A stretch of DNA of 64,000 bases, taken from assembly GCA_044449985.1 (NCBI GenBank), contig JBIOIQ010000002.1, forward strand, positions 684-64,683. The letters are read 5' to 3'. The first letter of the stretch is position 1. Each line of letters starts with the position of its first letter. The notes under the pieces are model-generated. The model was not told where the DNA came from, made no database searches, and saw nothing but the letters and a program-made list of their open reading frames with translations. The translations under genes and the position numbers were made by a program. Below, one piece after another: positions 1 to 64,000 of the stretch. This DNA is from Candidatus Saccharimonadia bacterium. Its GTDB lineage: Bacteria > Patescibacteriota > Saccharimonadia > UBA4664 > JBIOIQ01.

Positions 1-1629
1 CTGATTAAAGACATTGCGGCGCTCCCACTAACTTTTATGCATCTGAGCTTTCCGATCACTTCCCCGTCATGGACCAGCGAAATCAACGGTGAATGGGATT
101 CAGGTTGGAATTTTCTTTATTACGCCGGAAATTCCCCAACGCAAATACTTTTTTACGCGAGACTGCCGATTCTTATTCTTTCGATCGTTTTTGCGGCCGT
201 CTTTTATGAACTTCTGCGGCGTAAATTCGGGATCGGGGTCGGACTCTTAGCCGTGTTCTTGTATACCTTAGAGCCAAACATCATGGCTCACTCTAGGCTA
301 GTTACGACCGATATCGGCGTAACGGCGCTGTGTTTTTTAGCGGTCTGGACGTTTGTTCTTTACCTCGAAAAACCGGATCTCATGCGTGGCGGGGTAGCAA
401 CGCTATGCCTGGCACTAGCGCAGCTGGCTAAATTCTCGGCGGTGGTGCTTGGACCGCTCTATATCTTCTTGGTACTCGTAGTGGTGGCCGGGTGGGGCGA
501 GCCGACCAAATGGTGGTCTCGGGCTAAAACCTACTTTTTAGGACTGCTAGGTATCGGAGTGGGCGCGTTGGTGCTGATATGGCTGTTTTATTTCCCCATG
601 ACCTTGCATATGCCCAACAGCGTCCAGAAAACGCTAGTCGCTAGTTCATTATGGCCTGGCTGGAAGATGAGCTTGGCGATTAAACTGGCCACTTATAACC
701 ATATTCCAGGGATGCGAGCATTGGTCCAGTACGTCTTAGGAGTGGCGATGGTGCTAGGTCGCGTAGCGGGTGGAAATACGACTTATTTACTAGGCCACGT
801 CACCAATCAGAGTTTTTGGTGGTATTTCCCGATCACTTACTTAATTAAAACTCCGGTAGCACTCCTTATAATGATAGTGATTGTGAGCGTGTATGGGGTG
901 CTAGATTATTTTCATCACGCTCCTAAACGGCTGTGGGAGAATTTTCGACGTTATTCAAAAGAGCGACCAATGCAGTTCGCGGCGCTTAGTTTTGTCGGAC
1001 TTTATAGTTTAGTGTCTATGACCGGAAATCTTAACCTAGGTATTCGCCATTTACTGCCTATGTTTCCCTTCATATTCCTGACAGTATCGATCGGAATGGT
1101 GGGGCTGTTGCGCCGCTACCCCAGATCCATCTTTCCCAGTATTGGACTGGGGCTGCTAATGCTATGGTATCTGGCGGCTAACCTTCTGATTTATCCGTCG
1201 TATATCGCTTATTTTAATGAGCTCATTGGTGGACCGAACAATGCGTATAAGTATGTGACAGATTCCAGCATTGATTGGGGTCAAGATTTAGCGCGCCTTC
1301 ATGATTATGTCGCTTCCAATCACATATCGCATATTGCGGTTGACTACTTCGGCGGTGGCCTCCCCCAGTATTATTTCTGCAGCGCAAACGTAGTCCCAAA
1401 GGGTAGCATTGTGAACGGTAACAGGGCCTATAACTGTAGCGGTTCCCCCTTCATTGAATGGCACTCTTCTTATGGTCTTTATCACGGCTATATGGCGGTA
1501 TCGGAAACGTATCTCGAAAATGATATCTATTACTCAGGGCTTCGAGGTGACTCTGGTTACGATCAACTGCGCAAGATGACCCCGATCGCAAAAATTGGCT
1601 ATTCAATTTATGTTTATAAACTCAACTAG
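1..1629 (+). CDS. GT-C fold PMT/ArnT-like lipid-carrier-dependent glycosyltransferase, 5' end cut by the window edge
   Basis: ORF 37..1629 (530 aa), and the same frame stays open back to nt 1. It has many hydrophobic helices. The region YARLPILILS...LYTLEPNIMAHSRLVTTD reads like PMT_2/ArnT-type enzymes, and a soluble C-terminal domain follows. Confidence 0.75.
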   Translation: MIKDIAALPLTFMHLSFPITSPSWTSEINGEWDSGWNFLYYAGNSPTQILFYARLPILILSIVFAAVFYELLRRKFGIGVGLLAVFLYTLEPNIMAHSRLVTTDIGVTALCFLAVWTFVLYLEKPDLMRGGVATLCLALAQLAKFSAVVLGPLYIFLVLVVVAGWGEPTKWWSRAKTYFLGLLGIGVGALVLIWLFYFPMTLHMPNSVQKTLVASSLWPGWKMSLAIKLATYNHIPGMRALVQYVLGVAMVLGRVAGGNTTYLLGHVTNQSFWWYFPITYLIKTPVALLIMIVIVSVYGVLDYFHHAPKRLWENFRRYSKERPMQFAALSFVGLYSLVSMTGNLNLGIRHLLPMFPFIFLTVSIGMVGLLRRYPRSIFPSIGLGLLMLWYLAANLLIYPSYIAYFNELIGGPNNAYKYVTDSSIDWGQDLARLHDYVASNHISHIAVDYFGGGLPQYYFCSANVVPKGSIVNGNRAYNCSGSPFIEWHSSYGLYHGYMAVSETYLENDIYYSGLRGDSGYDQLRKMTPIAKIGYSIYVYKLN

Positions 1630-2423
1630 CTTTTCGTAGGGTGATAGACGAAGCTGGGCATGCGGTAACCGCCGCGCAGCGAGCGCAAACGGATTCTCAA
1701 TAAATCCCTAACTGAGGCAATGGCTGCTTTTAAAGCTGAGTCACCGACCAGGCCGGTCGGTTTCGGGTCGTACCAGTCGTTTACGGGAAATGTTTCAATC
1801 TTGTAGCCGAGCTTACGGGCAATAAAGATGATTTCCATATCAAAAGCCCAACCGGTCAGGCTTTGACGGCCGAAAATTTCTATCGCCTCAGCTTCACCGA
1901 AGACTTTAAAGCCGCATTGAGTATCGGAAATACTGGGGGCGATCAGGAGTTTTGTGAGCAGATTGCCGAAACCGGAAATGAGTTTTCTGGCGCCATGGTG
2001 CGTGCGAGCGAGGTTTCTAACAGCAATCGTGACTTGACCACCTCGCGCCATAAATTGTGCAACTTCGTCAAGATGATTTAAGGGTGTTGCAAGGTCGCAG
2101 TCCATAAACAGGCGGTATTTGCCGTGTGCCTCAAACATTCCAACTCTCACCGCTCCCCCTTTACCGGCGCGAGTATGGAGATTGATGACTCGGTAGTTGG
2201 CGGCTGCCGGAAGAGTTTGCTTACCAGCTAGCTCAGCCAGATCACCACTCTGGGCAATTACTAGTACTTCGACTTCCCCGTAGTGGTGGCTCCCCAGCCA
2301 GCCATTTAAGCTAGCTATCGTAGCCGGTAAGATTTCAGCCTCATTATAGGCCGGGATGATGATCGATAGATCGATTCTCTTACTGCTGGGTTTGGTAGAC
2401 TGCAAAGGTTTGGGTATTATCAT
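1626..2423 (-). CDS. GT2 family polyprenyl-phosphate glycosyltransferase (GtrB/DPM1-like)
   Basis: 265 aa. It has the DLSIIIPAYNEAE N-terminal motif and a DCD acidic motif typical of GT2 enzymes. It is convergent with 1..1629 (4-nt overlap) and overlaps the upstream ORF by 44 nt. Confidence 0.85.
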   Translation of the reverse strand: MIIPKPLQSTKPSSKRIDLSIIIPAYNEAEILPATIASLNGWLGSHHYGEVEVLVIAQSGDLAELAGKQTLPAAANYRVINLHTRAGKGGAVRVGMFEAHGKYRLFMDCDLATPLNHLDEVAQFMARGGQVTIAVRNLARTHHGARKLISGFGNLLTKLLIAPSISDTQCGFKVFGEAEAIEIFGRQSLTGWAFDMEIIFIARKLGYKIETFPVNDWYDPKPTGLVGDSALKAAIASVRDLLRIRLRSLRGGYRMPSFVYHPTKS

Positions 2424-3903
2424 TTAGCTCGGAGTAATGCTGAGACAGGCGTGCTTTAGGGAAGCGACTTTTGAGATCTCCAATAATACCGGAGGTTTCG
2501 GTTGGAATAAAGATGATTTGTTTTTGGGGACTTCCGATTGGGAGTTTAGATATATCGGCCATCGGTAGATCGGTAATCTCGGCTCTCTTAAAGCTTAAGA
2601 AATCGATTATTTGGGCACTGGTACCGGTACTTACCACATAACGTTGCCCGCCGAATGAAGTTCGATTTAAGTACCCTGCCAGTTCGCGGGCGTTGTTATC
2701 GAAACTATCGGCCAGATCTGGTGAATTTGCCCAAGCGACGAAATATTGCTGATACCCTTGATAAATCCCCATGAGCAGTAGCACTACGATCGGCACGGTC
2801 CCGAGTGTTCGGGCGGCTGAATTAATCGGAAAAGTGGAAAACCAAATTTCTAGCATATAGTTAATACCGACGGCGGCGAGGATAAAGACAATGGGTGCGA
2901 GTACAATCGAGCTTTCTGAACTCGGTGCTACTTGCGAGCTGGCGACGACCGGGATTAAGAGTACACAAAAGAGAATAAGTAGTGTTCGGTAGCGAGCTTT
3001 TTCAAAGCGCATGCCACAGACCAAAACGCCTACTATAAACATCAGCCCAACGAATAAATTAAGCTCCGGAGTCCCCGGGATATTGTAAAGATAATTATCG
3101 TCGCCGTGCAGCACAAACCCGGTCAGCGTATCGGCCGTTCTAGTGGCAATATCATGAGCATTCACATTACTCAGGGTAAGTTTTGGCGGATGGGCCGAAA
3201 AGCGCCAGATAGCGAGCGGCAAGCCGAGAATTACAATGAGCGCAAACATTATGAGATGAGCACGCTCGAGCAGCTGGTTCTTTTGGGCCAAGGTATACAG
3301 TAGCGTTGCGCAGCTAAGGAGCAGTCCGAAGGCCAGCCAGAGTCCGGAGATGGCCGAGAATGAGCCGCCAATAATCAGTCCGGCGAAGATAAACCAACCG
3401 ATCTCGCGCTGGCGAAAGGCAATAATTAATGCGCTCAAGACGAGCGGAACGATAATTATCGGTAAAATTGCGGCGGTACCAAAGCGCGAAAATCCGACTG
3501 TCCATGGCGTTGTGGCGGCAAATAAGCTGGCGAGTACCCCAACTCGTTGGTCATACCACAGTGTACCTAAGACATACATGAGCGCAACACCAAAGAGTCC
3601 GATTAAGGCGGCGGGGAGCCTCAGCGCAAACAACGTCGGGCCAAAGATCTTGACACTCAAAAGTTGCATCACTGAAAATACTGCTCCGGCGCTTCCGTTA
3701 TGCAGAAGAGTTGTGTATTTGGCGCTGTGACGCAAAATTCCTAATATAAGCGTTGCATTCGAGGCTTCAGCTGGCGATAGTCCCGGCGGAAGAGTATTAA
3801 GGTTGTTTAAGAAAAAATAGGCGGCCACAATTAGGATCAGATAGAATCCTAGCGAAAAGCGGTTGTCGTAGATTCGTTTTAAGGTGTCAACTTTTTTACT
3901 CAT
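2380..3903 (-). CDS. GT-C fold ArnT/PMT_2-like membrane glycosyltransferase
   Basis: 507 aa with more than 10 hydrophobic helices and an N-terminal architecture like 4-amino-arabinose/mannosyl transferases. It is the second GT-C paralogue in this cluster. Confidence 0.72.
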   Translation of the reverse strand: MSKKVDTLKRIYDNRFSLGFYLILIVAAYFFLNNLNTLPPGLSPAEASNATLILGILRHSAKYTTLLHNGSAGAVFSVMQLLSVKIFGPTLFALRLPAALIGLFGVALMYVLGTLWYDQRVGVLASLFAATTPWTVGFSRFGTAAILPIIIVPLVLSALIIAFRQREIGWFIFAGLIIGGSFSAISGLWLAFGLLLSCATLLYTLAQKNQLLERAHLIMFALIVILGLPLAIWRFSAHPPKLTLSNVNAHDIATRTADTLTGFVLHGDDNYLYNIPGTPELNLFVGLMFIVGVLVCGMRFEKARYRTLLILFCVLLIPVVASSQVAPSSESSIVLAPIVFILAAVGINYMLEIWFSTFPINSAARTLGTVPIVVLLLMGIYQGYQQYFVAWANSPDLADSFDNNARELAGYLNRTSFGGQRYVVSTGTSAQIIDFLSFKRAEITDLPMADISKLPIGSPQKQIIFIPTETSGIIGDLKSRFPKARLSQHYSELNDNTQTFAVYQTQQ

Positions 3904-4376
3904 GTTCGAAATACCACTTTCTTATAAAGTATAAAATTCCAGGAGAGCGATACAACGGTCGCAGCCAGTTTGGCAGTATTTTTCGACACAAAATCAGTGC
4001 TCAAGTAGTGGTCTAAGTGCAAATATTTACTAAGTTTGTTCACAATCGCGGCTGGTTGTTTATAACGACTACTTAGAAGATAAATCACAATATTTTGCAG
4101 TACATAAACTCCAAAAGCGGTCACGAGATAAAAACCGATGATTTGAACCCAGAGGTTGCCACCATTTGAGCCAAAAACGAGATGTTTATTTGCAAAAAAA
4201 CTAAAGATCATAGCGATGGTGGTCGAAATAAAATTCGCCGAGATTCTCCCTAAATGAAACGTTTTCGTCGTGAGCACATTGTAAATGAAAAAGTCTATGG
4301 CAGTGTTGATAGCGCCAACCGAAACAAATTTAGCGAGCGTGCCAGCGAGCAAGACTAATACTCCGTTACGATTCAA
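3900..4376 (-). CDS. GtrA family membrane protein (putative lipid-linked sugar translocase)
   Basis: 158 aa with 4 hydrophobic helices and the motifs SVGAINTAIDFFIYN and FFANKHLVF typical of the GtrA family. It overlaps the downstream GT-C gene by 4 nt. Confidence 0.8.
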   Translation of the reverse strand: MNRNGVLVLLAGTLAKFVSVGAINTAIDFFIYNVLTTKTFHLGRISANFISTTIAMIFSFFANKHLVFGSNGGNLWVQIIGFYLVTAFGVYVLQNIVIYLLSSRYKQPAAIVNKLSKYLHLDHYLSTDFVSKNTAKLAATVVSLSWNFILYKKVVFRT

Positions 4377-4437
4377 GTATAAGCATAAGCAACAAACCTA
4401 CCTATGTAAAGCAATCTGGATCGTTATGCTCTTAGCT

Positions 4438-5814
4438 TTATTCCACAAAAGTTGGCGTAGCTTGGGCATCGAGGTTGCGAAACGTCAAAAGTTCCGGGTG
4501 GAAATAAAGCTCGGTTTGACCGGTGGGACCATTACGATGCTTACGGATCAAGATATCGGCAATATGTTGGCGATCAGTTTCTGGGTTGTAGTAGTCTTCA
4601 CGGTAGATAAACATTACTACATCAGCGTCTTGTTCGATTGAACCGGACTCGCGTAGATCAGACAGCTGGGGAACTTGGGGAGACCTGCTTTCAACCGAAC
4701 GTGAGAGCTGTGAAAGCGCGATAACCGGCACATTCAGCTCTCGAGCAAGGCCTTTTAAACTTCTTGAGATTTCCGAAACTTCTTGAACGCGGTTATCTGA
4801 GCGCGAGTTTCGTCCGCTCATAAGTTGAAGGTAATCGATGACGATCAGGCCCAAATCGTGTTCAGATTGTAGTCGTCTGGCTTTCGTACGCATTTCCATG
4901 ACATTGGTCATGGCTTGATCATCAATATAGATCGGGGCGTCAGAAAGTACCGCCATGGCATGATTTATTTTTGGGAAATCACTATCTTCCAGTTGTCCGG
5001 TGCGCAACTTCCAACTATCGACTCCAGATTCACCGGCCAGCAAGCGATCAATTAGTTGCTCTTTACTCATCTCGAGTGAAAAAATGCCGACGGGGATGCC
5101 TTCTTTGACGGCAACATGCTGGGCGATATTGAGCGCCAGGGTTGTTTTACCCATACTCGGACGAGCAGCCAAAATTATTAGATCGGATTTTTGCAGTCCT
5201 GCCAGTGTGTGATCGAGTGCCCGAAAGCCGGTAGGGATACCACGTAATTTATTATTGTCCTTATGCAGCTCGTCTAAGCGGTCAAAACTTTCAATCAGGA
5301 TTGAGCTGATAGGAATGAAATTCTGTTTGAGGTTTTGTTGAGAGACTTCAAACAAAGTTTTTTCGGCTTCGTCGAGCAGACCGTCCAAAGGACTATTCTC
5401 ATCGTAACCCATGTCAGTAATTTTTTGGGCGGCGGATATAAGCCTGCGCAGAGTCGATTTGTGAGCGACAATACCGGCGTAATGTACGACATGTGCGGCA
5501 GTTGGTACTCCGTCAACCAGCTCAGTTAGATAAGCCGCGCCACCTAATTTTTCAAGTTCGCCGGCACCTTCGAGCTTATTTGCTAGCGTCAGAAGATCAA
5601 TTGGTTGACGATTCTCATACAAATCAATCATAGCGCTGAAGATGAGCCCATGTTTAGATATATAAAAGTCATCCGCCACCACCATATCGGCGATTTTTAT
5701 AATGGCCTCATTATCGACCAAAATTGAACCAAGCAGACTGGCTTCCGCTTCGGTGTTTTGCGGAGGCAGTTTGGAGGTTAAATCCCCTTTGATTGTTTGT
5801 CCGGCTGATTCCAT
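4438..5814 (-). CDS. dnaB: replicative DNA helicase DnaB
   Basis: 458 aa with the N-terminal PPQNTEAEASLLGSIL motif, the Walker A ARPSMGKTT and the IVIDYLQLM motif. There is a TAATG overlap with the dnaX stop. Confidence 0.96.
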   Translation of the reverse strand: MESAGQTIKGDLTSKLPPQNTEAEASLLGSILVDNEAIIKIADMVVADDFYISKHGLIFSAMIDLYENRQPIDLLTLANKLEGAGELEKLGGAAYLTELVDGVPTAAHVVHYAGIVAHKSTLRRLISAAQKITDMGYDENSPLDGLLDEAEKTLFEVSQQNLKQNFIPISSILIESFDRLDELHKDNNKLRGIPTGFRALDHTLAGLQKSDLIILAARPSMGKTTLALNIAQHVAVKEGIPVGIFSLEMSKEQLIDRLLAGESGVDSWKLRTGQLEDSDFPKINHAMAVLSDAPIYIDDQAMTNVMEMRTKARRLQSEHDLGLIVIDYLQLMSGRNSRSDNRVQEVSEISRSLKGLARELNVPVIALSQLSRSVESRSPQVPQLSDLRESGSIEQDADVVMFIYREDYYNPETDRQHIADILIRKHRNGPTGQTELYFHPELLTFRNLDAQATPTFVE

Positions 5815-7295
5815 TATTCTACGATTTCCCCGCCTAATATTTCGAGTGCTGAGCTCACAAGTTCGTCGCCCGGATTGATGCTCGGGCTGGTTTTTTTGGC
5901 TGCCAGAGAGGTCACAAGTGCAATCGAATGGCCATAGGTTTTTTCTAAGGCACTTTCGATTATCTCACGATTCTTTGGTTCTTTGAGTCGATCGAGGTGA
6001 AAACTAAATGGGCTGGTGATAATAATGTTCTTACCGGTAATTTCTATCTGGCATGATCCTAATATCGCATGGAGGGAGTTATTTTTGGCCTTAATTAGAA
6101 TCAGCGTTTTTGGCCATAGCTCAGTCGGGGTGAACGTTGGCGAATCTGACAGTTCTGGTGGCTGTGCTTCGTTAGTTTCTTCGGCTCGGGGCTGCTCCGC
6201 CGGAGCAGTCGGAGTTTGCGATTGGGCAAGTGTAGTTTCAGTTGGTTGAGCGCGAGTTTTCGCTGGCAGCGTAGGTAGAGACAGCCGAACAATAGTAGTC
6301 TCTAGCGTAAGATCTGGCATGGCGGAAAGAGGCACCTGACATAAAGCGTCAATTATCTCAGCTAGTTCAATTTCACTAAGTTTGTGGATGTCGGCTTTAT
6401 TTTGAAGCTTATCCAGTAGCAAATCCCTAAAGTAGTTAATAAGCTGCAGGGTTAACTGGGACGATGAAATTCCTTGGGCGTCGAGAGTATCGATCGTATC
6501 AAGGGCGAGTTTGGGATTATGTCCTGCGATGGCTCTCGTTATTGAGGCGAGCGCTTCTATCGGACTTAAGCCCAGCAGTTCACGAACTGCCGCTTCGGTA
6601 ATCAATTTATGCTCCGTGTTTGCGACTTGGTCAAGCATGCTGATCGCGTCTCGAAAACCGCCTCGACTGGTAGTAGCAATAAGCTTAATTGCCTCTGGTT
6701 CGATCGAAATCTTTTCCGTTTCAGCAATTTTCCTCAAGCGAGCGGTCAAATTCTCCATACTAATTGCATTAAAACTAAAGCGTTGTGTACGCGAAATGAT
6801 TGTTTCGGGGAGTTTGTGAGCTTCAGTAGTGGCAAGTATAAAAATGGCATGCGGTGGCGGCTCTTCTAAAGTCTTAAGCAGCGCATTAAACGCCTCGGTC
6901 GTGAGCATATGGACTTCATCGATAATATAGACTTTGTAACGACTTCTGGCCGGTGCAAGATTGATTTTGTCGCGCAAATCCCTCATTTCATCGATTTTAC
7001 GGTTACTGGCAGCGTCGATCTCGATAATATCAAAATTACTTCCGAGCGGTATCTGACAGATTTCGCAGCTGCCGCAAGGTCTTTTCGCTGGATTCTCCTC
7101 TAAGCAATTGACGGCTCTTGCGAGTAGTCTCGCCACTGATGTTTTGCCGACGCCCCTGGGGCCGGTTAACAAATAAGCATGGCTAATACGGCCCTTCGCT
7201 AAGGCTGATTTAAGGGTTTTGACCACATGGTCTTGGCCGATTAAATCATCAAATGAAGCCGATCGATATTTTCGATACAAGGCGAGCTCGGACAT
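5814..7295 (-). CDS. dnaX: DNA polymerase III subunit gamma/tau
   Basis: 493 aa with GPRGVGKTS (Walker A), a CGSCEIC zinc module, IIDEVHML and the SRTQRF sensor motif. Confidence 0.94.
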   Translation of the reverse strand: MSELALYRKYRSASFDDLIGQDHVVKTLKSALAKGRISHAYLLTGPRGVGKTSVARLLARAVNCLEENPAKRPCGSCEICQIPLGSNFDIIEIDAASNRKIDEMRDLRDKINLAPARSRYKVYIIDEVHMLTTEAFNALLKTLEEPPPHAIFILATTEAHKLPETIISRTQRFSFNAISMENLTARLRKIAETEKISIEPEAIKLIATTSRGGFRDAISMLDQVANTEHKLITEAAVRELLGLSPIEALASITRAIAGHNPKLALDTIDTLDAQGISSSQLTLQLINYFRDLLLDKLQNKADIHKLSEIELAEIIDALCQVPLSAMPDLTLETTIVRLSLPTLPAKTRAQPTETTLAQSQTPTAPAEQPRAEETNEAQPPELSDSPTFTPTELWPKTLILIKAKNNSLHAILGSCQIEITGKNIIITSPFSFHLDRLKEPKNREIIESALEKTYGHSIALVTSLAAKKTSPSINPGDELVSSALEILGGEIVE

Positions 7296-7327
7296 TTACC
7301 CTCACGGTTTTACTTACGGTAGTTGTA

Positions 7328-7356
7328 ATTATATCTGCCTGCAAAGTGATAAGCAA
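7328..7356 (-). promoter_or_regulatory. putative sigma70-type promoter for dnaX (TTGCTT-N17-TATAAT)
   Basis: The minus strand reads TTGCTTatcactttgcaggcagaTATAAT, about 30 nt upstream of a GAGGG Shine-Dalgarno and the ATG at 7295. Confidence 0.4.
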
Positions 7357-7423
7357 AGCTAAAGTAGCATTAGCCATACAGGTTTGCGAGGTTTAGAGCA
7401 TGGTTTATATCAGACGAAGAAAT

Positions 7424-7936
7424 TTAGCCAATAACGGCTTCAACAGCTGCCCATTCCGGGCTACCCTCTTCAGGGATCACGATAGTGATTTGATCACCTG
7501 GTTGGGCTTTAAAATAGGTGACAGAGGCAAATAAAACTCGGTAGTCTCGCCCGCCTGCTTCAACAAAGTATTGCCCATCTTTTAAGCTGAGCGTGCCGAT
7601 AAGTTTTTTGCGTTCGGCAGGACCAATTTGTTTGTAAATAAATGAGCCGTCTTCGCCAATTGTAAGTTTTAAGGTGTCACCTTGGACCAGCTTAGATTTA
7701 GAAGCATAATTCGCCGGAACCGGGTAAACCTTACCATCGGGTCCAACCATGTTTTGGCCGTCAAACATGCCTTCGATAATCTTTCCGGTAGCAATTTCGG
7801 TTGGAATAACGGTATTGGGAACTTCTGTATCACCAACGAGACTGGCCAATAACTCTTTTGCGCCAGCCAAATTAGTCTCAGCTGTTTCAATGAGTTTCTT
7901 TAGTGTTTTTAATTGTTTCTCAGCTAATTCTGCCAC
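7424..7936 (-). CDS. hypothetical protein: N-terminal coiled coil plus two tandem ~40-aa beta-rich repeats
   Basis: 170 aa. GTG start preceded by AAAGGAG. Internal repeat DGQ..V...G(K/R).Y.V........K...GD.(L/I).(L/I).I.E(D/E)GS. I recognise no family. Confidence 0.6.
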   Translation of the reverse strand: MAELAEKQLKTLKKLIETAETNLAGAKELLASLVGDTEVPNTVIPTEIATGKIIEGMFDGQNMVGPDGKVYPVPANYASKSKLVQGDTLKLTIGEDGSFIYKQIGPAERKKLIGTLSLKDGQYFVEAGGRDYRVLFASVTYFKAQPGDQITIVIPEEGSPEWAAVEAVIG

Positions 7937-8015
7937 AATAACTCCTTTGTGTTTTTTAGAGAGTGATCAACTACAATATTGAAATACCTCTGTCGGTAAA
8001 ATCTGTCTGCCTTTA

Positions 8016-8044
8016 TATGTATCATTTTGTGATTAATAAGTCAA
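8016..8044 (-). promoter_or_regulatory. putative promoter for the 7424..7936 gene (TTGACT-N17-TACATA)
   Basis: The minus strand reads TTGACTtattaatcacaaaatgaTACATA immediately after the rplL terminator. Confidence 0.3.
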
Positions 8045-8078
8045 AAAATACGAGATCCCAGATGAGGTGATCTCGTAT
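8042..8078 (-). terminator. rho-independent terminator downstream of rplL
   Basis: A perfect 10-bp stem (ATACGAGATC / GATCTCGTAT) with an 11-nt loop, followed on the minus strand by TTTTTT. Confidence 0.75.
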
Positions 8079-8101
8079 TTCGGGCGAACGCTGAAAAAAA
8101 G

Positions 8102-8542
8102 TTACTGAAGTTCGACCGTTGCACCGGCTGCTTCGAGGGCTTTTTTGGCTTCCTCGGCTTCGGCTTTGGCAACATTTTCCTTGACGGTCTTAGGTGCACC
8201 ATCAACGAGAGCCTTACTCTCAGCCAGTCCGAGTCCGGTAATTTCACGGACGGCCTTGATGACATTAATCTTTTGATCGCCAGAAGCACTTAAGACTATA
8301 GTATAGGCTGATTTCTCGGCTTCAGCTGCAGGAGCATCGGAGCCACCGGCTGCCGGAGCGGCTGCCATTGCCATTGGGGCAGCAGCGGAAACACCGAAGT
8401 GTTTCTCGAGTATTTTTACTAGTTCAGATAGCTCAAGCACGCTTAAACTTTCGATTGATTTGACTAAATCCTTGAATTTAGCTGGAATTTCGACTTTTTC
8501 TTCGGTTTCTTTGACTACTTCTTTTACTTCTTCATCTGCCAT
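8102..8542 (-). CDS. rplL: 50S ribosomal protein L7/L12 with a ~17-aa acidic N-terminal extension
   Basis: 146 aa with [19 protein letters not shown], an Ala-rich hinge and the C-terminal domain [27 protein letters not shown]. Confidence 0.96.
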
Positions 8543-8570
8543 TTGAATTCTCCTTCTTGACTACGGTGCG

Positions 8571-9101
8571 TTATGCAGATTGCTCTGCAACCGCGTTTAA
8601 TACATTGATAATTGAACGAACGTTTCCGGACAAGACACCCACAAAGCTCGATAGTGGTGCGGCAATAGTCCCGACTAATTGAGCGAGTAATTGTTCTTTG
8701 GTTGGAAGTTGCGCAAGCGCCACCACTTGCTCAGCACTCAGTAGTTGACCATCTCCGGTTATTGCTCCCACTATTTCTAGGGCATCGTGGGTTTTTGCGT
8801 ACTGGAAAATTACCCGAGCTGGGGCGACTTCGTCATCGAATCCCATGGCGAGTGCCATCGGACCTGCGAAATCTTTAGGATCCAAATCTTTAAAATTCGC
8901 AGTACCGGCGGCTGCGATTTTGAGCAGGGTATTTTTTGTTACCCTATAACTCATATTCTCAGCTCGTAAATTGGACCTCAACTGCTCGACTTCCGCAACA
9001 GTTAAGCCGCGGTAGTCGGTCAGAACAGCCAATTTGATGCGACCTAGCTCATCTTTAAGCTTCTCTACTGCTTCGACTTTTGCTTGGCGGGTTATTGCCA
9101 T
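8571..9101 (-). CDS. rplJ: 50S ribosomal protein L10
   Basis: 176 aa. The MAITRQAKVEAVEKL...LTDYRGLTVAEVEQLR pattern is typical of L10, and the gene sits directly upstream of rplL. Confidence 0.95.
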   Translation of the reverse strand: MAITRQAKVEAVEKLKDELGRIKLAVLTDYRGLTVAEVEQLRSNLRAENMSYRVTKNTLLKIAAAGTANFKDLDPKDFAGPMALAMGFDDEVAPARVIFQYAKTHDALEIVGAITGDGQLLSAEQVVALAQLPTKEQLLAQLVGTIAAPLSSFVGVLSGNVRSIINVLNAVAEQSA

Positions 9102-9275
9102 AACGGGACCTCCAACTAAAAAAATCTTCGGTGATCACTTCCGAAGACGATGAGTAACTTTTTTGCTGCTTAAATGCTATGGACAAAACCAAGGCTTCTT
9201 AGCGTTGTTACCTATCGTAGCAAATTAAGCCTTTGATATTTTCGGCAGCTACGGTCTTTGGTGATCACTTAAGAT
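9102..9275 (-). promoter_or_regulatory. putative rplJ (L10) leader with an attenuator
   Basis: A ~170-nt 5' region. The near-identical 16-mer AAGUGAUCACC(A/G)AAGA occurs twice (9270..9255 and 9140..9125). An internal helix forms between AAGGCTT and AAGCCTT. A terminator hairpin lies just before the SD GGAGG. Confidence 0.5.
9118..9147 (-). terminator. intrinsic terminator/attenuator inside the rplJ leader
   Basis: The minus-strand RNA reads UCUUCGG-AAGUGAUCA-CCGAAGA followed by UUUUUUU, ending about 17 nt before the rplJ ATG. Confidence 0.55.
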
Positions 9276-9298
9276 TTTATGATATTTTAGCTCGACTG

Positions 9299-9742
9299 TC
9301 AACTAACCAAGCGAAATACGTTTTCGATCTCTCGGAGAATATTAGGATGGAACTCATAATTTTTAACTTTATCATGGGTGACCCAAGCAAAGTCTGTAAA
9401 GGCTCCGGGTTCTAGCTCAACCACAGGTTTGTTTGGAACCCGACAGTAAAAATGCAAACCATGATAATAGTACGAATTTTCGCCATGTAAAAACACATCT
9501 TCCCCGATAAAATTCCAATTTTTGATTTGGAAGCCGACTTCTTCTTTGACTTCCCGAATCAACGCTGTGATCAAGCCTTCATCAGGTTCGACTTTACCGC
9601 CCGGAATGGTCCAGAGTCCGGCGTCGATATGACTTCCCGGAATTTTTTTAACTATTAATATTTCGTTCTCGGGACTGACGATAAAGGCGGCTACGGCCAG
9701 TACGACTAAATATTTTGCATGAGGTGGAATTGGATTAACCAT
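9299..9742 (-). CDS. NUDIX hydrolase
   Basis: 147 aa with the Nudix box GGKVEPDEGLITALIREVKEEVGF. Confidence 0.88.
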   Translation of the reverse strand: MVNPIPPHAKYLVVLAVAAFIVSPENEILIVKKIPGSHIDAGLWTIPGGKVEPDEGLITALIREVKEEVGFQIKNWNFIGEDVFLHGENSYYYHGLHFYCRVPNKPVVELEPGAFTDFAWVTHDKVKNYEFHPNILREIENVFRLVS

Positions 9743-9753
9743 CTTGTAATTGT

Positions 9754-11349
9754 TTAATTTGCCTTATTATCGAGCTGCTCGAGTTTAAACTGGGTCGCTC
9801 GCTCAGCCGCCAGGCGAGTCAGTCCCGGATCCTCTCCTTCATTTATAAACTTCATTGAACTGGCAATATTAGGATGAACTTCAGCTATTTTGTTAAACAT
9901 GTGTTGGCAAATCTTGCGGTATCCGGGATGACCCTGAGGACTGGTGCGAAGCTCTAGAAAATGAAACGAGGCTCGCGCATTGAGCATAAATCGGTATCTC
10001 ATTTTATGGCCAAGCAGCGTAGCGTATTGGGCTTCGGCCGAGAAACCTTTCGCTTGCATTGTTTTGTACAAGTTCTCGCTTAAATTAAAGGCTTCTATAA
10101 AGTCTTTCTCGAATCCGGCTGCTTTGATTAAGTCCGGAATATCATAGCCGATATCGGGTGTTAATCGTTGCCATTCGAAACCGTCAACGATTCGGTGGCG
10201 CTGCAGATCCCGAAATGTGCCATAATCTCCAGTAATCTGAAATTCGTAGTGGGGTATTTCAAAAGATCTCCCCGGCTTATGGCGTCGATTGAGTCGTTCG
10301 CCGATGGCGGTTGCGAGGATTTCTGATTTCTGCTCGGCAGTTAGTTTGCTGACTTGCTCATAAATTGATTCAAGCGGAGCATTTGATGACTCAAATAAAA
10401 TTTCTGGAATCAAATCATACTCATTTTTGGGCCAGTAACTAACCAGTGTGACGGCATCGATGGGAATGAGATGGTCATCTTTAATATATTTGTCAGCCAA
10501 TTTGCGCAGGTTAGATCTTCCCGTAGCGCGGTAAGCCACGGCAGCTCCCCCTCTTTCTGGTACATCGGTTCGTTCGAGAAAGGCCGGCAAGACTTTGCGC
10601 GACTCATCTAAAATTTGTTTGCCGATGGCTTGAGCTTCTGGCAACGGATCGCTCTCGAGGTGAATAATTAAACTTTCTAGAGCTTGTGCGGAAAGAAACA
10701 GTCCGACGGTGGCTTTGGTCGCGACTGGCAGTACTGGCCTAGCGGCATCACAAGCTTGAGCCCTAGTTGCCCCCTGCCAAGCGACTTTTTCGCTTTTATC
10801 GGTTGGCTCTGCATGTTGATTTCTCACATACGCTGTCACTCCCCGCACGATACGGGAGTACAACTCAAAAATTTGGGTGAGCGTTTGATCATACTCAATC
10901 GTAAGCGCTGCAAGATCGGTCGGGGTATAGAATTTGTATTTGCCACTTTCATCAAGCTTGTCAAAAAAAATGTAGCGCGTCGATTGCTCAAGATAGGCAC
11001 CTAGTCTGCCCCACTCAAGGAGCTTCGTGAGTAAATTGGAGGCATTTTCAACTACCAAGTGAATTCCGACTAATTGCTGGACTGAATCGTCTCCGTACGC
11101 CGTAACAACTCGACCAATAAGGGCATCAGCCTGCTCGTTTTTGCCAGCAAATTCGTCAAGATAGGTTATACGCATATCGTCACCACGGCGCGATAGTCTC
11201 GCCATGGCTGCAGCAATTAAAACCGGCGACTCACTATCATTAAATGCATAAACCTCCCCCTTAGGATTCGTAATAACTTGGTCCAGCTTTTTCTTCCCTG
11301 CCTCTGTTATTTGCCAACTATTCGCAAGTTTTGTGATAAATTCGTTCAT
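9754..11349 (-). CDS. thyX: FAD-dependent thymidylate synthase ThyX, fused tandem two-domain form
   Basis: 531 aa from the ATG at 11349. The ORF-track start at 11394 would overlap tmk by 40 nt. The N half carries WGR-x7-S-x-RY and the C half carries RHR-x7-Q plus a LELRTSPQGHPGYR-type helix. Confidence 0.85.
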   Translation of the reverse strand: MNEFITKLANSWQITEAGKKKLDQVITNPKGEVYAFNDSESPVLIAAAMARLSRRGDDMRITYLDEFAGKNEQADALIGRVVTAYGDDSVQQLVGIHLVVENASNLLTKLLEWGRLGAYLEQSTRYIFFDKLDESGKYKFYTPTDLAALTIEYDQTLTQIFELYSRIVRGVTAYVRNQHAEPTDKSEKVAWQGATRAQACDAARPVLPVATKATVGLFLSAQALESLIIHLESDPLPEAQAIGKQILDESRKVLPAFLERTDVPERGGAAVAYRATGRSNLRKLADKYIKDDHLIPIDAVTLVSYWPKNEYDLIPEILFESSNAPLESIYEQVSKLTAEQKSEILATAIGERLNRRHKPGRSFEIPHYEFQITGDYGTFRDLQRHRIVDGFEWQRLTPDIGYDIPDLIKAAGFEKDFIEAFNLSENLYKTMQAKGFSAEAQYATLLGHKMRYRFMLNARASFHFLELRTSPQGHPGYRKICQHMFNKIAEVHPNIASSMKFINEGEDPGLTRLAAERATQFKLEQLDNKAN

Positions 11350-11354
11350 ATTTT

Positions 11355-12044
11355 TTATTTCTCCCTTCTTAGAAGTAGTTGCACGGTGGCCCAAATCCGT
11401 TCGTGAATTTTCTCAATCGACAGAATATTTCCGTTCTCGGCACATTCTATTTTAGTGAAGGTCTTGGGAAACTTTTCGCAGATTTCTAAGTAGACTTGTT
11501 CGGCACGCTCAAGGTGGCCCAAATCGTTTTCATGGATGTCGCGTTTGCCCTGTTCTATATACTCTCGTTTGGCTTTCTGATCGATCAGTGTTTGAGCAAT
11601 AGCTGCGGGTACGTGCAATACAATATTAAGATCTGGTTTGGCGATGCCAAGGATATTAAATTCAAGCTCATCGAGCCATTCGAAATATTTTATGCGCTCA
11701 TGCTCATCGCTTATTTTACCGCCCTGATGACCCATATTTGAAGCGACATACCGATTCGCTATGACAATTTGACCACGCTCAAGCGACTCACGTATGGCGA
11801 AGGATGCTTCATAGCGATCCATAGCGTAAAAAATTGAACCCCGGTAGGGTCCAATTTCGTCAACCGTCCCGTATTTGCCGTTTAGGTAGCGTTCAACGAA
11901 AAAAGCACTGGGATGACCGTATTGAGGAAAATCGAAGGTTGCAACATCGAAATCTTCACTGCGTAATCGTCCAATCAGTTTTTCGAACTGAGTCCCCTTT
12001 CCTGTGCCGTCTGTGCCTTCGAGTACTATAAATTGCCCTTTCAT
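11355..12044 (-). CDS. tmk: thymidylate kinase
   Basis: 229 aa with the P-loop FIVLEGTDGTGKGTQ and the DRY motif. Confidence 0.93.
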   Translation of the reverse strand: MKGQFIVLEGTDGTGKGTQFEKLIGRLRSEDFDVATFDFPQYGHPSAFFVERYLNGKYGTVDEIGPYRGSIFYAMDRYEASFAIRESLERGQIVIANRYVASNMGHQGGKISDEHERIKYFEWLDELEFNILGIAKPDLNIVLHVPAAIAQTLIDQKAKREYIEQGKRDIHENDLGHLERAEQVYLEICEKFPKTFTKIECAENGNILSIEKIHERIWATVQLLLRREK

Positions 12045-12715
12045 AGCGGTAGTGGCCTTTGACGAGCGTCCTTAAAAGCCCGAGGAAGCATCTGAGTGGG
12101 ATCCCAAGCTTTAATTATGGCGGATATGTCTGTGCCTTCCTGATATTTTCCTTCACTGCCGTAATGTCGCTCAACTTCTCCAGTTTCGTGAAAAATAATT
12201 TGGGCAATGCGTTCTCCGACCGGAAGAGCAACCGATTCGCGACGATTTAGGTTATAAACTTCCATGGTCCAACGATTAATATAGCCCGGGTCGCCCCACC
12301 CAGCATCAAAACAGGCAGCAATGCCATTACGCCCCCAAGATGAGCGCGATTTCATTTCAGTAGTGCCCGGCGGGTTGATGCCGATAAATTCATGGGTGTG
12401 AGCCAGAATTCGCTCATTGGGACGAAGTACAATTATGGGTTGCTCGGGATCAATCCCTTTAAAAAGACTACGGCCGAATTTGGCGCACCAATCTTTGTGA
12501 GGGAGAGCCTTAAATGGACCACTGAAGTAGCGGGTTATTTCAGTCTCATCAAACGGGTTATAGAAATCACGATAGTCATTACTTTCAGTCGTGTAGAAAT
12601 AGTCGCCGAGCGTCACGTCAACACTTGAGCCGCGAATGTTTTCGTCGATCAGGGGATGAATGACGATATGCCCAGATTTAAGCTCTTGTCGAATTTGTTT
12701 ATCGGAATAAACCAT
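12041..12715 (-). CDS. dcd: dCTP deaminase family protein (possibly bifunctional dCTP deaminase/dUTPase)
   Basis: 224 aa. The N-terminus DKQIRQELKSGHIVIHP...IRGSSVDVTLG and a C-terminal beta-barrel region are typical of the Dcd/Dut superfamily. It overlaps tmk by 4 nt. Confidence 0.82.
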   Translation of the reverse strand: MVYSDKQIRQELKSGHIVIHPLIDENIRGSSVDVTLGDYFYTTESNDYRDFYNPFDETEITRYFSGPFKALPHKDWCAKFGRSLFKGIDPEQPIIVLRPNERILAHTHEFIGINPPGTTEMKSRSSWGRNGIAACFDAGWGDPGYINRWTMEVYNLNRRESVALPVGERIAQIIFHETGEVERHYGSEGKYQEGTDISAIIKAWDPTQMLPRAFKDARQRPLPL

Positions 12716-12816
12716 CTATCCACCTTACGTTTACTTTTTACTGAGTCTCTGTGCTGGTCTATGTAGAGATAAGCTCTCTCCATAGTAGCATAAGAATATT
12801 TGGCATATCCAGATCC

Positions 12817-12843
12817 AAAAAACGCAACCGAAGTCACGTTTTT
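12817..12843 (-). terminator. rho-independent terminator downstream of rplA
   Basis: The minus-strand RNA reads AAAAACGUGAC-UUCG-GUUGCGUUUUUU: a UUCG tetraloop on an 11-bp stem (including 2 G-U pairs), followed by a U-run. Confidence 0.65.
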
Positions 12844-12872
12844 GAGGATGTATTTTGATGTTTAACTTCAAC

Positions 12873-13850
12873 TTACTTTTTAGGATTTGCCTCAGCAATG
12901 GCTTTGGTAACGTTAATTTTTATTCCTGGCCCCATGGTTGTACTCATACTCATAGCTTTTACATAGGTGCCCTTGGTGGCAGCTGGTTTGGCTTTCATGA
13001 TGCCGTCGATGAGGGTTCGGACATTTTGCATCAGCTGCTCGTCTGTGAAGTTGGCTTTACCAAATGCTTGGTGAATAATCGCCTGCTTATCAATCCGGAA
13101 TTCAACCTTTCCGGCTCTTGATTCACGAACGGCTTTCGCAACATCTGACGTGACTGTTCCGCTTTTGGGGTTCGGCATCAGACCTTTGGGGCCGAGTATT
13201 TTCGCGAGCTTTGCTAATTTTGGCATAAGCTCTGGCGTGGCAATAAGCTTATCAAAATTAACTGTCCCGCTTTCGATCTTTGCAATCAAGTCGTCTTCTC
13301 CGACAATTTGAGCTCCTGCATCTTTGGCCTCAGCTTGTTTAGCTGCCGAGCCAAGAACAGCAATAGTTAACTCCTTGCCGGTGCCAGCAGGGAGGACCAA
13401 ACTGGCGCGGACCATTTGATCGGCTTGACGAGGGTCAACCCCTAAATTGACGTGAAGCTCAAGTGAAGGCACAAACTTAATCTTGACGGTTTGTTTCGCG
13501 AGCGCTATAGCTTCGGCAAGTTCATACTCCTTGCTTTTATCAACTAGTTCTAGTGCCGCTCGGTAACCTTTACCGTGTCGTTTTAGAGGGTTTCTGGCGA
13601 TCTGAACAGACTTCTTCGGAGTCGTATCATCATGAGCAAGTGCCTTTGCCTTACGCTCAGCTTCGGCTTGTTCTTCGCGGATAGCTTTTGCGGATCGCTT
13701 GCCAGCCTTGGTCGTAGCAGCTTCGCTTTCTTCTACGGCATCCTCGTTAGCCGAGTCTTCTAAAACAGCTTCTCTAAGATCCTCTGGCTTGGTTGTTTCG
13801 ACCTGGTCAGCTTCGGTCGTTTCTGGCGTTATGACATTTTTCTTCGGCAT
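12873..13850 (-). CDS. rplA: 50S ribosomal protein L1 with a ~85-aa charged N-terminal extension
   Basis: 325 aa. The canonical L1 core starts near residue 88 (KRHGKGYRAALELVDKSKEYELAEAI...). Residues 1-85 are Glu/Asp/Lys/Ala-rich with no internal Met. Confidence 0.9.
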   Translation of the reverse strand: MPKKNVITPETTEADQVETTKPEDLREAVLEDSANEDAVEESEAATTKAGKRSAKAIREEQAEAERKAKALAHDDTTPKKSVQIARNPLKRHGKGYRAALELVDKSKEYELAEAIALAKQTVKIKFVPSLELHVNLGVDPRQADQMVRASLVLPAGTGKELTIAVLGSAAKQAEAKDAGAQIVGEDDLIAKIESGTVNFDKLIATPELMPKLAKLAKILGPKGLMPNPKSGTVTSDVAKAVRESRAGKVEFRIDKQAIIHQAFGKANFTDEQLMQNVRTLIDGIMKAKPAATKGTYVKAMSMSTTMGPGIKINVTKAIAEANPKK

Positions 13851-13921
13851 AGTTTCTCTTTCTGTGGTACTGGCGACAACCTATCAAGCTGTCTCCCACA
13901 CATTATTAGACTTTATTGTAA

Positions 13922-14356
13922 TTATTCTTTCTCGACTTCAATGCCCATACTTCTCGCAGTACCGGCGATGACTTTGAAAGCCCCCTCGGGATCGTTGGCA
14001 TTGGTATCGGCTAGTTTTTTTGCGGCAATTTCTGCAACTTGGGCTCGGCTTAGTTTGGCAACTTTCGTTTTATTAGGTGTGCCAGATCCTTTTTCGACAC
14101 CAGCTGCTTTTCGGATTAATGAAACCGAAGTTTCGCCTTTATAAGTAAAACCAAAAGTCTTATCTTCAAAAATGCGGACTTTAATTGACAAAGTCTGAGG
14201 ACTTAGTTCGCGGGTTTGCTCGTTAAATGCATTCACGAACTCCATCATATTTACGCCTTGAGAGCCCAATACTGAGCCTACTGGTGGCGCGGGAGTGGCT
14301 TTCCCGGCTTCAAGTCGGAACTTAACATTTGCTTTCACTTTTTTGGCTTCTGCCAT
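13922..14356 (-). CDS. rplK: 50S ribosomal protein L11
   Basis: 144 aa with the motif KATPAPPVGSVLGSQGVNMMEF. Confidence 0.96.
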   Translation of the reverse strand: MAEAKKVKANVKFRLEAGKATPAPPVGSVLGSQGVNMMEFVNAFNEQTRELSPQTLSIKVRIFEDKTFGFTYKGETSVSLIRKAAGVEKGSGTPNKTKVAKLSRAQVAEIAAKKLADTNANDPEGAFKVIAGTARSMGIEVEKE

Positions 14357-14380
14357 AATAATTCTCCTCGTGGTAATAGC

Positions 14381-14402
14381 CCTGGCTGGTTTTTCAGCCA
14401 GG
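14381..14402 (-). promoter_or_regulatory. GC-rich stem-loop in the nusG-rplK spacer (function unknown)
   Basis: An 8-bp stem (CCTGGCTG / CAGCCAGG) with a 6-nt loop and no U-run, placed where L11-operon leaders are regulated in other bacteria. Confidence 0.3.
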
Positions 14403-14409
14403 TCCCACG

Positions 14410-14946
14410 TTATAGTTTCTTAACCTGCAAACTATCTAGCTCAACCGGCGTTTCCCGGCCGAACATATTCACAAGCACTTTAATTTTACCTTTATTCTCG
14501 TCGATTTCGTTCACAATGCCGTCAAAACCTTTAAAGGGCCCATCAGTAATATTGACCGGCTCACCGAGCGAAAAGTCGATTTTATACTTCGGCTCCTCAA
14601 CTCCCATTCGTTTTTGGATTTGCTTAACTTCTTCATCCGAGATTGGGATTGGAGTAGTACCGCTTCCGACAAATCCGGTGACATTAGGAGTGTTCCGAAC
14701 GACATACCAGGAATTTTCATCGACATCCATCTGAACTAAAACGTATCCGGGAAATATTCTTCGCTCGACAATTCTGCGGCGACCATTTTTAATCTCAATC
14801 TGATTTTCTTTCGGTACAATCACATCAAAAATCTTCTCGGCCATGTCCATCGTTTCAATGCGTTGTCGCAAGTTTTCCGCGACGCGGTCTTCGTATCCGG
14901 AATACGTGTGTATTACATACCATGCTTTGCTCGGTGTTTTTGTCAC
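14410..14946 (-). CDS. nusG: transcription termination/antitermination factor NusG
   Basis: 178 aa with the NGN domain WYVIHTYSGYE and the KOW motif GPFKGFDGIV. Confidence 0.95.
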   Translation of the reverse strand: MTKTPSKAWYVIHTYSGYEDRVAENLRQRIETMDMAEKIFDVIVPKENQIEIKNGRRRIVERRIFPGYVLVQMDVDENSWYVVRNTPNVTGFVGSGTTPIPISDEEVKQIQKRMGVEEPKYKIDFSLGEPVNITDGPFKGFDGIVNEIDENKGKIKVLVNMFGRETPVELDSLQVKKL

Positions 14947-14948
14947 AT

Positions 14949-15137
14949 CTATACCTTCAAGATTAATTTTTGTACGATCAGATTAAAGACCCAGTCCAGA
15001 CCCGCAATAACTACGGAAAAACCAATTGAGAATACTATCACCGCCAAAGTCCAATTTATCGTTTGTTGGCGAGTTGGCCAGGTGACGCGAGCGAGTTCTG
15101 CGCGGGCCTCTTTGATATATTCCACTATTTGATTCAT
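14949..15137 (-). CDS. secE: preprotein translocase subunit SecE
   Basis: 62 aa with ARAELARVTWPTRQQT followed by one TM helix. It sits immediately upstream of nusG. Confidence 0.9.
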   Translation of the reverse strand: MNQIVEYIKEARAELARVTWPTRQQTINWTLAVIVFSIGFSVVIAGLDWVFNLIVQKLILKV

Positions 15138-15169
15138 ATGCGCTTAAGTATCCCAAATTTTTGCAATTT

Positions 15170-15190
15170 TAAAAAGCCCTAGGGCTTTAT
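15170..15190 (-). terminator. terminator-like hairpin between the 15228..16724 gene and secE
   Basis: AAAGCC-CTAG-GGCTTT, followed on the minus strand by TTTTT. Confidence 0.5.
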
Positions 15191-15227
15191 GTAAAAAGAT
15201 TACCAGCTTTGTTCTAATCTGTCAATA

Positions 15228-16724
15228 TCATAAATGAGACTGGATGTACGGCTGATAATATGAAGCTAAATTGCTGCGCTGGGTGAAGCCATAGCCGCAA
15301 AATATTGCCACAATAACAACTGAAGCGATCGCAATGATTAGGCTGCGGCGGTTAGGTTTTGGCACACGGCCAGTCATTAATAGTTGGCGATTTGGGTTTT
15401 GTGTTCGATCAGCAAACAAATGATAGACCGAGGTCCAAAATCCATATTCAAAAGTGATTACCAGGTAGTAAGACAAGGTAGCGACGATTCCAACGGCAAT
15501 GATAGTCGCAATTGAGCTTGATGAATTAAAGTTACTTTGTGAAATAACTCGACCGACCAAATAGATTGGAAGTGAAAATAATAGTGTAATTGCTAAAACC
15601 TCAATGCCCCATAACACCAGTTCGCCGGAGTTTTTCGCAACCATCAAAAAACTTGATTTATAGACATATATGAATTTCTTAGCCGTAATGACGAGCTGTC
15701 GCGTGGCCAGCGTTCTGGTTAAGATTACGCAAAACCCGCCATAAATTAGTAGGAAATAACAAACGGACAGGACCGCAGTTTGCGCGAGCCCTCCGCTTAG
15801 CAACATTTCAAGCGAACGAGTAAGCTCAATTGCGAGGACGCCAAGCAGTACCAAACCGATCAAAGAAACCGCGTCAAGTGCAATCAGGACTAATAAAGAG
15901 TCTAGGCCAACTTGCCTAGCTTGTTTTGTGCCGGCGGGCCGACCGTCAAGTTCCTTGGCTATGCGAAAGATAACTTCTCCGGATAAAAAGGTGCGATAGA
16001 GATATATTACCCAACCAGCACCAAGAGCAAGCACAAAAGCTCCCATGAGCGTACTCAGATCTGTGGCTGAGAGCATACTTAGTCGAAATTGACTGGTCGC
16101 GAGCTCCTTATAGATGGGTGATAGATTAAGTCTAAAAACTAGTTCAAGGCAAGCACATAGAAGGCAAAAAAGTGCTATCCCAAACCAAAATTCTAGGTTT
16201 AAAAAATGCCAGGCATTACGCAGAGGATGATCTTCAAAAACCGATTTTTCGGGTGACTGCAGTTCAAATGTATGTTTTTTTTCATCCTGAGACGACGGAA
16301 TTGTCTCTAGTTTCTGGGCAGTTTCGGAAGAATTTTTTGCGGGTGCAGAAACATCGATGGTTTTAGGAGTTGGTTTCTCGGGCGTGTTTAGCACAACTGG
16401 TTGGTCGACAGGCTTAGTTTTAGTAACTGGAATTTCTTGAGCCTTGGTCTCTGGAGTTGGATTTAGCTTCGGTTCCGTCACGGTGATTTTAGGTTTGTCG
16501 GAGACTTTTAGTGTCGCTTCAGGTGCTTTTGGCACATCGGACTTATTTAGTGATTCAACGCTAAGTGAGAGCGGTGTGCCCTTAATTGCTTCTACCAAAT
16601 CCGGCGGGGGGGTCAGTTTTTCTTTTGGTGCATCCGGCTCGGTCACCTGTTGACCGCAATTTATGCAATAGTGTTGCCCCTGAATAGCAATAATATCGGT
16701 TGAACCGCAATTTGGGCATTTCAT
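15228..16724 (-). CDS. hypothetical multi-pass membrane protein with an N-terminal zinc ribbon and a Pro/Thr/Lys-rich linker
   Basis: 498 aa. It has CPNCGS...CINCG in the first 25 aa, about 150 aa of low-complexity sequence, then about 7 hydrophobic helices. Confidence 0.7.
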   Translation of the reverse strand: MKCPNCGSTDIIAIQGQHYCINCGQQVTEPDAPKEKLTPPPDLVEAIKGTPLSLSVESLNKSDVPKAPEATLKVSDKPKITVTEPKLNPTPETKAQEIPVTKTKPVDQPVVLNTPEKPTPKTIDVSAPAKNSSETAQKLETIPSSQDEKKHTFELQSPEKSVFEDHPLRNAWHFLNLEFWFGIALFCLLCACLELVFRLNLSPIYKELATSQFRLSMLSATDLSTLMGAFVLALGAGWVIYLYRTFLSGEVIFRIAKELDGRPAGTKQARQVGLDSLLVLIALDAVSLIGLVLLGVLAIELTRSLEMLLSGGLAQTAVLSVCYFLLIYGGFCVILTRTLATRQLVITAKKFIYVYKSSFLMVAKNSGELVLWGIEVLAITLLFSLPIYLVGRVISQSNFNSSSSIATIIAVGIVATLSYYLVITFEYGFWTSVYHLFADRTQNPNRQLLMTGRVPKPNRRSLIIAIASVVIVAIFCGYGFTQRSNLASYYQPYIQSHL

Positions 16725-16861
16725 AGTACTTATTTAAGCACAAAAACCCTAAAAGCGTAAGCAATTTACGCTAGACGTTTTTCCCATCTTATCCACCAAA
16801 ACTTAGTGCATTGTTACAAATAACAGTGCATCAATATTGGAGTTTCGTCATTCTTACTAGG

Positions 16862-17479
16862 TTACTTGTGTTTTTTTCGTTTAGACTTTCGACTCTTCTT
16901 CACGGTTTTATGGCTAGATGCGTCATCCTGTGTCATCTCGCTAGCTCCGGCTACGTTTGGTTCGGTTGTTTCAAGATTTTTGGGCTGGTCTGTTTGCTCC
17001 ATGTCTTCGACTACTGACGTTGATACGTCATCGGCAGTAAGACTATCCCCAACATCCGGCTCGCTAGCGAGTGGAAGTCCTTGATTGGTTGAATCAAGCT
17101 GAGACGAAATGCGGAGCAGAAAAAAACCACAAACTAAGATCAGTACCCCGATTAATCCCAACAGAATTTGGCCGGTATGGTTTGTTGAAGTTTGAGAGTT
17201 GGGTGTAGCAACCGGGGCACCGTCTGCCTCGGTTCCGCTAACGAGTGATGGTACCGCGGAACTTTGTCCGGCAGGTTGGAGGTTTGTAGAAGTACTAGGC
17301 TGCGAAATCCCACCTGCCGTTGAATCAGCTGATTGCAGTGAAGGATTGGCCGGTTGCAACGTATTTATAGTTGGCCCAATATTTCCGGCATCCGGAGTCG
17401 GGCCAAGACTAGAATCGGCAAGTACCGGCGTCGCAATGATACCGAGTATTAGGGTAGCTGCAAAGAGTCGTTTTAACAT
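16862..17479 (-). CDS. hypothetical single-pass envelope protein (signal peptide, Ser/Thr/Pro-rich ectodomain, TM helix, acidic segment, polybasic tail)
   Basis: 205 aa with MLKRLFAATLILGIIATPVLA, the mid-protein TM helix ILLGLIGVLILVCGFFLL and the C-terminal KKSRKSKRKKHK. Confidence 0.6.
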   Translation of the reverse strand: MLKRLFAATLILGIIATPVLADSSLGPTPDAGNIGPTINTLQPANPSLQSADSTAGGISQPSTSTNLQPAGQSSAVPSLVSGTEADGAPVATPNSQTSTNHTGQILLGLIGVLILVCGFFLLRISSQLDSTNQGLPLASEPDVGDSLTADDVSTSVVEDMEQTDQPKNLETTEPNVAGASEMTQDDASSHKTVKKSRKSKRKKHK

Positions 17480-17550
17480 GCAGGCATTATCCCACGAGCT
17501 TTAGACAAATCCAATACCTATTGAGCAATCACAAGATTTAACTTTTCAAG

Positions 17551-17579
17551 GTGACAAACTCCATATTTCGCCGTAAAAT
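17551..17579 (+). promoter_or_regulatory. putative aspS promoter (GTGACA-N17-TAAAAT)
   Basis: The -10 element ends at 17579. The first ATG is at 17580 and the second at 17589. No Shine-Dalgarno is present. Confidence 0.35.
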
Positions 17580-18899
17580 ATGATAATTATGCGTACTCTC
17601 TCATCAGAGCTTCAAAATCATATTGGCAAAACTGTCCATCTAGCCGGATGGCTCCATAAAAAACGAGCCATGGGCGGGTTAATGTTCGTTGTATTGCGCG
17701 ACCGAAAAGGGCTTACCCAAGTTGTTATTCAAAACGAACAAGAACAGCAGAAACTTCATGGTTTGCAGATTGGCACCGTGCTAAGTATTTCCGGCACAGT
17801 TATGGCTGAACCAAGAGCTGCCGGGGGCGTTGAAATTCATAATCCCAGTATTAGTGTCCTCGTTCCAGTTGAAGAACCGCCGCCAATTGAAATTGATAAA
17901 CCAATTGACCATAAACCAGAAAATTTGGATACATTGTTTGAGCACCGAGTGGTCAGCTTACGAAACCCTACCGAGACGGGCATTTTCAAAATTCAATCGG
18001 CGGTTGGCGATGCAGTGCGAGATTACCTTAAATCTCAAGATTTTACGGAATTTCACAGTCCAAAATTGCTCGCCGAAGCAACCGAGGGGGGCGCTGAAGT
18101 ATTTAAGCTAGATTATTTTGGCCGCGAAGCGACACTCGCCCAGTCCGCCCAATTCTATAAGCAAATGATGGTGGGAGTCTTTGAACGGGCTTTCGAATTC
18201 GGGGCAACCTACCGTGCCGAGCCATCCATGACGACAAGACATATGAGTGAATATATTACGATTGATGCCGAAATGGGATTCATAAGTGACTTGTCAGATA
18301 TTCAAGATTTGCTTTCTGGGCTTTTAAATGTAGTCTGCGATCAGGTTTGGAAACATCATAAAGCTGAGCTGGTTGCGCTTAAAGCTGAACCACCGATACT
18401 CACCCAAACATTGCCATCAATCACCTTGAGAGATTTACATGCTCAGTACTCGGCGGCAACTGGTACTGATACTACGAAAGAAAAAGACCCGACTCCTGCT
18501 GAGGAGCGTTGGGTCAGCGACTACTCTCTGGCTAAACATAAGTCCGAAGCTATCTTTGTGACCGAATTTCCTGCTTCGGAAATGAAGTTCTATCATCATC
18601 GTAACGAACACAATCCTGATATTTCTGATCGGGCAGATCTTATATTCCGAGGAGTCGAAATAGTAACGCTTACCCAACGAGAACATCGTTACCCGATATT
18701 GATTGAACAATTAAAGGCTATCGGAGCAGACCCGGCTCATCCTGGTTTTGAATACTATCTCCAGGCATTCAAATATGGCCTTCCCCCGCATGGCGGGTTC
18801 GGGCTTGGCCTTGAACGTTTAACACAAAAATTAATCGGACTTAGTAACGTTAAAGAAGCCACTCTATTTCCGCGTGACATGCAACGCCTTGCCCCCTAA
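17580..18899 (+). CDS. aspS: aspartate--tRNA ligase, archaeal/type-2 form
   Basis: 439 aa: an OB-fold N-terminus, class II motifs and the C-terminus GLPPHGGFGLGLERL...LFPRDMQRLAP. The length fits the short archaeal-type AspRS. The true start may be the ATG at 17589. Confidence 0.88.
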   Translation: MIIMRTLSSELQNHIGKTVHLAGWLHKKRAMGGLMFVVLRDRKGLTQVVIQNEQEQQKLHGLQIGTVLSISGTVMAEPRAAGGVEIHNPSISVLVPVEEPPPIEIDKPIDHKPENLDTLFEHRVVSLRNPTETGIFKIQSAVGDAVRDYLKSQDFTEFHSPKLLAEATEGGAEVFKLDYFGREATLAQSAQFYKQMMVGVFERAFEFGATYRAEPSMTTRHMSEYITIDAEMGFISDLSDIQDLLSGLLNVVCDQVWKHHKAELVALKAEPPILTQTLPSITLRDLHAQYSAATGTDTTKEKDPTPAEERWVSDYSLAKHKSEAIFVTEFPASEMKFYHHRNEHNPDISDRADLIFRGVEIVTLTQREHRYPILIEQLKAIGADPAHPGFEYYLQAFKYGLPPHGGFGLGLERLTQKLIGLSNVKEATLFPRDMQRLAP

Positions 18900-18921
18900 C
18901 GTTTTACTTAGAGCTTGCTTT

Positions 18922-19122
18922 TTAAACGTGAAGTAGTCCGAGACATTTATAAATTACAAAGGCCGGCCAAACGCCAGCTTTGAGTAGTGCTAACACAATA
19001 GCCCAGAATCCGCGCGAGTGTTTCACAAAATAGACAGCTGCACCTATATAGGTGATAAAGTATGCTCCACCGAATGGCGCCCCGCCTCGGTTTGCTTTGT
19101 AATATTTATCTTGTGACATCAT
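18922..19122 (-). CDS. hypothetical small membrane protein
   Basis: 66 aa with two hydrophobic helices, convergent with aspS. Confidence 0.5.
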   Translation of the reverse strand: MMSQDKYYKANRGGAPFGGAYFITYIGAAVYFVKHSRGFWAIVLALLKAGVWPAFVIYKCLGLLHV

Positions 19123-19214
19123 CTTAGCTGCCTTCTATGACTTATTTACCCTAATAATACTCCAACGTGGTCTAAATAACATCTAGGCATCATTAGTGGA
19201 AATGACGAATTTTA

Positions 19215-19754
19215 TTAAGTTACTGGTAGCGGCTCAAGTAAGACCCCATTTTTTGATACCGTAGGATCAGTACACATGCTAGCGTTAAAACAACATGGTC
19301 TTCGTTCTCCAGCTTTTAGCTTCGAACAAGCTACTTCAATTCGTCGGTTACGTGTTTCTGTTCGGTTGGTTGCGCGAATCCAGCGAATCCATTCCCACCG
19401 CGCCATCGGTGTAATATCTGACCATTGTGTTTGCACCTCGGGGTTGTGGGCAATGCCCTTTAAAATATCTGCAGGAACCTTTGGTTCTGTCCATGCGCGG
19501 GTCGGCTCAAACACTACGTGCACCGTACTTCCGGCTTTTGCTTGCGTGGCCGCTTGGAGGGTTTTGCCGAACTCAAACCAGTGACTGCTTCTGCCGTCAG
19601 GCTCAAGTGCGGTTTGAAATTCAACCCCATCGATAGTCCCAGAAATCATTACTAAGCCTCGCGATGGTAGTTTTGCGCTCACGTCCTCAGGAAGTCTAAG
19701 GATTGTCATTGAGCCAATCATAAATAATTTTGTTTCAAAATGGATTATTGCCAT
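19215..19754 (-). CDS. DUF1905 / YdeI-OmpD-associated family protein
   Basis: 179 aa. The N-terminal segment LPSRGLVMISGTIDGVEFQTALEPDGRSSHWF is typical of DUF1905, and the C-terminal WEWIRWIRATNRTETRNRRIE reads YdeI-like. Confidence 0.72.
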   Translation of the reverse strand: MAIIHFETKLFMIGSMTILRLPEDVSAKLPSRGLVMISGTIDGVEFQTALEPDGRSSHWFEFGKTLQAATQAKAGSTVHVVFEPTRAWTEPKVPADILKGIAHNPEVQTQWSDITPMARWEWIRWIRATNRTETRNRRIEVACSKLKAGERRPCCFNASMCTDPTVSKNGVLLEPLPVT

Positions 19755-19838
19755 ATCTGGTTATTCCTTTTTACGCACTAGGCATTCCGAAAAAAACGTT
19801 ACAAGGCAGATTGAAAGTTATTTTGAAAAAATGTAATT

Positions 19839-19914
<76 letters not shown>

Positions 19915-19970
19915 AGGAATTACTCATTTCTAACTCGCAACATGAATCGTAACCCGTGTATTATAGCGTA

Positions 19971-20132
19971 TTACTTAGTTTCGCGGTGAGCTAGCACTTT
20001 AGCTTCGTGCTTACAGTATTTATTTAGAATCAAACGTTCGGTTGTGTTCTTTGGATTCCGATCGGTAGTATAGTTCCGCTGATGACAACTTTCGCATTCT
20101 AGAGCAATAAATGGTCGATTTCGCTTAGGCAT
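19971..20132 (-). CDS. rpmG: 50S ribosomal protein L33
   Basis: Not in the ORF track (53 aa). My translation is MPKRNRPFIALECESCHQRNYTTDRNPKNTTERLILNKYCKHEAKVLAHRETK, which is classic L33. Confidence 0.9.
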   Translation of the reverse strand: MPKRNRPFIALECESCHQRNYTTDRNPKNTTERLILNKYCKHEAKVLAHRETK

Positions 20133-20325
20133 TCTTGGTTCCTTCTGCCGGGGTTATTAATGAGGCTATCAAATAAAAAATTGTACCTGGTAACACGCCA
20201 GATAGTACGACTATTGCCAGCACCAATAACCTGACGATGGTTGCGTCAACATCAAAATATTTGGCTAAACCACCGCATAAGCCGGTTAATTTGCGATCTT
20301 TGTTGCTGCGGACGAGGTGTTTCAT
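20125..20325 (-). CDS. PspC domain-containing small membrane protein
   Basis: 66 aa from the internal ATG of track ORF 20125..20547. The sequence MKHLVRSNKDRKLTGLCGGLAKYFDVDATIVRLLVLAIVV... matches the PspC-domain pattern. Its stop overlaps the rpmG start by 8 nt. Confidence 0.75.
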   Translation of the reverse strand: MKHLVRSNKDRKLTGLCGGLAKYFDVDATIVRLLVLAIVVLSGVLPGTIFYLIASLITPAEGTKNA

Positions 20326-20342
20326 AGCGACCTTTCTTATTC

Positions 20343-20417
20343 TGGAGCCCAAGGTGGGGATTGAACCCACGACCCCTTCCTTACCATGGAAGTGCTCTGC
20401 CACTGAGCTACTTGGGC
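20343..20417 (-). tRNA. tRNA-Thr (anticodon GGT), CCA end encoded
   Basis: A 75-nt cloverleaf: acceptor GCCCAAG/CTTGGGC, anticodon loop ATGGTAA, T-loop TTCAATC. Confidence 0.95.
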
Positions 20418-20459
20418 AAATACATGATGTGGCAATAAAATATTGCGGGTTTGTAAAAA

Positions 20460-20545
20460 TGGTGCCGGGTGAGAGATTCGAACTCCCGAAGGCGTACACC
20501 AGCTGATTTACAGTCAGCCCCCGTTGGCCGCTTGGGTAACCCGGC
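20460..20545 (-). tRNA. tRNA-Tyr (anticodon GTA), long variable arm, CCA end encoded
   Basis: 86 nt: acceptor GCCGGGT/ACCCGGC, anticodon loop CTGTAAA, T-loop TTCGAAT. Confidence 0.95.
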
Positions 20546-20626
20546 ATGTAATCAGTCTGCTCGCATCCGGCGATAGACTGATGAAATCTCTAAAAACTTT
20601 TTAAATTTAAAAAAGTTAATAGCTTC

Positions 20627-20702
20627 TGGAGCCGACGAGAGGAATCGAACCCCCAACCTACAGTTTACAAAACTGTTGCTCTGCCAATTGAGCTACGTCG
20701 GC
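20627..20702 (-). tRNA. tRNA-Thr (anticodon TGT), CCA end encoded
   Basis: 76 nt: acceptor GCCGACG/CGTCGGC, anticodon loop TTTGTAA, T-loop TTCGATT. The T-stem has two G-U pairs. Confidence 0.92.
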
Positions 20703-20852
20703 ACGCTAAAACTGTACTTCAGCTTACATAATTAAACGTAATAATTCCAGTTTATTGTGCCTGGGCCCCAAATGGTATAGTCTGACAAGGCGGCTGTTTT
20801 GGCCGATTCAACTAAGGAATCATACCACTTTCGGGCTTTTATGACAACCGTA

Positions 20853-21494
20853 TTACAGCTTACCAACTTCGGAATGTGTGCGATTTTGAGATAATGTTTG
20901 TTGCAAAGAGCGCGCTTTATCCAAGTTACCGGTTTGACGATAGGCAGAGAGCAGAAGTTGCTGGTTTTGACGTGAGTCTTCCAGTGTAATAGCCTTCTCA
21001 AGCGCAGAGATAGCTTTGGGCCAATTCGAGAGTTTAGTATAGGCTTTGCCAAGTCCCACATATCGTTTAGAAGACGGTTCAAACATGATTGATTTTTCAT
21101 AAGCCGCAATCGATTTGATATAGTTTTTATTTTCAAAATAGGCCGAACCAAGGTTTGCAAATGCCGGAGCCCCTGGTGCTAGTTGCGCTGCTATTTGGCA
21201 ACACTCGATCGCATCAGCGAAATTCTTCATGTTTAAGTAAATTTTCCCTAAAGAAGTATAGGCGCTTATGTTTTTATGATCGAGCTTGATAACCTCAAGA
21301 TAGGCTTTTTCCGCGGCAATGTATTTCTTTTCGGAATATAATTTCTCGGCGTAGTTTAGAGCCGTCTCGATTTGTGGATTTTGGCGTTTTAGGGTGACCG
21401 CTTTGGGATTTCCGCTTGCACTTGGCAGTCGTCGAATCGCGCGAAAAACCATATAAAAACAAATAAAAAAGAAGATGAAGTAAACTATAATCAT
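20853..21494 (-). CDS. membrane-anchored tetratricopeptide (TPR) repeat protein
   Basis: 213 aa with an N-terminal hydrophobic helix followed by several 34-aa TPR-like units (for example AYTSLGKIYLNMKNFADAIECCQIAAQLAP). Confidence 0.8.
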   Translation of the reverse strand: MIIVYFIFFFICFYMVFRAIRRLPSASGNPKAVTLKRQNPQIETALNYAEKLYSEKKYIAAEKAYLEVIKLDHKNISAYTSLGKIYLNMKNFADAIECCQIAAQLAPGAPAFANLGSAYFENKNYIKSIAAYEKSIMFEPSSKRYVGLGKAYTKLSNWPKAISALEKAITLEDSRQNQQLLLSAYRQTGNLDKARSLQQTLSQNRTHSEVGKL

Positions 21495-22387
21495 CCTAAC
21501 TCCAATGCAAAGCGCCCTAAGGCTGATTTTGGAGAAACATTTGCTGAGCGTTGCTGGGTAAGCAGGTCAAGTGCGCTTAGCTGTGCTAGTACCTGTGAAA
21601 CCTGCCCTAGCTCAGAAGATTGGATGTACTTGCGAAGTCTTGATTGCAGGAGAGTTTTTAAACATTCAATCAAGGTGGTCATGTCCTCGGCATTTAAACT
21701 TGCGAGTTCGTCAGATTTCACTAAGCGGTCAAATATCGGCATGCTAATAAAGTCTATGGCTTGAGTCGAAATTTGTTGCAAATGAGACAAAAATTCTTCG
21801 TTGGACGCCAGTTTAAATGCTCGACCGATCACGCCACTCGCTAGCTCTGCCACTAGCTGGGCGTCCTTAATGCCATTTGACTCAAGATACGCACATGCCT
21901 GTGATCTCGAAGCAGGATAAAAAGATATTGCTTGCAGTCTCGAGCGTAGCGTTTCCCTCAGACTAATCGGACTCGTTGCGAGCAGGACTATGATCGTTTC
22001 AAGAGGAGGCTCTTCTATTATTTTTAATAAGGCATTTTGAGCTTCGGTAGTAAGTTTTTCTGCTTCATCAAGAATAACCATCCGCTTTCCTTGATTGTCA
22101 GTTCGCAGAAGAGCCAAGTTCTTGGTAAGTTCATTGACCGTGGCAATTCCAAAGCTGTCCTTTTCAGGCGATACCACTAGTAGATCCGGATAAGATTTAG
22201 CGGTAATTTGAATGCAGCGAATACAATTGGCTTTTGGCTCGTCGTGTCCATGCCAACCCCGTAGTATCCAGAGCAACGTTGTCATGCGTCCGACACCAGT
22301 TGGGCCGTAGCACACGTAGCTACCCCTAGGATCAGTCTTAAGGGAGGCAATGGACTTTGCGGTGGCTGGATGAACCCATGGTGTCAT
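21491..22387 (-). CDS. holB: DNA polymerase III subunit delta-prime
   Basis: 298 aa with GPTGVGRMT, ILDEAEKLTTEAQNALLKIIEEPP and SRLQ. Confidence 0.85.
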   Translation of the reverse strand: MTPWVHPATAKSIASLKTDPRGSYVCYGPTGVGRMTTLLWILRGWHGHDEPKANCIRCIQITAKSYPDLLVVSPEKDSFGIATVNELTKNLALLRTDNQGKRMVILDEAEKLTTEAQNALLKIIEEPPLETIIVLLATSPISLRETLRSRLQAISFYPASRSQACAYLESNGIKDAQLVAELASGVIGRAFKLASNEEFLSHLQQISTQAIDFISMPIFDRLVKSDELASLNAEDMTTLIECLKTLLQSRLRKYIQSSELGQVSQVLAQLSALDLLTQQRSANVSPKSALGRFALELG

Positions 22388-22394
22388 ATCCTAA

Positions 22395-23282
22395 TTATAC
22401 GGCCGTTTCGAGATAATCAAGAAATACTTTGAGTTCTGGCGGAAGCGGAGATGTTACAGTGACATGGTTATTTTTCATATCAGAAAAGTTAATCTCATAA
22501 GCATGCAGAAAAAGTCGCGAAAGATTCTTAAATTTAGCCCCACGATATATGGGGTCGCCCAAGATAGGATGACCTAGCTGCGCAAAATGCACACGCAGTT
22601 GATGGGTTCTACCGGTTTTGGGATTAGCTTCGATCAACGACGCCTTATTGTACTCACCAACTACTCTATATGAGGTTTGCGCTGTTTTTCCGCTGGGGCT
22701 GACATTATGCTTGAGACTATTATCTTCGCGTCCAATTGGCAGATCTATAACTGCCTCAGCTATCTTTAGATGACCGCTGACTGCCAGCAAGTATGTCTTC
22801 TGAATGGTATGATCTTGAAATTGTTGTTGCAACCAAACCTTTGATTGATTATTTTTCGCAATCAATAACACTCCAGATGTATCTCGATCTAAACGATGGA
22901 CAATTCCGGGTCGGTTGATATCGGGATCACTAGAGATCTGGCGAGCAAAATCAGCAACCGTTGGCTCCACAGGTCGGCCCGAAATATTGTGAACGAGCAT
23001 ACCGGATGGCTTATCAACTGCTACTATGTCATCATCTTCGAATAAGATAGTCAGCTTTGGCGGCACGAGCTTAGGAGTGGGATTCTGAGAGGTCTTAATT
23101 TGAACGAATGCACCGTTTTCGACAATATGGCTTGGCTTAACGGCAACATTATTAACTAAGACATTCTGGAGCCGAATTTCATGCTGCCAAAATGAGCGAC
23201 TTTGACCGAGCTTCTGCGACAATACAATATCTAGCCGTTTGGCTTCAAGTTCTGGCGATATCACGAAAGTATTATTGATCAT
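22395..23282 (-). CDS. rluD: RluA-family 23S rRNA pseudouridine synthase (RluD-like)
   Basis: 295 aa with an S4-like N-terminus and the catalytic HRLDRDTSGVLLIAKN. Confidence 0.88.
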   Translation of the reverse strand: MINNTFVISPELEAKRLDIVLSQKLGQSRSFWQHEIRLQNVLVNNVAVKPSHIVENGAFVQIKTSQNPTPKLVPPKLTILFEDDDIVAVDKPSGMLVHNISGRPVEPTVADFARQISSDPDINRPGIVHRLDRDTSGVLLIAKNNQSKVWLQQQFQDHTIQKTYLLAVSGHLKIAEAVIDLPIGREDNSLKHNVSPSGKTAQTSYRVVGEYNKASLIEANPKTGRTHQLRVHFAQLGHPILGDPIYRGAKFKNLSRLFLHAYEINFSDMKNNHVTVTSPLPPELKVFLDYLETAV

Positions 23283-23317
23283 CGCAATTAATCATACAAC
23301 GAAAGTTTTTCTTGAGT

Positions 23318-24316
23318 TTATCTGATTAAGCTTGAAGCTTCAGTTAAATCTTTGCGAGCACCAAGTACAATTAGGCGGTCCCCGGCATAGATCGTTTCAT
23401 GTCCGTTTGGTTCAATTCTGCTGGTGCCGTCCACTCCGTTGATCGCTATGACCGTCGCACCTTTGACTTGTGAGTCAATCAGAGCACGTCCCAGACGATG
23501 CCCGGCTAATTTTGAATGCTCACCAACCACCATTTCTTCGACCGCCAAATCACTCTGTTTCTTATTGGTGGAAACTATATCCATAAAATCAACAACATTC
23601 GGACGCAGGGCCATATTTGCCATATGGTAGCCTCCGATTTGATAGGGCATGGCTACTTTGTCAGCTCCGGCACGTTTCAACTTGACTTGATTATCTGATC
23701 TGTTGGCCCGCGCAACGATGTATAATTTAGGATTTATTGATCTGGCCGCGAGGACCACGAATAAGTTAAGGGAATCTTCACCAAGACAGGCGATTAGTCC
23801 CTTGGCGTGAGCTACTCCGGCATCTTGGAGCGACTCTTCAAGTGTAGAATCGGCAACTAATGAGGTCAGCCCGTTTTTTATGGCTTCTTCGACTTTTTCC
23901 GGATCTTTATCGAGTCCCACGTAGGCAATTCCTTCATGGTGGAGTTCGCGTGCGACTTGACTTCCGACTCGTCCAAGTCCGCAGACAATATAATGTTCCC
24001 TTAATCGCTCGACTTTAGCTTTCATTCTTCTTTTCTTAACGTTATCACCAATGCCTATAATATATTCCGCAAACCACTTAAGCAAATAGGCTACCACGAC
24101 ATAGCTGCTAATATCGAGGGTGATTTCAATTAATCGACTACTCGAATTGACGAAACCAAAATGATCATTATGCGAAAGCATAATGTAGGTTGATTCATAT
24201 ATTGCATTTCCAATACTTAAACTTGCGGTATGTGAAAGCCCAACCGTACCAAAGAAGAGCAGTCCTAAAACAGACAGCCCGATCCACCATAATCCCCGGT
24301 TTGCGCGCTCACTCAT
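23318..24316 (-). CDS. two-TM channel-like protein with RCK (TrkA-N plus TrkA-C) domains and a non-canonical pore region
   Basis: 332 aa. It has the Rossmann motif IVCGLGRVGSQVARELH and a C-terminal TrkA_C-like domain. The N-terminus has two TM helices, but no TVGYG filter is visible. Confidence 0.78.
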   Translation of the reverse strand: MSERANRGLWWIGLSVLGLLFFGTVGLSHTASLSIGNAIYESTYIMLSHNDHFGFVNSSSRLIEITLDISSYVVVAYLLKWFAEYIIGIGDNVKKRRMKAKVERLREHYIVCGLGRVGSQVARELHHEGIAYVGLDKDPEKVEEAIKNGLTSLVADSTLEESLQDAGVAHAKGLIACLGEDSLNLFVVLAARSINPKLYIVARANRSDNQVKLKRAGADKVAMPYQIGGYHMANMALRPNVVDFMDIVSTNKKQSDLAVEEMVVGEHSKLAGHRLGRALIDSQVKGATVIAINGVDGTSRIEPNGHETIYAGDRLIVLGARKDLTEASSLIR

Positions 24317-24428
24317 TCTGCTTATGATTATAAACGAGAAACGCTAGATTGTCATAGATTCAAATACCGAAATATTAGAAAAATCTGTTCTTGTGAACCG
24401 ATTGGAAACACAGTTTGTGTTTTATTTT

Positions 24429-24830
24429 TTAACGCTTGCTGAATTGTGGAGCTTTTCGAGCTCGCTTAAGGCCAGGTTTCTTGCGTTCTTTTTCGCGAGG
24501 ATCTCGAGTCAGAAGACTGGCTTTTTTAAGCGTTGAGCGGAGCTCGCTGCTCATATCATTAAGTGCGCGCGAAATTGCAAGTTTGGCTGCATCTGCTTGA
24601 CCGCGTTTGCCTCCGCCTGAAACTTTCAAGCTGACTTGGAGTTTTTTATCTTGTCCGGTGAGAACGAGTGGTTGAGTAATAAAAGCTTCGAGAGCGGCAT
24701 TATTAAAATAATCAGCTGATGACATTTCATTGACACTAACTTCGCCGGCACCCTTAAATAGCCTGGCCGTTGCGACCGCTTCTTTGCGGCGTCCGAGTCC
24801 GTAGTAATAATGTTCTTTATTGTCTGCCAC
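24429..24830 (-). CDS. rpsI: 30S ribosomal protein S9
   Basis: 133 aa with GLGRRKEAVA and the C-terminal RKAPQFSKR. Confidence 0.96.
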   Translation of the reverse strand: MADNKEHYYYGLGRRKEAVATARLFKGAGEVSVNEMSSADYFNNAALEAFITQPLVLTGQDKKLQVSLKVSGGGKRGQADAAKLAISRALNDMSSELRSTLKKASLLTRDPREKERKKPGLKRARKAPQFSKR

Positions 24831-24832
24831 GA

Positions 24833-25285
24833 TTAGTTCCTTTTCCCGTTAGAAGTAGATATCTCGAGTGATTTCGGTGTTTGAGCAGTATGGGCATGCT
24901 CTGCTCCAGCGTAAACCTTGAGACGATTCATTCGGTCGTCAGTCAAGCGATTTTTTGGCAACATCCCACGAACTGCATGTTTGATAACTTCTCTGGGATC
25001 TTTTTCCATTTGTGCTGCTAGCGAAATCTCTTTAATTCCTCCTGGATATCCCGAGTGGTGGTAATATTTCTTATCCTCAAGCTTATTGCCACTGACATGA
25101 ACCAGGCTAGCGTTAATGATAACGACATTATCCCCGCAATCAATGTGTGAGGTATATTGTGGCTTATTCTTTCCGCTCAGATGAGTTGCAATGATGGTTG
25201 ATAGCCTACCTAAAGTTTCGCCTTTAGCGTCAATAATATACCATTGCCGAGTTATTTCTGATGGTTTCGCAGAGTAAGTCTTCAT
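24833..25285 (-). CDS. rplM: 50S ribosomal protein L13
   Basis: 150 aa with WYIIDAKGETLGRLST. Confidence 0.96.
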   Translation of the reverse strand: MKTYSAKPSEITRQWYIIDAKGETLGRLSTIIATHLSGKNKPQYTSHIDCGDNVVIINASLVHVSGNKLEDKKYYHHSGYPGGIKEISLAAQMEKDPREVIKHAVRGMLPKNRLTDDRMNRLKVYAGAEHAHTAQTPKSLEISTSNGKRN

Positions 25286-25767
25286 GATGCAACCTTGGTT
25301 TTAGCAGCGTTTGCGTTGGCCTTTGGAGCTGATTTTGGCTTTTCATCGCTAGATTTTGAAGCTGCGGCAGTAACTGCTTTAGCAGTAGTATCGACAGAAG
25401 CAAGTTTAGGAGGTAAGACCAACGCTAAAATTGCCATATCGGCATTATCACCTCTTCGAGTACCCGATTTTACGATTCTGGTATAGCCACCGTTTCTTTC
25501 GGAAAAAGCAGGAGTCAGTTCAAGCAGAAGCTTCTGAACCGCATTCTCAGTAAATAAGACTTGGCGAATTGAGCGCATCGAGGCTAAATCACCTTGCTTA
25601 GCTTTTGTTACCAATCGTTCAAACATAGGTGCAGCTTCTTTGGCTTTTGCTTCGGTAGTGGAAATTTGTTCGTGCAGAACCAAGGAATTCACAAGGCCCC
25701 TAAGCAGGGCTTTGCGTTGATCTCTTTCGAGCGATAATTTTCTTCCTTGGTAAGCGTGACGATGCAT
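25282..25767 (-). CDS. rplQ: 50S ribosomal protein L17 (Ala/Lys-rich C-terminal extension)
   Basis: 161 aa with RKLSLERDQRKALLRGLVNSLVLHEQISTT. Confidence 0.95.
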   Translation of the reverse strand: MHRHAYQGRKLSLERDQRKALLRGLVNSLVLHEQISTTEAKAKEAAPMFERLVTKAKQGDLASMRSIRQVLFTENAVQKLLLELTPAFSERNGGYTRIVKSGTRRGDNADMAILALVLPPKLASVDTTAKAVTAAASKSSDEKPKSAPKANANAAKTKVAS

Positions 25768-26702
25768 TATTCTTCCTCGCTAACCTCAAAACCAAGTTCG
25801 GCAATTTTATCTTTTACTTCATCATAGGCTTTGGCGCCAAAGCCTTTTAAGCTTCTGAGCTCGCCGTCAGTCAAGGTTAAAAGGTCTTTCATGGTTTTTA
25901 TATCGTTATTTAGAAGTGCATTGGTGGTTCTTGGAGAAAAATTAACTTCTTCGATCATGATCTTCGCAGCACCATTGTCACTTCGATCACCACTTACTAC
26001 CGGGATAGCGTCGGTTACATTATTTCCGGCGATAACCTGGAAGTGATTTACCAGTGTTTGGGCGGCCTGCGAAATAGCTTCTTCGGGTGAAATTGTACCA
26101 TCGGTTTCAATTTCCATAACTAAGCGATCGAGATCAGTAACCTGTCCGACACGAGTATTTTCAACGCTGAACCTAACTCGCTGGATTGGGCTGTATAAGG
26201 CGTCAATGGCAATCATGCCGACTTCTAATTTCTCTTCTTCCCGCTGCTCTACTGGAACATAACCTCGCCCTTTTTCGACTCTAATCTCCATTCCAACTTT
26301 AGTTTTAGGGTCGTCAATGGTGCAAATTAATTGCTCGGGGTTCACGATTTCAATTTCGGAAGTAGTTTTAATATCGGCACCCGTGACCTGGCCCTTGCCG
26401 GTTTTTGATAAAATCAAGAACTGGGGCTCATCACTGTAGACCTTAAATCGCAGTCGTTTAAGGTTGAGTAGAACTTCTACGACATCTTCTTTGACGCCTT
26501 TTAAGGTTGAGAACTCATGGGCTACATTATCTATTTTGACTGCAGTAACAGCGGCACCACCTAGGCTTGAAAGGATAACTCGACGTAATGAATTTCCCAG
26601 CGTCATTCCGTACCCTGAATATAATGGTTCAATGACAAATGTTGCTCGGTTGCCGTCTTGCTTAACCGGTTTTAGTTCCGGGGCAGATATTTCGTATAAC
26701 AC
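25767..26702 (-). CDS. rpoA: DNA-directed RNA polymerase subunit alpha
   Basis: 311 aa with GYGMTLGNSLRRVILSS and a C-terminal domain containing SPRTTNAL. Confidence 0.96.
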   Translation of the reverse strand: MLYEISAPELKPVKQDGNRATFVIEPLYSGYGMTLGNSLRRVILSSLGGAAVTAVKIDNVAHEFSTLKGVKEDVVEVLLNLKRLRFKVYSDEPQFLILSKTGKGQVTGADIKTTSEIEIVNPEQLICTIDDPKTKVGMEIRVEKGRGYVPVEQREEEKLEVGMIAIDALYSPIQRVRFSVENTRVGQVTDLDRLVMEIETDGTISPEEAISQAAQTLVNHFQVIAGNNVTDAIPVVSGDRSDNGAAKIMIEEVNFSPRTTNALLNNDIKTMKDLLTLTDGELRSLKGFGAKAYDEVKDKIAELGFEVSEEE

Positions 26703-26715
26703 CTTGGTACTCTCC

Positions 26716-27333
26716 TTACCTTGAGTAAAATTCTATTATTAATTGCTCTTCAATGTCCGCATCAATATCCTCTCGGGCAGGCAGCCCAGTGACCTTTGCG
26801 GTCATTTTGGTAGCGTTAAAGCTTAACCAACGGATATTGCTTTGGTTTGATTTCAAAATTTCGGCCAAGTTCTGAAAGTAGCTGTTTTTGGCGCTTTTTG
26901 GACGAACAGAAATTTCGTCTCCTGGTTTTAACATGATTGAAGGAATATCAACACGCTTACCATTGAGCATCAAATGACCATGTGTTACCAGTTGACGGGC
27001 GGATTGACGCGAAGTAGCCATTCCTAAGCGATAAATAGCGTTATCAAGGCGAAGCTCAAGTATCTGTAACATATTTTCACCAGTAACACCGCTGCGGCGA
27101 TCGGCTTGAGCAACGACTCGGGCAAATTGTTTTTCAAGTAAACCGTACATTCGTTTTACTTTCTGCTTTTCTCGCAGCTGCACCGCGTACTGACTTAATT
27201 TGTTACGACCACCGGTTTGGCCATGTTCTCCAGGACCATAAGGGTGACGAACCATTCCTTTAACAGCCTTGGGATGTAGTGCCACTTTCTCTCGCCGTGA
27301 GCGCTTTACAATAGGTGTTAGATCGCGTGCCAT
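26716..27333 (-). CDS. rpsD: 30S ribosomal protein S4
   Basis: 205 aa from [16 protein letters not shown]. The ATG shares one nt with the rpsK stop (TAATG). The track ORF extends 10 codons further upstream. Confidence 0.94.
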   Translation of the reverse strand: MARDLTPIVKRSRREKVALHPKAVKGMVRHPYGPGEHGQTGGRNKLSQYAVQLREKQKVKRMYGLLEKQFARVVAQADRRSGVTGENMLQILELRLDNAIYRLGMATSRQSARQLVTHGHLMLNGKRVDIPSIMLKPGDEISVRPKSAKNSYFQNLAEILKSNQSNIRWLSFNATKMTAKVTGLPAREDIDADIEEQLIIEFYSR

Positions 27334-27728
27334 TAGACTCTCCTGGCCTTTCGTGGTCTGCAACCATTGTGTGGAATACCGGTGACGTCTTTTATGCTCC
27401 CGACTGCAATGCCGGCGGTTTGGAGTGCCCGAACTGCAGATTCTCGTCCGCTGCCTACCCCAGTAACTAAAACATCGACTTTGGCGAGTCCAAACTCTTT
27501 GGCTGTAGCAGCGGCTTTTTCCGCCGCGATTTGAGCAGCATATGGAGTGCTCTTTCGAGAGCCCTTAAAGCCGGACGATCCGGCACTGGCCCAGCTTATT
27601 ACACCACCTTGCATGTCGGTAATTGAAATAATCGTATTATTAAAAGTAGACTGAATATGAACTTGACCCGCGGCAACACTGCGCTTGATCTTTTTACGTC
27701 TGGTAGTTTTTACAGGAGGTTTAGCCAT
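27333..27728 (-). CDS. rpsK: 30S ribosomal protein S11
   Basis: 131 aa with [18 protein letters not shown]. Confidence 0.96.
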
Positions 27729-27740
27729 TGTTCATTTACC

Positions 27741-28127
27741 TTAAGTCTTTGCTGTAGCTTTCTTGCGACCACTGCCCATGGTAATCTTTTTACCTCTTTT
27801 GGTACGCGCATTGGTTTTAGTCCGCTGGCCATGAGCAGGTAGATTATTTTTATGGCGCAAGCCGCGGTACGCATTTATATCTTTCAGTCGCTTAATATTT
27901 AAGCTGACAAAACGATTTAGATCGCCTTCAACCTGAAAGTTTTTATCTATAAATTCACGGATCTTTGTGACTTCGGCTTCGGTTAAGTCCTTAACTCGAG
28001 TATCAGGACTGACACCGGTTGCACTCAGAATCTTTTGGCTGGAAGTTAATCCGATGCCGTAGATGTAGGTTAGAGCAACTTCTATGCGTTTTTCAACGGG
28101 AATATTAACGCCTGAAATACGTGCCAT
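27741..28127 (-). CDS. rpsM: 30S ribosomal protein S13
   Basis: 128 aa with [26 protein letters not shown]. Confidence 0.96.
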
Positions 28128-28240
28128 TAGCCCTGTCTCTGCTTATGTCTTGGGTTCTCACAAATAACACGAACCACGCCTTCACGGCGGATAACCTTAC
28201 ATTTTTCACATCGGGGTTTTGTTCCAGAATGTACTTTCAT
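28127..28240 (-). CDS. rpmJ: 50S ribosomal protein L36
   Basis: Not in the ORF track (37 aa). My translation is [37 protein letters not shown]. There is a TAATG overlap with rpsM. Confidence 0.9.
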
Positions 28241-28251
28241 GAGTTTTTCCG

Positions 28252-28491
28252 TTATTTTGAGGAGTTATCGACCCTATGGCGGTACGTTATGCGAGCTTTG
28301 GAGAGATCATATGGGGTCATCTCTAAGGACACACGATCGCCTGGCAAAATTTTGATATAATGCATCCTCATTTTGCCGGAAATGTGCGCTAAAACAACAT
28401 GGCCGTTCTCAAGCTCTACCCGAAACATTGCGTTCGGAAGAGTTTCCAGGACGGTCCCATCGACCTCAATTACTTCCTTTGTATCTGACAT
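28252..28491 (-). CDS. infA: translation initiation factor IF-1
   Basis: 79 aa with [36 protein letters not shown]. Confidence 0.96.
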
Positions 28492-28512
28492 AACGTTTAG
28501 CTACAGTCGTTA

Positions 28513-28541
28513 ATTATAGAGATTCTTTGCACACTTGTAAA
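28513..28541 (-). promoter_or_regulatory. putative strong promoter for infA-rpmJ-rpsM... (TTTACA-N17-TATAAT)
   Basis: The minus strand reads AAAACTCTTTACAAGTgtgcaaagaatctcTATAAT. The 16-mer around the -35 element recurs upstream of tuf. Confidence 0.5.
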
Positions 28542-28679
28542 GAGTTTTATCAGATTGGCAAAGTTTAAATCGCTTTTCTTTGTCACCTAATGTTCACTTT
28601 TTTATAGCTCTGGCTCAACGTGTAGGGTAATGCCAAGAGAATTTACTCATCGAAAGCTATGTATCGGCGCATCAATCTT

Positions 28680-29992
<1,313 letters not shown>

Positions 29993-29993
<1 letters not shown>

Positions 29994-30469
29994 TAGGCGC
30001 GTTCTTTCTTAACTGGTTTGGGAATTTTATATTCGATTAGCTTAACAGTGCCGCCAGCCTTGATTATAGCTTTTTCAGCAGAAGTACTGAGAGCGTTTGT
30101 CTCAATACTCAGTTTTTTCGTTAAGCTGCCAAACCCAAGAATTTTGACCGGTGAATTGTTTGACTTTACAAACCCGGCATCAATGAGCGCCGAAATATCA
30201 ACTTTCGAGCCAGTCTTTAGACTTTCTAAACGACTAATATTAACTACCTGGTAAGCAATGTGGTTAAGAGCTACAAAACCACGCTTTTTGGGTAACCGTT
30301 TTGCAAGAGGATTTTGACCACCTTCAAAGCCGGGTCGCACTCCGCCGCCAGTTCGGGCATTTTGACCCTTCGTTCCTCGTCCGGCAGTCTTGCCGTAGCC
30401 TGAACCAATACCGCGTCCGACTCGCTTCTTGTCTTTAGATGATAGCAATGTTAATTGGTGTATCTTCAT
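29993..30469 (-). CDS. rplO: 50S ribosomal protein L15
   Basis: 158 aa with KRVGRGIGSGYGKTAGRGTKGQ. Confidence 0.95.
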
Positions 30470-30472
30470 ATT

Positions 30473-30967
30473 CTATTCCTTAGTGGCTTTGCTCACCGCG
30501 GTTTTTGCTGGTTTTTCCGGAATTGCTCGAAGTTGAGTTAATGCCAATATCGTAGCATACGCATTATTTACTTTATTACTTGATCCAAGTGACTTACTAA
30601 GCAAATCTCTGATACCGACTGCCTCAACAACATTTCGTACCGCCCCGCCTGCAATTACTCCCGTTCCTTCAGATGCGGGTCTCAGCATGACTTGGGCACC
30701 GGCAAAACGAACTGTAACCTCATGTGGAATTGTTTGGCCTTTAAGTGGTACCGTAATCATGTTCTTTTTCGCTTTAGCAACAGCTTTTGCGATTGAAGTC
30801 ATTACTTCGCCACCTTTTCCAACCCCGACTCCAACTCGACCCTTGCCGTCCCCAACTACAACGGTCGCACGAAAGCGAAAGCGTCGTCCACCTTTCACGA
30901 CTCGACTGACACGATCTATTGCAATAACGTGTTCTTCAAATTCTTTAGCAATTTCTGTGATAGCCAT
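30473..30967 (-). CDS. rpsE: 30S ribosomal protein S5
   Basis: 164 aa with RVSRVVKGGRRFRFRATVVVGD. It is followed directly by rplO, with no L30 gene between them. Confidence 0.96.
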   Translation of the reverse strand: MAITEIAKEFEEHVIAIDRVSRVVKGGRRFRFRATVVVGDGKGRVGVGVGKGGEVMTSIAKAVAKAKKNMITVPLKGQTIPHEVTVRFAGAQVMLRPASEGTGVIAGGAVRNVVEAVGIRDLLSKSLGSSNKVNNAYATILALTQLRAIPEKPAKTAVSKATKE

Positions 30968-31312
30968 CTAAAACTCCAATCCTTCTGCTCGGGCAGCTTC
31001 TGCTAAAGCGTGAATTCGACCGTGATAAATTCGTCCGGCTCGGTCAAATACGACATATTTAATTTTGTGCTTCTTAGCTTCAGTAGCAATTAATTTTCCA
31101 ACTTCTTTGGATACTTCGGTCATGTTGCCTTTTAAACTAGACTTGACACTTGTTACATAGCCAAGAGTTACTCCCTTAGTATCATCAATGAGTTGGGCGG
31201 TGATGTGCTTGTTTGTGACGTGTACACTAAGTCTTGGGCGTTCTTTTGTCCCACTAATGCGACTTCGAACCCTGGCTCGTCTACGATCTTTTGCTGTGAT
31301 TTCTTGTATCAT
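30968..31312 (-). CDS. rplR: 50S ribosomal protein L18
   Basis: 114 aa from MIQEITAKDRRRARVRSRISGT. The longer track ORF would overlap rplF. Confidence 0.93.
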   Translation of the reverse strand: MIQEITAKDRRRARVRSRISGTKERPRLSVHVTNKHITAQLIDDTKGVTLGYVTSVKSSLKGNMTEVSKEVGKLIATEAKKHKIKYVVFDRAGRIYHGRIHALAEAARAEGLEF

Positions 31313-31316
31313 TGTT

Positions 31317-31856
31317 CTAACCTTTAGTAGCGGTTTTACCTGCTTTGCGGCGAATCCGTTCTTCAATATATTTAATACCTTTGCCCTTGTATGGCTCTGG
31401 TTTTTTTAGGGCACGAATATTTGCGGCAACCTGTCCAACCAATTGTTTATCAAATCCTGAAATTGTTAAGACATTTTTCTCAACTTTGCCGTCAATTCCG
31501 TCTGGCAGTGGGAAAACTATTGGGTGAGAAAAACCAAGATTTAGAGTAATAGCTTTTCCGTTAACTGCTGCTCGGAAACCAACGCCGTTAATTTCAAGTT
31601 GACGTTCATATCCTTTTGAAACCCCATCAACCATATTGGCGATTAGCGTCCGCATTAGTCCAAACGAGGATTGAGTAACTGGAGACTCAATTTCTTTTGT
31701 CAGCTCAACACTGCCGTCGTTAATTTTAAGTGCGAGATTTGGAAGCAAAGTTTCTTGCAATGATCCTTTTGGACCGGTGACATTAATGCTGCGGTTCTCT
31801 TCAAGGATTGTCACTCCAGATGGTAAATTAATTGGCTTTCGCCCGATTCTACTCAT
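31317..31856 (-). CDS. rplF: 50S ribosomal protein L6
   Basis: 179 aa with MSRIGRKPINLPSGVT. Confidence 0.96.
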   Translation of the reverse strand: MSRIGRKPINLPSGVTILEENRSINVTGPKGSLQETLLPNLALKINDGSVELTKEIESPVTQSSFGLMRTLIANMVDGVSKGYERQLEINGVGFRAAVNGKAITLNLGFSHPIVFPLPDGIDGKVEKNVLTISGFDKQLVGQVAANIRALKKPEPYKGKGIKYIEERIRRKAGKTATKG

Positions 31857-31860
31857 TGCC

Positions 31861-32244
31861 TTACCATACCTTACAGATTAGTTCGCCACCGAGACCTTTT
31901 TTGCGAGCTTCTTTGCCTGTCATGAGGCCACTCGAGGTCGAAACGATAACAATGCCGCGACCTTCAAGTACCAGTGGAATCTTATGTGCAGCAGTATAGA
32001 CTCTTCGGCCGGGTTTCGATATTCGCGAAAGGTTGGTCAAATTACCAGATGCACTACCGAGCTCAACCTCGATAGTCTTAAACCCTTCATTATTGATCTT
32101 GTAATCTGTGACGAAATTATTCTTTTTTAAAATTTCGGCAATGTTTTCCTTAATTTTGGAATAGGGAATCCGAGCAACTTCTTGTCGAGCAGAAGCGGCG
32201 TTGCGAATTCGGGTTAACATGTCGGCTATTGGGTCTGTATTCAT
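31861..32244 (-). CDS. rpsH: 30S ribosomal protein S8
   Basis: 127 aa with DPIADMLTRIRNA. Confidence 0.96.
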   Translation of the reverse strand: MNTDPIADMLTRIRNAASARQEVARIPYSKIKENIAEILKKNNFVTDYKINNEGFKTIEVELGSASGNLTNLSRISKPGRRVYTAAHKIPLVLEGRGIVIVSTSSGLMTGKEARKKGLGGELICKVW

Positions 32245-32257
32245 GTCCTACTCCTTT

Positions 32258-32443
32258 CTACCAACTTGACTTTACTACACCGGGCACTTGTCCACGGCTG
32301 GCATATTCTCTAAAACAAATTCGACAGAGACCAAATTTACGGATATATCCTCTCGGACGACCACAGACTTGGCATCGGTTTACATGTCGAGTCGAAAACT
32401 TAGGTTTTCGCTGGGCTTTGACAATCATCGCTACTCTAGCCAT
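32258..32443 (-). CDS. rpsZ: 30S ribosomal protein S14 type Z (zinc-binding)
   Basis: 61 aa with [20 protein letters not shown]. Confidence 0.95.
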
Positions 32444-32988
32444 TATGCGTTCCTCCTAAAGGGAAATCCCATTAATTCTAATAATCTTTGGCCTTCTTCC
32501 TTCGATTTTGCAGTAGTTACTATATTTACTTGAAGGCCATGGATTACCGCTGCTTCCTCATAGGGAATTTCCGGAAATATAGTTTGCTCGACAATTCCTA
32601 AACTATAATTTCCGTCTTTATCAAAAGCACCGGCCGATATTCCTCGAAAATCTCTGATCCTTGGAAGCGTGATAGCGATCAGACGATCCAAGAACTCGTA
32701 CATGCGTTCCCCGCGAAGTGTTACCATTGCGCCAATTTTGTTGCCTTCGCGCAACTTAAATGCCGCAATACTTTTTTTCGCAACGGTCTGCACCGGCTGT
32801 TGTCCCGTAACTTTTCTCAGTGTTGCAGTGGCGATATCAAGAAACTTACTATCACCAGCAGCCCGACCAACTCCGGCATTCACCACGAGTTTAGATACTC
32901 GCGGCACTTGATGAATATTGGTATAACCAAATTCTTTGGTCAGCGCTGGTACTATCTCTTTGTTGTAACGATCTTTTAATCTACTCAT
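32443..32988 (-). CDS. rplE: 50S ribosomal protein L5
   Basis: 181 aa with [15 protein letters not shown]. Confidence 0.96.
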
Positions 32989-32989
32989 C

Positions 32990-33298
32990 TTATTTCACCA
33001 CAACCTGACATTTTCGACAGATTCGTTCCTTATTATCGTTCTTTATCGTGTAGCCAATGCGAGTTGGCTTTTTGCAATTTGGACAAACCAGTGCAACTTT
33101 AGCTGATGATATTGGCCTTGCGACTTCAAGAATTCCTCCTCGTGGATTCTTATTAGAAGGTTTGGTGTGTCGCTTAACGATACCTAAGCCCTCCACAATA
33201 ATGCTGTTCGTGGTTGGGATAACTCGCGTAATTTCGCCAGTTTTGCCCTTATCACGACCTGCCATCATCATGACCGTATCTTTGCGCTTGAGTTTCAT
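32990..33298 (-). CDS. rplX: 50S ribosomal protein L24 (with a C-terminal CxxC...CxxC)
   Basis: 102 aa with a KOW motif ([13 protein letters not shown]) and CPNCKK...CRKC. Confidence 0.94.
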
Positions 33299-33663
33299 AG
33301 CACCTCCGGAGCGAGCGAAACAATCTTCATATAACCCGTATCTCTAAGTTCTCGTGCAATAGGTCCAAAAATGCGAGTACCCCTAGGTTGACCATTCTTA
33401 TCTATAAGCACCGCAGCATTCTCATCAAAACGAATACTGGAGCCATCTTTTCTACGTGTAATATCTGTAGTTCGAACAATCACACAGCGAACGACTTCCT
33501 TTTTCTTCACGTTTGCACCAGGAAGAGCTTGTTTAACACTTGCGATAATTATGTCTCCTACGCCGGCATATCGTCGGCGAGAACCACCGAGTACTTTAAT
33601 ACAAAGCAGATCTTTTGCTCCTGAATTGTCGGCAACTTTTAATCTAGTTTCTGACTGTACCAT
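33295..33663 (-). CDS. rplN: 50S ribosomal protein L14
   Basis: 122 aa with [17 protein letters not shown]. Confidence 0.96.
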
Positions 33664-33665
33664 GA

Positions 33666-33917
33666 TTATGCCTCAACCTCAGTAACAGAAATGCGGCGAA
33701 TTACCTTCCAGCGTTTGGTCTTGCTTAAAGGTCGGGATTCGGTAATTTCTACCAAATCACCGATCTTATACTCATTGGTTGCGTCATGCGCATTAAATTT
33801 CTGCGTAACTTTATATTTCTTACGATAAATTGGATGTTCTTTGACCGTCGCAACAGCAACCACCACGGTCTTGTCCATAAGATCCGATACTACTGTGCCG
33901 TGTAATGTTTTAGCCAT
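33666..33917 (-). CDS. rpsQ: 30S ribosomal protein S17
   Basis: 83 aa from [17 protein letters not shown], preceded by AAGGAG. The track ORF is 15 codons longer. Confidence 0.93.
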
Positions 33918-34155
33918 TGTTTTCTCCTTGTACTGGCGACTCTTGATCTTTGACTGCTTCACTGGCAGTGATTTCTCGCTGTCGCAGCACAGTCATAGCT
34001 TTAGCGATATTCTTCTTATGAACCTGAATTTCTTTCACATTAGAAACTTTCTTAGTTCGCATATCGACTCGAAGGGTTGCTAGAGCTTGGTGCTCTGAAA
34101 CTAAAAATTGTTCAAGCTCCGCATCCTTTTTCTCAATTATTTGACCAAATTTCAT
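33910..34155 (-). CDS. rpmC: 50S ribosomal protein L29 (C-terminal extension)
   Basis: 81 aa in the position between rplP and rpsQ, with an L29-like helical pattern. Confidence 0.88.
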
Positions 34156-34580
34156 GATTCAATCTCCCCAGCAACGTGTCTGACAACAAATTTGGTAGCT
34201 ACCGGTAGTTTCATAGCGGCAAGACGCATCGCTTCTCTGGCAATATCTTCGGTGATGCCGTCCATTTCAAACAGGATCATACCTGGACGAACCTTAGCTG
34301 CATAATGATCGATTGAGCCTTTACCGCTGCCCATTCGAACTTCAGCAGGTTTTTTCGTGATAGGGGTATCGGGGAAGATTCGAATCCAAATTTTACCACC
34401 TCTTTTTACGTATCTAGTCATAGCTCGTCTGGCTGCTTCAATTTGCCTTGAAGTAATGCGATCAGTACCATCGGCTTTTAGACCATAGCGCCCAAAACTA
34501 ACTTCAATTCCACGAGTAGCCACACCTGTAATACGGCCCTTTTGTTGCTTGCGATATTTAGTTTTCTTAGGTAGTAACAT
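34152..34580 (-). CDS. rplP: 50S ribosomal protein L16
   Basis: 142 aa with [16 protein letters not shown]. Confidence 0.96.
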
Positions 34581-34589
34581 AATAATTTC

Positions 34590-35216
34590 CTAAAACTTCT
34601 CACCTTTATATATCCAGACTTTCACCCCGATTACACCATAGGTCGTCTTTGCAATTGTGTAAGCATAATCAATGTCGGCTCGGATCGTATGGAGTGGAAT
34701 GCTTCCTTGGGCAACAGTTTCTCGGCGAGCCATCTCGGCTCCGTTAAGACGTCCGGCGACCATAACTTTTGCTCCTTGAGCTCCGGCTTTCATGGCATTT
34801 TCAGCCGCCATCTTCATAGCACGACGAAATCCAATCCGGCGTTCAAGTTGACTGGCGATGTTTTCAGCAACGAGTGCAGCGTTAGTTTCGGGTTTTTTGA
34901 CTTCCTCGATACTAACCTTAACCGGACCTTTGACAATAGTTGACAATATGTTTTTAAGATCTTCCGTGCCACTTCCTCCGCGTCCAATCACTACACCAGG
35001 TTTTGAAGTATGAATTGTGACCGACAATAGATTAGGGGAACGCTCAATTACAACCTTTGCTAGGCCTGCACGCTTGCCTAGTTTCTTTTCAATGGCGCGT
35101 CTTAGCGAAAGATCACTAATAAGTTGAGAAGCGTAATCTTTGGTCGCAAACCAGCGTGATTGCCAGTCCTTATCAACCTGTAACCTCAAACTTCGAGGAT
35201 TTACTTTTTGTCCCAT
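34590..35216 (-). CDS. rpsC: 30S ribosomal protein S3
   Basis: 208 aa with MGQKVNPRSLRL and a KH domain. Confidence 0.96.
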   Translation of the reverse strand: MGQKVNPRSLRLQVDKDWQSRWFATKDYASQLISDLSLRRAIEKKLGKRAGLAKVVIERSPNLLSVTIHTSKPGVVIGRGGSGTEDLKNILSTIVKGPVKVSIEEVKKPETNAALVAENIASQLERRIGFRRAMKMAAENAMKAGAQGAKVMVAGRLNGAEMARRETVAQGSIPLHTIRADIDYAYTIAKTTYGVIGVKVWIYKGEKF

Positions 35217-35674
35217 TATTTCTTCTCCGATTTGTCGGCTTTTACTGCTTCAGCAACAGTCTTCTTGCTAGTTTTAGCTTCAAGTTGCTTCGTCTGATCG
35301 GGTTTAACAACAACTGGCGCCGTCTTTTGGGTTAATTCGGGCTGATGATCACGCAACACGACAGTAATATGACTTGCTCGCTTTTTAATGCTTGCGGATG
35401 AACCTTTTGCTCGTGGTCGCCATCGTTTGAGCATCGGCGCAGGACCCACGATGACCGATTCGATCACTAGATCTGATTTTTTGGCGTTATAGTTATTTTG
35501 CGCATTTGCGACGGCTGAAGTCAGGACTTTTCCGACCGGATCGGTCGCACGTTTTAAGGTGTGCGCAAGGATAATTTCGGCTTCACCAACCTTTTGACCT
35601 CTAATAAGCGCAGCAATCAAGTTGATTTTGCGTGGTGATGTACCGACATATTTTGCGGTTGCACTTGTCTTCAT
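35216..35674 (-). CDS. rplV: 50S ribosomal protein L22 (Lys-rich C-terminal extension)
   Basis: 152 aa with SPRKINLIAALIRGQKV. Confidence 0.95.
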   Translation of the reverse strand: MKTSATAKYVGTSPRKINLIAALIRGQKVGEAEIILAHTLKRATDPVGKVLTSAVANAQNNYNAKKSDLVIESVIVGPAPMLKRWRPRAKGSSASIKKRASHITVVLRDHQPELTQKTAPVVVKPDQTKQLEAKTSKKTVAEAVKADKSEKK

Positions 35675-35705
35675 CGTACAAATCCAGTATTAATCATGCT
35701 CGTTA

Positions 35706-35984
35706 TCATTTGCTCTGTTCCTTTGCGAGCTTACCGCCATGTCCTCGGAATCTTCGCGTAGGTGAAAATTCACCAAGTTTATGCCCCACCATATTTTCAG
35801 TTACAAACACCGGAACATGGAGTTTTCCATTATGGACCCCGAAAGTGTGTCCGACGAATTCAGGTGGTATAGTGCAATCTCTCGTCCAGGTTTTTAACAC
35901 AGTTTTATCATTTGGACCGAGTGAATTTACTCGAGCCATAAGACGTTCATCGACAAAAGGTCCTTTTTTCAGCGAGCGACTCAT
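35706..35984 (-). CDS. rpsS: 30S ribosomal protein S19
   Basis: 92 aa with [12 protein letters not shown]...[11 protein letters not shown]. Confidence 0.96.
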
Positions 35985-36818
35985 TTAACGTCTCCTTCCT
36001 TCATTTCGACCACGGACAATCATCTGATCGGTTGATTTACGATTACGGGTTTTATAACCTAATGCAGGTTTGCCCCAAGGTGTTTTTGGATTCATACCAA
36101 GTGATGTATGACCTTCTCCGCCACCGTGAGGATGATCAACTGGGTTCATAGATTTCCCGAGTACGCTCGGTCGCCAGCCAAGCCGTCTTTTACGCCCAGC
36201 ACTGCCGTATTTGATGTTTTGGTGGGCTTCATTTCCGACGCTACCGATATTGGCAGAACAATCCTCATGAATTAAGCGTACTTCACCGCTAGGAAGTTTA
36301 ACTTGGCAAAAGTTATTTTCCTTGGCCACAAGTTGGGCTTTTGATCCGGCGCTACGAGCCAGACTGCCGCCCTTACCTAGAACTAACTCAATATTATAAA
36401 TTTGGGTCCCTACTGGAATTGCTTTTAAGGGCAGACGATTTCCGCGTCGAATCTCAACACCAGAACCGCTAGCAATTTTATCTCCAACTTTCATGCCGAA
36501 ACTCGCAAGTACGTATGCCTTAGTCTGATCACTGAGTTCAACTAGGGCGATATTTGCGCTTCGATTTGGATCATATTCAATTGCTTTAACGACTGCGTTC
36601 TTTCCAGACACAAAAGAAAAATCTACCAATCGATAAAACTGTTTGACCCCACCCCCTCGATGTCGAACGGTAATTTTTCCTTGATTGTTACGACCGGATT
36701 GAATTTTTGCCGCCACCAAAAGCGATTTTTCGGGGTGTTTTTTGGTAATTGCGGAGCTGTCCGAGCTTGTCATTCCTCTCCTAGCAGGAGTCGTTGGTTT
36801 GTAGAGTTTAAGTGCCAT
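35985..36818 (-). CDS. rplB: 50S ribosomal protein L2
   Basis: 277 aa with the motifs GRNNQGKITVRHRGGG and MNPVDHPHGGGEG. Confidence 0.97.
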   Translation of the reverse strand: MALKLYKPTTPARRGMTSSDSSAITKKHPEKSLLVAAKIQSGRNNQGKITVRHRGGGVKQFYRLVDFSFVSGKNAVVKAIEYDPNRSANIALVELSDQTKAYVLASFGMKVGDKIASGSGVEIRRGNRLPLKAIPVGTQIYNIELVLGKGGSLARSAGSKAQLVAKENNFCQVKLPSGEVRLIHEDCSANIGSVGNEAHQNIKYGSAGRKRRLGWRPSVLGKSMNPVDHPHGGGEGHTSLGMNPKTPWGKPALGYKTRNRKSTDQMIVRGRNEGRRR

Positions 36819-37099
36819 TATTTTGCTCCCTCGAACAGAGCAATGCTTTGACCTTTTTTCACCGTGACGATAGCTTTCTTGGTATCGCGCTCTTGTCCGA
36901 GGATCTTTTTAAACCGTTTTGACTTACCTTTATGGGTAATAGTATTTACGCTAGTCACCTCAACTTTAAACGCTTGTTCAATTGCTCGAGCAATCTCAAT
37001 TTTATTCGAGAGAATCGGAACCTCAAAAACGTAACTATTACGTTCGGCTAACATAATGGCCTTTTCACTTATTCTTGGGAGTATGACAAAGTTACTCAT
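36818..37099 (-). CDS. rplW: 50S ribosomal protein L23
   Basis: 93 aa, positioned between rplD and rplB with an L23-like pattern. Confidence 0.93.
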   Translation of the reverse strand: MSNFVILPRISEKAIMLAERNSYVFEVPILSNKIEIARAIEQAFKVEVTSVNTITHKGKSKRFKKILGQERDTKKAIVTVKKGQSIALFEGAK

Positions 37100-37767
37100 G
37101 ACTTGTCCTCGCTCATGGGCGCCGCTGCTTTGGAGATTGAAGTTTTATCAAGCCAATTTTTAATAATAACTAAGCAGGGTTCAGTAATTAAAATATGATC
37201 ATTGTTTAGTATGTCAAATACATTGAGATAAGCGGCAGAAACCGTCGTTAAACCAGCGATATTATTGGTACTCCGCAGGAGCTGCGCATCTTTTTTTGCA
37301 ACTACCAATAGTATTTGTCCTTCGATCTTTAACTTGGCAAAATATTGGACGGCGTCTTTGACTTTTCCGGTGCCCAAAAAGTCTTCAATAATTGTAATCT
37401 TGCTATCGCTTGCTTGCAGGCTCAACGCTTGGCGAATAGCGAGATGCTTCATCTTGCTCGACATACTGATTGAATAATTTTCATTACCTGAAGGTCCAAA
37501 TACCACTCCGCCGCCGCGCCAATTGGGCACTCGACTCGATCCTACTCGAGCTCTTCCGGTGCCTTTTTGTTTCCATGGTTTCTTTCCGCCGCCTCGAACG
37601 TCACCCCTGGTTAAGGTTGTAGCCGATACAGCTCGCCCGTTAGCTAGGTATGTTCTATAAGCCATATCAATTAAGTCATGATTTGGTTCGACCGCGAATA
37701 TAGCAGCATCAAGTTTAGGAGTAGTTTCCTTCTTTGTTCCGGTTTTGGAATAATACGCGATTGCCAT
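37096..37767 (-). CDS. rplD: 50S ribosomal protein L4
   Basis: 223 aa with GGGKKPWKQKGTGRARVGSSRVPNWRGGG. Confidence 0.96.
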   Translation of the reverse strand: MAIAYYSKTGTKKETTPKLDAAIFAVEPNHDLIDMAYRTYLANGRAVSATTLTRGDVRGGGKKPWKQKGTGRARVGSSRVPNWRGGGVVFGPSGNENYSISMSSKMKHLAIRQALSLQASDSKITIIEDFLGTGKVKDAVQYFAKLKIEGQILLVVAKKDAQLLRSTNNIAGLTTVSAAYLNVFDILNNDHILITEPCLVIIKNWLDKTSISKAAAPMSEDKS

Positions 37768-37768
37768 G

Positions 37769-38425
37769 TTAGAAACCCCGTACCGTTACAAAACCCTTGC
37801 GTGGACCAGGTACTGCTCCGCGGACCGCAATGATGTTGTTATCTTTATCAATGAGCTCGACATTTGAACTTCGAATGGTCACTTGATCACCGCCCATCTG
37901 ACCTGCCATATGCATTCCCTTAAAAACATGCTCTGGATATCCCGAACCGATTGAACCTGGAGCACGGTAATTGTGAGAGCCATGTGTCTTCGGGCCTCGG
38001 CTAAAGTTATGACGCTTAATGGTGCCGGCAAAACCTTTACCCTTACTGGTTCCCGTAATATGGATTTTATCTCCAACCGCAAAACTTGAGACGTCAATCG
38101 TGCCACCTATTTTTATTTCCAGATCGTTTAGCGCATTCTCGGCTTGGGCTTCGGTATTGTTCGTCGTTGAATCAATTTCATCGATTCGAAATTCTTTCAT
38201 AATTTCAGGATTTGCATTTGAAGCTTTTAAGTGTCCCATCTGAGGACGTTTCTGGTTCTTTGCCTTCCCGTAGCCTAACTGAACTGCCGAATAGCCATCT
38301 ATTTCTTGTGTTTTAACCTGGGTCACCACACAAGGACCGGCTTCGATTAGAGTGACACGCAAAACATTCCCTTCGTTATCGAAGATTTGTGTCATACCTA
38401 TTTTTCGACCAATTAGTGCTTTCAT
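37769..38425 (-). CDS. rplC: 50S ribosomal protein L3
   Basis: 218 aa from MKALIGRKIGMTQIF with an AAGGG SD. The track ORF starts 5 codons earlier at a TTG. Confidence 0.95.
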   Translation of the reverse strand: MKALIGRKIGMTQIFDNEGNVLRVTLIEAGPCVVTQVKTQEIDGYSAVQLGYGKAKNQKRPQMGHLKASNANPEIMKEFRIDEIDSTTNNTEAQAENALNDLEIKIGGTIDVSSFAVGDKIHITGTSKGKGFAGTIKRHNFSRGPKTHGSHNYRAPGSIGSGYPEHVFKGMHMAGQMGGDQVTIRSSNVELIDKDNNIIAVRGAVPGPRKGFVTVRGF

Positions 38426-38550
38426 TTGACCCTTTAACAAAAAACATTTCTAGCAAATGGGTGGTATCCCTGGTGGACCAGCCCACTTCCCAGACTTTAT
38501 CGCTAAAATACTTTCGAGAAAATGAATCTATTTCTCGGACTTACCAAACG

Positions 38551-38580
38551 ATTCTAGCAAACCTAAGCCACTTCTGTCAA
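38551..38580 (-). promoter_or_regulatory. putative promoter for the rplC... operon (TTGACA-N18-TAGAAT)
   Basis: The minus strand reads TTGACAgaagtggcttaggtttgcTAGAAT, followed by a ~125-nt leader containing the CTGGT/ACCAG and GUGGG/CCCAU helices. Confidence 0.5.
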
Positions 38581-38619
38581 TGAGGAAGCGATGATGAAGA
38601 ATATACCAAAACGCTAATG

Positions 38620-38648
38620 TTGACAATTAGTCCAGATTAGTGTATTAT
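38620..38648 (+). promoter_or_regulatory. putative promoter for the 38666..38893 gene (TTGACA-N17-TATTAT)
   Basis: The plus strand reads TTGACAattagtccagattagtgTATTAT. A TG directly precedes the -10 element. Confidence 0.5.
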
Positions 38649-38665
38649 ACATAACCAAAATCAGA

Positions 38666-38893
38666 TTGAGGCTGATACAACTTATGAAAAACGTCTATCA
38701 ATATATTAATTTCAGGCTTATTACTCTAACCGGGTTGTATGTTGGGTTGTTCTTTATTTATGTAAATACACCCAACACCTATATTGAGCTACGACATAAT
38801 CTTTCGATCGGAATGCTCGTTATTCTGATCGTGACAAGTCTAGTTGCACTCACGACCCTAGTCCCTCATCAAAAGTCAAAACTAGTGCGCTAA
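38666..38893 (+). CDS. hypothetical small membrane protein
   Basis: 75 aa (or 69 aa from the ATG at 38684) with two hydrophobic helices and a good upstream promoter. Confidence 0.5.
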   Translation: MRLIQLMKNVYQYINFRLITLTGLYVGLFFIYVNTPNTYIELRHNLSIGMLVILIVTSLVALTTLVPHQKSKLVR

Positions 38894-39133
38894 GTTAATA
38901 AAAATACCTAGTCCAGCAAATGCCAAAAGAGCTGAGATGAGCAAAACCGCATATTCGACTTTTCGGTCAATTTGAAAGTGTTCATGAGAAGAAAATAACA
39001 AACCAAGTAACAGTCCCACCGGAAATACTATTCTACCGTTATATTTGATCCAAATTGTTCCGAGTATAAAATATAAAAGTATTTTGAGAAAATATACGCT
39101 GCTTGATTCTTCAACATGCTTCTTTTTTGGCAT
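38882..39133 (-). CDS. hypothetical small membrane protein
   Basis: 83 aa with three hydrophobic segments. Its 3' end overlaps the convergent 38666..38893 ORF by 12 nt. Confidence 0.5.
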   Translation of the reverse strand: MPKKKHVEESSSVYFLKILLYFILGTIWIKYNGRIVFPVGLLLGLLFSSHEHFQIDRKVEYAVLLISALLAFAGLGIFINLAH

Positions 39134-39245
39134 ACACTAATTTAAGCATATCCATTTTGAAGGTGCAACTAGCCACTTTAAGAAAATCTATCTTAGCGCA
39201 GCCGTACATAGCTATATTTGTTTAATATTAAACCGAGATGGACTA

Positions 39246-40273
39246 TTGAATATTCGTGATTATACATACATGTTACCAAAAGCCTCAATTGCTTTTTACC
39301 CACAAGCAACACGTGGCGATTCGAGGCTCCTGGTACTCAATAGAGCAGACTCACGGCTATACGATGAGCGCTATGCAAACCTGGTTGACTACTTTAACCC
39401 GGGAGACTTGTTAATACTAAACGATACCAAAGTTATAAAGGCTCGACTGCAGGTTCAAAACAAAAAAAAGCAACTAATTGAGATTTTACTACTCGAGGAA
39501 CATGGCAAAATAACTCCAAATGTGCGGCGAGTACTCTATCGCGGTGAACTCACTACTGGGGAAATATTGCTGCTTGGCTCAACTGAGCTCGAAGTTATTC
39601 GAGTACTAGAGGGTGGCATGGCGGATATTCGCTCTGTTCAAGACTTTAACGAACTTGCTTTGTTTTATGGTGAAGTCCCCTTGCCACCCTATATTAAACG
39701 CCCGATAAATTCCGCTGATACGCTAAGATACCAAAGTATTTTTGCCCAGAAGTCAGGCTCAGTCGCAGCACCCACTGCTTCATTAAATATGACTACACAA
39801 CTACTGAGTCAAATTCGGACCAAAGGAATTCGAGTTGAGTATCTAACTCTGCACGTTGGACTAGGGACATTTTTGCCAATACGAACTTCCAATATTGCCG
39901 AACATAAGATGCACAGCGAGTATTTCGAAATACCTTCAACGACCGTTCGAGCAATTCAGCAAACCAAAACTTCAAATAATCAGGTGATTGCACTTGGTAC
40001 TACGGTTGCGAGAACCCTTGAATATTGCGGGGGAATATTCTCACAAGTAAACCTGTAAAGAATCTAACCGGGGAGGCAGATATATTTATTTACCCCGAGT
40101 ATGATTTCAAAATTGTCGATCAATTAGTTACAAATTTTCATGCACCAAAATCAACCGTATTAATGTTGGTCGCCGCTTTTGCTGGTTGGAAGAACATTCA
40201 AAAGTCTTATCAACATGCACTCGAGAAAGACTACCTATTCCTAAGTTACGGCGACAGCATGTTAATTCGCTAG
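39246..40273 (+). pseudogene. queA: S-adenosylmethionine:tRNA ribosyltransferase-isomerase QueA, interrupted by a frameshift in a G5 run
   Basis: Two ORFs (39246..40058 and 40025..40273) together give a full-length QueA. The frames switch at GGGGG 40029..40033, and restoring one G gives ...[30 protein letters not shown].... The start codon is TTG. Confidence 0.8.
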
Positions 40274-40275
40274 GC

Positions 40276-41475
40276 TTACTCGATCCCATCGTAAAATGAG
40301 ATATTGTTGAGTTCTTCTGGCAAGAAACCGGCTTCAGGTTGAAATCCGGATTTCCATTCATAATTCTCTCCATAATTGAGATCTTGCATAAGCTTTGTCG
40401 GTGCGTTGCGTAAATGCAGTGGAACCTCAGCATTAGGATGTTGCCGAACAGCTGTTATTGCTTTACTTATAGCATCGTTAGCTTTGCGAGATTTGGGACT
40501 TTTTGCCATGGCAATCGTAGCATGGGAGAGTGTGATTCGACATTCCGGCATCCCGATGCGTTCAACGGCCAAAAAGGTGGAAACGGCCAACGGGAGGGCC
40601 TCCGGATATGCCAGTCCAATATCTTCTGAAGCAAATATAATGATGCGACGAGCAATAAATTTTGGATCTTCTCCTCCTTCTAGCATTCGAGCAAGGTAAA
40701 ATAGTGCGCCATCAACCGAACCTCCACGCATCGATTTGATAAATGCCGAGATCAGATTGTAATGGTATTCGCCCCCTTTATCAAAGCGCAAACTTGTTGT
40801 TTGGGTAGCCTTTTTGATAATCTCCGGTGTGATGTGCTTTGCTAGGGAAGCTGCAACTTCAAGACTCCCTATGCCAATTCGTGCGTCTCCCTGGGCAATT
40901 TCACTAAGGAGGTTAAGAGCATCATCAGTGATTGTGTTCGCAGGTAGCTCCTTTATTGCTTTCTCAAGAATATTTTTGATATCCGAAACCTGCAAAGGTT
41001 CGAGTGTTACTACTCGACTTCTGGATAATAATGGACTAATGACTTCGAAAGAGGGGTTTTCTGTTGTTGCGCCAATTAAAATGATCGTACCCTTTTCAAC
41101 ATACGGCAAAAAAGCATCTTGTTGGGCTTTATTGAAACGGTGGATTTCGTCAATAAACAAAATAGTTCTTTGACCCATTTTGCTTCTGGCGATCGCTTGC
41201 TCAATGATTTTTTTGACATCAGCTATACCAGAGGATACCGCCGACAGTTCTTCAAAAGCCGAATCTGAACTCCTGGCAATAATTCTAGCCAGAGTAGTTT
41301 TGCCTGTTCCAGGTGGACCCCATAAAATTAACGAGGTGGGTTGACCAGTCTCAATAATTACGCGCAAAAATTGATTCTTACCTAATAGATGTTGTTGACC
41401 GATGATATCATCGATTTCCTTAGGTCTGATCTTTTCTGCCAAAGGAACATTTTGATTTGACTCAAATAAGGTCAC
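40276..41475 (-). CDS. rarA: replication-associated recombination protein A (RarA/MgsA AAA+ ATPase)
   Basis: 399 aa with LILWGPPGTGKTTLA, FIDEIHRFNKAQQD and the C-terminal MgsA domain. The start codon is GTG. Confidence 0.93.
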   Translation of the reverse strand: MTLFESNQNVPLAEKIRPKEIDDIIGQQHLLGKNQFLRVIIETGQPTSLILWGPPGTGKTTLARIIARSSDSAFEELSAVSSGIADVKKIIEQAIARSKMGQRTILFIDEIHRFNKAQQDAFLPYVEKGTIILIGATTENPSFEVISPLLSRSRVVTLEPLQVSDIKNILEKAIKELPANTITDDALNLLSEIAQGDARIGIGSLEVAASLAKHITPEIIKKATQTTSLRFDKGGEYHYNLISAFIKSMRGGSVDGALFYLARMLEGGEDPKFIARRIIIFASEDIGLAYPEALPLAVSTFLAVERIGMPECRITLSHATIAMAKSPKSRKANDAISKAITAVRQHPNAEVPLHLRNAPTKLMQDLNYGENYEWKSGFQPEAGFLPEELNNISFYDGIE

Positions 41476-41544
41476 GCTTGTAATTATATACTTCCTTTGC
41501 AGAAGTACTATTAAGAGTTACATACCTTGTGCGAGATTATATTT

Positions 41545-41982
41545 TTAGGAATAGTAGGAGCGTATCTGGAAGAGAATCCAAAATGCAATGATTGCCCCAA
41601 TGATTGCGCCGACAATATTATAGGTTACTAAATTATATAAAAGACTTATGAGGGCTGCGTAAAACAGCATCATCCATCCACTGGTTTTTCGAGCAAATAA
41701 GCCGGGAAGTGCCAAGACTTGCAATGCTAACTGAACTAACAGCACAATCCAGGTGATTGAAATCGAAGTTGCTGCAATTCCAGAAAATGGAATAACAAAT
41801 AAGCTAAGTCCGAGTGCTGCAAGCAGAAGTGGTGCGGCCACAATTATTAATAGCAAGTTAATCCATGGCCCCCATTCAACGAGAACTTCTTTTATGCTTT
41901 TAGGCATTTGAACGGGAGATTTGCTTCCAAAGTATGTATCCAAAAATTTCATTACGTCGTTCGATGTGGATTGTTTAGCCAT
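41545..41982 (-). CDS. hypothetical membrane protein
   Basis: 145 aa with 4 hydrophobic helices after a ~35-aa soluble N-terminus. Confidence 0.6.
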   Translation of the reverse strand: MAKQSTSNDVMKFLDTYFGSKSPVQMPKSIKEVLVEWGPWINLLLIIVAAPLLLAALGLSLFVIPFSGIAATSISITWIVLLVQLALQVLALPGLFARKTSGWMMLFYAALISLLYNLVTYNIVGAIIGAIIAFWILFQIRSYYS

Positions 41983-42011
41983 AAGATATCCTTTAAAAAT
42001 AATGCTTATGG

Positions 42012-43016
42012 TTAGTATAGACTTTCATTTGCTAAAATCAAGCGCTGGTCAGTAGCTTCCATTCGTTCTTGCTGATTTTGAAGTACGGATCGTATCTCAG
42101 AGATGGTACTGGCTTGCATAATTGCGTCACGTATAGCAGATGAATTCTCCCCGTTTCTAATGTAAACTTTGGCAAACTTCTTAATTGCAGCAAAGTTTTT
42201 GGGAAAACTTATTGATTGTTCAAATACTGACAGATGAAATAAAAATAAATTAATAAGCTCAACTTCAGAATGTGGCTTGGCAACTTTTTCAAACGCAAAA
42301 ATATTTGAAAAAATTCCCCTGCCAATCATAACACCGTCAACTTTTAAATCTCGTGATATTTCGACTCCTTTAGCTCGTGACGATATGTCCCCATTGCCGA
42401 TAATCTTCGTCGGTTTTTTCATCTGGTTTCTTAACGTCACGATTTTAGATAGCTCGTCCCAATGAGCTGGGACTTTACTCTGTTCTTTGACGGTTCTGGT
42501 ATGGATTGTGATAGCCGCTAAATCAAAACCTAACAAGTACTCTACCCAATCCTCAGTAATTATCGAATCAATCCCGATCCTTGTCTTGACACTCACGGGA
42601 ACCTTTTTTGCAGCTGCTTTGGTTGCAATAATAATCTGACTTGCTCTGTCTCGGTCACGAATGAGAGCTGAACAACAGCCATGTGCAACAACATTCTTAA
42701 CGGGACATCCCATATTTAAATCGATTCCTGAGAATCCAAGCTGAATAAGTCGCTCGGTAACGCTGTAAAAATTATCTGGGTCGTGTCCCCAGAGTTGTGC
42801 AACCAGTGGTTTTTGAAGTTCGATCGGTGAAAACTCGATTTTCGACGCAATTTTTGCCGCACCAGGTGAACACAGCCCGTCAACGTTCGCAAACTCTGTA
42901 AAGAATACATCCGGAGAGGCTGCTTTTGCCACTGTCCGACGAAAGGCGGAATTGGTCACATCATCCATCGGAGCAAGTATAAAAATAGGTGATGAAAGAT
43001 CTTGCCAAAAGTTCAT
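42012..43016 (-). CDS. dus: tRNA-dihydrouridine synthase
   Basis: 334 aa from MNFWQDLSSPIFILAPMDDVTNSAFR, with the motifs LNMGCP and the catalytic Cys region. The track ORF adds 21 unlikely N-terminal residues. Confidence 0.88.
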   Translation of the reverse strand: MNFWQDLSSPIFILAPMDDVTNSAFRRTVAKAASPDVFFTEFANVDGLCSPGAAKIASKIEFSPIELQKPLVAQLWGHDPDNFYSVTERLIQLGFSGIDLNMGCPVKNVVAHGCCSALIRDRDRASQIIIATKAAAKKVPVSVKTRIGIDSIITEDWVEYLLGFDLAAITIHTRTVKEQSKVPAHWDELSKIVTLRNQMKKPTKIIGNGDISSRAKGVEISRDLKVDGVMIGRGIFSNIFAFEKVAKPHSEVELINLFLFHLSVFEQSISFPKNFAAIKKFAKVYIRNGENSSAIRDAIMQASTISEIRSVLQNQQERMEATDQRLILANESLY

Positions 43017-43072
43017 TGTATTAGAGTAACTGAACTTAACCATAAAATACAGCACGAAATGAACTAGGGTAC

Positions 43073-43101
43073 TTGACATTATTCCGGTTATGGTATAGAA
43101 T
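43073..43101 (+). promoter_or_regulatory. putative promoter for the 43234..43848 gene (TTGACA-N17-TAGAAT)
   Basis: The plus strand reads TTGACAttattccggttatggtaTAGAAT. Confidence 0.5.
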
Positions 43102-43109
43102 AACTACTT

Positions 43110-43228
43110 ATGTTCAGATGAGGGCCTGAAAAGGTCCTTTTTGTATACCTGAACATCGCCACACTTTTGTGAGGTGGAGTATCTACATTAACCGAAAGGA
43201 CGTTTTAGATTTCGACATTTTTGTCGAA
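43110..43228 (+). promoter_or_regulatory. structured 5' leader of the secreted transglycosylase-like gene (unclassified)
   Basis: ATGTTCAG (43110..43117) pairs with CTGAACAT (43149..43156), enclosing AGGGCC-TGAAAA-GGTCCT-TTTTT. A second perfect hairpin, TTCGACA-TTTT-TGTCGAA (43211..43228), ends 5 nt before the ATG. No SD is visible. Confidence 0.4.
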
Positions 43229-43233
43229 CACCT

Positions 43234-43848
43234 ATGCGTAACTTTACTAAACTAGTAATTGCTTCTGCAATGCTAGCTACACAGGCGACTCCTACAGCTT
43301 CAACCGCCGTCGCCGCTTCAGTTTCGGTTTCAATACCGACTGTTGTCGCCCCTCAAACAAATATTGTATTTTCAACTTCAAGTATTAACGCACTTGAAAT
43401 ACAATCACCCCCAGCTCCAAACTTTGATACGGATGTTCTGATACCGCTACGCGCAAAGCAAGCCCAAGAAGCTACTGCCGCACAAGCTCAGAAAATCGCA
43501 GCCGCTAAAGCTAGGGCACTTGAAATTTCAGGCCTTAGTTCGGTATCAACCGTTGGCGATCACGCCAGTTGGATGAGCCAAGCCGGAATTAGTCCATCTG
43601 ACTTTGCTTACGTGGATTTTATTGTGAATCACGAAGCAAGTTGGGAGGGTGTCACAAAGTGGAACTACGCCGGTTCTGGTGCGTATGGGATGTTTCAAGC
43701 ACTGCCCGGAAGTAAGATGGCCGTTTACGGTTCTGACTGGGCAACTAATCCAGTAACACAAATAAAATGGGCTAATGCCTATGCGATATCGCGCTATGGC
43801 TCATGGTATGGAGCTTACGAACATTGGCTAAGCTTTCACGCTTGGTAA
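43234..43848 (+). CDS. secreted transglycosylase-like protein (IsaA/SceD/Apf C-terminal-domain-like)
   Basis: 204 aa with a signal peptide (MRNFTKLVIASAMLATQATP) and an Ala/Gln-rich linker. The C-terminal NHEASWEG...SGAYGMFQALPGSKM...W...W reads like small lytic transglycosylase domains. Confidence 0.7.
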   Translation: MRNFTKLVIASAMLATQATPTASTAVAASVSVSIPTVVAPQTNIVFSTSSINALEIQSPPAPNFDTDVLIPLRAKQAQEATAAQAQKIAAAKARALEISGLSSVSTVGDHASWMSQAGISPSDFAYVDFIVNHEASWEGVTKWNYAGSGAYGMFQALPGSKMAVYGSDWATNPVTQIKWANAYAISRYGSWYGAYEHWLSFHAW

Positions 43849-43854
43849 TAAACT

Positions 43855-43879
43855 AAAAACCCCTTTTTAGGGGGTTTTT
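43855..43879. terminator. bidirectional rho-independent terminator between convergent genes
   Basis: AAAAACCCC-TTTTTAG-GGGGTTTTT, with U-runs available on both strands. Confidence 0.75.
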
Positions 43880-43915
43880 AGTTTAGGGATACAATTCTCT
43901 TCCAATTTTTAAAAC

Positions 43916-44497
43916 TTAACTGGTACTGTTCCAATTTGGATCTCTACCTGATAATGCAACTAAGCGCGCTAACGTTGGCGCATTAGGTTCGACAGCTACC
44001 GGACTTTTAAATAATCCACTACTCTCGAGACTTTCTGCTCGATCTTTCACTGAGTTATAAGCGTATTCAACCAGCTGATCATTGAATTTGAGTTGAGAAC
44101 TTAGCGCAACTGCCAGATCCCACGAGTGAATAATGTGATCAAAAAATAGCTGATTGATATAGAAGTCTACTGAAAAGTCACCAAAAGAGAGGTGTACCAA
44201 ATCCTGGCCTGACTTAGAATTGTGTACAGCTTGTTCGGCAGCTTCAGAATACCTTTTCCAAGCAGCCTTTGGGTCGTCTCCCAACAATTCGCCATCATAT
44301 TTATTACCAATTTCTTGAACTGTTTTTCCGTTTAGTAGGTCTGGAACCCAAGCATTCTCATAAGCTACATGGGCCACTAATTGCCTGACATTCCATTTAT
44401 CACAGGGCGTAGGTTTAATCCATGCGTCTGGCGTTATCGATTGCACTAACTGCGAAAATAATTGATTGGCCTGAAGAAAAGCCTCATGTGATTGCAT
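43916..44497 (-). CDS. DinB-fold / MDMPI_N (TIGR03086-like) metal-binding protein, paralogue 1
   Basis: 193 aa with W.KPTPCDKWNVRQLVAHV...WVPDLLNGKTVQEIGNKYDGELLGDDPKAAW and the C-terminal ALSGRDPNW. Confidence 0.75.
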   Translation of the reverse strand: MQSHEAFLQANQLFSQLVQSITPDAWIKPTPCDKWNVRQLVAHVAYENAWVPDLLNGKTVQEIGNKYDGELLGDDPKAAWKRYSEAAEQAVHNSKSGQDLVHLSFGDFSVDFYINQLFFDHIIHSWDLAVALSSQLKFNDQLVEYAYNSVKDRAESLESSGLFKSPVAVEPNAPTLARLVALSGRDPNWNSTS

Positions 44498-44519
44498 AGG
44501 ATTTCATCCTGTTTAGAAG

Positions 44520-45173
44520 TTACTGGCTAAGTAAGGCGAAGCGTAATTTTTGGCTACTTTCCCGGTAAAGCGAAATAGTAAGCGACAAGCCTAGCAAGCC
44601 AAGCATGTCGATTACCCAATTGGCTGGACCAGTTCTAGGGATTGGTTTGGTTATCGCAGCAGGAGCTGGGGTTGTTGCGACCACAGGAGTAGGAATTGGG
44701 GCGGCAATCACAGGATTTCCGTTCGATGATATTATACCCCATGCAAATGCTCCGCGGTTTAACAGTACATAAATGGAGCTACTCTGAGCATTTAATAGTC
44801 CGGCAAGTGGATGAGCGTAACCATTACCATATGATCTAGAGTTTGGAAGGTTTGCGCGGCTTATTTGCCAAACATTACTGGCGACGACTTGTCCGTTTAC
44901 GCTAACTTGGCCGAGATTGTTGACTTCGCCCATAACCGTTTGATTAATATTTGTAATTTGTATACCGCTTGATAAATAGATTTGACTGATGTTGTCTCCT
45001 GAGTCTCGACCATCTCCGTTGTACAATTTTGAAATCAATTCGGATTGTGATGAGGCACCGCAATAAACGACAGAATTTGAATCGCAGAGCGAGCTAGAAT
45101 CGGCATGGACTACATTTGAACTAATCCCAAGCATCAGAATGACACTGGCGACAAAACTTGTTAAATAGCGCAT
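44520..45173 (-). CDS. secreted surface protein with a sortase-type C-terminal sorting signal (IPRTG + TM + basic tail)
   Basis: 217 aa from MRYLTSF..., preceded by AGGGGAG. It has the signal peptide ...SSNVVHA, then the C-terminal PIPRTGPANWVIDMLGLLGLSLTISLYRESSQKLR. Confidence 0.65.
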   Translation of the reverse strand: MRYLTSFVASVILMLGISSNVVHADSSSLCDSNSVVYCGASSQSELISKLYNGDGRDSGDNISQIYLSSGIQITNINQTVMGEVNNLGQVSVNGQVVASNVWQISRANLPNSRSYGNGYAHPLAGLLNAQSSSIYVLLNRGAFAWGIISSNGNPVIAAPIPTPVVATTPAPAAITKPIPRTGPANWVIDMLGLLGLSLTISLYRESSQKLRFALLSQ

Positions 45174-45201
45174 ATTATCAATCTCCCCTATTACCATAGT
45201 A

Positions 45202-46692
45202 TCACGAAGCAGGACTAGTTATTCCTCGGAGGAATTCATAGATCTTAACCATTGCCAAAGTATCTTGTTCGCAATAATTCAAAAGATCTGCAAAGACTTT
45301 GTCAGCTTCCATCTGACTAAGCTCACCTTTTACCGCCCGTGTCCAACGGATTTGAGCGATATCACCTTTTTGAATTTCTAAATTTGAATACGTTAGTTCG
45401 GGCACTAACGCTGGAAGTACGTTTTTTATCGAAACGCTACCTCCAAATCTTGGGTCAACATACCAAAAATTACTGAAAACTTCCATTAAGTCAAAAATAT
45501 TAGAATTAATGGTTGTTAACAAACTCGCATATTTTGGATGTAATTTTGCCATCTCAAGATTTCGTGACATCTCAAAATCTTTAAACCAAACTAATACACT
45601 ACCATTACGGTCAATGTCCGTTTCAAGACGGTCGAGCAATGCTACTACCGGATCGATATCTCCTTTGGCAAGGTACTCTTTCTGAACCAGAGGTAAATCA
45701 AGACCAGGCAGGATATGAAGTGAATACTGAAACGGTAACTGCTGATAGGGACTTTGTCCGGACCATAATGGAATAGGCGTATTATAGGTTTCATAATCTA
45801 GAAACTGAATCGGAAATCTTAACTGATCTAGCCAATAACGGATTTTTTGATGGTGAATTGCAGGCCGGGCTAAAGCCAAAGACTCTAGATATGCCCTTTG
45901 TTGGGCCAGCAGTTTCATATTTAGCGGGATCTCTGCAACATCGGAAATCGCTCTCTCTCTAAATACAGTTAATTGCGGCAACGTGAGTCTTTTTAGATGG
46001 TAGATACTTGTGCTTATAAGCTCAGGGTGTAGATTCCGATATAATGGCAACCACGCACCAAAGTTTTTAGCATATAAAGGGTCATCGTTGGGCTGTTCGG
46101 TGAGCTTTAGGACTTCTAGTGCGTCCCCTACATTGTCAGCAGTTTCTATGGCAATATCGCCGATTTGTTCACTGACATTTTCTATTTTAAAGAGTTTCTT
46201 AGGGTCAAGTTGTCGAGCAAGGACGTAATTTCGATTTATATAGACTATATATAATCGGGTAATGGGTAGACCTGCCTCCTCAAAAGCAAGCTTTTGAAAT
46301 GCAAGATCTTGAATGTGTTGCGTTCGCACCGCAGAAGAGCTTTTAACCTCAAACAAATCCCACCCGGAACCATTTTTCTTTAAAACATCTGCGGAAGCAA
46401 ATAGGTTTCTAGATGTTAATACGCTAGCTTGGAAAATCGTTAGATCAGGATCACTTAAACCCTGTAAGATAATTTCTTGTGTTCTTGCTGATTTTTGAAA
46501 TATCTCCTCATTCACTAAAATCCCATGGGGAAATAACTTCCGAGCTTCCAGTTCAACTTCATTACCCTGGGATACATTAAACTGTGCACTCTCATCAAAC
46601 TCCGGCAGTAGATCTATATGATATTTTTGAATCCATAAATAGGCTGGATGAATCAGGTATTTTAAGTAATCAGATTTCGTTAACCATTTCAT
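45202..46692 (-). CDS. DUF2779-type protein: N-terminal PD-(D/E)XK nuclease-like domain fused to a C-terminal DEDD/RNase-H-fold exonuclease-like domain
   Basis: 496 aa. The N half has ASADVL...WDLFEVKSS...QHIQDLAFQ (a D, E-x-K, Q pattern). The C half has FLDYETY, WFKDFE and YCEQDTLAMV (DxE...D...D pattern). Confidence 0.7.
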   Translation of the reverse strand: MKWLTKSDYLKYLIHPAYLWIQKYHIDLLPEFDESAQFNVSQGNEVELEARKLFPHGILVNEEIFQKSARTQEIILQGLSDPDLTIFQASVLTSRNLFASADVLKKNGSGWDLFEVKSSSAVRTQHIQDLAFQKLAFEEAGLPITRLYIVYINRNYVLARQLDPKKLFKIENVSEQIGDIAIETADNVGDALEVLKLTEQPNDDPLYAKNFGAWLPLYRNLHPELISTSIYHLKRLTLPQLTVFRERAISDVAEIPLNMKLLAQQRAYLESLALARPAIHHQKIRYWLDQLRFPIQFLDYETYNTPIPLWSGQSPYQQLPFQYSLHILPGLDLPLVQKEYLAKGDIDPVVALLDRLETDIDRNGSVLVWFKDFEMSRNLEMAKLHPKYASLLTTINSNIFDLMEVFSNFWYVDPRFGGSVSIKNVLPALVPELTYSNLEIQKGDIAQIRWTRAVKGELSQMEADKVFADLLNYCEQDTLAMVKIYEFLRGITSPAS

Positions 46693-46766
46693 TGTTCATA
46701 TTGTAACAGGCATATCTGACGCTACATTATGGAGTTCTGGGTGTGATCAGATATAATCTATAAATA

Positions 46767-47513
46767 ATGCAAACAGTATATTCACGTTCAAAAGCTGTAA
46801 TCGATCCGCTTGCATCAATCGATTCCGAAATCGTCTTCAATACTCGCTTATATATGAAATATTTCATATCGAGTGAAGTAATCCGCCGCAAGAATATAAA
46901 GCATGTGCTCGAATTATCTTGTGGAAATGGTTTTGGACTTGCAGTTTTGTCGAGTGGAGTGCATAAAATTACCGGCATTGAGCATAACACTTCTCTTCTT
47001 CAAGTTGCACATGATCGTAAACTACATAACGCTAAGCTTATTAAACTTGATCTGAACAAAAATGATTTAGCCAAATATTGGAAGGAAAAAAAGTTTGGAC
47101 GGGTTGGAGCAGTCCTAAAATTTAATTCAAGAGATTTGGATTCCAACGCAGAAGCGCAATTAAGACATTTACGAACAATGTTACCTAGAAATGGCATATT
47201 TATAACTTCTTTTCAAAACTCGAAATATACAAAATCTGAGAACGGGAGCGGTAGGAAAAATATATCAAAGGAGCTTGTTTCCATAAAAGTTTTGAAAAAC
47301 AACTTCGAACAAGCCGGATTCAAAGTTGTTTTTTATGGTCAGCCACTACTCACACTGCTGGAAACTAGGCTTAAATTTGCCATCCCCATACTCGAAAATA
47401 TAGTTTTCGCTCAGGATTCATCGTTTTCGAAGTGGGCAAGATTTATAGGGTTTAAATCTCGCTTTTTTTCAAACTTTTCAAAAGATGTCTTGGTGATTGC
47501 AGAGAAAATTTAG
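46767..47513 (+). CDS. class I SAM-dependent methyltransferase (substrate unknown)
   Basis: 248 aa with motif I VLELSCGNGFGLAVL. It is markedly AT-rich by my spot counts and is divergent from the DUF2779 gene. Confidence 0.7.
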   Translation: MQTVYSRSKAVIDPLASIDSEIVFNTRLYMKYFISSEVIRRKNIKHVLELSCGNGFGLAVLSSGVHKITGIEHNTSLLQVAHDRKLHNAKLIKLDLNKNDLAKYWKEKKFGRVGAVLKFNSRDLDSNAEAQLRHLRTMLPRNGIFITSFQNSKYTKSENGSGRKNISKELVSIKVLKNNFEQAGFKVVFYGQPLLTLLETRLKFAIPILENIVFAQDSSFSKWARFIGFKSRFFSNFSKDVLVIAEKI

Positions 47514-47528
47514 ATACTGAAGCGGTTT

Positions 47529-48077
47529 TTAAGAAATATTTAAAGATGTTGACACATGAGCACTACCGCAGGTGATCGTTACCTGGTAGCTTCCCGGTAT
47601 TGGTGATTCCCAACTCCAATTTAGATTTCCATTCGAATCGGCATATAGAGTTGTATTGCCATTCGGGGCACTGATCGTACACTTAGCATTTGGATTTGCA
47701 TGAGCGGTGACGCTAGCTGAACGAGAATTTGATGAAACAGATGTAATCGAAATTGAATTAGTTCCAGAAGTTGATATATTGGTTGATGAATCTGAAACTG
47801 AGATATTGCCACTCCCAGACATCGAAATGTCTGTATTACTGTCGGAGTTGGACGTAGAACCTCCTGTAACTTCCGGTGTTGATTTTGGGGCAGTTGAGGT
47901 AATAGTTGTTGAACTAGTACTTCTACTATCTGGGGTTGTTTCGTCGCTGATATTTTTAACAGCAGTTATTGTTTTGGGCTTAAGATCTTGATAAATAACT
48001 AATCCAAAAAGCACTAATAGCCCGACGCCGTAAAAAAGAAGTTTTGCTAAGTTATTCCTACTTATAAAAGTTACCAT
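47529..48077 (-). CDS. membrane-anchored Ser/Thr-rich protein with a small Cys-containing C-terminal domain
   Basis: 182 aa with the N-terminal TM helix LAKLLFYGVGLLVLFGLVIY, about 90 aa of S/T/N-rich low-complexity sequence with repeated NIS motifs, then a ~55-aa domain with 2 Cys. Confidence 0.6.
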   Translation of the reverse strand: MVTFISRNNLAKLLFYGVGLLVLFGLVIYQDLKPKTITAVKNISDETTPDSRSTSSTTITSTAPKSTPEVTGGSTSNSDSNTDISMSGSGNISVSDSSTNISTSGTNSISITSVSSNSRSASVTAHANPNAKCTISAPNGNTTLYADSNGNLNWSWESPIPGSYQVTITCGSAHVSTSLNIS

Positions 48078-48103
48078 TCTTAATACCCCAGGCTCTTATC
48101 ATA

Positions 48104-48709
48104 TCATGCTCGCCAATTCGGGTCCCGACCGGTAAGCGCAAAGATTCTAGCTTGGGTGTCAGCATCTTCAGGGAATTCCTGCGCGGCTTTAAAAATACCC
48201 ATTTTACGCCAGAAATCAACTTCGGGTAACACTTCAGAGTAGAAACTTTCGAGCATATCATCCGGGAGTTTTCGGTCAACCCCAATAAGCTTCGCTACAT
48301 CATAAGCTCGGAAGATTCGAAAACTTGTCGGATGGGTAATCCCAATTTTTGCAAGAAAATCACCATAGCTAAAGTGTATAATTCGATCTGGTTTGTAATT
48401 CGCATTTAAACTTTCAATTGCACGACTCGAGAGCTTTTTGTAGGCTGCGATCGGATCATCTCCAATCAAATCGCCTGCATATTGATCTCCAACTTCTTGG
48501 ATAGTTTTTCCCGCAAAAACATCAGGTATCCACGCAGTATCAAATGCATGATAATTAATAATTGTTTTCAAGGTGAGATCGTTTCGACTCTGAGTACGAC
48601 CAACTTCAAACCATTCTGGAATTTGCAAATTCCACTGGGATGGTTGTATTTGGGCAACAACTTTACAAAAACTTAACTCAGATTGAATAAAGACGTCTTT
48701 TTCGCTCAT
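48104..48709 (-). CDS. DinB-fold / MDMPI_N (TIGR03086-like) protein, paralogue 2
   Basis: 201 aa from MSEKDVFIQ... (AAGGG SD), with WIPDVFAGKTIQEVGDQYAGDLIGDDPIAAY and the C-terminal ALTGRDPNW. The track ORF is 9 codons longer. Confidence 0.72.
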   Translation of the reverse strand: MSEKDVFIQSELSFCKVVAQIQPSQWNLQIPEWFEVGRTQSRNDLTLKTIINYHAFDTAWIPDVFAGKTIQEVGDQYAGDLIGDDPIAAYKKLSSRAIESLNANYKPDRIIHFSYGDFLAKIGITHPTSFRIFRAYDVAKLIGVDRKLPDDMLESFYSEVLPEVDFWRKMGIFKAAQEFPEDADTQARIFALTGRDPNWRA

Positions 48710-48757
48710 AAACACCCTTTTATTAATGTTGGTCAAACTACTAGTTTTAGTTTAAAT

Positions 48758-48787
48758 TAAAAAATCCCCCTATGCGGGGGACTTTTT
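48758..48787 (-). terminator. rho-independent terminator immediately downstream of rpsJ
   Basis: The minus-strand RNA reads GUCCCCC-GCAUA-GGGGGAU followed by UUUUUU. An A-run on the other side makes it potentially bidirectional. Confidence 0.75.
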
Positions 48788-48795
48788 TAATAATG

Positions 48796-49119
48796 TTACA
48801 TTTTAATTTCGATGTCGACACCGGCAGGCAAATTGAGATTCATCAGAGCGTCTATAGTTTTCGGAGTAGGCTCTGTAATATCGATTAATCTCTTATGTGT
48901 GCGCATTTCAAACTGTTCACGACTATCTTTATGCACGTGAGGTCCACGAATTACGGTAAAGCCTTTCTTTTCTGTCGGTAGCGGTATCGGTCCTGCCACC
49001 AATGCTCCGGTGCGGGTAGCTGTATCGAGAATTTGTTTCGCCGACTGATCAATTACTTTACTGTCGTAGGCCTTCAGCCGGATTCGTATTCTTTGCTTCT
49101 GTTCAGTTTTTTCTACCAT
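48796..49119 (-). CDS. rpsJ: 30S ribosomal protein S10
   Basis: 107 aa with [19 protein letters not shown]. Confidence 0.96.
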
Positions 49120-49154
49120 GGTGCTAAGGTTTTACCTTCATTTGATTAAGTTCT

Positions 49155-50345
49155 TTACTTAAGAATCTTTGTAACAACTCCGGCTCCGACAGTTCGGCCG
49201 CCTTCACGAATTGCAAACCGTAGGCCTTCTTCCATCGCAATTGGAGCGATTAAAGTAACTTTCATTTGAACGTTATCTCCAGGCATAACCATTTCCATGC
49301 CGTCTGGAATTTGAATTTCTCCTGTAACGTCAGTGGTTCTAATGTAGAACTGTGGCTTATAGCCTTTGAAGAATGGAGTATGACGTCCGCCTTCTTCTTT
49401 CTTCAAAACATAGACTTCTGATTCAAATTCAGTGTGAGGTGTAATTGAACCAGGCTTTGCGAGAACCTGTCCCCGTTCGATTTCATCTCGCTCAATGCCA
49501 CGAAGCAGTGCCCCAACGTTATCTCCGGCTTGGGCGTCAGGAAGTAGTTTTTTAAACATCTCGACACCCGTCACCACAGTTTTCTTGGTTGGGTGAATAC
49601 CAACGATTTCTATTTCATCGTTAACTGCCAATTTGCCTTGTTCAATTCGACCGGTCGCTACGGTACCACGCCCTTTAATTGAGAAAACGTCTTCTACTGG
49701 CATCAGGAATGGCTTGTCCAAATCTCGCTTGGGGTCGGGAAGATAGTCATCCATTGCTTTAACAAGTTCTAGAATTGATTTTTCAGCTTCGGCATCACCT
49801 TCGAGAGCTTTTAGTGCTGAGCCCTTAATTATAGGCGCACCATCACCATCATAGTCATTTTTATTCAACAGCTCACGGATTTCCATTTCAACAAGTTCTG
49901 CGAGTTCAGGATCTGCCATATCCATCTTGTTCATGAATACCAAGATGGAAGGGACGCCCACTTGGCGAGCAAGCAGGACATGTTCTCTGGTTTGGGGCAT
50001 TGGGCCGTCAGCCGCTGAAACTACTAAAATGGCAGCATCAACTTGAGCTGCACCGGTGATCATATTTTTGACGTAATCTGCGTGACCAGGCATATCGACA
50101 TGAGCGTAATGGCGTTTTTCACTTTCATATTCTTGATGTGAAGTCGCAATCGTAATACCACGTTGTCGTTCTTCAGGGGCATTATCAATTTGATCGTATG
50201 CAACAGGTTTATTGATACTACTCGGCAAGTGTTTTGCCAGCACGCTAGTGATTGCTGCTGTCAAAGTCGTTTTACCATGGTCGACATGACCCATGGTACC
50301 GACATTGAGATGCGGCTTATTTCGAGAAAATGTTTCTGTAGCCAT
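49155..50345 (-). CDS. tuf: elongation factor Tu
   Basis: 396 aa with [18 protein letters not shown] and NKMD. Confidence 0.98.
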
Positions 50346-50370
50346 TTAAGCTCCTTAAATAATCATTATG

Positions 50371-50465
50371 GCGGGACTGTCACTCACGTCATCCTGAGCT
50401 TGATTCAGAATCCCTTGATATTTTGAAGGGATGTCTGAATCAAGTCCGGAATGACAGGTGGACCG
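50371..50465 (-). repeat. ~95-nt imperfect inverted repeat (long hairpin) in the tuf 5' UTR
   Basis: Hand-paired: 50412..50416 with 50426..50430 (9-nt loop), a near-continuous run from 50388..50411 to 50431..50455, and an outer GCGG/CCGC clamp. That is roughly 30 pairs including wobbles. T6 follows on the plus strand, and the SD AAGGAG of tuf follows on the minus strand. Confidence 0.7.
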
Positions 50466-50524
50466 CTTTTTTGTTATGTTGTTAAAAATGAGCAATAAAA
50501 ATAACCGCCCATTTGGACTTACCT

Positions 50525-50554
50525 ATTATATTGATATTGACCCCTACTTGTAAA
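50525..50554 (-). promoter_or_regulatory. putative tuf promoter (TTTACA-N18-TATAAT)
   Basis: The minus strand reads AAAACTCTTTACAAGTaggggtcaatatcaaTATAAT. It shares the 16-mer AAAACTCTTTACAAGT with the infA promoter. Confidence 0.5.
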
Positions 50555-50579
50555 GAGTTTTTACGTCTCTTAAAGTACT

Positions 50580-50612
50580 ATCGGCCTACTGGAATCATCC
50601 CAGCAGGCCGAT
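50580..50612 (-). terminator. 13-bp stem-loop downstream of small ORF b (weak U-tail)
   Basis: ATCGGCCTGCTGG-GATGATT-CCAGTAGGCCGAT on the minus strand. The single non-Watson-Crick position is G-U on the minus-strand RNA but A-C on the plus-strand RNA. Confidence 0.4.
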
Positions 50613-50615
50613 TAC

Positions 50616-50747
50616 TCAACTCTTTGGAGGCTTGGCAGCTTTTGTGGCTGGTTTGCCCTTTTTGGGTCGTTTCGGAGCAGCATGATCGATTGAGAAGAGC
50701 AAATGGTCGCATTGACCTTCGGGGTGCTCTTTGTCGAACGTATTCAT
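50616..50747 (-). CDS. hypothetical 43-aa protein with a Lys/Pro/Ala-rich tail (small ORF b)
   Basis: Not in the ORF track. My translation is MNTFDKEHPEGQCDHLLFSIDHAAPKRPKKGKPATKAAKPPKS. GGAG lies 12 nt upstream, and a stem-loop follows. Confidence 0.3.
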   Translation of the reverse strand: MNTFDKEHPEGQCDHLLFSIDHAAPKRPKKGKPATKAAKPPKS

Positions 50748-50763
50748 CTGTCAGGTCGTCTCC

Positions 50764-50907
50764 TTAAGCTGCCTTTTGATGTTGGGAATAACCATAACCT
50801 TGCTTGAACTCAAGGTTTGCTCTCGAAGACTCATCCAGTAGCTCGAATACACGAGAGATACCGAAACAGATCGCAAGTGCAACTACGACCAACAACAATA
50901 CTTTCAT
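50764..50907 (-). CDS. hypothetical 47-aa protein with an N-terminal hydrophobic helix (small ORF a)
   Basis: Not in the ORF track. My translation is MKVLLLVVVALAICFGISRVFELLDESSRANLEFKQGYGYSQHQKAA. AGGGGGAG lies just upstream of the ATG. Confidence 0.33.
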   Translation of the reverse strand: MKVLLLVVVALAICFGISRVFELLDESSRANLEFKQGYGYSQHQKAA

Positions 50908-51033
50908 GTCTCCCCCTATGATTTTTAGGTACGATCGGAAACCACAAAAACAAGGAATTGAATGAGTTTAGTATAACATTAACTAAAAAATGACCCAAGC
51001 CATGGGCTGTTTCTAGAAAAACGAACAAAATTC

Positions 51034-53115
51034 TTACTGACTAATGGCTTTTTTTCCGATAATTTCATCGGCCACATTTCGTGGAACTTCGTCATAGTGA
51101 TCAAACTCCATGGTAGACGAAGCTCTTCCTTGGGTCATACTGCGCAGAGTCGTAGTATATCCAAACATTTCCGAGAGTGGCACCATGGCATCGATGACCT
51201 TACCCATTCCTCGATCTGCCATTTTTTCGATTCTGCCACGTTTTGAATTTAAGTCTCCAATTACATCGCCCATAAATTCTTCGGGCATAACTACTTCGAC
51301 TTTCATGATGGGCTCGAGTAAGACTGGATCGCCCTTTCTGACGCCTTCTTGAAGAGCCATTGAACCAGCAATCTTAAACGCCATTTCACTTGAATCAACT
51401 TCGTGAAAACTGCCATCATAGAGCTTAGCTTTGACATCAACCACCGGATATCCTGCTAGCACTCCATTCTGCATGGCTTCTTTAACTCCATTTTCAACTG
51501 GGGTAATGTACTCACGAGGTACCGCGCCACCGACAATTGCATTAACAAATTCAAACCCTGCGCCTGGTTCCTGCGGCGTAAGTTCAAGCCAAACATGACC
51601 GTATTGACCCCGTCCACCTGATTGGCGAATAAATTTTCCTTCCGATTCGACAGTTTTTCGAATTGTCTCGCGATACGCAACTTGAGGCTTGCCAACATTT
51701 GCTTCTACTTTAAATTCCCGTTTCATTCGATCAACGATAATATCTAGATGTAGCTCACCCATGCCACTGATCAAGGTTTGACTCGTTTCATCGTCTGTTC
51801 GAACGCGAAATGTCGGGTCCTCTTCGGCCAGTCGTTGCAAAGCAATGCCCATTTTCTCTTGATCAGCTTTGGTTTTCGGCTCAATGGCAATTGAAATAAC
51901 CGGTTCGGGAAATGTAATCGATTCTAAAATAATCGGTTTGTCCGTATCACAAAGAGTATTACCTGTTGTCGTCGCCTTGAGACCGACCGCAGCGGCAATT
52001 TCTCCGGAAAATACTTCGGTCACTTCTTCGCGAGAATTAGCATGCATCCTAAGAATGCGTCCAATTCTTTCTTTTTCTCCAGTACTTGAGTTCAGAACGT
52101 ATGAGCCTGATTTTAAAGTCCCTGAATAGACTCTAAAAAATGCTAATTTTCCGACAAACGGATCAGCAGCAATTTTAAAAGCCAACGCGGCAAATGGTTC
52201 TGCGTCGTTGGCGTGACGCTCGATTTCTTCACCTGACTTTGGATCAATTCCCTTTATGCTGGGAATATCCAAAGGACTAGGCAAGTAGGCGTTTACGGCA
52301 TCAAGTAATTGCTGGACCCCTTTATTCTTTAAGGCAGAGCCGCATAATACTGGATAAATTTGACTTGAGATAACTGCTCTGCGGAGGGCATGTACAAGTT
52401 CTTCTTCCGATATTTCTTCAGCCATTAGAAACTTTTCTGTAAGAACTTCATCTGTTTCGGCAATTCGCTCTACCATAGTGTCATGAAACTCTTGAGCTTT
52501 TTGCTTCATGTCGTCTGGGATAGCAATAGTTTCAAAAACTTTACCGAGATCATCTTTAAATAAAATGGCATCCATTTTAATTAAATCGATTATTCCAGCA
52601 AAGCTATCTTCGGCGCCGATAGGTAGCTGAATAGCCACGGCATTCTTGTTAAGCCGATCCCAAATACTTTGAAGATCTTTATAATAATCTGCTCCCGTTC
52701 GATCCATTTTATTTACAAAGCAGATCCTGGGAACTTCATATTTGTCGGCTTGACGCCATACCGTTTCGGATTGAGGCTCAACCCCAGCTACTCCATCAAA
52801 AACTGTCACACCGCCGTCAAGTACGCGCAGGCTTCGTTCGACTTCCACGGTAAAATCAACGTGCCCAGGTGTGTCAATGATGTTTATACGATGATCTTTC
52901 CAAAAACATGTGGTAGCAGCAGATGTAATAGTGATGCCACGTTCTTGTTCTTGTTCCATCCAATCCATGGTTGCTTCACCCTCGTGCACTTCACCGATTT
53001 TATGGGTTTTGCCGGTATAAAATAAAATTCGTTCGGTGACAGTTGTTTTACCTGCATCGATATGAGCAATGATTCCGATATTGCGTGTTTGTTCGAGGGA
53101 GTACTCGCGAGCCAT
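51034..53115 (-). CDS. fusA: elongation factor G
   Basis: 693 aa with [17 protein letters not shown] and NKMD. Confidence 0.98.
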
Positions 53116-53149
53116 ATTATCCTTAGCTGATTTATTTAAATAATACTAA

Positions 53150-53175
53150 CCAAAAATATGCGCATAACTGCGCAT
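53150..53175 (-). terminator. rho-independent terminator downstream of the DUF296 gene
   Basis: The minus-strand RNA reads AUGCGCA-GUUA-UGCGCAU followed by AUUUUU. Confidence 0.6.
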
Positions 53176-53214
53176 TTACTGTAATTTTAACTATTTAACT
53201 TGCTTTTTACAAGC

Positions 53215-53646
53215 CTAGTTTGCTGAAATGTCCCAAACTTTTAAGCCAATTTCATCATCAAAAACTTTATCTAGCGTTGAATTTATCCTGGTAATAACAA
53301 GCTCGAGCGTGGCAGAGCAAGTTCCGGACACTAGATGCCCGGCTTTGACTTCAAGTTTATCGTCAGCAACTACCGTATGCAGGTGAACTTTTATGATTTT
53401 ATCTTGTAAAAATACATTGCCAAGCAGTGAAACTACTTCGTATATCCCTTGGAGTTTCGTTTCACTGAACTTGCGGCTAATCTTACTGTAATGGGCCAAC
53501 GTAGGATTACTGACAGATCCTATACCAGATATTTCGCCGTTTTCGATATTATTTCTTTTACAAGCATCTTGAATCTCACTCATAATATCGTCGCCCGATT
53601 CAAGCTTTACTATGAGGTGATCTTGGTCAATGTTTGAGAATTTCAC
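53215..53646 (-). CDS. PPC/DUF296 domain protein (predicted DNA-binding fold)
   Basis: 143 aa with a GTG start. The pattern LESGDDIMSEIQDACKRNNIENGEISGIGSV...LLGNV...HLH is typical of DUF296. Confidence 0.72.
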   Translation of the reverse strand: MKFSNIDQDHLIVKLESGDDIMSEIQDACKRNNIENGEISGIGSVSNPTLAHYSKISRKFSETKLQGIYEVVSLLGNVFLQDKIIKVHLHTVVADDKLEVKAGHLVSGTCSATLELVITRINSTLDKVFDDEIGLKVWDISAN

Positions 53647-53764
53647 TTGGTAGTTTGTTAGTTAAGTACAGCTTGAGCGTTTCTACCTAAAGTTGCAATA
53701 CTTTAGATGCTCTTAAAAAGTGTGTTTGTAAGTTATATTTTAAATCTAAAGCTAAAAAATAGGC

Positions 53765-54241
53765 TCAGTAGCGAGCAAAATGAGCAAAGGCTTTATTTGC
53801 CTCAGCCATTTTATGAGTATCTTCACGCTTTTTAATAGCGTCACCGGTATTATTGAATGCATTCATAAACTCGTCGGCTAAACGTGCGTCGAATGATTTG
53901 CCTGATTTCGTGCGTGCAGCAGCTAAAATCCACATCATCGCCAGATGAATTTTTCGATCTCCTCGAACCTCTACCGGGACTTGATAGGTAGCTCCTCCGA
54001 TTCGTTTTGCTTTCACCTGGACTTGAGGGGCAACATTTTTAATAGCTGCATCAAATACTTCCATGGCAGGAAGCTTCATCTTGGTTTCAACGCTATCTAG
54101 AGCTTTATACACCATTGATTCGGCGAGACGCTTCTTCCCACCTCGCATGACCTTGTTGATAAGCTTAGATACCATAACGTTATTATATTTGACGTCAGGT
54201 TCTAGTACGCGTTTAAATGACTTGGTTTTTTTACGTGGCAT
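53765..54241 (-). CDS. rpsG: 30S ribosomal protein S7
   Basis: 158 aa with MPRKKTKSFKRVLEPD...AFAHFRY-type end. Confidence 0.96.
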   Translation of the reverse strand: MPRKKTKSFKRVLEPDVKYNNVMVSKLINKVMRGGKKRLAESMVYKALDSVETKMKLPAMEVFDAAIKNVAPQVQVKAKRIGGATYQVPVEVRGDRKIHLAMMWILAAARTKSGKSFDARLADEFMNAFNNTGDAIKKREDTHKMAEANKAFAHFARY

Positions 54242-54315
54242 TTTGCTCTTCTCCTTTAGGATACTCCCGTGTATTTCGAATAAGTATCGAACGGGTGCCG
54301 TATTATGCTATCTAA

Positions 54316-54729
54316 TTATGATTTAGGCTTCTTTGCACCATATTTACTTCGACCCTGGGCACGCTTGGCAACGCCTGCGGTATCAAGAGCACCACGAACT
54401 ATATGATAGCGAACCCCAGGTAAGTCCTTCACTCTACCGCCTCGTATTAAGACCACGGAGTGTTCCTGTAAGTTATGTCCAATTCCGGGAATATACGCCG
54501 TAACTTCCATACCATTCGTGAGTCTAACTCGAGCAATTTTTCTGAGCGCCGAGTTTGGCTTCTTTGGAGTTGTCGTACTAACTTTCGTACACACACCACG
54601 TTTAAGAGGGGACGGTGCAGCATAACTGTTACTTTTAAGCGAGTTAAGTACTCGATTTAAAGCAGGGGTCGTAGATTTACGCTTCTTATCGTGGCGAGGC
54701 TTTCGAATTAGCTGATTGATTGTTGGCAT
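54316..54729 (-). CDS. rpsL: 30S ribosomal protein S12
   Basis: 137 aa with [12 protein letters not shown] and [10 protein letters not shown]. Confidence 0.97.
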
Positions 54730-54779
54730 GTATTCTCTTTAAATTCTGGCAAAGTGATTATTTTTGCACTGTTGGTTAG

Positions 54780-57700
54780 TTAAACAGATTCCGAAACTGT
54801 AGTCAATGCTTCGTCTTCTGGAATTGGTTTGTTTGCAAGACTTTGACTAAGTTGTCCGTCGGCGTCTCGGAAGCCAGTTCCGACCGGTATTAAGCGTCCA
54901 ATGATCACGTTTTCTTTTAATCCTCGCAATCGATCAACTTTACCCTTAGTAGCAGCATTTATGAGTACGCGAGTGGTATCTTGGAAGCTAGCAGCCGAAA
55001 GGAATGAATCGCTGGAAAGAGAAATCTTCGAAACTCCAAGAAGAAGTTGCGTGTAAGTTGCAATATTTTTGTTAGCAGCTTGTAGTTCCCGATTATCCTC
55101 AACCACGGCTACTTTACTGACAATATCGCCGCTGACGTAGAGACTGTTACCCGGTTCTTCAATCTGGACTCGAGAGAACATTTGTCGAATAACTACTTCA
55201 ATATGTTTGTCTGAAATAGGCTGACCTTGCGAAGCGTAAATTGATTGCACTTCAGCCACAATATAGCGTTGGACCGCCGGTTCACCTAAGAGTTGGAGCA
55301 TTTCCTGGAGATTAATCGATCCTTCGGTCAGTCGCTGACCAACTGTTACCAAATCGCCATTGCTAACTTCTAAGGTTTGGTAACTTGGGACGCTGTATTC
55401 CCGATCATTACCGCCCGTATGGGTGAGTAAAATCTTGTCTTTAGTAACTTTTACACTGCCTTCAGCTTTTGCTTTTAAGGCATGCTTTCCGTTGGCATCG
55501 GCGGCTATAATGTCACCCACTAAGACTTTTTCGCCTGATTTTACGACGGCTTTTCGCTCACCGAGCTCATATTCGGTTGTTTTTAAGTCAGCTGGCGTAA
55601 TGTGTACTATATGTTTACCGGGAGCATCTTTAATCGTTACAACACCAACGGCTTCAGACAAAACAGCTTGTCCCTTTGGATTTCTGGCTTCAAAGATTTC
55701 TTCGACCCGAGGAAGTCCAGTGGTAATATCTTCTCCTGCCACTCCACCTTTATGAAAAGTCTTCATAGTTAATTGAGTACCAGGTTCGCCGATTGATTGG
55801 GCCGCAATTACACCAACTGGTTCTCCAAGTTTGACCATGTGGCCACGGGCAAGATCTAGGCCGTAACATTTTTGGCAAATCCCCCAGAAAGTTCGACATT
55901 TTAATACGCTTCGAACTTTTACGGCGTCGGTTTCGGATTCATTGATCTTGGCCGCATTTTCATCGCTGATCATTTCACCAAGCTTAACAATGGTTTTTCC
56001 ATCAAGCTTGAGATCCGCAGTTGTCACGCGACCACTCAAGCGGTAAGCAAAGCTTTCCCCAATTGCTTCAGACTCGTTTCTGGTAACCGTTACACCTTCA
56101 GTATCACCACAATCTGCTTCAGTGATAATGACGTCTTGCGCCACATCAACCAGGCGCCGAGTCAGATAGCCTGATTCGGCAGTTTTGAGTGCCGTATCGG
56201 TAAGCCCTTTGCGAGCACCATGGGTCGAGTTGAAGTATTCTAGAACGGAGAAGCCTTCCTTATAGTTACTTTTGATCGGAAGTTCAATCGTGCGACCGGC
56301 TGGATCCGCCACTAACCCGAGCATACCGGCCATTTGGTTTACTTGCGACAAGTCGCCACGGGCACCGGAATCTATGAAAATATTGGTGCTCGTAGGGTGC
56401 GCTTTTAACGCCGCCTCAAGAGATGCAGCAATCTTTATGTTGGCATCTTTCCAGGTATCAACTGTCCGTTCGTAACGCTCTTCTTCGGTCATGAAACCCT
56501 GGTCATATTGTTTAGAAATTCCAACCGCTAATTTTTCACTTGCTTCGATGATTTCGTGCTTATCCTCTGGAATTACAAAATCATCAAGCCCGACTGATAC
56601 TCCGGACTTAGTAGCCTGTTTAAAGCCAAGATCCTTAATATTATCGACTACGCCCGCAGTGACTTCGGAGCCAAATTTTACAAATATTTCAGCTACCAGA
56701 CCCTGCAAGGCTTTTTTGGTCATGGTTTCGTTTCGGAAGTTAATACCTTCCGGTAAGATTTCATTAAACAAAATTCGACCAACTGTAGTCTCAATGACTG
56801 AACCTTCGATCATGACGCTAACTTTGGTCTGAAGTTTAACAAGACCCGTGTCGTAGGCATAGATTGCTTCATTCGGGCTTGCAAAACGTTTAGCTGGCTT
56901 ATCCTGGGCAAACTTCTCATATGTCATGTAGTAACAACCTAGGACCATATCCTGATTTGGATTAACTACGGTTGCACCATCAGCCGGCTTTAACAAGTTT
57001 TTAGTAGCAAGCATGATCTCTTTTGCTTCGCGTTGAGCCGCATCAGATAACGGGACGTGTACGGCCATCTGATCTCCGTCGAAGTCAGCATTAAAGGCGG
57101 TACAGACCAGTGGATGAAGTTGGATGGCCTTACCTTCGATTAAAATAGGTTGAAATGCCTGAATACCAAGCCGATGTAAAGTTGGAGCCCGATTGAGTAA
57201 AACGTATTTATCGGCGATTATCTCTTCAAGGGCATCCCAAACTTCGTTTCTGCCCCGTTCAATCATGCGTGAAGCCGACTTCACGTTATGAGCTAGTTCC
57301 AGTTCAATCAGCCTTCCTATAATGAATGGCTTGAATAATTCAAGTGCCATCATTTTCGGGAGTCCACACTGATAGAGTTTGAGGTTAGGACCGGATACAA
57401 TAACGGATCGTCCGGAGTAATCTACGCGTTTTCCTAATAAGTTTTGACGAAATCGCCCTTGTTTGCCTTTTAGCATGTCCGACAAACTTTTCAGTTTTCG
57501 GCGCACCCCAGTTGAACTGACCGCCCGTTCACGTCTGGCGTTATTATCGATAAGAGCGTCAACTGCTTCTTGTAGCATCCGCTTCTCATTACGTTGGATA
57601 ACTTCTGGCGCATCAAGCTCAATCAGACGTTTTAAGCGATTATTTCGATTAATGACCCGTCGATATAAGTCGTTGAGATCCGAGGCAGCAAATCTGCCGC

Positions 57701-58637
57701 CAGCAAGTTGAACCATAGGTCGGAGGTCCGGGGGAATAACCGGTAGCTGAGTAATTACCATCCAGTCGGGCCTGATACTGGCTGTTTTCATACCTTCCAG
57801 CATTTTTAAGCGCTTAAAAGTTTTCTTTCTCTTTTGACCCTGGCTCTCTTCGGCCTCTTTCGCTAAAGATTCCACCATAGCATCAAGATCAACAGATTCG
57901 AGAAGTTTTTGGATGGCTTCAGCGCCGATTCCGGCCTTGAACATTTTCCCGTGTCGAGATGATAAATCTCGGTACTTGCTTTCGGATAGGAGCTGCAGTC
58001 TTGTTAGGCCTTCGATTTCAGCTTTATTTGTAGAATAGGTTGCATCGAGTTCGGCCAGAGCGCTGGTTTGCGCAGCCGCAACGGCTTTTAGGTCTGAATC
58101 TGCTGCACCGGCGCGTTCTTCGTGTTGGGCGATTATTTCTGCCCGAGATTTCTCATGCTCAGATATTAATTCTTGCAGTACTTGCTTTCTCACTTCATCA
58201 TCAATGCTCATGACGACATAATTTGCAAAATAGACGACTCGTTCAAGATCTCTAATGCTCATATTCAATATGAGCCCGATACTCGACGGAGTGCCACGTA
58301 AAAACCATATATGACTGACCGGAACGGCTAGAGTAATATGACCCATCCGTTCTCGTCGGACAATACTACGAGTAACTCGGACCCCACACTTATCACAAAC
58401 TACATCTTTATAGCGGATTCGCTTGTACTTACCACAATAACATTCCCAATCTTTTGTTGGGCCAAAAATCTTCTCGCAGAAGAGACCATCTTTTTCAGGT
58501 TTTTGCGTCCGGTAATTTATTGTTTCCGGCTTTGTTACTTCACCATGAGACCATTCAAGTATCTGTTCTGGTGATGCTAGCGAAAGTCGAACCGCATCGA
58601 ATTCGCTGGTTTGCTGTTCTATTGGCATATCATTCAT
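54780..58637 (-). CDS. rpoC: DNA-directed RNA polymerase subunit beta-prime
   Basis: 1285 aa with a zinc finger ([20 protein letters not shown]), the NADFDGD catalytic loop and a trigger-loop region. Confidence 0.98.
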
Positions 58638-58639
58638 CT

Positions 58640-61600
58640 TTAGGCCTCGTCTTCTATTAAGGGAGCAGCTTCTTCGCCACGTTCCGCCATTGCTTCAAAT
58701 TCACTTTCTTCCCCGCCAGCAAGATCAACCAGGGGCATGTTTGCGACTGCATCGCCGACAACTAAAGGTTCTCCACCCAAGTCTTCAACTTCTGCCGCAA
58801 GTTGGGTTGAAATTACTTCTTCCGCATCAACTTCGTCTTCGACATTTTCATGTTCTTTAATAAGCTCTACGCCAAGTCCAAGACTTTGAAGCTCTTTAAC
58901 GAGCACATTAAACGATTCAGGTATTCTTGGCCCGCGTATTTCTTCGTTCTTAATGATAGCTTCGTAAGCCTTCGAGCGCCCGACGACATCATCTGATTTA
59001 ATGGTGAGTATTTCTTGCAATGTATTGGCCGCCCCATAAGCTTCAAGCGCCCAAACTTCCATCTCGCCGAATCTTTGACCACCCATTTGGGCTTTTCCAC
59101 CGAGAGGTTGCTGAGTAACCATGGCGTATGGACCGGTTGATCGCGCATGTATTTTATCATCAACCATGTGATGAAGCTTCAACATATACTTATATCCAAC
59201 TGTAGTTCGCTCTTGGAACGGTTCACCAGTATGACCATCATATAACTGGACTTTACCATCTTCTGGAAGACCGGCTTTTTTGAGCTCTTCTTTAATTTGT
59301 TCTACAGTAATTCCACCAAATACTGGGCTCGCTACAGTATATCCAAGGGTATGGGCAGCCCAACCTAAGTGAGTTTCAAAGATTTGACCTATGTTCATTC
59401 GTGCACCCACGCCAAGAGGATTTAAACAAATATCAACAGGCGTACCATCTTCTAGATATGGCATATCTTCGACTGGCAATATTCTCGCTATGACGCCTTT
59501 ATTTCCATGTCGACCGGCCATTTTATCGCCAACACTGATCTTTCTCATCTGGGCAACTGATACGTGGAGTTGTTCGATAACACCGGCTGGAAGTTCGTCG
59601 CCGTTGTCCCGACTAAATATTTTGACACCGACAACTTTTCCGGTTTCGCCGTTTGGCATTCGCAGACTCGTATCTTTAACGTCACGGGCCTTTTCGCCAA
59701 ATATTGCGCGGAGTAATTTTTCCTCGCTAGACAATTCTTGTTCACCTTTGGGAGTAATTTTTCCGACCAGAATATCACCGGCACGGACTTCCGCACCAAT
59801 CCGAACAATACCGGACTCGTCGAGATCTTTGAGACTTTCTTCAGAGACATTTGCAATATCACGCGTAATGACTTCCGGCCCTAACTTCGTATCTCTGACG
59901 TCAACAGTATAAGTTTCAATATGGATTGAGGTATAGCGGTCATCTTGGACTAATCGTCTGCTTATGACAATAGCGTCTTCGTAGTTATAGCCACCCCAAT
60001 TCATGAAAGCGACTAGCACGTTCTGGCCAAGAGCTAGCTCTCCATTCTGGGTACTCATTCCATCAATTAGAACATCGCCTTTTTTAATGGTTTCGCCCCC
60101 TTCGACAACAGTTTTTTGATGGATACTCGTCCCGACATTACTACGCACGAAATTAAGAAGCTCGTAGGTCTTACTTTCACCATTCTTATAAGTAACGCTG
60201 ACTGCGCTCGCAGTCGCAGAGTCGACAATACCATCATGCTCGGCTAGAATTACCTGTCCAGAATCTTTGGCAACTACCCCTTCCATGCCGGTTCCTACGA
60301 TCGGAGCTTGAGGCCTGACTAATGCGACAGCCTGCTTTTGCATATTCGCGCCCATCAAAGCCCGCCTGGCATAGTCGTGTTCAAGAAACGGAATTAGTGC
60401 AGCAGAAACAGAAACTATCTGTCGAGACGAAACGTCCATATACTGTACATTATTTGCTGATTCTTCTTCAGCTTCACCACTACGACGAACCGCCACACGA
60501 TCTTCAACAAAATATCCATCTTTGTTGATCTCGGTATTGGCTTGGGTAATAACTAAGCCTTCCTCGTCAGAAGCGTCCAAATACACAATTTTTGACGTAA
60601 CCTTAGCTTTAACAGGGATTTTTTCTTTCTCAAGCTTGAGTAAGCTTTTAACATGGCTAGCGGTAATTTTATCGCCAGGCCTAACAATTTCTTTGCCATC
60701 AGCTGATTTTATCGTAGTTCTTGCAATATGGCCCTCCGCATCAGCAGGAGCGATTTCATTGATGACCAGGCGATAGGGTGTCTCGATAAAGCCGTATTCA
60801 TTGACTTTGGCATAACTGGCTAGATTTGAAACCAATCCAATATTGGGTCCTTCGGGGGTTTCAATCGGGCACATTCGCCCATAATGAGTTTTATGAACGT
60901 CACGAACTTCAAAGCCAGCTCGTTCTCTCGACAGTCCACCAGGGCCCATCGCATTGAGGCGACGCTTGTGAACAGTTTCAGCGAGCGGATTAATCTGATC
61001 CATAAATTGTGAAAGTTGTGAACTGGCAAAAAACTCTCGGACACTGGCAACAATTGGTCGGACATTGATGAGTTGGCCGGGCGTAACAGTGGTAGAGTCG
61101 TACACGCTCATTCTATCTTTGACGATTCTTTCCATTCGGAGCAAACCAACCCGAAACTTACCTTGAATGAGCTCACCAACCATTTTTAGCCTGCGATTGG
61201 CCAAGTTATCGATATCGTCGGCGGGACCTTGATTGTTGTATAGGCGAATAATTTCTCGGACTATTTCAACAAGATCTTCACGCCTGAGCACTCGATATTC
61301 AAGGGTGTTAGGAATATTTTCGCCCAATCGCTTGTTTAGCTTATAACGGCCAACTTTAGATAAATCATATCGTTTTGGGTCAAAGAACATGGCTTCGATA
61401 AGAGCTTTTGAATTATCAACGGTCGCTAGATCACCTGGACGAATTCGACGATACACTTCCATTAAGGCTTCACTCATGCTGCTCGAAGGATCTTTGTCGA
61501 GGGTCTCATTAATAAGTTTAAGTTCGCCCGTATCGACATCTTTAAACAGACTACGAATTTCATCATCGGAGCCAAGACCAAAAGCTCGCAGCAGCGTAGT

Positions 61601-62161
61601 GATAGGTAGTTTACGTTTTCGGTCAATTTTAACCGAAATAACACCATTACCACTGGTATCAAGTTCGAGCCAAGCGCCACGACTTGGAATGACTTTTGCG
61701 CCGTAAAGCTCAATACCGCTCGAACTATCAGAGGTGAAAAATACTCCTGGAGAACGAACTAGCTGTGAAACAACTACTCGTTCGACACCATTAATAATAA
61801 AAGTACCGCGTTCGGTCATCCAAGGATAATCACCTAGGAAGATTTCTTGCTCTCTTATCTCTCCGGTTTCTTTGTTAATCAGCTCGACACGAGCCTTGAG
61901 CGGAACTTCATAAGAGATATTTTTAGCTTTAGCTTCACGCTCTGAATACTTTGGGTCCTCAAAATGAAAGTCCTTAAAATATAAGGCAAGATTTTTACCC
62001 GTAAAATCTTCTATCGGGCTCACTTCAGCAAATAATTCTTGCAAACCCTCTTTTACGAACCATTCAAAAGATTGTGTTTGAATTTCAATTAAATTCGGCA
62101 ACGGCAACACTTCGCCGGCCGGTCCCAGATACTTACGAACCGCAGCACCATTTTTGGCCAA
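58640..62161 (-). CDS. rpoB: DNA-directed RNA polymerase subunit beta
   Basis: About 1173 aa from the TTG at 62161, which has AAGGAG 6 nt upstream. The track ORF runs to an ATG at 62218. It has conserved rpoB blocks and an acidic C-terminal tail. Confidence 0.97.
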
Positions 62162-62387
62162 AACAGACTCCTTTATTAAGTCGCATGGTATGTGCCGTAT
62201 CACCAGTTTCCAAGTCATTAACTGATGGCGAGGCGCAAACTCATGCTGTTAAACGTAATACGTGACTTCAGGAGGTTTTTCTAAATCGATCTTTACTTCT
62301 ATGGTAGCAATCGTACCAAACACGTAAAACCAGGGAGTTACACTTTCCCTAGTTTGATTTAAGCATCCTCGTGTTAATAATCATCGC

Positions 62388-63671
62388 TTAGTTACGCTTA
62401 AGTGTCAATACCCTTTCGGGTAAATTTGCAGCTTGAGTAAATGCGAATAACCAAACAAAAACTCCGACTATGATAATTACCTTGGTCACACTCAGTAAAT
62501 CCGCCAGAACCCCAGCGAAAAGCACCGGTACCGTGGCAGCCACGTTTATCATAGTATAAAGTACACCGAAAATCGTACCTCGCATTTTTTCTTCACTCAT
62601 TTCGTGCAACAGAGTTTGGGCCGAGACGCTTATCACTGAAACTGTAATTCCCAATATAAAGAGAATTACGGCAACAATATGTTCAACCTGATATGGCGTA
62701 GCCAGCGGGTGATTATTGACGATTCGGTAAAGTTGTCCGGTGAGGCCAAAGAGAATTAATCCTGCTCCTGCGATCACGAGTCCAGTTTTTACAAGAATGG
62801 TTTTTTGGACTCTTTTCGACAAGTAACCAACAACTGCCACGCCAACAAGCATCCCGAAGCTCGCCGGCAGCACTAAGTATAGGCTCGCAACTTGTAAGGG
62901 TTGCCTAAATAGGGCAAGTGATAGCGCTGGAGCTAACGTTAAAATTACACTAATAACACCCTGGACAAACATTAGTTGCAAGATTGGAAATCGCAAATTT
63001 GGATCGCTAAATACCAGTTTTCTACCGGTTTTAAGATCAGTCTGGGTTAATTTCCAAAGCTTAGCGAAACTCACATTTTTGGATTTTCTTCCACCTAGAC
63101 TTGGCAAAAATAACGCTAAAAGTGTCGCCAATCCGAAGAAAGCCGAGGCTAAATAATAGGGAGCTTGGGAGCCTAATAAATTAATGACCGGCGCAGATGC
63201 CGAATAACCTATAATAAATGTTGCATAAAAAGTAGTCACGAACAGAGCATTGGCTTTTACTAAATTATCGGCTTTTGAAACAATTGGAATACTCGCAGCT
63301 TCGGCTGGAGCAAAAAATTGAGTGGCAGTTGAAATAATAAACGTTGTTGCGAGTACTAGAAGAAGGTTGTGCTCAAAAAACAAAAAACCTAAAACTAGTA
63401 TCGTTCGCAAAAAATTCGATACAACTAGCACGCGCTTTCGGTCCCAATGATCAACATATACTCCAGCCAGCGATGAAAACAATATTGCCGGGATACCAAA
63501 TGACAAGATTAATAGTGCGACCGAAATGTTCGCGAACCTGCCATTTTGAGTAATTTCAAAAATCCTAATAACAAGTGCGAAATTAACGAGGTTTTGTGCG
63601 GTCAAAGACATGATCTGTGAAGACCAAAGTTTCACAAAGTTTTTATCTTTGACAACTTCAATATAACTCAA
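62388..63671 (-). CDS. MFS transporter
   Basis: 427 aa with about 12 TM helices and a loop 2-3 motif (GVYVDHWDRKRV). Confidence 0.85.
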   Translation of the reverse strand: MSYIEVVKDKNFVKLWSSQIMSLTAQNLVNFALVIRIFEITQNGRFANISVALLILSFGIPAILFSSLAGVYVDHWDRKRVLVVSNFLRTILVLGFLFFEHNLLLVLATTFIISTATQFFAPAEAASIPIVSKADNLVKANALFVTTFYATFIIGYSASAPVINLLGSQAPYYLASAFFGLATLLALFLPSLGGRKSKNVSFAKLWKLTQTDLKTGRKLVFSDPNLRFPILQLMFVQGVISVILTLAPALSLALFRQPLQVASLYLVLPASFGMLVGVAVVGYLSKRVQKTILVKTGLVIAGAGLILFGLTGQLYRIVNNHPLATPYQVEHIVAVILFILGITVSVISVSAQTLLHEMSEEKMRGTIFGVLYTMINVAATVPVLFAGVLADLLSVTKVIIIVGVFVWLFAFTQAANLPERVLTLKRN

Positions 63672-63735
63672 ACGACATAGTCTCCATTGACTACCTTATA
63701 TTACACAAGTATAAGCACTTTGTCTGGGTAGACTA

Positions 63736-64000
63736 TCAAACTTTTCGCGACATGATTGCATCTACCAGTCCGTATTCTTTTGCTTCTTCGGCACTCATGT
63801 AGAAATCGCGATCGGTGTCACGATTTATTCGTTCAATTGGTTGAGATGTGTGTTTAGCAAGAATTGCCTCAAGATTTTGCCGAGTTTCAAGTGCTTGTTT
63901 AGCAGAAATCTCTATATCTGCCGTGGTGCCCTGAAAACCTGAAGATGGCTGATGGATCATAACCTTTGAATTGGGAAGCGCAAAGCGTTTGCCTTTCGCC
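63736..64000 (-). CDS. clpP: ATP-dependent Clp protease proteolytic subunit, C-terminal part only (gene continues past the window end)
   Basis: The frame is open to nt 64000. The sequence reads ...[31 protein letters not shown]..., the ClpP His-region. Confidence 0.9.

What the first reader, a model, noticed from the sequence alone, without database searches (positions are those of the whole stretch)
38441..48795. The S10 operon is broken: ~10.3 kb of unrelated genes sit between rpsJ and rplC
Seen in the sequence:
- rpsJ (48796..49119) is followed at once by a GC hairpin plus U-run (48758..48787).
- rplC starts only at 38425 and has its own TTGACA-N18-TAGAAT promoter-like site (38551..38580) and a ~125-nt leader.
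- Between them lie 13 ORFs on both strands: two small membrane proteins, a frameshifted queA, rarA, a membrane protein, dus, a secreted transglycosylase-like protein, two DinB/TIGR03086-like paralogues, a sortase-signal surface protein, a DUF2779 nuclease, a methyltransferase and a Ser/Thr-rich anchored protein.

Established knowledge: rpsJ-rplC adjacency is among the most conserved gene pairs in bacteria.

Inference: this junction has accreted accessory and housekeeping genes, yet I see no integrase, transposase or flanking repeats.
Basis: partly seen in the sequence, partly recalled or inferred. Interest (0 to 1): 0.6.

Follow-up and report, generated by a model that had tools for sequence, protein, structure and literature searches.

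The report
Old, lineage-wide split of S10 operon
In this Saccharimonadia (TM7) genome the normally adjacent ribosomal genes rpsJ and rplC are 10.4 kb apart; this is an old split shared by every relative examined, not a recent insertion, and the detached rplC operon has its own conserved promoter and a previously undescribed structured leader RNA.

Summary
rpsJ (48796..49119, -) ends in a strong terminator hairpin. rplC (ATG 38425, -) lies 10,370 nt downstream behind a near-consensus promoter. About 13 unrelated ORFs sit between them.

The interpretation as an accessory insertion is only partly right. Eleven other assemblies of related Saccharimonadia lineages show the same split. Where both genes are on one contig they are colinear and on the same strand, 6.05, 8.8, about 9.95, 13.3 and 21.0 kb apart. 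The cultured Southlakia epibionticum has a 0.64-kb gap holding one ORF. Among 113 fetched loci that contain both genes, 109 have them adjacent; the other four are Saccharimonadia.

The gap has a conserved core. An 83-aa membrane protein sits upstream of rplC in 8 of 8 lineages, rarA is present in 5 of 8, and DinB-like and DUF2779 genes recur. The rest is variable cargo: IS elements, a restriction-modification system, a HicA toxin gene and ABC transporter genes. This rules out misassembly and a recent island.

New here is a roughly 60-nt structured motif at 38436..38495 (-). It lies between a perfect TTGACA promoter and rplC in 9 of 9 lineages. Of 19 base pairs, 13 show compensatory changes, two held-out lineages match the model, and Rfam 15 has no matching family. 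It is probably an autoregulatory ribosomal-protein leader; the ligand is untested.

The parts
49155..50345 (-). tuf (EF-Tu); rpsJ follows after a 35-nt spacer, so the two are probably co-transcribed
   Evidence: ORF and translation; 82-91% identity to tuf of relatives; sequence of the spacer
48796..49119 (-). rpsJ (S10), last gene of the tuf/str transcription unit
   Evidence: Pfam Ribosomal_S10 E 1e-37; 100% identical to NCBI MFI5240272.1, Candidatus Saccharimonadia MAG
48759..48788 (-). Intrinsic terminator: A-run, GC hairpin, U-run (bidirectional in form), directly after the rpsJ stop codon
   Evidence: Terminator scan; fold -22.5 kcal/mol, with equivalent hairpins after rpsJ in 6 of 7 relatives
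48104..48736 (-). DinB-like 210-aa protein (g13), paralogue of g08; recurs in the gap of relatives
   Evidence: tblastn 43-48% identity in L083, L129 and L131; no Pfam hit of its own
47529..48077 (-). Ser/Thr-rich 182-aa protein with an N-terminal hydrophobic segment (g12)
   Evidence: Translation; partial homologue in L131 next to DUF2779
46767..47513 (+). Putative methyltransferase (g11); lineage-specific
   Evidence: Weak Pfam Methyltransf_31/25 hits below the curated cut-offs; no homologue in related gaps
45202..46692 (-). DUF2779 protein with a Cas4-like nuclease region (g10); recurrent gap resident
   Evidence: Pfam DUF2779 E 2e-34; 54-55% identity in L081 and L131
44520..45197 (-). 225-aa secreted or anchored protein (g09), next to DUF2779 as in relatives
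   Evidence: Homologues in L081, L083 and L131
43916..44497 (-). MDMPI_N/DinB_2 protein (g08)
   Evidence: Pfam; homologue in the L137 gap
43234..43848 (+). 204-aa secreted transglycosylase-like protein (g07)
   Evidence: No Pfam hit itself; matches genes annotated PF06737 in L082 and a homologue in L081
42012..43079 (-). dus (tRNA dihydrouridine synthase); not seen in related gaps
   Evidence: Pfam Dus E 2e-44; absent from related loci
41545..41982 (-). 145-aa membrane protein (g05); precedes rarA as in L081
   Evidence: tblastn hits in L081 and L083
40276..41475 (-). rarA/mgsA AAA+ ATPase; conserved gap resident
   Evidence: Pfam MgsA_C, AAA_assoc_2 and AAA; 63-69% identity inside the gap of L081, L133, L134 and L137
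39246..40273 (+). queA, split in two frames (39246-40058 and 40025-40273): pseudogene or homopolymer error
   Evidence: Pfam Queuosine_synth profile 2-247 and 252-322 on the two ORFs; G5 run at 40029-40033
38882..39133 (-). 83-aa membrane protein (g02), the universal neighbour upstream of rplC on the same strand
   Evidence: Present upstream of rplC in 8 of 8 lineages at 46-74% identity; family of 148 small hypothetical proteins, at least 10 of which share contig length and source with L3 homologues
38551..38580 (-). Promoter-like site TTGACA-N18-TAGAAT with TG, serving rplC
   Evidence: a perfect TTGACA-N17/18-TAnnnT lies 136-206 nt before the rplC start in 9 of 9 lineages
38436..38495 (-). 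Conserved structured leader RNA: three stacked helices with conserved bulges, then a U-rich run, then the Shine-Dalgarno AAAGGG and the rplC ATG
   Evidence: Alignment and covariation; covariance-model hits in held-out lineages; single hit in the window; no Rfam family
37769..38425 (-). rplC (L3), first gene of the detached rplC-rplD-rplW-rplB... operon
   Evidence: Pfam Ribosomal_L3; 218 aa, as in homologues
35985..37767 (-). rplD, rplW, rplB in canonical order, tightly packed
   Evidence: ORFs; tblastn to relatives

Best explanation
This is an old, fixed split of the S10 operon. It is shared by a clade of Saccharimonadia (Saccharibacteria/TM7) and arose by insertion at the rpsJ|rplC junction, not by translocation.

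rpsJ stayed with tuf and is now the last gene of that transcription unit, closed by an intrinsic terminator. rplC heads an autonomous ribosomal-protein operon. That operon is driven by a near-consensus sigma-70-type promoter and preceded by a conserved structured leader of about 60 nt. The leader most likely lets one of the operon's products feed back on the operon, by attenuation at the following U-rich tract, by blocking the nearby ribosome-binding site, or both. L4 is the candidate by analogy with E. coli.

Because the two flanks are transcriptionally independent, the DNA between them tolerates gene gain and loss. It keeps a few long-term residents: the 83-aa membrane protein next to rplC, rarA, DinB-like genes and DUF2779. 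It also picks up lineage-specific cargo. In this genome that cargo includes dus, a frameshifted queA, a methyltransferase and surface proteins.

Shown: the split, its phylogenetic spread, the conserved core, the conserved promoter and terminator sequences, and the covarying RNA structure. Inferred: actual transcription starts and stops, the leader's regulatory role, and its ligand.
For: - Split in relatives. There is no rpsJ within 10 kb upstream of rplC in L081, L082 and L083. There is no rplC downstream of rpsJ in L131 and L141 within 10 kb, or in L001 within 2.2 kb.
- Colinear, same-strand gaps when both genes are on one contig: 6.05 kb (L133), 8.8 kb (L137-139), about 9.95 kb (L134-136), 13.3 kb (L130 and L132 on one JGI contig) and 21.0 kb (L129 and L082 on one Logan contig).
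- Southlakia epibionticum ML1 has a 640-nt gap with one non-essential ORF (Tn-seq table of PMC10633639).
- Outgroups are adjacent. These include Patescibacteria L027, L058, L064 and L068 and the distant 'Saccharibacteria' MAG L022; in total 109 of 113 loci are adjacent.
- Conserved gap core: g02 in 8 of 8 lineages and rarA in 5 of 8, with L081 following nearly the same gene order as the window.
- A terminator follows rpsJ in the window and in 6 of 7 relatives.
- A perfect -35 hexamer with 17-18-nt spacing is present in 9 of 9 lineages.
- Leader structure. On the independent MAFFT alignment, 91% of cells are paired and 12 of 17 pairs are compensatory. No shuffle out of 500 reached this, slid controls gave 31-44%, and RNAalifold predicts the same fold.
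- Leader validation. The covariance model built from 7 lineages finds the motif at the expected place in two held-out lineages (E 1.5e-6 and 2e-5, the only hits in 112 kb). With 9 lineages, 13 of 19 pairs are compensatory.
- The model gives no hit in 80 non-clade loci.
Against: - No transcript data exist, so promoter, terminator and leader function are sequence predictions. The promoter scan alone is at chance level for this AT-rich region.
- The relatives were chosen as the best hits to this genome. How far the split reaches across the whole class was not surveyed. Nanosynbacter lyticus TM7x and Saccharimonas aalborgensis were not examined.
- One relative (L133) lacks the terminator after rpsJ.
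- No resemblance of the leader to rRNA was demonstrated. The covariance model finds nothing in the E. coli rrn operon and a loop-motif pattern scan was not significant.
- The leader could act without a protein ligand.
- I could not show that Southlakia's single gap ORF is a g02 homologue.
Confidence: 0.85

Rival explanations
1. A recent insertion of a mobile or genomic island into the S10 operon of this particular genome.
For: The gap has somewhat lower G+C (0.375-0.436) than the flanking ribosomal genes (about 0.445). It holds genes on both strands and some accessory-looking genes. Related gaps do carry IS1595 and rve transposases, a restriction-modification system and HicA.
Against: The window's gap has no integrase or transposase and no flanking repeats. 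The split is present in all relatives examined. Conserved residents lie at both ends and follow nearly the same order as in L081, whose L3 is only 65% identical. A dedicated promoter and leader for rplC are conserved in 9 of 9 lineages. The G+C difference lies within the window's overall range of 0.375-0.49.
Confidence: 0.03
2. A misassembly or chimeric contig in the MAG that joins two unrelated regions.
For: The source is a metagenome-assembled contig. No reads were available to check it. queA carries a frameshift at a homopolymer run, so some sequence error is possible.
Against: The same colinear arrangement, with the same neighbours at each junction, recurs in independent assemblies from ENA, JGI, Logan and NCBI. 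These include 0.83-Mb and 1.19-Mb contigs and an isolate genome.
Confidence: 0.02
3. The separation is not derived in Saccharimonadia. It is retained from a deeper ancestor in which rpsJ already belonged to the str/tuf unit and rplC had its own promoter, as in cyanobacteria and archaea. Saccharimonadia merely widened a pre-existing operon boundary.
For: Non-split Patescibacteria have unusually long rpsJ-rplC spacers of 204-286 nt, against a median of 48 nt. L058 and L068 carry TTGACN-N17-TAnnnT sites there. L068's spacer ends with a hairpin followed by UUUUUUGUU just before rplC. tuf-rpsJ is tightly linked in most lineages.
Against: Only 2 of 5 outgroup spacers show a promoter-like site, and such sites are frequent by chance in AT-rich DNA. 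The Saccharimonadia leader model gives no credible hit in the outgroups even with filters off; the best hit, E about 1, is the tuf terminator. Physical adjacency holds in all outgroups.
Confidence: 0.1

Closest known systems
Cyanobacterial, plastid and archaeal organisation of the str and S10 clusters (rps12-rps7-fus-tuf-rps10 as one unit; a separate cluster starting with rpl3). From my own knowledge; not tested with these tools.
   Same: rpsJ directly follows tuf and ends that unit. rplC heads the large ribosomal-protein operon, which keeps its canonical internal order.
   Different: Here the two units remain colinear, on the same strand and only 0.6-21 kb apart, so the split looks like an in-place insertion that grew rather than a relocation. 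It is derived inside Patescibacteria, whose other members keep the genes adjacent.
E. coli S10 operon leader, autoregulated by L4 through attenuation plus translational repression (PMC3616713, PMC10931766)
   Same: A structured 5' leader heads the operon that encodes L3, L4, L23 and L2. It is an irregular hairpin followed by a U-rich tract and then the ribosome-binding site.
   Different: The E. coli leader precedes rpsJ and is confined to Gammaproteobacteria (PMC3616713). This one precedes rplC. I made no direct sequence or structure comparison with the E. coli leader, which, as far as I recall, is not an Rfam family. No L4 binding or rRNA mimicry was shown.
Archaeoglobi L4 ribosomal-leader candidate upstream of rplC-rplD-rplW-rplB (Eckert and Weinberg 2020, PMC7247131)
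   Same: A candidate leader placed directly before an rplC-headed operon, with L4 proposed as ligand only by precedent.
   Different: It comes from a different domain of life. The Rfam 15 scan of this leader found no family at E up to 1, so there is no detectable relationship.
Integration hotspots between conserved core genes in bacterial genomes
   Same: Two highly conserved anchors flank a segment whose content differs between lineages and includes IS elements, a restriction-modification system and a toxin gene.
   Different: The segment also keeps long-term residents in conserved order. In this genome it shows no mobility genes or repeats.

Membership tests
str/tuf-attached rpsJ with a separate rplC-headed operon (cyanobacterial/archaeal-type organisation) | rpsJ immediately follows tuf | tested here: met
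   35-nt spacer in the window; 19-44 nt in L130, L131 and L141. Exceptions: L133 (2.3 kb) and Southlakia (613 nt).
str/tuf-attached rpsJ with a separate rplC-headed operon (cyanobacterial/archaeal-type organisation) | rplC is not adjacent to rpsJ and is followed by the canonical rplD-rplW-rplB... order | tested here: met
   10,370-nt gap in the window; the canonical order continues through secY in all relatives.
str/tuf-attached rpsJ with a separate rplC-headed operon (cyanobacterial/archaeal-type organisation) | The two parts are separate transcription units | not testable with these tools
   Only sequence predictions are available: a terminator after rpsJ and a conserved promoter before rplC. 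The non-essentiality of the Southlakia gap ORF under transposon insertion is compatible, but outward reading from the transposon cannot be excluded.
Mobile genetic element or genomic island | Integrase, recombinase or transposase gene | tested here: not met
   None among the 13 ORFs in the Pfam scans.
Mobile genetic element or genomic island | Flanking direct or inverted repeats, or a tRNA attachment site | tested here: not met
   Only chance-level 14-31-nt repeats. The nearest tRNA genes are at 19.8-20.7 kb.
Mobile genetic element or genomic island | Patchy presence among close relatives | tested here: not met
   The split is present in every related lineage examined, with a conserved core.
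Mobile genetic element or genomic island | Deviant base composition | tested here: inconclusive
   Gap G+C is 0.375-0.436 against about 0.445 in the flanking ribosomal genes, but the window as a whole ranges from 0.375 to 0.49.
Ribosomal-protein autoregulatory leader RNA | Located in the 5' untranslated region of a ribosomal-protein operon, downstream of its promoter | tested here: met
   The motif at 38436..38495 lies between the promoter (38551..38580) and the rplC ATG (38425). The placement is the same in 9 of 9 lineages.
Ribosomal-protein autoregulatory leader RNA | Conserved secondary structure supported by covariation | tested here: met
   90-91% of cells paired; 12 of 17 and 13 of 19 pairs compensatory; no shuffle out of 500 reached this; slid controls 31-44%; RNAalifold agrees; held-out hits found.
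Ribosomal-protein autoregulatory leader RNA | Match to a described leader family | tested here: not met
   Rfam 15 gave no hit at E up to 1 on 36000-51500 and none at gathering score on the whole window.
Ribosomal-protein autoregulatory leader RNA | Mimicry of the ligand's rRNA binding site | tested here: inconclusive
   The model gave no hit in the E. coli 16S-23S-5S operon. A loop-motif pattern gave 3 matches against 0.6 expected, and 9 of 200 shuffles did as well, so this is not significant. No Saccharimonadia rRNA was available.
Ribosomal-protein autoregulatory leader RNA | Binding by an operon-encoded protein, with repression or attenuation | not testable with these tools
   Needs binding and reporter or termination assays.

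The most novel reading that the evidence does not exclude
The conserved motif before rplC is a new, Saccharimonadia-specific autoregulatory leader that senses an operon product, L4 or L3. Its emergence, together with a strong promoter, made the rplC operon independent of rpsJ. That independence turned one of the most conserved gene junctions in bacteria into a permissive site where genes accumulate. It would be the first ribosomal-protein feedback RNA described in the candidate phyla radiation, and it could be tested directly in the genetically tractable Southlakia epibionticum.
Probability: 0.45. Interest if true: 0.6.

Novelty: new variant of a known kind. Interest (0 to 1): 0.42.

Why it matters
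The rpsJ|rplC gap is a simple, robust gene-order character for a Saccharimonadia clade. It is useful as a phylogenetic marker and as a check on binning or assembly. It also affects pipelines that assume one contiguous ribosomal-protein block in Patescibacteria.

The split shows that a near-universal operon junction can be opened and then kept open for a long time, provided the downstream part has its own promoter and control element.

The structured leader is a concrete new candidate for ribosomal-protein autoregulation in an ultra-small, reduced-genome lineage, where almost nothing is known about gene regulation. Cultured, transformable relatives exist, so it can be tested.

The split itself is not a dramatic finding. 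It resembles a known alternative organisation and is already visible, though not commented on, in a published isolate genome.

Tried and rejected
- The genome-contig scan with S10 was swamped by Firmicutes because S10 is so conserved. Only L001, L022 and L027 were useful.
- The metagenome-contig scan with L3 used peptide patterns that were too specific and returned mostly distant lineages at 60% identity or less. Those loci served only as background for adjacency statistics.
- An exact look-up of the window's own S10 found nothing, although the protein is in the collection.
- The leader model run against the E. coli rrn operon gave no hit. A loop-motif pattern hit 23S nucleotides 603-635, which from memory is near an L4 cross-link site, but the match count was not significant. 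I make no mimicry claim.
- A weak filters-off hit upstream of rpsJ in L068 turned out to be the tuf terminator hairpin.
- The 737-nt 'gap' in L056 is an alignment artefact caused by an insert in L3.
- Literature searches for a described S10-operon split or an rplC leader in Saccharibacteria or the candidate phyla radiation found nothing.
- I found no open-access paper to cite for the cyanobacterial arrangement, so it is marked as my own knowledge.
- Homology between Southlakia's gap ORF and the 83-aa protein could not be tested because no sequence was available. The family search returned no named oral taxa.
- Two other loci, L088 and L092 (L3 42-45% identical, taxon unknown), also lack rpsJ upstream of rplC. 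I did not identify them.

Full report
**1. What is in the window**

On the minus strand the window carries rpsL (54316..54729), rpsG (53765..54241) and a 143-aa ORF (53215..53646). These are followed by fusA (51034..53115), tuf (49155..50345) and rpsJ (48796..49119) (Pfam S10 E 1e-37).

- A hairpin follows the rpsJ stop codon directly. It has an A-run, the stem TCCCCC/GGGGGA and a run of six U at 48759..48788, and it folds at -22.5 kcal/mol.
- rplC begins at the ATG at 38425. This start gives 218 aa, the length of its closest homologues. rplD, rplW and rplB follow without spacers.
- The distance from the rpsJ stop to the rplC start is 10,370 nt.

- queA is in two frames, broken between profile positions 247 and 252 next to a G5 run.
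- rarA/mgsA, dus, an MDMPI_N/DinB_2 protein with a more divergent paralogue next to rpsJ, and DUF2779 with a weak Cas4-like region are all present.
- The methyltransferase match is weak.
- The transglycosylase-like secreted protein has no Pfam hit of its own, but it matches genes annotated PF06737 in relatives.
- Several small or Ser/Thr-rich membrane and surface proteins are also present.
- The 75-aa plus-strand ORF at 38666..38893 has no detected homologue and may not be a gene.

No integrase or transposase is present, and the repeats around the junctions are chance-level.

**2. How unusual the gap is**

I fetched 113 loci from other bacteria that contain both genes. In 108 of them rpsJ and rplC are less than 600 nt apart, with a median of 48 nt. 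One further apparent gap (L056) is an alignment artefact. The only four loci with a real gap belong to the Saccharimonadia relatives found later.

**3. The split is shared, not private**

The window's S10 protein is identical to NCBI MFI5240272.1, from a 'Candidatus Saccharimonadia bacterium' MAG contig of 90,823 bp. I took L3 homologues at 60-66% identity and S10 homologues at 79-96% identity and fetched the contigs that encode them.

No relative showed rpsJ next to rplC:
- Upstream of rplC there is no rpsJ within 10 kb in L081 (a 1.19-Mb contig), L082 and L083.
- Downstream of rpsJ there is no rplC within 10 kb in L131 and L141, nor within the 2.2 kb available in L001.

Where both genes fall on one contig they are colinear and on the same strand:

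| Locus | Gap | Source |
|---|---|---|
| L133 | 6.05 kb | 0.83-Mb contig |
| L137-139 | 8.8 kb | |
| L134-136 | about 9.95 kb | |
| L130 and L132 | 13.3 kb | same JGI contig |
| L129 and L082 | 21.0 kb | same Logan contig |

The published Tn-seq table for the cultured oral Saccharibacterium Southlakia epibionticum ML1 gives a further case. It lists S10 at 443194-443517 and L3 at 441936-442553 on the same strand. They are separated by 640 nt that hold a single non-essential 106-aa hypothetical gene (PMC10633639 supplement).

The outgroups keep the genes adjacent. Other Patescibacteria do so (a Patescibacteria-group MAG L027, Berkelbacteria L058, Parcubacteria L064, Magasanikiibacteriota L068). 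So does one MAG labelled Saccharibacteria whose L3 is only 42% identical (L022).

The split is therefore old, fixed in a Saccharimonadia clade, and derived within Patescibacteria. Because order and strand are always preserved, growth by insertion at the junction is more parsimonious than translocation. Independent assemblies from four sources with the same junction neighbours rule out misassembly as the cause.

**4. The gap has a conserved core and a variable remainder**

A tblastn search of the window's gap proteins against the related loci gave these results:
- The 83-aa membrane protein (38882..39133) lies upstream of rplC on the same strand in all eight lineages where that region is visible, at 46-74% identity.
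- rarA is inside the gap in five of the eight lineages.
- L081 follows nearly the window's gene order: 225-aa protein, DUF2779, transglycosylase-like gene on the opposite strand, 145-aa protein, rarA, 83-aa protein, rplC. Its L3 is only 65% identical.
- DinB-like genes recur in L083, L129, L131 and L137, and DUF2779 recurs in L081 and L131.

A family search for the 83-aa protein found 148 small hypothetical proteins from Saccharimonadia or Patescibacteria MAGs. At least ten share contig length and source with L3 homologues, including a pair on a 1,445-bp contig. This extends the linkage further, by inference.

The rest of each gap is lineage-specific:
- IS1595 and rve transposases and NUDIX in L081.
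- HicA and RNase H in L133.
- A large Big_7/beta-helix protein in L134.
- An ABC transporter, a DEAD-box helicase and a PIF1/UvrD-like (AAA_30) helicase in L130/L132.
- A DNA methylase plus HNH pair, Ku and LigD in L141.

In this window dus, queA and the methyltransferase have no counterpart in related gaps.

Other junctions of the same cluster are also loosened in the clade:
- The 143-aa ORF between rpsG and fusA has a homologue, annotated PF03479, in the same position in L130.
- L130 and L141 carry 2.4-2.6 kb between fusA and tuf.

**5. How the two halves are expressed (inferred from sequence)**

rpsJ sits 35 nt after tuf in the window and 19-44 nt after it in L130, L131 and L141. A canonical intrinsic terminator follows rpsJ in the window and in six of seven relatives. 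rpsJ therefore looks like the last gene of the tuf unit.

The scan finds as many such sites as in shuffled sequence. However, a perfect TTGACA with 17-18-nt spacing to a TAnnnT box is present 136-206 nt before the rplC start in all nine lineages. That conservation gives it weight.

**6. A conserved structured leader**

Aligning the regions upstream of rplC revealed a motif of about 60 nt, at 38436..38495 on the minus strand in the window.
- It forms one irregular hairpin of three stacked helices: CUGG/CCAG-type, AAGYG/CRUUU-type, and a variable apical stem closed by an almost invariant U-A pair (8 of 9 lineages).
- The unpaired nucleotides are conserved: a G bulge, GG...CC flanking an A(A/U) bulge.
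- The hairpin is followed by a U-rich run (UUUUUUGUU in the window), the Shine-Dalgarno AAAGGG and the start codon.

The structure is well supported:
- On a MAFFT alignment of seven lineages, 91% of cells are paired and 12 of 17 pairs show changes on both sides. None of 500 shuffles reached any of the five measures, and slid controls gave 31-44% pairing.
- RNAalifold independently predicts the same fold.
- A covariance model built from those seven sequences found the motif at the expected place in two held-out lineages. These were L137 (E 1.5e-6) and L134 (E 2e-5), the only hits in 112 kb.
- With nine lineages, 13 of 19 pairs are compensatory.
- The model hits the window once, hits nothing credible in 80 non-clade loci, and finds nothing in outgroup Patescibacteria with filters off.
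- Rfam 15 has no match at E up to 1 or at gathering thresholds on the whole window.

The literature offers two reference points. The E. coli S10 leader bound by L4 precedes rpsJ and is restricted to Gammaproteobacteria (PMC3616713). The only leader candidate before rplC that my literature search turned up is in Archaeoglobi (PMC7247131).

By position and architecture this is most likely a ribosomal-protein leader that gives the detached operon feedback control. L4 is the default candidate by precedent, and L3 or another product is possible. I could not support rRNA mimicry, so the ligand and mechanism remain inference.

**7. A possible precondition**

The non-split Patescibacteria have long rpsJ-rplC spacers of 204-286 nt. 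Two of them (L058, L068) carry promoter-like sites there, and L068 ends its spacer with a hairpin followed by UUUUUUGUU just before rplC. This hints that a transcriptional boundary at this junction may predate the physical split. The evidence is thin, and I list it as a rival reading.

**8. Comparison with what is known, and verdict**

From my own knowledge, the arrangement works like the cyanobacterial, plastid and archaeal organisation, in which rps10 closes the str/tuf unit and rpl3 opens a separate cluster. It differs in two ways: it remains colinear at 0.6-21 kb, and it is derived within Patescibacteria. It is not a mobile island, since the defining features were tested and not met.

The leader is a ribosomal-leader-like RNA with no described family. 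I found no paper that mentions either the split or the leader in Saccharibacteria, although the split is visible in a published isolate's gene table.

It is ordinary in kind but lineage-defining, and it comes with a well-supported new RNA motif whose function remains to be tested. Interest is moderate.

Noticed in passing
window 38436..38495 (-); also L081 9929-9990, L082 9923-9987, L083 9891-9955, L085 392-455, L132 9923-9987, L133 9925-9988, L134 9918-9980, L137 9916-9973: Conserved structured RNA motif between a consensus promoter and rplC. It shows strong covariation, matches in held-out lineages, and has no Rfam family. It is a candidate new ribosomal-protein leader of Saccharimonadia.
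   Followed up: yes
window 39246..40273 (+), frameshift near the G5 run at 40029-40033: queA is split into two overlapping frames. It is either a real pseudogene or a homopolymer error in the MAG. queA is not found in the corresponding gap of any relative examined.
   Followed up: partly
window 53215..53646 (-), and 50346..51033: A 143-aa ORF sits between rpsG and fusA. Its homologue in L130, annotated PF03479, occupies the same position. A 688-nt spacer separates fusA from tuf, and relatives L130 and L141 hold 2.4-2.6 kb of genes there. Other junctions of the str cluster are thus also loosened in this clade.
   Followed up: partly
L058 and L068, rpsJ-rplC spacers (277 and 286 nt): Non-split Berkelbacteria and Magasanikiibacteriota loci carry promoter-like TTGACN-N17-TAnnnT sites between rpsJ and rplC. 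L068 has a hairpin followed by UUUUUUGUU just before rplC. This may mean that a separate rplC promoter or attenuator predates the physical split.
   Followed up: partly
window 38882..39133 (-): An 83-aa, probably three-helix membrane protein of unknown function is linked to rplC in every lineage examined. Its family has 148 members, all unannotated. A small convergent ORF often lies between it and rplC in relatives (57-83 aa in L082, L132, L133, L134 and L137). The window's 75-aa ORF at 38666..38893 occupies that position but shows no detected similarity to them.
   Followed up: partly
Southlakia epibionticum ML1, SEML1_0474-0477 (PMC10633639 supplementary file 1): This cultured relative has only 640 nt and one non-essential 106-aa ORF between rpsJ and rplC, and 613 nt between tuf and rpsJ. 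Transposon insertions in the gap ORF are tolerated although essential ribosomal genes lie downstream. That is compatible with an rplC-proximal promoter.
   Followed up: partly
L088 (rplC at 10001) and L092: Two metagenome loci from unidentified lineages (L3 42-45% identical to the window's) also lack rpsJ upstream of rplC, for 10 kb and 2 kb respectively. These are possibly further independent splits, or cyanobacteria-like organisation.
   Followed up: no
window 43849..43885: A perfect 15-nt inverted repeat (TAAACTAAAAACCCC / GGGGTTTTTAGTTTA) lies between the convergent 204-aa and DinB-like genes. It is a bidirectional terminator-like hairpin inside the gap.
   Followed up: no

Follow-up and report, generated by a model that had tools for sequence, protein, structure and literature searches.

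The long hairpin in the tuf leader of a Candidatus Saccharimonadia bacterium is probably a decaying pair of CGTC-tagged repeats

The long hairpin that precedes tuf in this Candidatus Saccharimonadia (CPR) MAG is most probably a decaying selfish or Ssn-target repeat pair transcribed together with tuf as part of its 5′ UTR, a reading to which we assign a probability of about 0.7. Both arms of the hairpin belong to the CGTC-tagged REP superfamily, i.e., to NTS/Ssn-related motifs. The unit is widely distributed, has a habit of forming dimers and shows covariation in its stem, and a pair of units occupies the same site in three relatives. The hairpin thus corresponds to a known scattered repeat and the small ORFs of the same spacer have no relatives, so the original prediction, made from the sequence alone, describes a real but largely ordinary arrangement.

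Organization of the fusA-tuf interval

Both genes lie on the minus strand of the window, the whole 64-kb stretch of DNA that was analysed, and are separated by 688 nt (Table 1), against about 690 nt in the original prediction, whose features are all present in the spacer at the coordinates given. The order proposed for them also stands, with an upstream unit, a terminator-like stem-loop, the tuf promoter, which is kept in the 5/5 relatives that have a readable leader, and the 5′-UTR hairpin. A gap of this size is long compared with bacteria generally, yet it is the shortest within its own clade. Among 39 loci of more distantly related lineages, 28 have a gap of 6–163 nt (metagenome fusA relatives of at most 73% identity, mostly 63–70%, a sample that is uninformative on spacer content), and the six clade relatives with a measurable gap have 1.5–2.2 kb. 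In this Saccharimonadia clade, small orphan genes occupy the fusA-tuf interval as a hypervariable slot.

A search of Rfam 15, proposed as a check, matches no family to the region: only four tRNAs pass the gathering thresholds across the whole window, and at E ≤ 10 positions 50200–51200 return just sub-threshold chance matches of the miRNA-hairpin type. The suggestion of a small RNA gene finds no support.

Table 1. Position of the features in the fusA-tuf region of the window.
Feature	Coordinates	Strand	Remarks
fusA (EF-G, 693 aa)	51034..53115	-	GenBank MFI5240275.1
Weak 5-bp hairpin, then CAUUUUUU	50993..51007	-	26 nt after the fusA stop
ORF47 (47 aa)	50764..50907	-	N-terminal hydrophobic helix; AGGGGGAG upstream; orphan, unannotated in the public record
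ORF43 (43 aa)	50616..50747	-	Lys/Pro-rich tail KRPKKGKPATKAAKPPKS; GenBank MFI5240274.1; orphan
Strong 15-bp stem-loop	50580..50612	-	3 nt after the ORF43 stop; no U-tract
tuf promoter, TTTACA-N18-TATAAT	50525..50554	-	11/12 match; top-scoring promoter-like site within 4.4 kb
5′ stem-loop of the tuf leader	50486..50514	-	AAAUGGGCGGU / AUUGCUCAUUU, then U5; conserved
Whole long hairpin	50368..50466	-	Two inverted units, 17-nt spacer with complementary ends, closing GCGG/CCGC pairs
Left arm, forward repeat unit	50430..50455	-	tGTCATTCCGGACTTGATTCAGAcATC; decayed, with a 1-nt insertion and own-stem mismatches
Right arm, repeat unit on plus strand	50388..50412	+	cGTCATCCTGAGCTTGATTCAGAATC; its minus strand fits the search pattern GATYCYGAATCAAGYYCRGRATGAC
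Shine-Dalgarno (SD) AAGGAG of tuf	50351..50356	-	Unpaired in the predicted fold; conserved in all leaders
tuf (EF-Tu, 396 aa)	49155..50345	-	GenBank MFI5240273.1

Anatomy of the long hairpin

The minimum free energy fold of the minus strand contains 35 pairs and a 9-nt loop (−42 kcal/mol) and ends 22 nt from the tuf ATG; it is slightly longer and closer to the gene than the hairpin of about 30 pairs first described. Segment 50346–50520 has a z-score of −5.1, and 0 of 200 shuffles fold equally well. The hairpin represents an inverted dimer of two small palindromic repeat units with outward-pointing tags. The right arm reads caCGTCATCC on the plus strand and the left arm ccTGTCATTC on the minus strand, and the units end in ATC-CCT. 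The right unit, ATCCTGAG/CTTGA/TTCAGAAT, forms six Watson-Crick pairs, one G-T pair and one mismatch; the left unit, ATTCCGGA/CTTGA/TTCAGA(C)AT, is decayed. As single-unit hairpins the two are weak (−1.8 and −6.5 kcal/mol), and the strong pairing is that between the arms.

A covariance model made from 120 units, R1, matches the right arm at 50384–50416 (+) with 32.3 bits (E = 1.6e-5) and the left arm at 50459–50426 (−) with 19.1 bits (E = 0.023). The two arms are the only R1 matches in the window, the next best having E = 3.2. Counting copies, as had been proposed, gives a single pair in 64 kb, with no further unit pair in the window. No convincing target-site duplication surrounds the window pair. 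The pair of one relative, L227, is flanked by ACCAGGT/ACAAGGT, and the window lacks such flanks.

Distribution and covariation of the repeat unit

The unit of 25 nt runs from YGTC through an 8-bp stem, which starts with A-T/T-A and encloses a CTTGA loop, to a C that follows the stem. The exact 25-nt pattern of the right arm occurs in at least 120 DNA stretches from about 115 assemblies among the GTDB representative genomes, where about 0.1 would be expected by chance. The widely scattered, REP-like family to which the original prediction likened the hairpin is confirmed, and the miniature mobile repeat is the role that the evidence favours among the four offered. The hosts among the matches listed include Sphingomonas, Bacteroidota, Patescibacteria, Saccharibacteria, Dehalococcoidia, Treponema, Elusimicrobium, Gastranaerophilales and Sulfurimonas. 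Generalised units number 312 in 852 kb, versus about 8 by chance, and 90 of 131 neighbouring pairs are convergent with a spacing of 3–60 nt, which is the layout seen in the window.

Covariation was read at the two stem pairs that the search pattern leaves unconstrained. The first is C-G in 77 units and T-A in 53, with four C/A and three T/G combinations (p = 3e-29), and the second is C-G in 21 and T-A in 115, with one C/A (p = 8e-24). In 263 distinct family units that have 5-nt loops, GTC is preceded by T (159) or C (90). ATC is followed in the family by T (191) or C (59), with variable bases beyond. The alignment of 120 units shows no variation at G5, T6, C7, A8, T28 and C29, partly by construction, because the collection of units required GTCA...C. 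A full-text literature search with the unit sequences returned no match to the 25-mers, and the 12-mers gave merely primer coincidences.

Association with GIY-YIG nuclease genes

Of 8 loci chosen by GIY-YIG protein homology alone, the unit scan finds units flanking the gene in 6, and visual inspection adds a seventh. The canonical NTS GTCATTCCCGCGAAGGCGGGAATC is found on both gene sides among these GIY-YIG loci. The CTTGA subtype is also associated with GIY-YIG genes in other genomes (L080, L028, L140 and L235), as exemplified by a Patescibacteria MAG (L080, 5320–5709) with the order unit, GIY-YIG gene, inverted unit, in which the units are of the CTTGA type. The GIY-YIG assignment is confirmed by Pfam PF01541. 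All-against-all clustering of the ORFs in 120 unit loci yields only housekeeping families besides the small GIY-YIG proteins, and no Y1 transposase recurs beside family units in those loci. No GIY-YIG or ssn gene is present in the 64-kb window, and none of the GIY-YIG type in 81 kb of relatives' DNA.

The NTS-ssnA-NTS architecture and the restriction of Ssn to cleavage of ssDNA are described by Chenal et al. (2025, Nat Commun 16:2388, PMC11893778), who cover the Neisseria dRS3/NTS. The genes flanked by the motifs in their description are small, single-domain and of the cd10448 GIY-YIG type. Binding and cleavage of the ssDNA motifs are shown there only for Neisseria and Wolbachia enzymes. The published SRM pattern, HGTCWYN(0-2)YYVSBRHN(0-5)WNVSBRGN(0-2)RNCYNB, has no match anywhere in the window; as a regex it recovers the canonical NTS, but neither window unit nor any typical CTTGA-loop unit. 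By analogy, the superfamily hairpins would be bound and cut, when single-stranded, by the small GIY-YIG Ssn nucleases that they flank. The arrangement of unit, short spacer and inverted unit in the window corresponds to a unit-ssn-unit cassette minus the gene, and the pair therefore resembles a REPIN, MITE or NIME.

The same anatomy, in which two inverted short palindromes form one long intergenic hairpin, is shared by classical GTAG REP doublets (REPINs), which are mobilised by RAYT, an IS200/IS605-like Y1 transposase. That the window pair is such a doublet is highly improbable. Its tag, CGTC/TGTC, already contradicts this identification, and the only recurrent neighbour gene encodes a small GIY-YIG nuclease, not a Y1 transposase. 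CGTC REPs are, moreover, reported to lack an association with RAYTs (PMC3733652).

Comparison of the tuf leaders in relatives

The tuf leaders of five relatives (L227, L229, L231, L233 and L234) can be read alongside that of the window. The promoter and the SD are conserved in all six, with CTTTACAA and TATAAT invariant. A unit pair lies at the same site in three of the five relatives, L227, L229 and L233, the last with a different subtype of the 9-bp-stem CGTC type. The pair is absent from the leaders of L231, which has short hairpins only, and of L234, which has an unrelated palindrome. The pair-bearing genomes group together in an EF-G tree, and the DNA of the relatives contains scattered single units or pairs. 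Units bracket fusA and tuf in several relatives.

The original prediction had also offered a regulatory element for EF-Tu. A dedicated element of this kind has no support, because the unit occurs in unrelated contexts and many phyla and the pair is absent from two relatives. A broader version of the idea is that the long hairpin is a selected cis-acting RNA of the tuf leader, possibly exapted from a repeat, which could stabilise the mRNA, serve as a processing site or regulate translation, perhaps thermally. Five of the six leaders do have a long hairpin downstream of the 5′ stem-loop and ahead of the SD, with differing sequences (z = −5.1 in the window, −5.7 in L227, −1.4 in L229, −3.1 in L233 and −2.3 in L234); it lies downstream of a promoter conserved in six leaders and, in the window, close to the ATG. 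In the window the arms pair strongly with each other although each unit hairpin has decayed, and the parallel change from CTTGA to CTCGA in the loops of both arms, seen between the window and L227, preserves the long helix. These parallel changes can, however, also come from gene conversion between the arms. The hairpin sequences are not homologous in all of the relatives, the same unit pairs recur in at least 120 DNA stretches from unrelated species and contexts, and the mismatches and G-U pairs of the long hairpin are symmetric on both strands, without a strand-specific RNA signature. Selection on the RNA is, on this evidence, unlikely.

Two versions of a further, unlikely reading may be considered. 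A large hairpin placed after the conserved 5′ stem-loop and ahead of the SD may be a requirement of the tuf leader in this clade, which would have obtained it repeatedly from different palindromic repeats: CTTGA-type pairs in the window, L227 and L229, a 9-bp-stem CGTC pair in L233 and an unrelated palindrome in L234. At the DNA level, the units around fusA and tuf in several relatives may be cut by Ssn and so restrict the recombination of ssDNA entering these naturally DNA-scavenging epibionts, by analogy with those around key Neisseria genes.

We favour the interpretation as a decaying repeat pair, for which a plausible history can be outlined. The pair may have entered the tuf leader in the ancestor of part of this Saccharimonadia clade, at a site between the conserved promoter and 5′ stem-loop and the SD. 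The weak unit hairpins, the single copy in 64 kb and the lack of an ssn gene in view would reflect its present decay as a repeat. It would now be transcribed within the tuf 5′ UTR, with the arms pairing into the long hairpin. As the predicted hairpin leaves the SD free, it would be tolerated, with at most a mild effect on mRNA stability.

The hairpin on the plus strand

Read on the plus strand, the hairpin closes with GCGG/CCGC pairs that run directly into TTTTTT (50467–50472), and its fold reaches −47 kcal/mol, whereas no U-tract lies 3′ of the hairpin on the minus strand. The T6 that suggested the shape of an intrinsic terminator, facing antisense transcription leaving tuf, is thus present. 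The remainder of this proposal fares less well and makes it very improbable. The nearest plus-strand ORF, whatever its length, is 3 kb upstream, past four minus-strand genes, so that no adjacent upstream gene exists to be terminated. The A6/T6 run belongs to an A-rich linker and is unconserved, not being adjacent to the hairpin in L227 or L229. A 100-nt stem-loop with 35 pairs is also far outside the usual geometry of terminators and is unlisted by a terminator scan.

The tuf promoter and the other stem-loops

The predicted TTTACA-N18-TATAAT promoter holds up in position and quality (Table 1) and is conserved in relatives. We infer this promoter and the transcript ends from conservation only. 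Together with the predicted 5′ stem-loop, the putative promoter is conserved across this Saccharimonadia clade. The 5′ stem-loop starts about 5–8 nt after the presumed transcription start, folds in five of the six leaders, including that of the window (z = −2.4 to −3.7), and is clear in four relatives. Its pairs vary between G-C, G-U and A-U from leader to leader, and two-sided changes are present.

The stem-loop that follows ORF43 is stronger than the 13 bp originally claimed, with 15 pairs including G-U pairs that become A-C on the plus strand, a free energy of −26.4 kcal/mol and a z-score of −6.1. A terminator-like hairpin also stands immediately before the tuf promoter in L227, L231 and L234. 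The stem-loop is probably a terminator or the 3′-end hairpin of the upstream transcription unit. The hairpin with U6 after fusA, already described as weak, folds no better than shuffles (z = −0.7) and is at most a weak terminator.

The small ORFs

The two small ORFs described in the spacer are both present. ORF47 is unannotated, as stated; ORF43 is annotated in GenBank by the NCBI pipeline as 'hypothetical protein ACHQUB_01010'. Neither turned out to be conserved in relatives: searches of the relatives' fusA-tuf intervals gave no match to either ORF (all E > 0.1), and no homologue of either was found among 5.8 billion protein clusters. The ORF47 sequence is absent from a collection of 15 billion proteins. 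ORF47 and ORF43 are lineage-specific orphans in the hypervariable gene slot. Remnants of YggT-like or other small genes in the spacers of relatives were considered as their origin and rejected, as no tblastn or tblastx similarity was found.

Whether the ORFs are expressed as real proteins, a membrane-anchored 47-mer and a basic 43-mer from a small operon running from fusA to the stem-loop at 50580–50612, is doubtful. Coding potential was scored by leave-one-out codon usage, which replaced an overfitted dicodon model. For each ORF its own frame scores best of six. ORF43 outscores 92% of size-matched spurious ORFs, is preceded by a perfect AAGGAG and is followed by a strong hairpin. The slot of the relatives, furthermore, holds 2–5 small genes that have no Pfam match and include at least two hydrophobic products. 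Against this, the codon score of ORF47 lies at the 3rd percentile for real gene fragments, a value that 20% of spurious ORFs also reach. The SD spacing is poor in both cases, at about 2–4 nt from the start codon in ORF47 and 12 nt in ORF43, and the stretch from the fusA hairpin to ORF47 lacks any promoter-like site. The lack of homologues also weighs against real proteins.

Implications

A striking 100-nt hairpin before an essential, highly expressed gene is here best regarded as a repeat insertion and is not to be catalogued as a new riboregulator. The SRM pattern misses a widespread CTTGA-loop subtype that flanks Ssn-like genes, so pattern-based surveys undercount the family; the undercounted subtype flanks Ssn-like GIY-YIG genes in CPR bacteria too. 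The conserved tuf promoter and 5′ stem-loop, together with the hypervariable fusA-tuf slot, are useful for annotating reduced Saccharimonadia genomes. The picture of EF-Tu regulation is unchanged unless the exaptation reading is true, in which case the mRNA of the most abundant protein in the cell would have gained a structural or regulatory part by exaptation of a selfish Ssn-target repeat.

Comparison with known systems

The REP/BIME hairpins of Escherichia coli and the 5′ stem-loop of the ompA leader are mRNA stabilisers. Classical REP stabilisation shields upstream RNA from 3′ exonucleases and operates at intercistronic or 3′ positions. The window hairpin shares with these stabilisers the character of a stable repeat-derived hairpin that would be transcribed inside an mRNA. 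It differs in being internal to the 5′ UTR, about 50 nt from the presumed 5′ end, and for this reason neither mechanism transfers directly. To our knowledge, transposition or other mobility has never been demonstrated for this CGTC/Ssn repeat family.

Compared with NTS/SRM motifs (PMC11893778), the units have the same GTC(A/T) head preceding the palindrome, a feature that Neisseria cleavage requires, and the same hairpin core followed directly by a C, the key binding base in Neisseria. Canonical NTS and CTTGA-loop units alike flank small single-domain GIY-YIG genes as inverted units. By contrast, the published degenerate pattern skips the CTTGA-loop units, those of the window included, and the window has no ssn gene. 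The window pair is located in a 5′ UTR, whereas the studies in Neisseria deal with clusters near surface-protein genes and with transformation.

REPINs and BIMEs (Bertels and Rainey 2011, PMC3116915), as well as NIMEs, which in Neisseria are repeat units bracketed by dRS3, likewise consist of two inverted palindromes and a spacer that form a long hairpin. With REPINs and NIMEs the pair further shares the layout of a non-autonomous derivative of a repeat-flanked gene and a variable, patchy copy number between relatives. REPINs differ in their tag, GTAG instead of CGTC, and in the associated enzyme, a Y1 transposase instead of a GIY-YIG nuclease.

The closest parallel is provided by the CGTC-tagged REPs of Di Nocera, De Gregorio and Rocco (2013, BMC Genomics 14:522, PMC3733652). 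These have an 8–9 bp stem starting with AT, a 4–5 nt loop and a tail, form inverted dimers, lack RAYT association and carry at one palindrome end a CGTC tag that is often TGTC or CCTC. The five phyla listed in that paper exclude Patescibacteria/Saccharimonadia, and the families described are multi-copy, in contrast to the single decayed copy in this 64-kb region; the tail is CCC/CCT in the window, versus the consensus CCA. The nearest families have an 8-bp stem and a 5-nt loop, placement with CGTC-2 being by description only. The likeness extends to the CGTC tag in the right arm and its common TGTC variant in the left, the 8-bp stem opening with A-T and T-A, the 5-nt loop and, less clearly, the short pyrimidine-rich tail. 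It also extends to the occurrence mostly as inverted dimers, whose short spacers may have complementary ends and which form one large stem-loop, to the location between co-directional or convergent genes, and to the presence in several phyla.

A paired repeat unit ahead of tuf

The long hairpin predicted ahead of tuf is present in the window, and none of 200 shuffles folds equally well. Both of its arms are copies of one short palindromic unit: cGTCATCCTGAGCTTGATTCAGAATC in the right arm, read on the plus strand, and tGTCATTCCGGACTTGATTCAGAcATC in the left arm, read on the minus strand. A unit and an inverted unit thus stand 17 nt apart, their GTC ends facing outward, and the two ends of the 17-nt spacer are complementary (ATCCCTT / AAGGGAT). 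A covariance model of the repeat unit (R1), built from 120 units and scanned over the whole window with no filters, matched one arm best (32.3 bits, E = 1.6e-5) and the other arm second (19.1 bits, E = 0.023), the next-best match having E = 3.2. The hairpin is thus a typical, somewhat decayed dimer of the unit family, and its unit pair is the sole one within the 64 kb. Folded singly as RNA, the two unit hairpins are weak (-1.8 and -6.5 kcal/mol); one unit carries an inserted base, and several transitions lie in the outer stem halves.

Features of the window and of comparison loci (L-numbers)
Feature	Sequence	Position	Strand	Remarks
rpsL	window	54316-54729	-	
rpsG	window	53765-54241	-	
PCC-domain gene	window	53215-53646	-	GenBank MFI5240276
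fusA (EF-G)	window	51034-53115	-	GenBank MFI5240275
fusA-tuf spacer	window	50346-51033		688 nt
ORF47	window	50764-50907	-	47 aa
ORF43	window	50616-50747	-	43 aa
Stem-loop	window	50580-50612		15 pairs, -26.4 kcal/mol, z = -6.1
Promoter + leader stem-loop	window	50486-50554	-	
Long hairpin	window	50368-50466	-	35 pairs, -42 kcal/mol
tuf (EF-Tu)	window	49155-50345	-	GenBank MFI5240273
rpsJ	window	48796-49119	-	
Four-tRNA gene cluster	window	19842-20702	-	
Promoter + leader stem-loop	L227	4390-4450		
Promoter + leader stem-loop	L229	9715-9795		
Promoter + leader stem-loop	L231	9445-9530		
Promoter + leader stem-loop	L233	10118-10175		
Pair at window's position	L227			forward unit intact, reverse partial; R1 36.3 and 20.8 bits; fold z = -5.7
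Pair at window's position	L229			decayed
Pair at window's position	L233			different CGTC-type unit, 9-bp stem, GTCATCCTGAGCAAAGCGAAGGATC
Unit, GIY-YIG gene, unit	L080 (Patescibacteria)	5320-5344, 5356-5673, 5685-5709		CTTGA loops; architecture as L239-L241

All other elements of the original prediction were likewise found in the sequence. The 5-bp hairpin plus U6 after fusA folds unremarkably compared with shuffles (z = -0.7), the stem-loop at 50580-50612 is very strong, and the TTTACA-N18-TATAAT promoter, at 11/12, is the top promoter-like site of the region. Rfam at the gathering threshold returned nothing in the whole window beyond the four clustered tRNAs. Both small ORFs are present as described, but ORF43, predicted to be unannotated, is already in GenBank (MFI5240274.1). 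Neither has a homologue among 5.8 billion protein clusters, and the fusA-tuf intervals of relatives hold nothing similar; conservation gives them no support. Their codon usage is ambiguous: in leave-one-out scoring ORF47 ranks at percentile 3 among real gene fragments and 20% of spurious ORFs reach its score, against percentile 10 and 8% for ORF43.

The unit family across bacteria

At least 120 stretches in the GTDB representative genomes (596 Gb) match GATYCYGAATCAAGYYCRGRATGAC, a degenerate 25-mer based on the right arm; for a pattern with its information content, an estimated ~0.1 matches would be expected there by chance. Hosts among the matches listed include Alpha- and Gammaproteobacteria, Bacteroidota, Spirochaetota, Chloroflexota, Elusimicrobiota, Campylobacterota, Melainabacteria and several CPR groups including Saccharibacteria. 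With the unit generalised (GTC, 8-bp stem tolerating one mismatch, loop of 3-8 nt, then C), 312 units were counted in 852 kb around the matches listed, and shuffles predict ~8. CTTGA is the loop in 179 of the 312 and CTTGT in 38, and the stems vary (ATCCTGAA, ATTCTGAA, ATGCTGAA, ATTCCGAA, ATTCCGGG, ATTGCGGA and others). The two stem pairs left free by the search pattern covary near-perfectly among the matches listed: C-G 77, T-A 53 and other 7 at the first, and C-G 21, T-A 115 and other 1 at the second (Fisher p = 3e-29 and 8e-24 across species, kinship ignored). Around the same matches, 90 of 131 pairs of neighbouring units are convergent at 3-60 nt spacing. By our own count, units lie between co-directional genes in 67 cases, convergent in 22 and divergent in 4.

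Short tandem partial repeats, with GTTCAGGATGAC several times, stand behind some units (L076, L104, L109, L127). The viral-classed IMG/VR contigs 3300028845_000195 and 3300010223_000008 (L008, L011, L013, L016) carry three to five AGATCCTGAATCAAGTTCAGGATGAC units each.

The tuf leader and the fusA-tuf interval in relatives

The region immediately upstream of tuf is alignable across relatives, and the window leader was compared with those of L227, L229, L231, L233 and L234. All six share a CTTTACAA-N17/18-TATAAT promoter, an initial transcribed GTCC and the SD AAGGAG. A stem-loop of ~11 bp, GGGC.../...GC(C/U)C, is clear in five of the six, with a U-run behind it in four; its changes include G-C/G-U/A-U exchanges and a few two-sided ones, and some are compensatory. 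No Rfam family matches it, and it might serve to stabilise the 5' end or as a promoter-proximal attenuator. Just upstream of the tuf promoter, L227, L231 and L234 have a terminator-like hairpin, which supports the reading of stem-loop 50580-50612 as the end of an upstream transcription unit. This conserved leader architecture is a by-product of some value.

Lying between the conserved promoter and the SD, the repeat pair would be transcribed within the tuf 5' UTR and fold into the long hairpin. The inserted base, the transitions, the lack of copies nearby and the absence of a GIY-YIG gene from the 64-kb window make this copy look like a relic, and the free SD would explain why it is tolerated. 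In a rough EF-G tree the genomes with the pair cluster separately from L231 and L234, as expected if a single ancestral insertion later decayed or was replaced, although the tree is nearly star-like. Units also occur elsewhere in the loci centred on fusA: a pair ending 10 nt ahead of the fusA ATG (L230 5910-5992), and single units directly behind the fusA stop (L227 2937-2970) and the tuf stop (L231 10805-10828).

The main rival explanation is that the long-hairpin structure itself is under selection. Some long hairpin does stand at that position in five of the six leaders, but these hairpins are non-homologous across the clade, L231 is without one, and the non-canonical pairs are symmetric between strands. 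Between the window and L227, the loops of both arms differ alike (CTTGA to CTCGA), with the long helix kept intact, although gene conversion between the arms explains these parallel changes equally well.

The original observation is confirmed and its interpretation partly supported. The proposed resemblance to a REP-like hairpin family was correct. A dedicated EF-Tu regulator is unsupported, the unit family occurring in many phyla and the pair being absent from the tuf leaders of L231 and L234; a small RNA is likewise unsupported. A plus-strand terminator fails on three counts: no plus-strand gene lies upstream, relatives do not conserve the A/T run, and the geometry is wrong for one.

The nearest EF-G relatives have 85-89% identity, and eight such loci were fetched (L227-L234). 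In all six with a measurable fusA-tuf interval, it spans 1.5-2.2 kb and holds two to five small genes without a Pfam match, so the slot is hypervariable and the window spacer is its shortest form; this hypervariability is a by-product of some value. A YggT-like gene lies directly before tuf in L227 and mid-interval in L231, and a similar one comes after fusA in L228, whose contig does not reach tuf. In more distant lineages the gap is 6-163 nt in 28 of 39 loci. The str operon is broken up in this Saccharimonadia clade (window 50346-51033, 53116-53764; L227-L234): the rpsG-fusA and fusA-tuf intervals differ in content genome by genome (for example PCC domain, ABC ATPase, Metallophos, PIG-L, NUDIX and GMP synthase genes, and several small orphan proteins, some membrane), and rpsJ is followed by unrelated genes instead of rplC. 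L234 has a reverse-transcriptase (RVT_1) gene ~1.4 kb upstream of fusA (3688-4644).

Association with Ssn-like genes and comparison with known repeats

Clustering of ORFs around the 120 loci listed gave a lone recurrent neighbour, a GIY-YIG protein of ~100 aa, at five loci, two of which (L028 and L080) have a unit immediately 3' of its gene. In an independent test, eight loci were drawn from viral contigs by the GIY-YIG protein alone. The unit scan placed units beside the gene in six of them, and a reverse unit was seen by eye in a seventh (L236). In L239-L241 (1436-1818), the matched coding region is preceded at 37-41 nt by a forward unit and followed, 37 nt past its end, by an inverted one (GTCATTCCCGCGAAGGCGGGAATC). 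Small Ssn-like GIY-YIG genes within inverted units, some with CTTGA loops, also occur in L028 (3250-3492), L140 (1295-1744) and L235 (1501-1966).

Chenal et al. (2025, PMC11893778) describe just such a system, in which Neisseria NTS/SRM hairpins, CGTCATTCCCGCGMAVGCGGGAATCYRG, flank ssnA, encoding a 94-aa single-domain GIY-YIG nuclease. This nuclease binds the hairpin solely as ssDNA and cuts a few nt upstream; cleavage depends on the three bases ahead of the palindrome and binding on the C behind it, and NTS-ssnA-NTS was likened to an insertion sequence (PMC11893778). Intact units of the family would be Ssn substrates when their DNA is single-stranded. The spacer of many pairs ends in ...CATGA or ...TGA abutting the inverted unit (L027-L146; e.g. 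L033, L128, L039, L104), and in unit-ssn-unit cassettes an inverted unit closely follows the stop codon; pairs may thus be internal-deletion derivatives of such cassettes that retain the gene's final bases.

The published SRM degenerate pattern (PMC11893778) matches the canonical NTS but neither the window units nor typical CTTGA-loop units. The pattern therefore under-detects this very widespread subtype, which was likely undercounted in the SRM survey. That the pattern misses it, and that it flanks Ssn-like genes in CPR bacteria, are further by-products of some value.

The same repeats had been catalogued earlier as CGTC-tagged REPs (Di Nocera et al. 2013, PMC3733652). In that catalogue the units have CGTC or TGTC as their tag, a stem of 8-9 bp that begins with AT, a loop of 4-5 nt and a short tail, and they occur chiefly in inverted dimers with 20-100-bp spacers that can form a large single stem-loop, mostly between co-directional or convergent genes and without an associated transposase. 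Our gene contexts agree with that description. The window element is a repeat of this already known type, in a host phylum that lies outside the 2013 catalogue.
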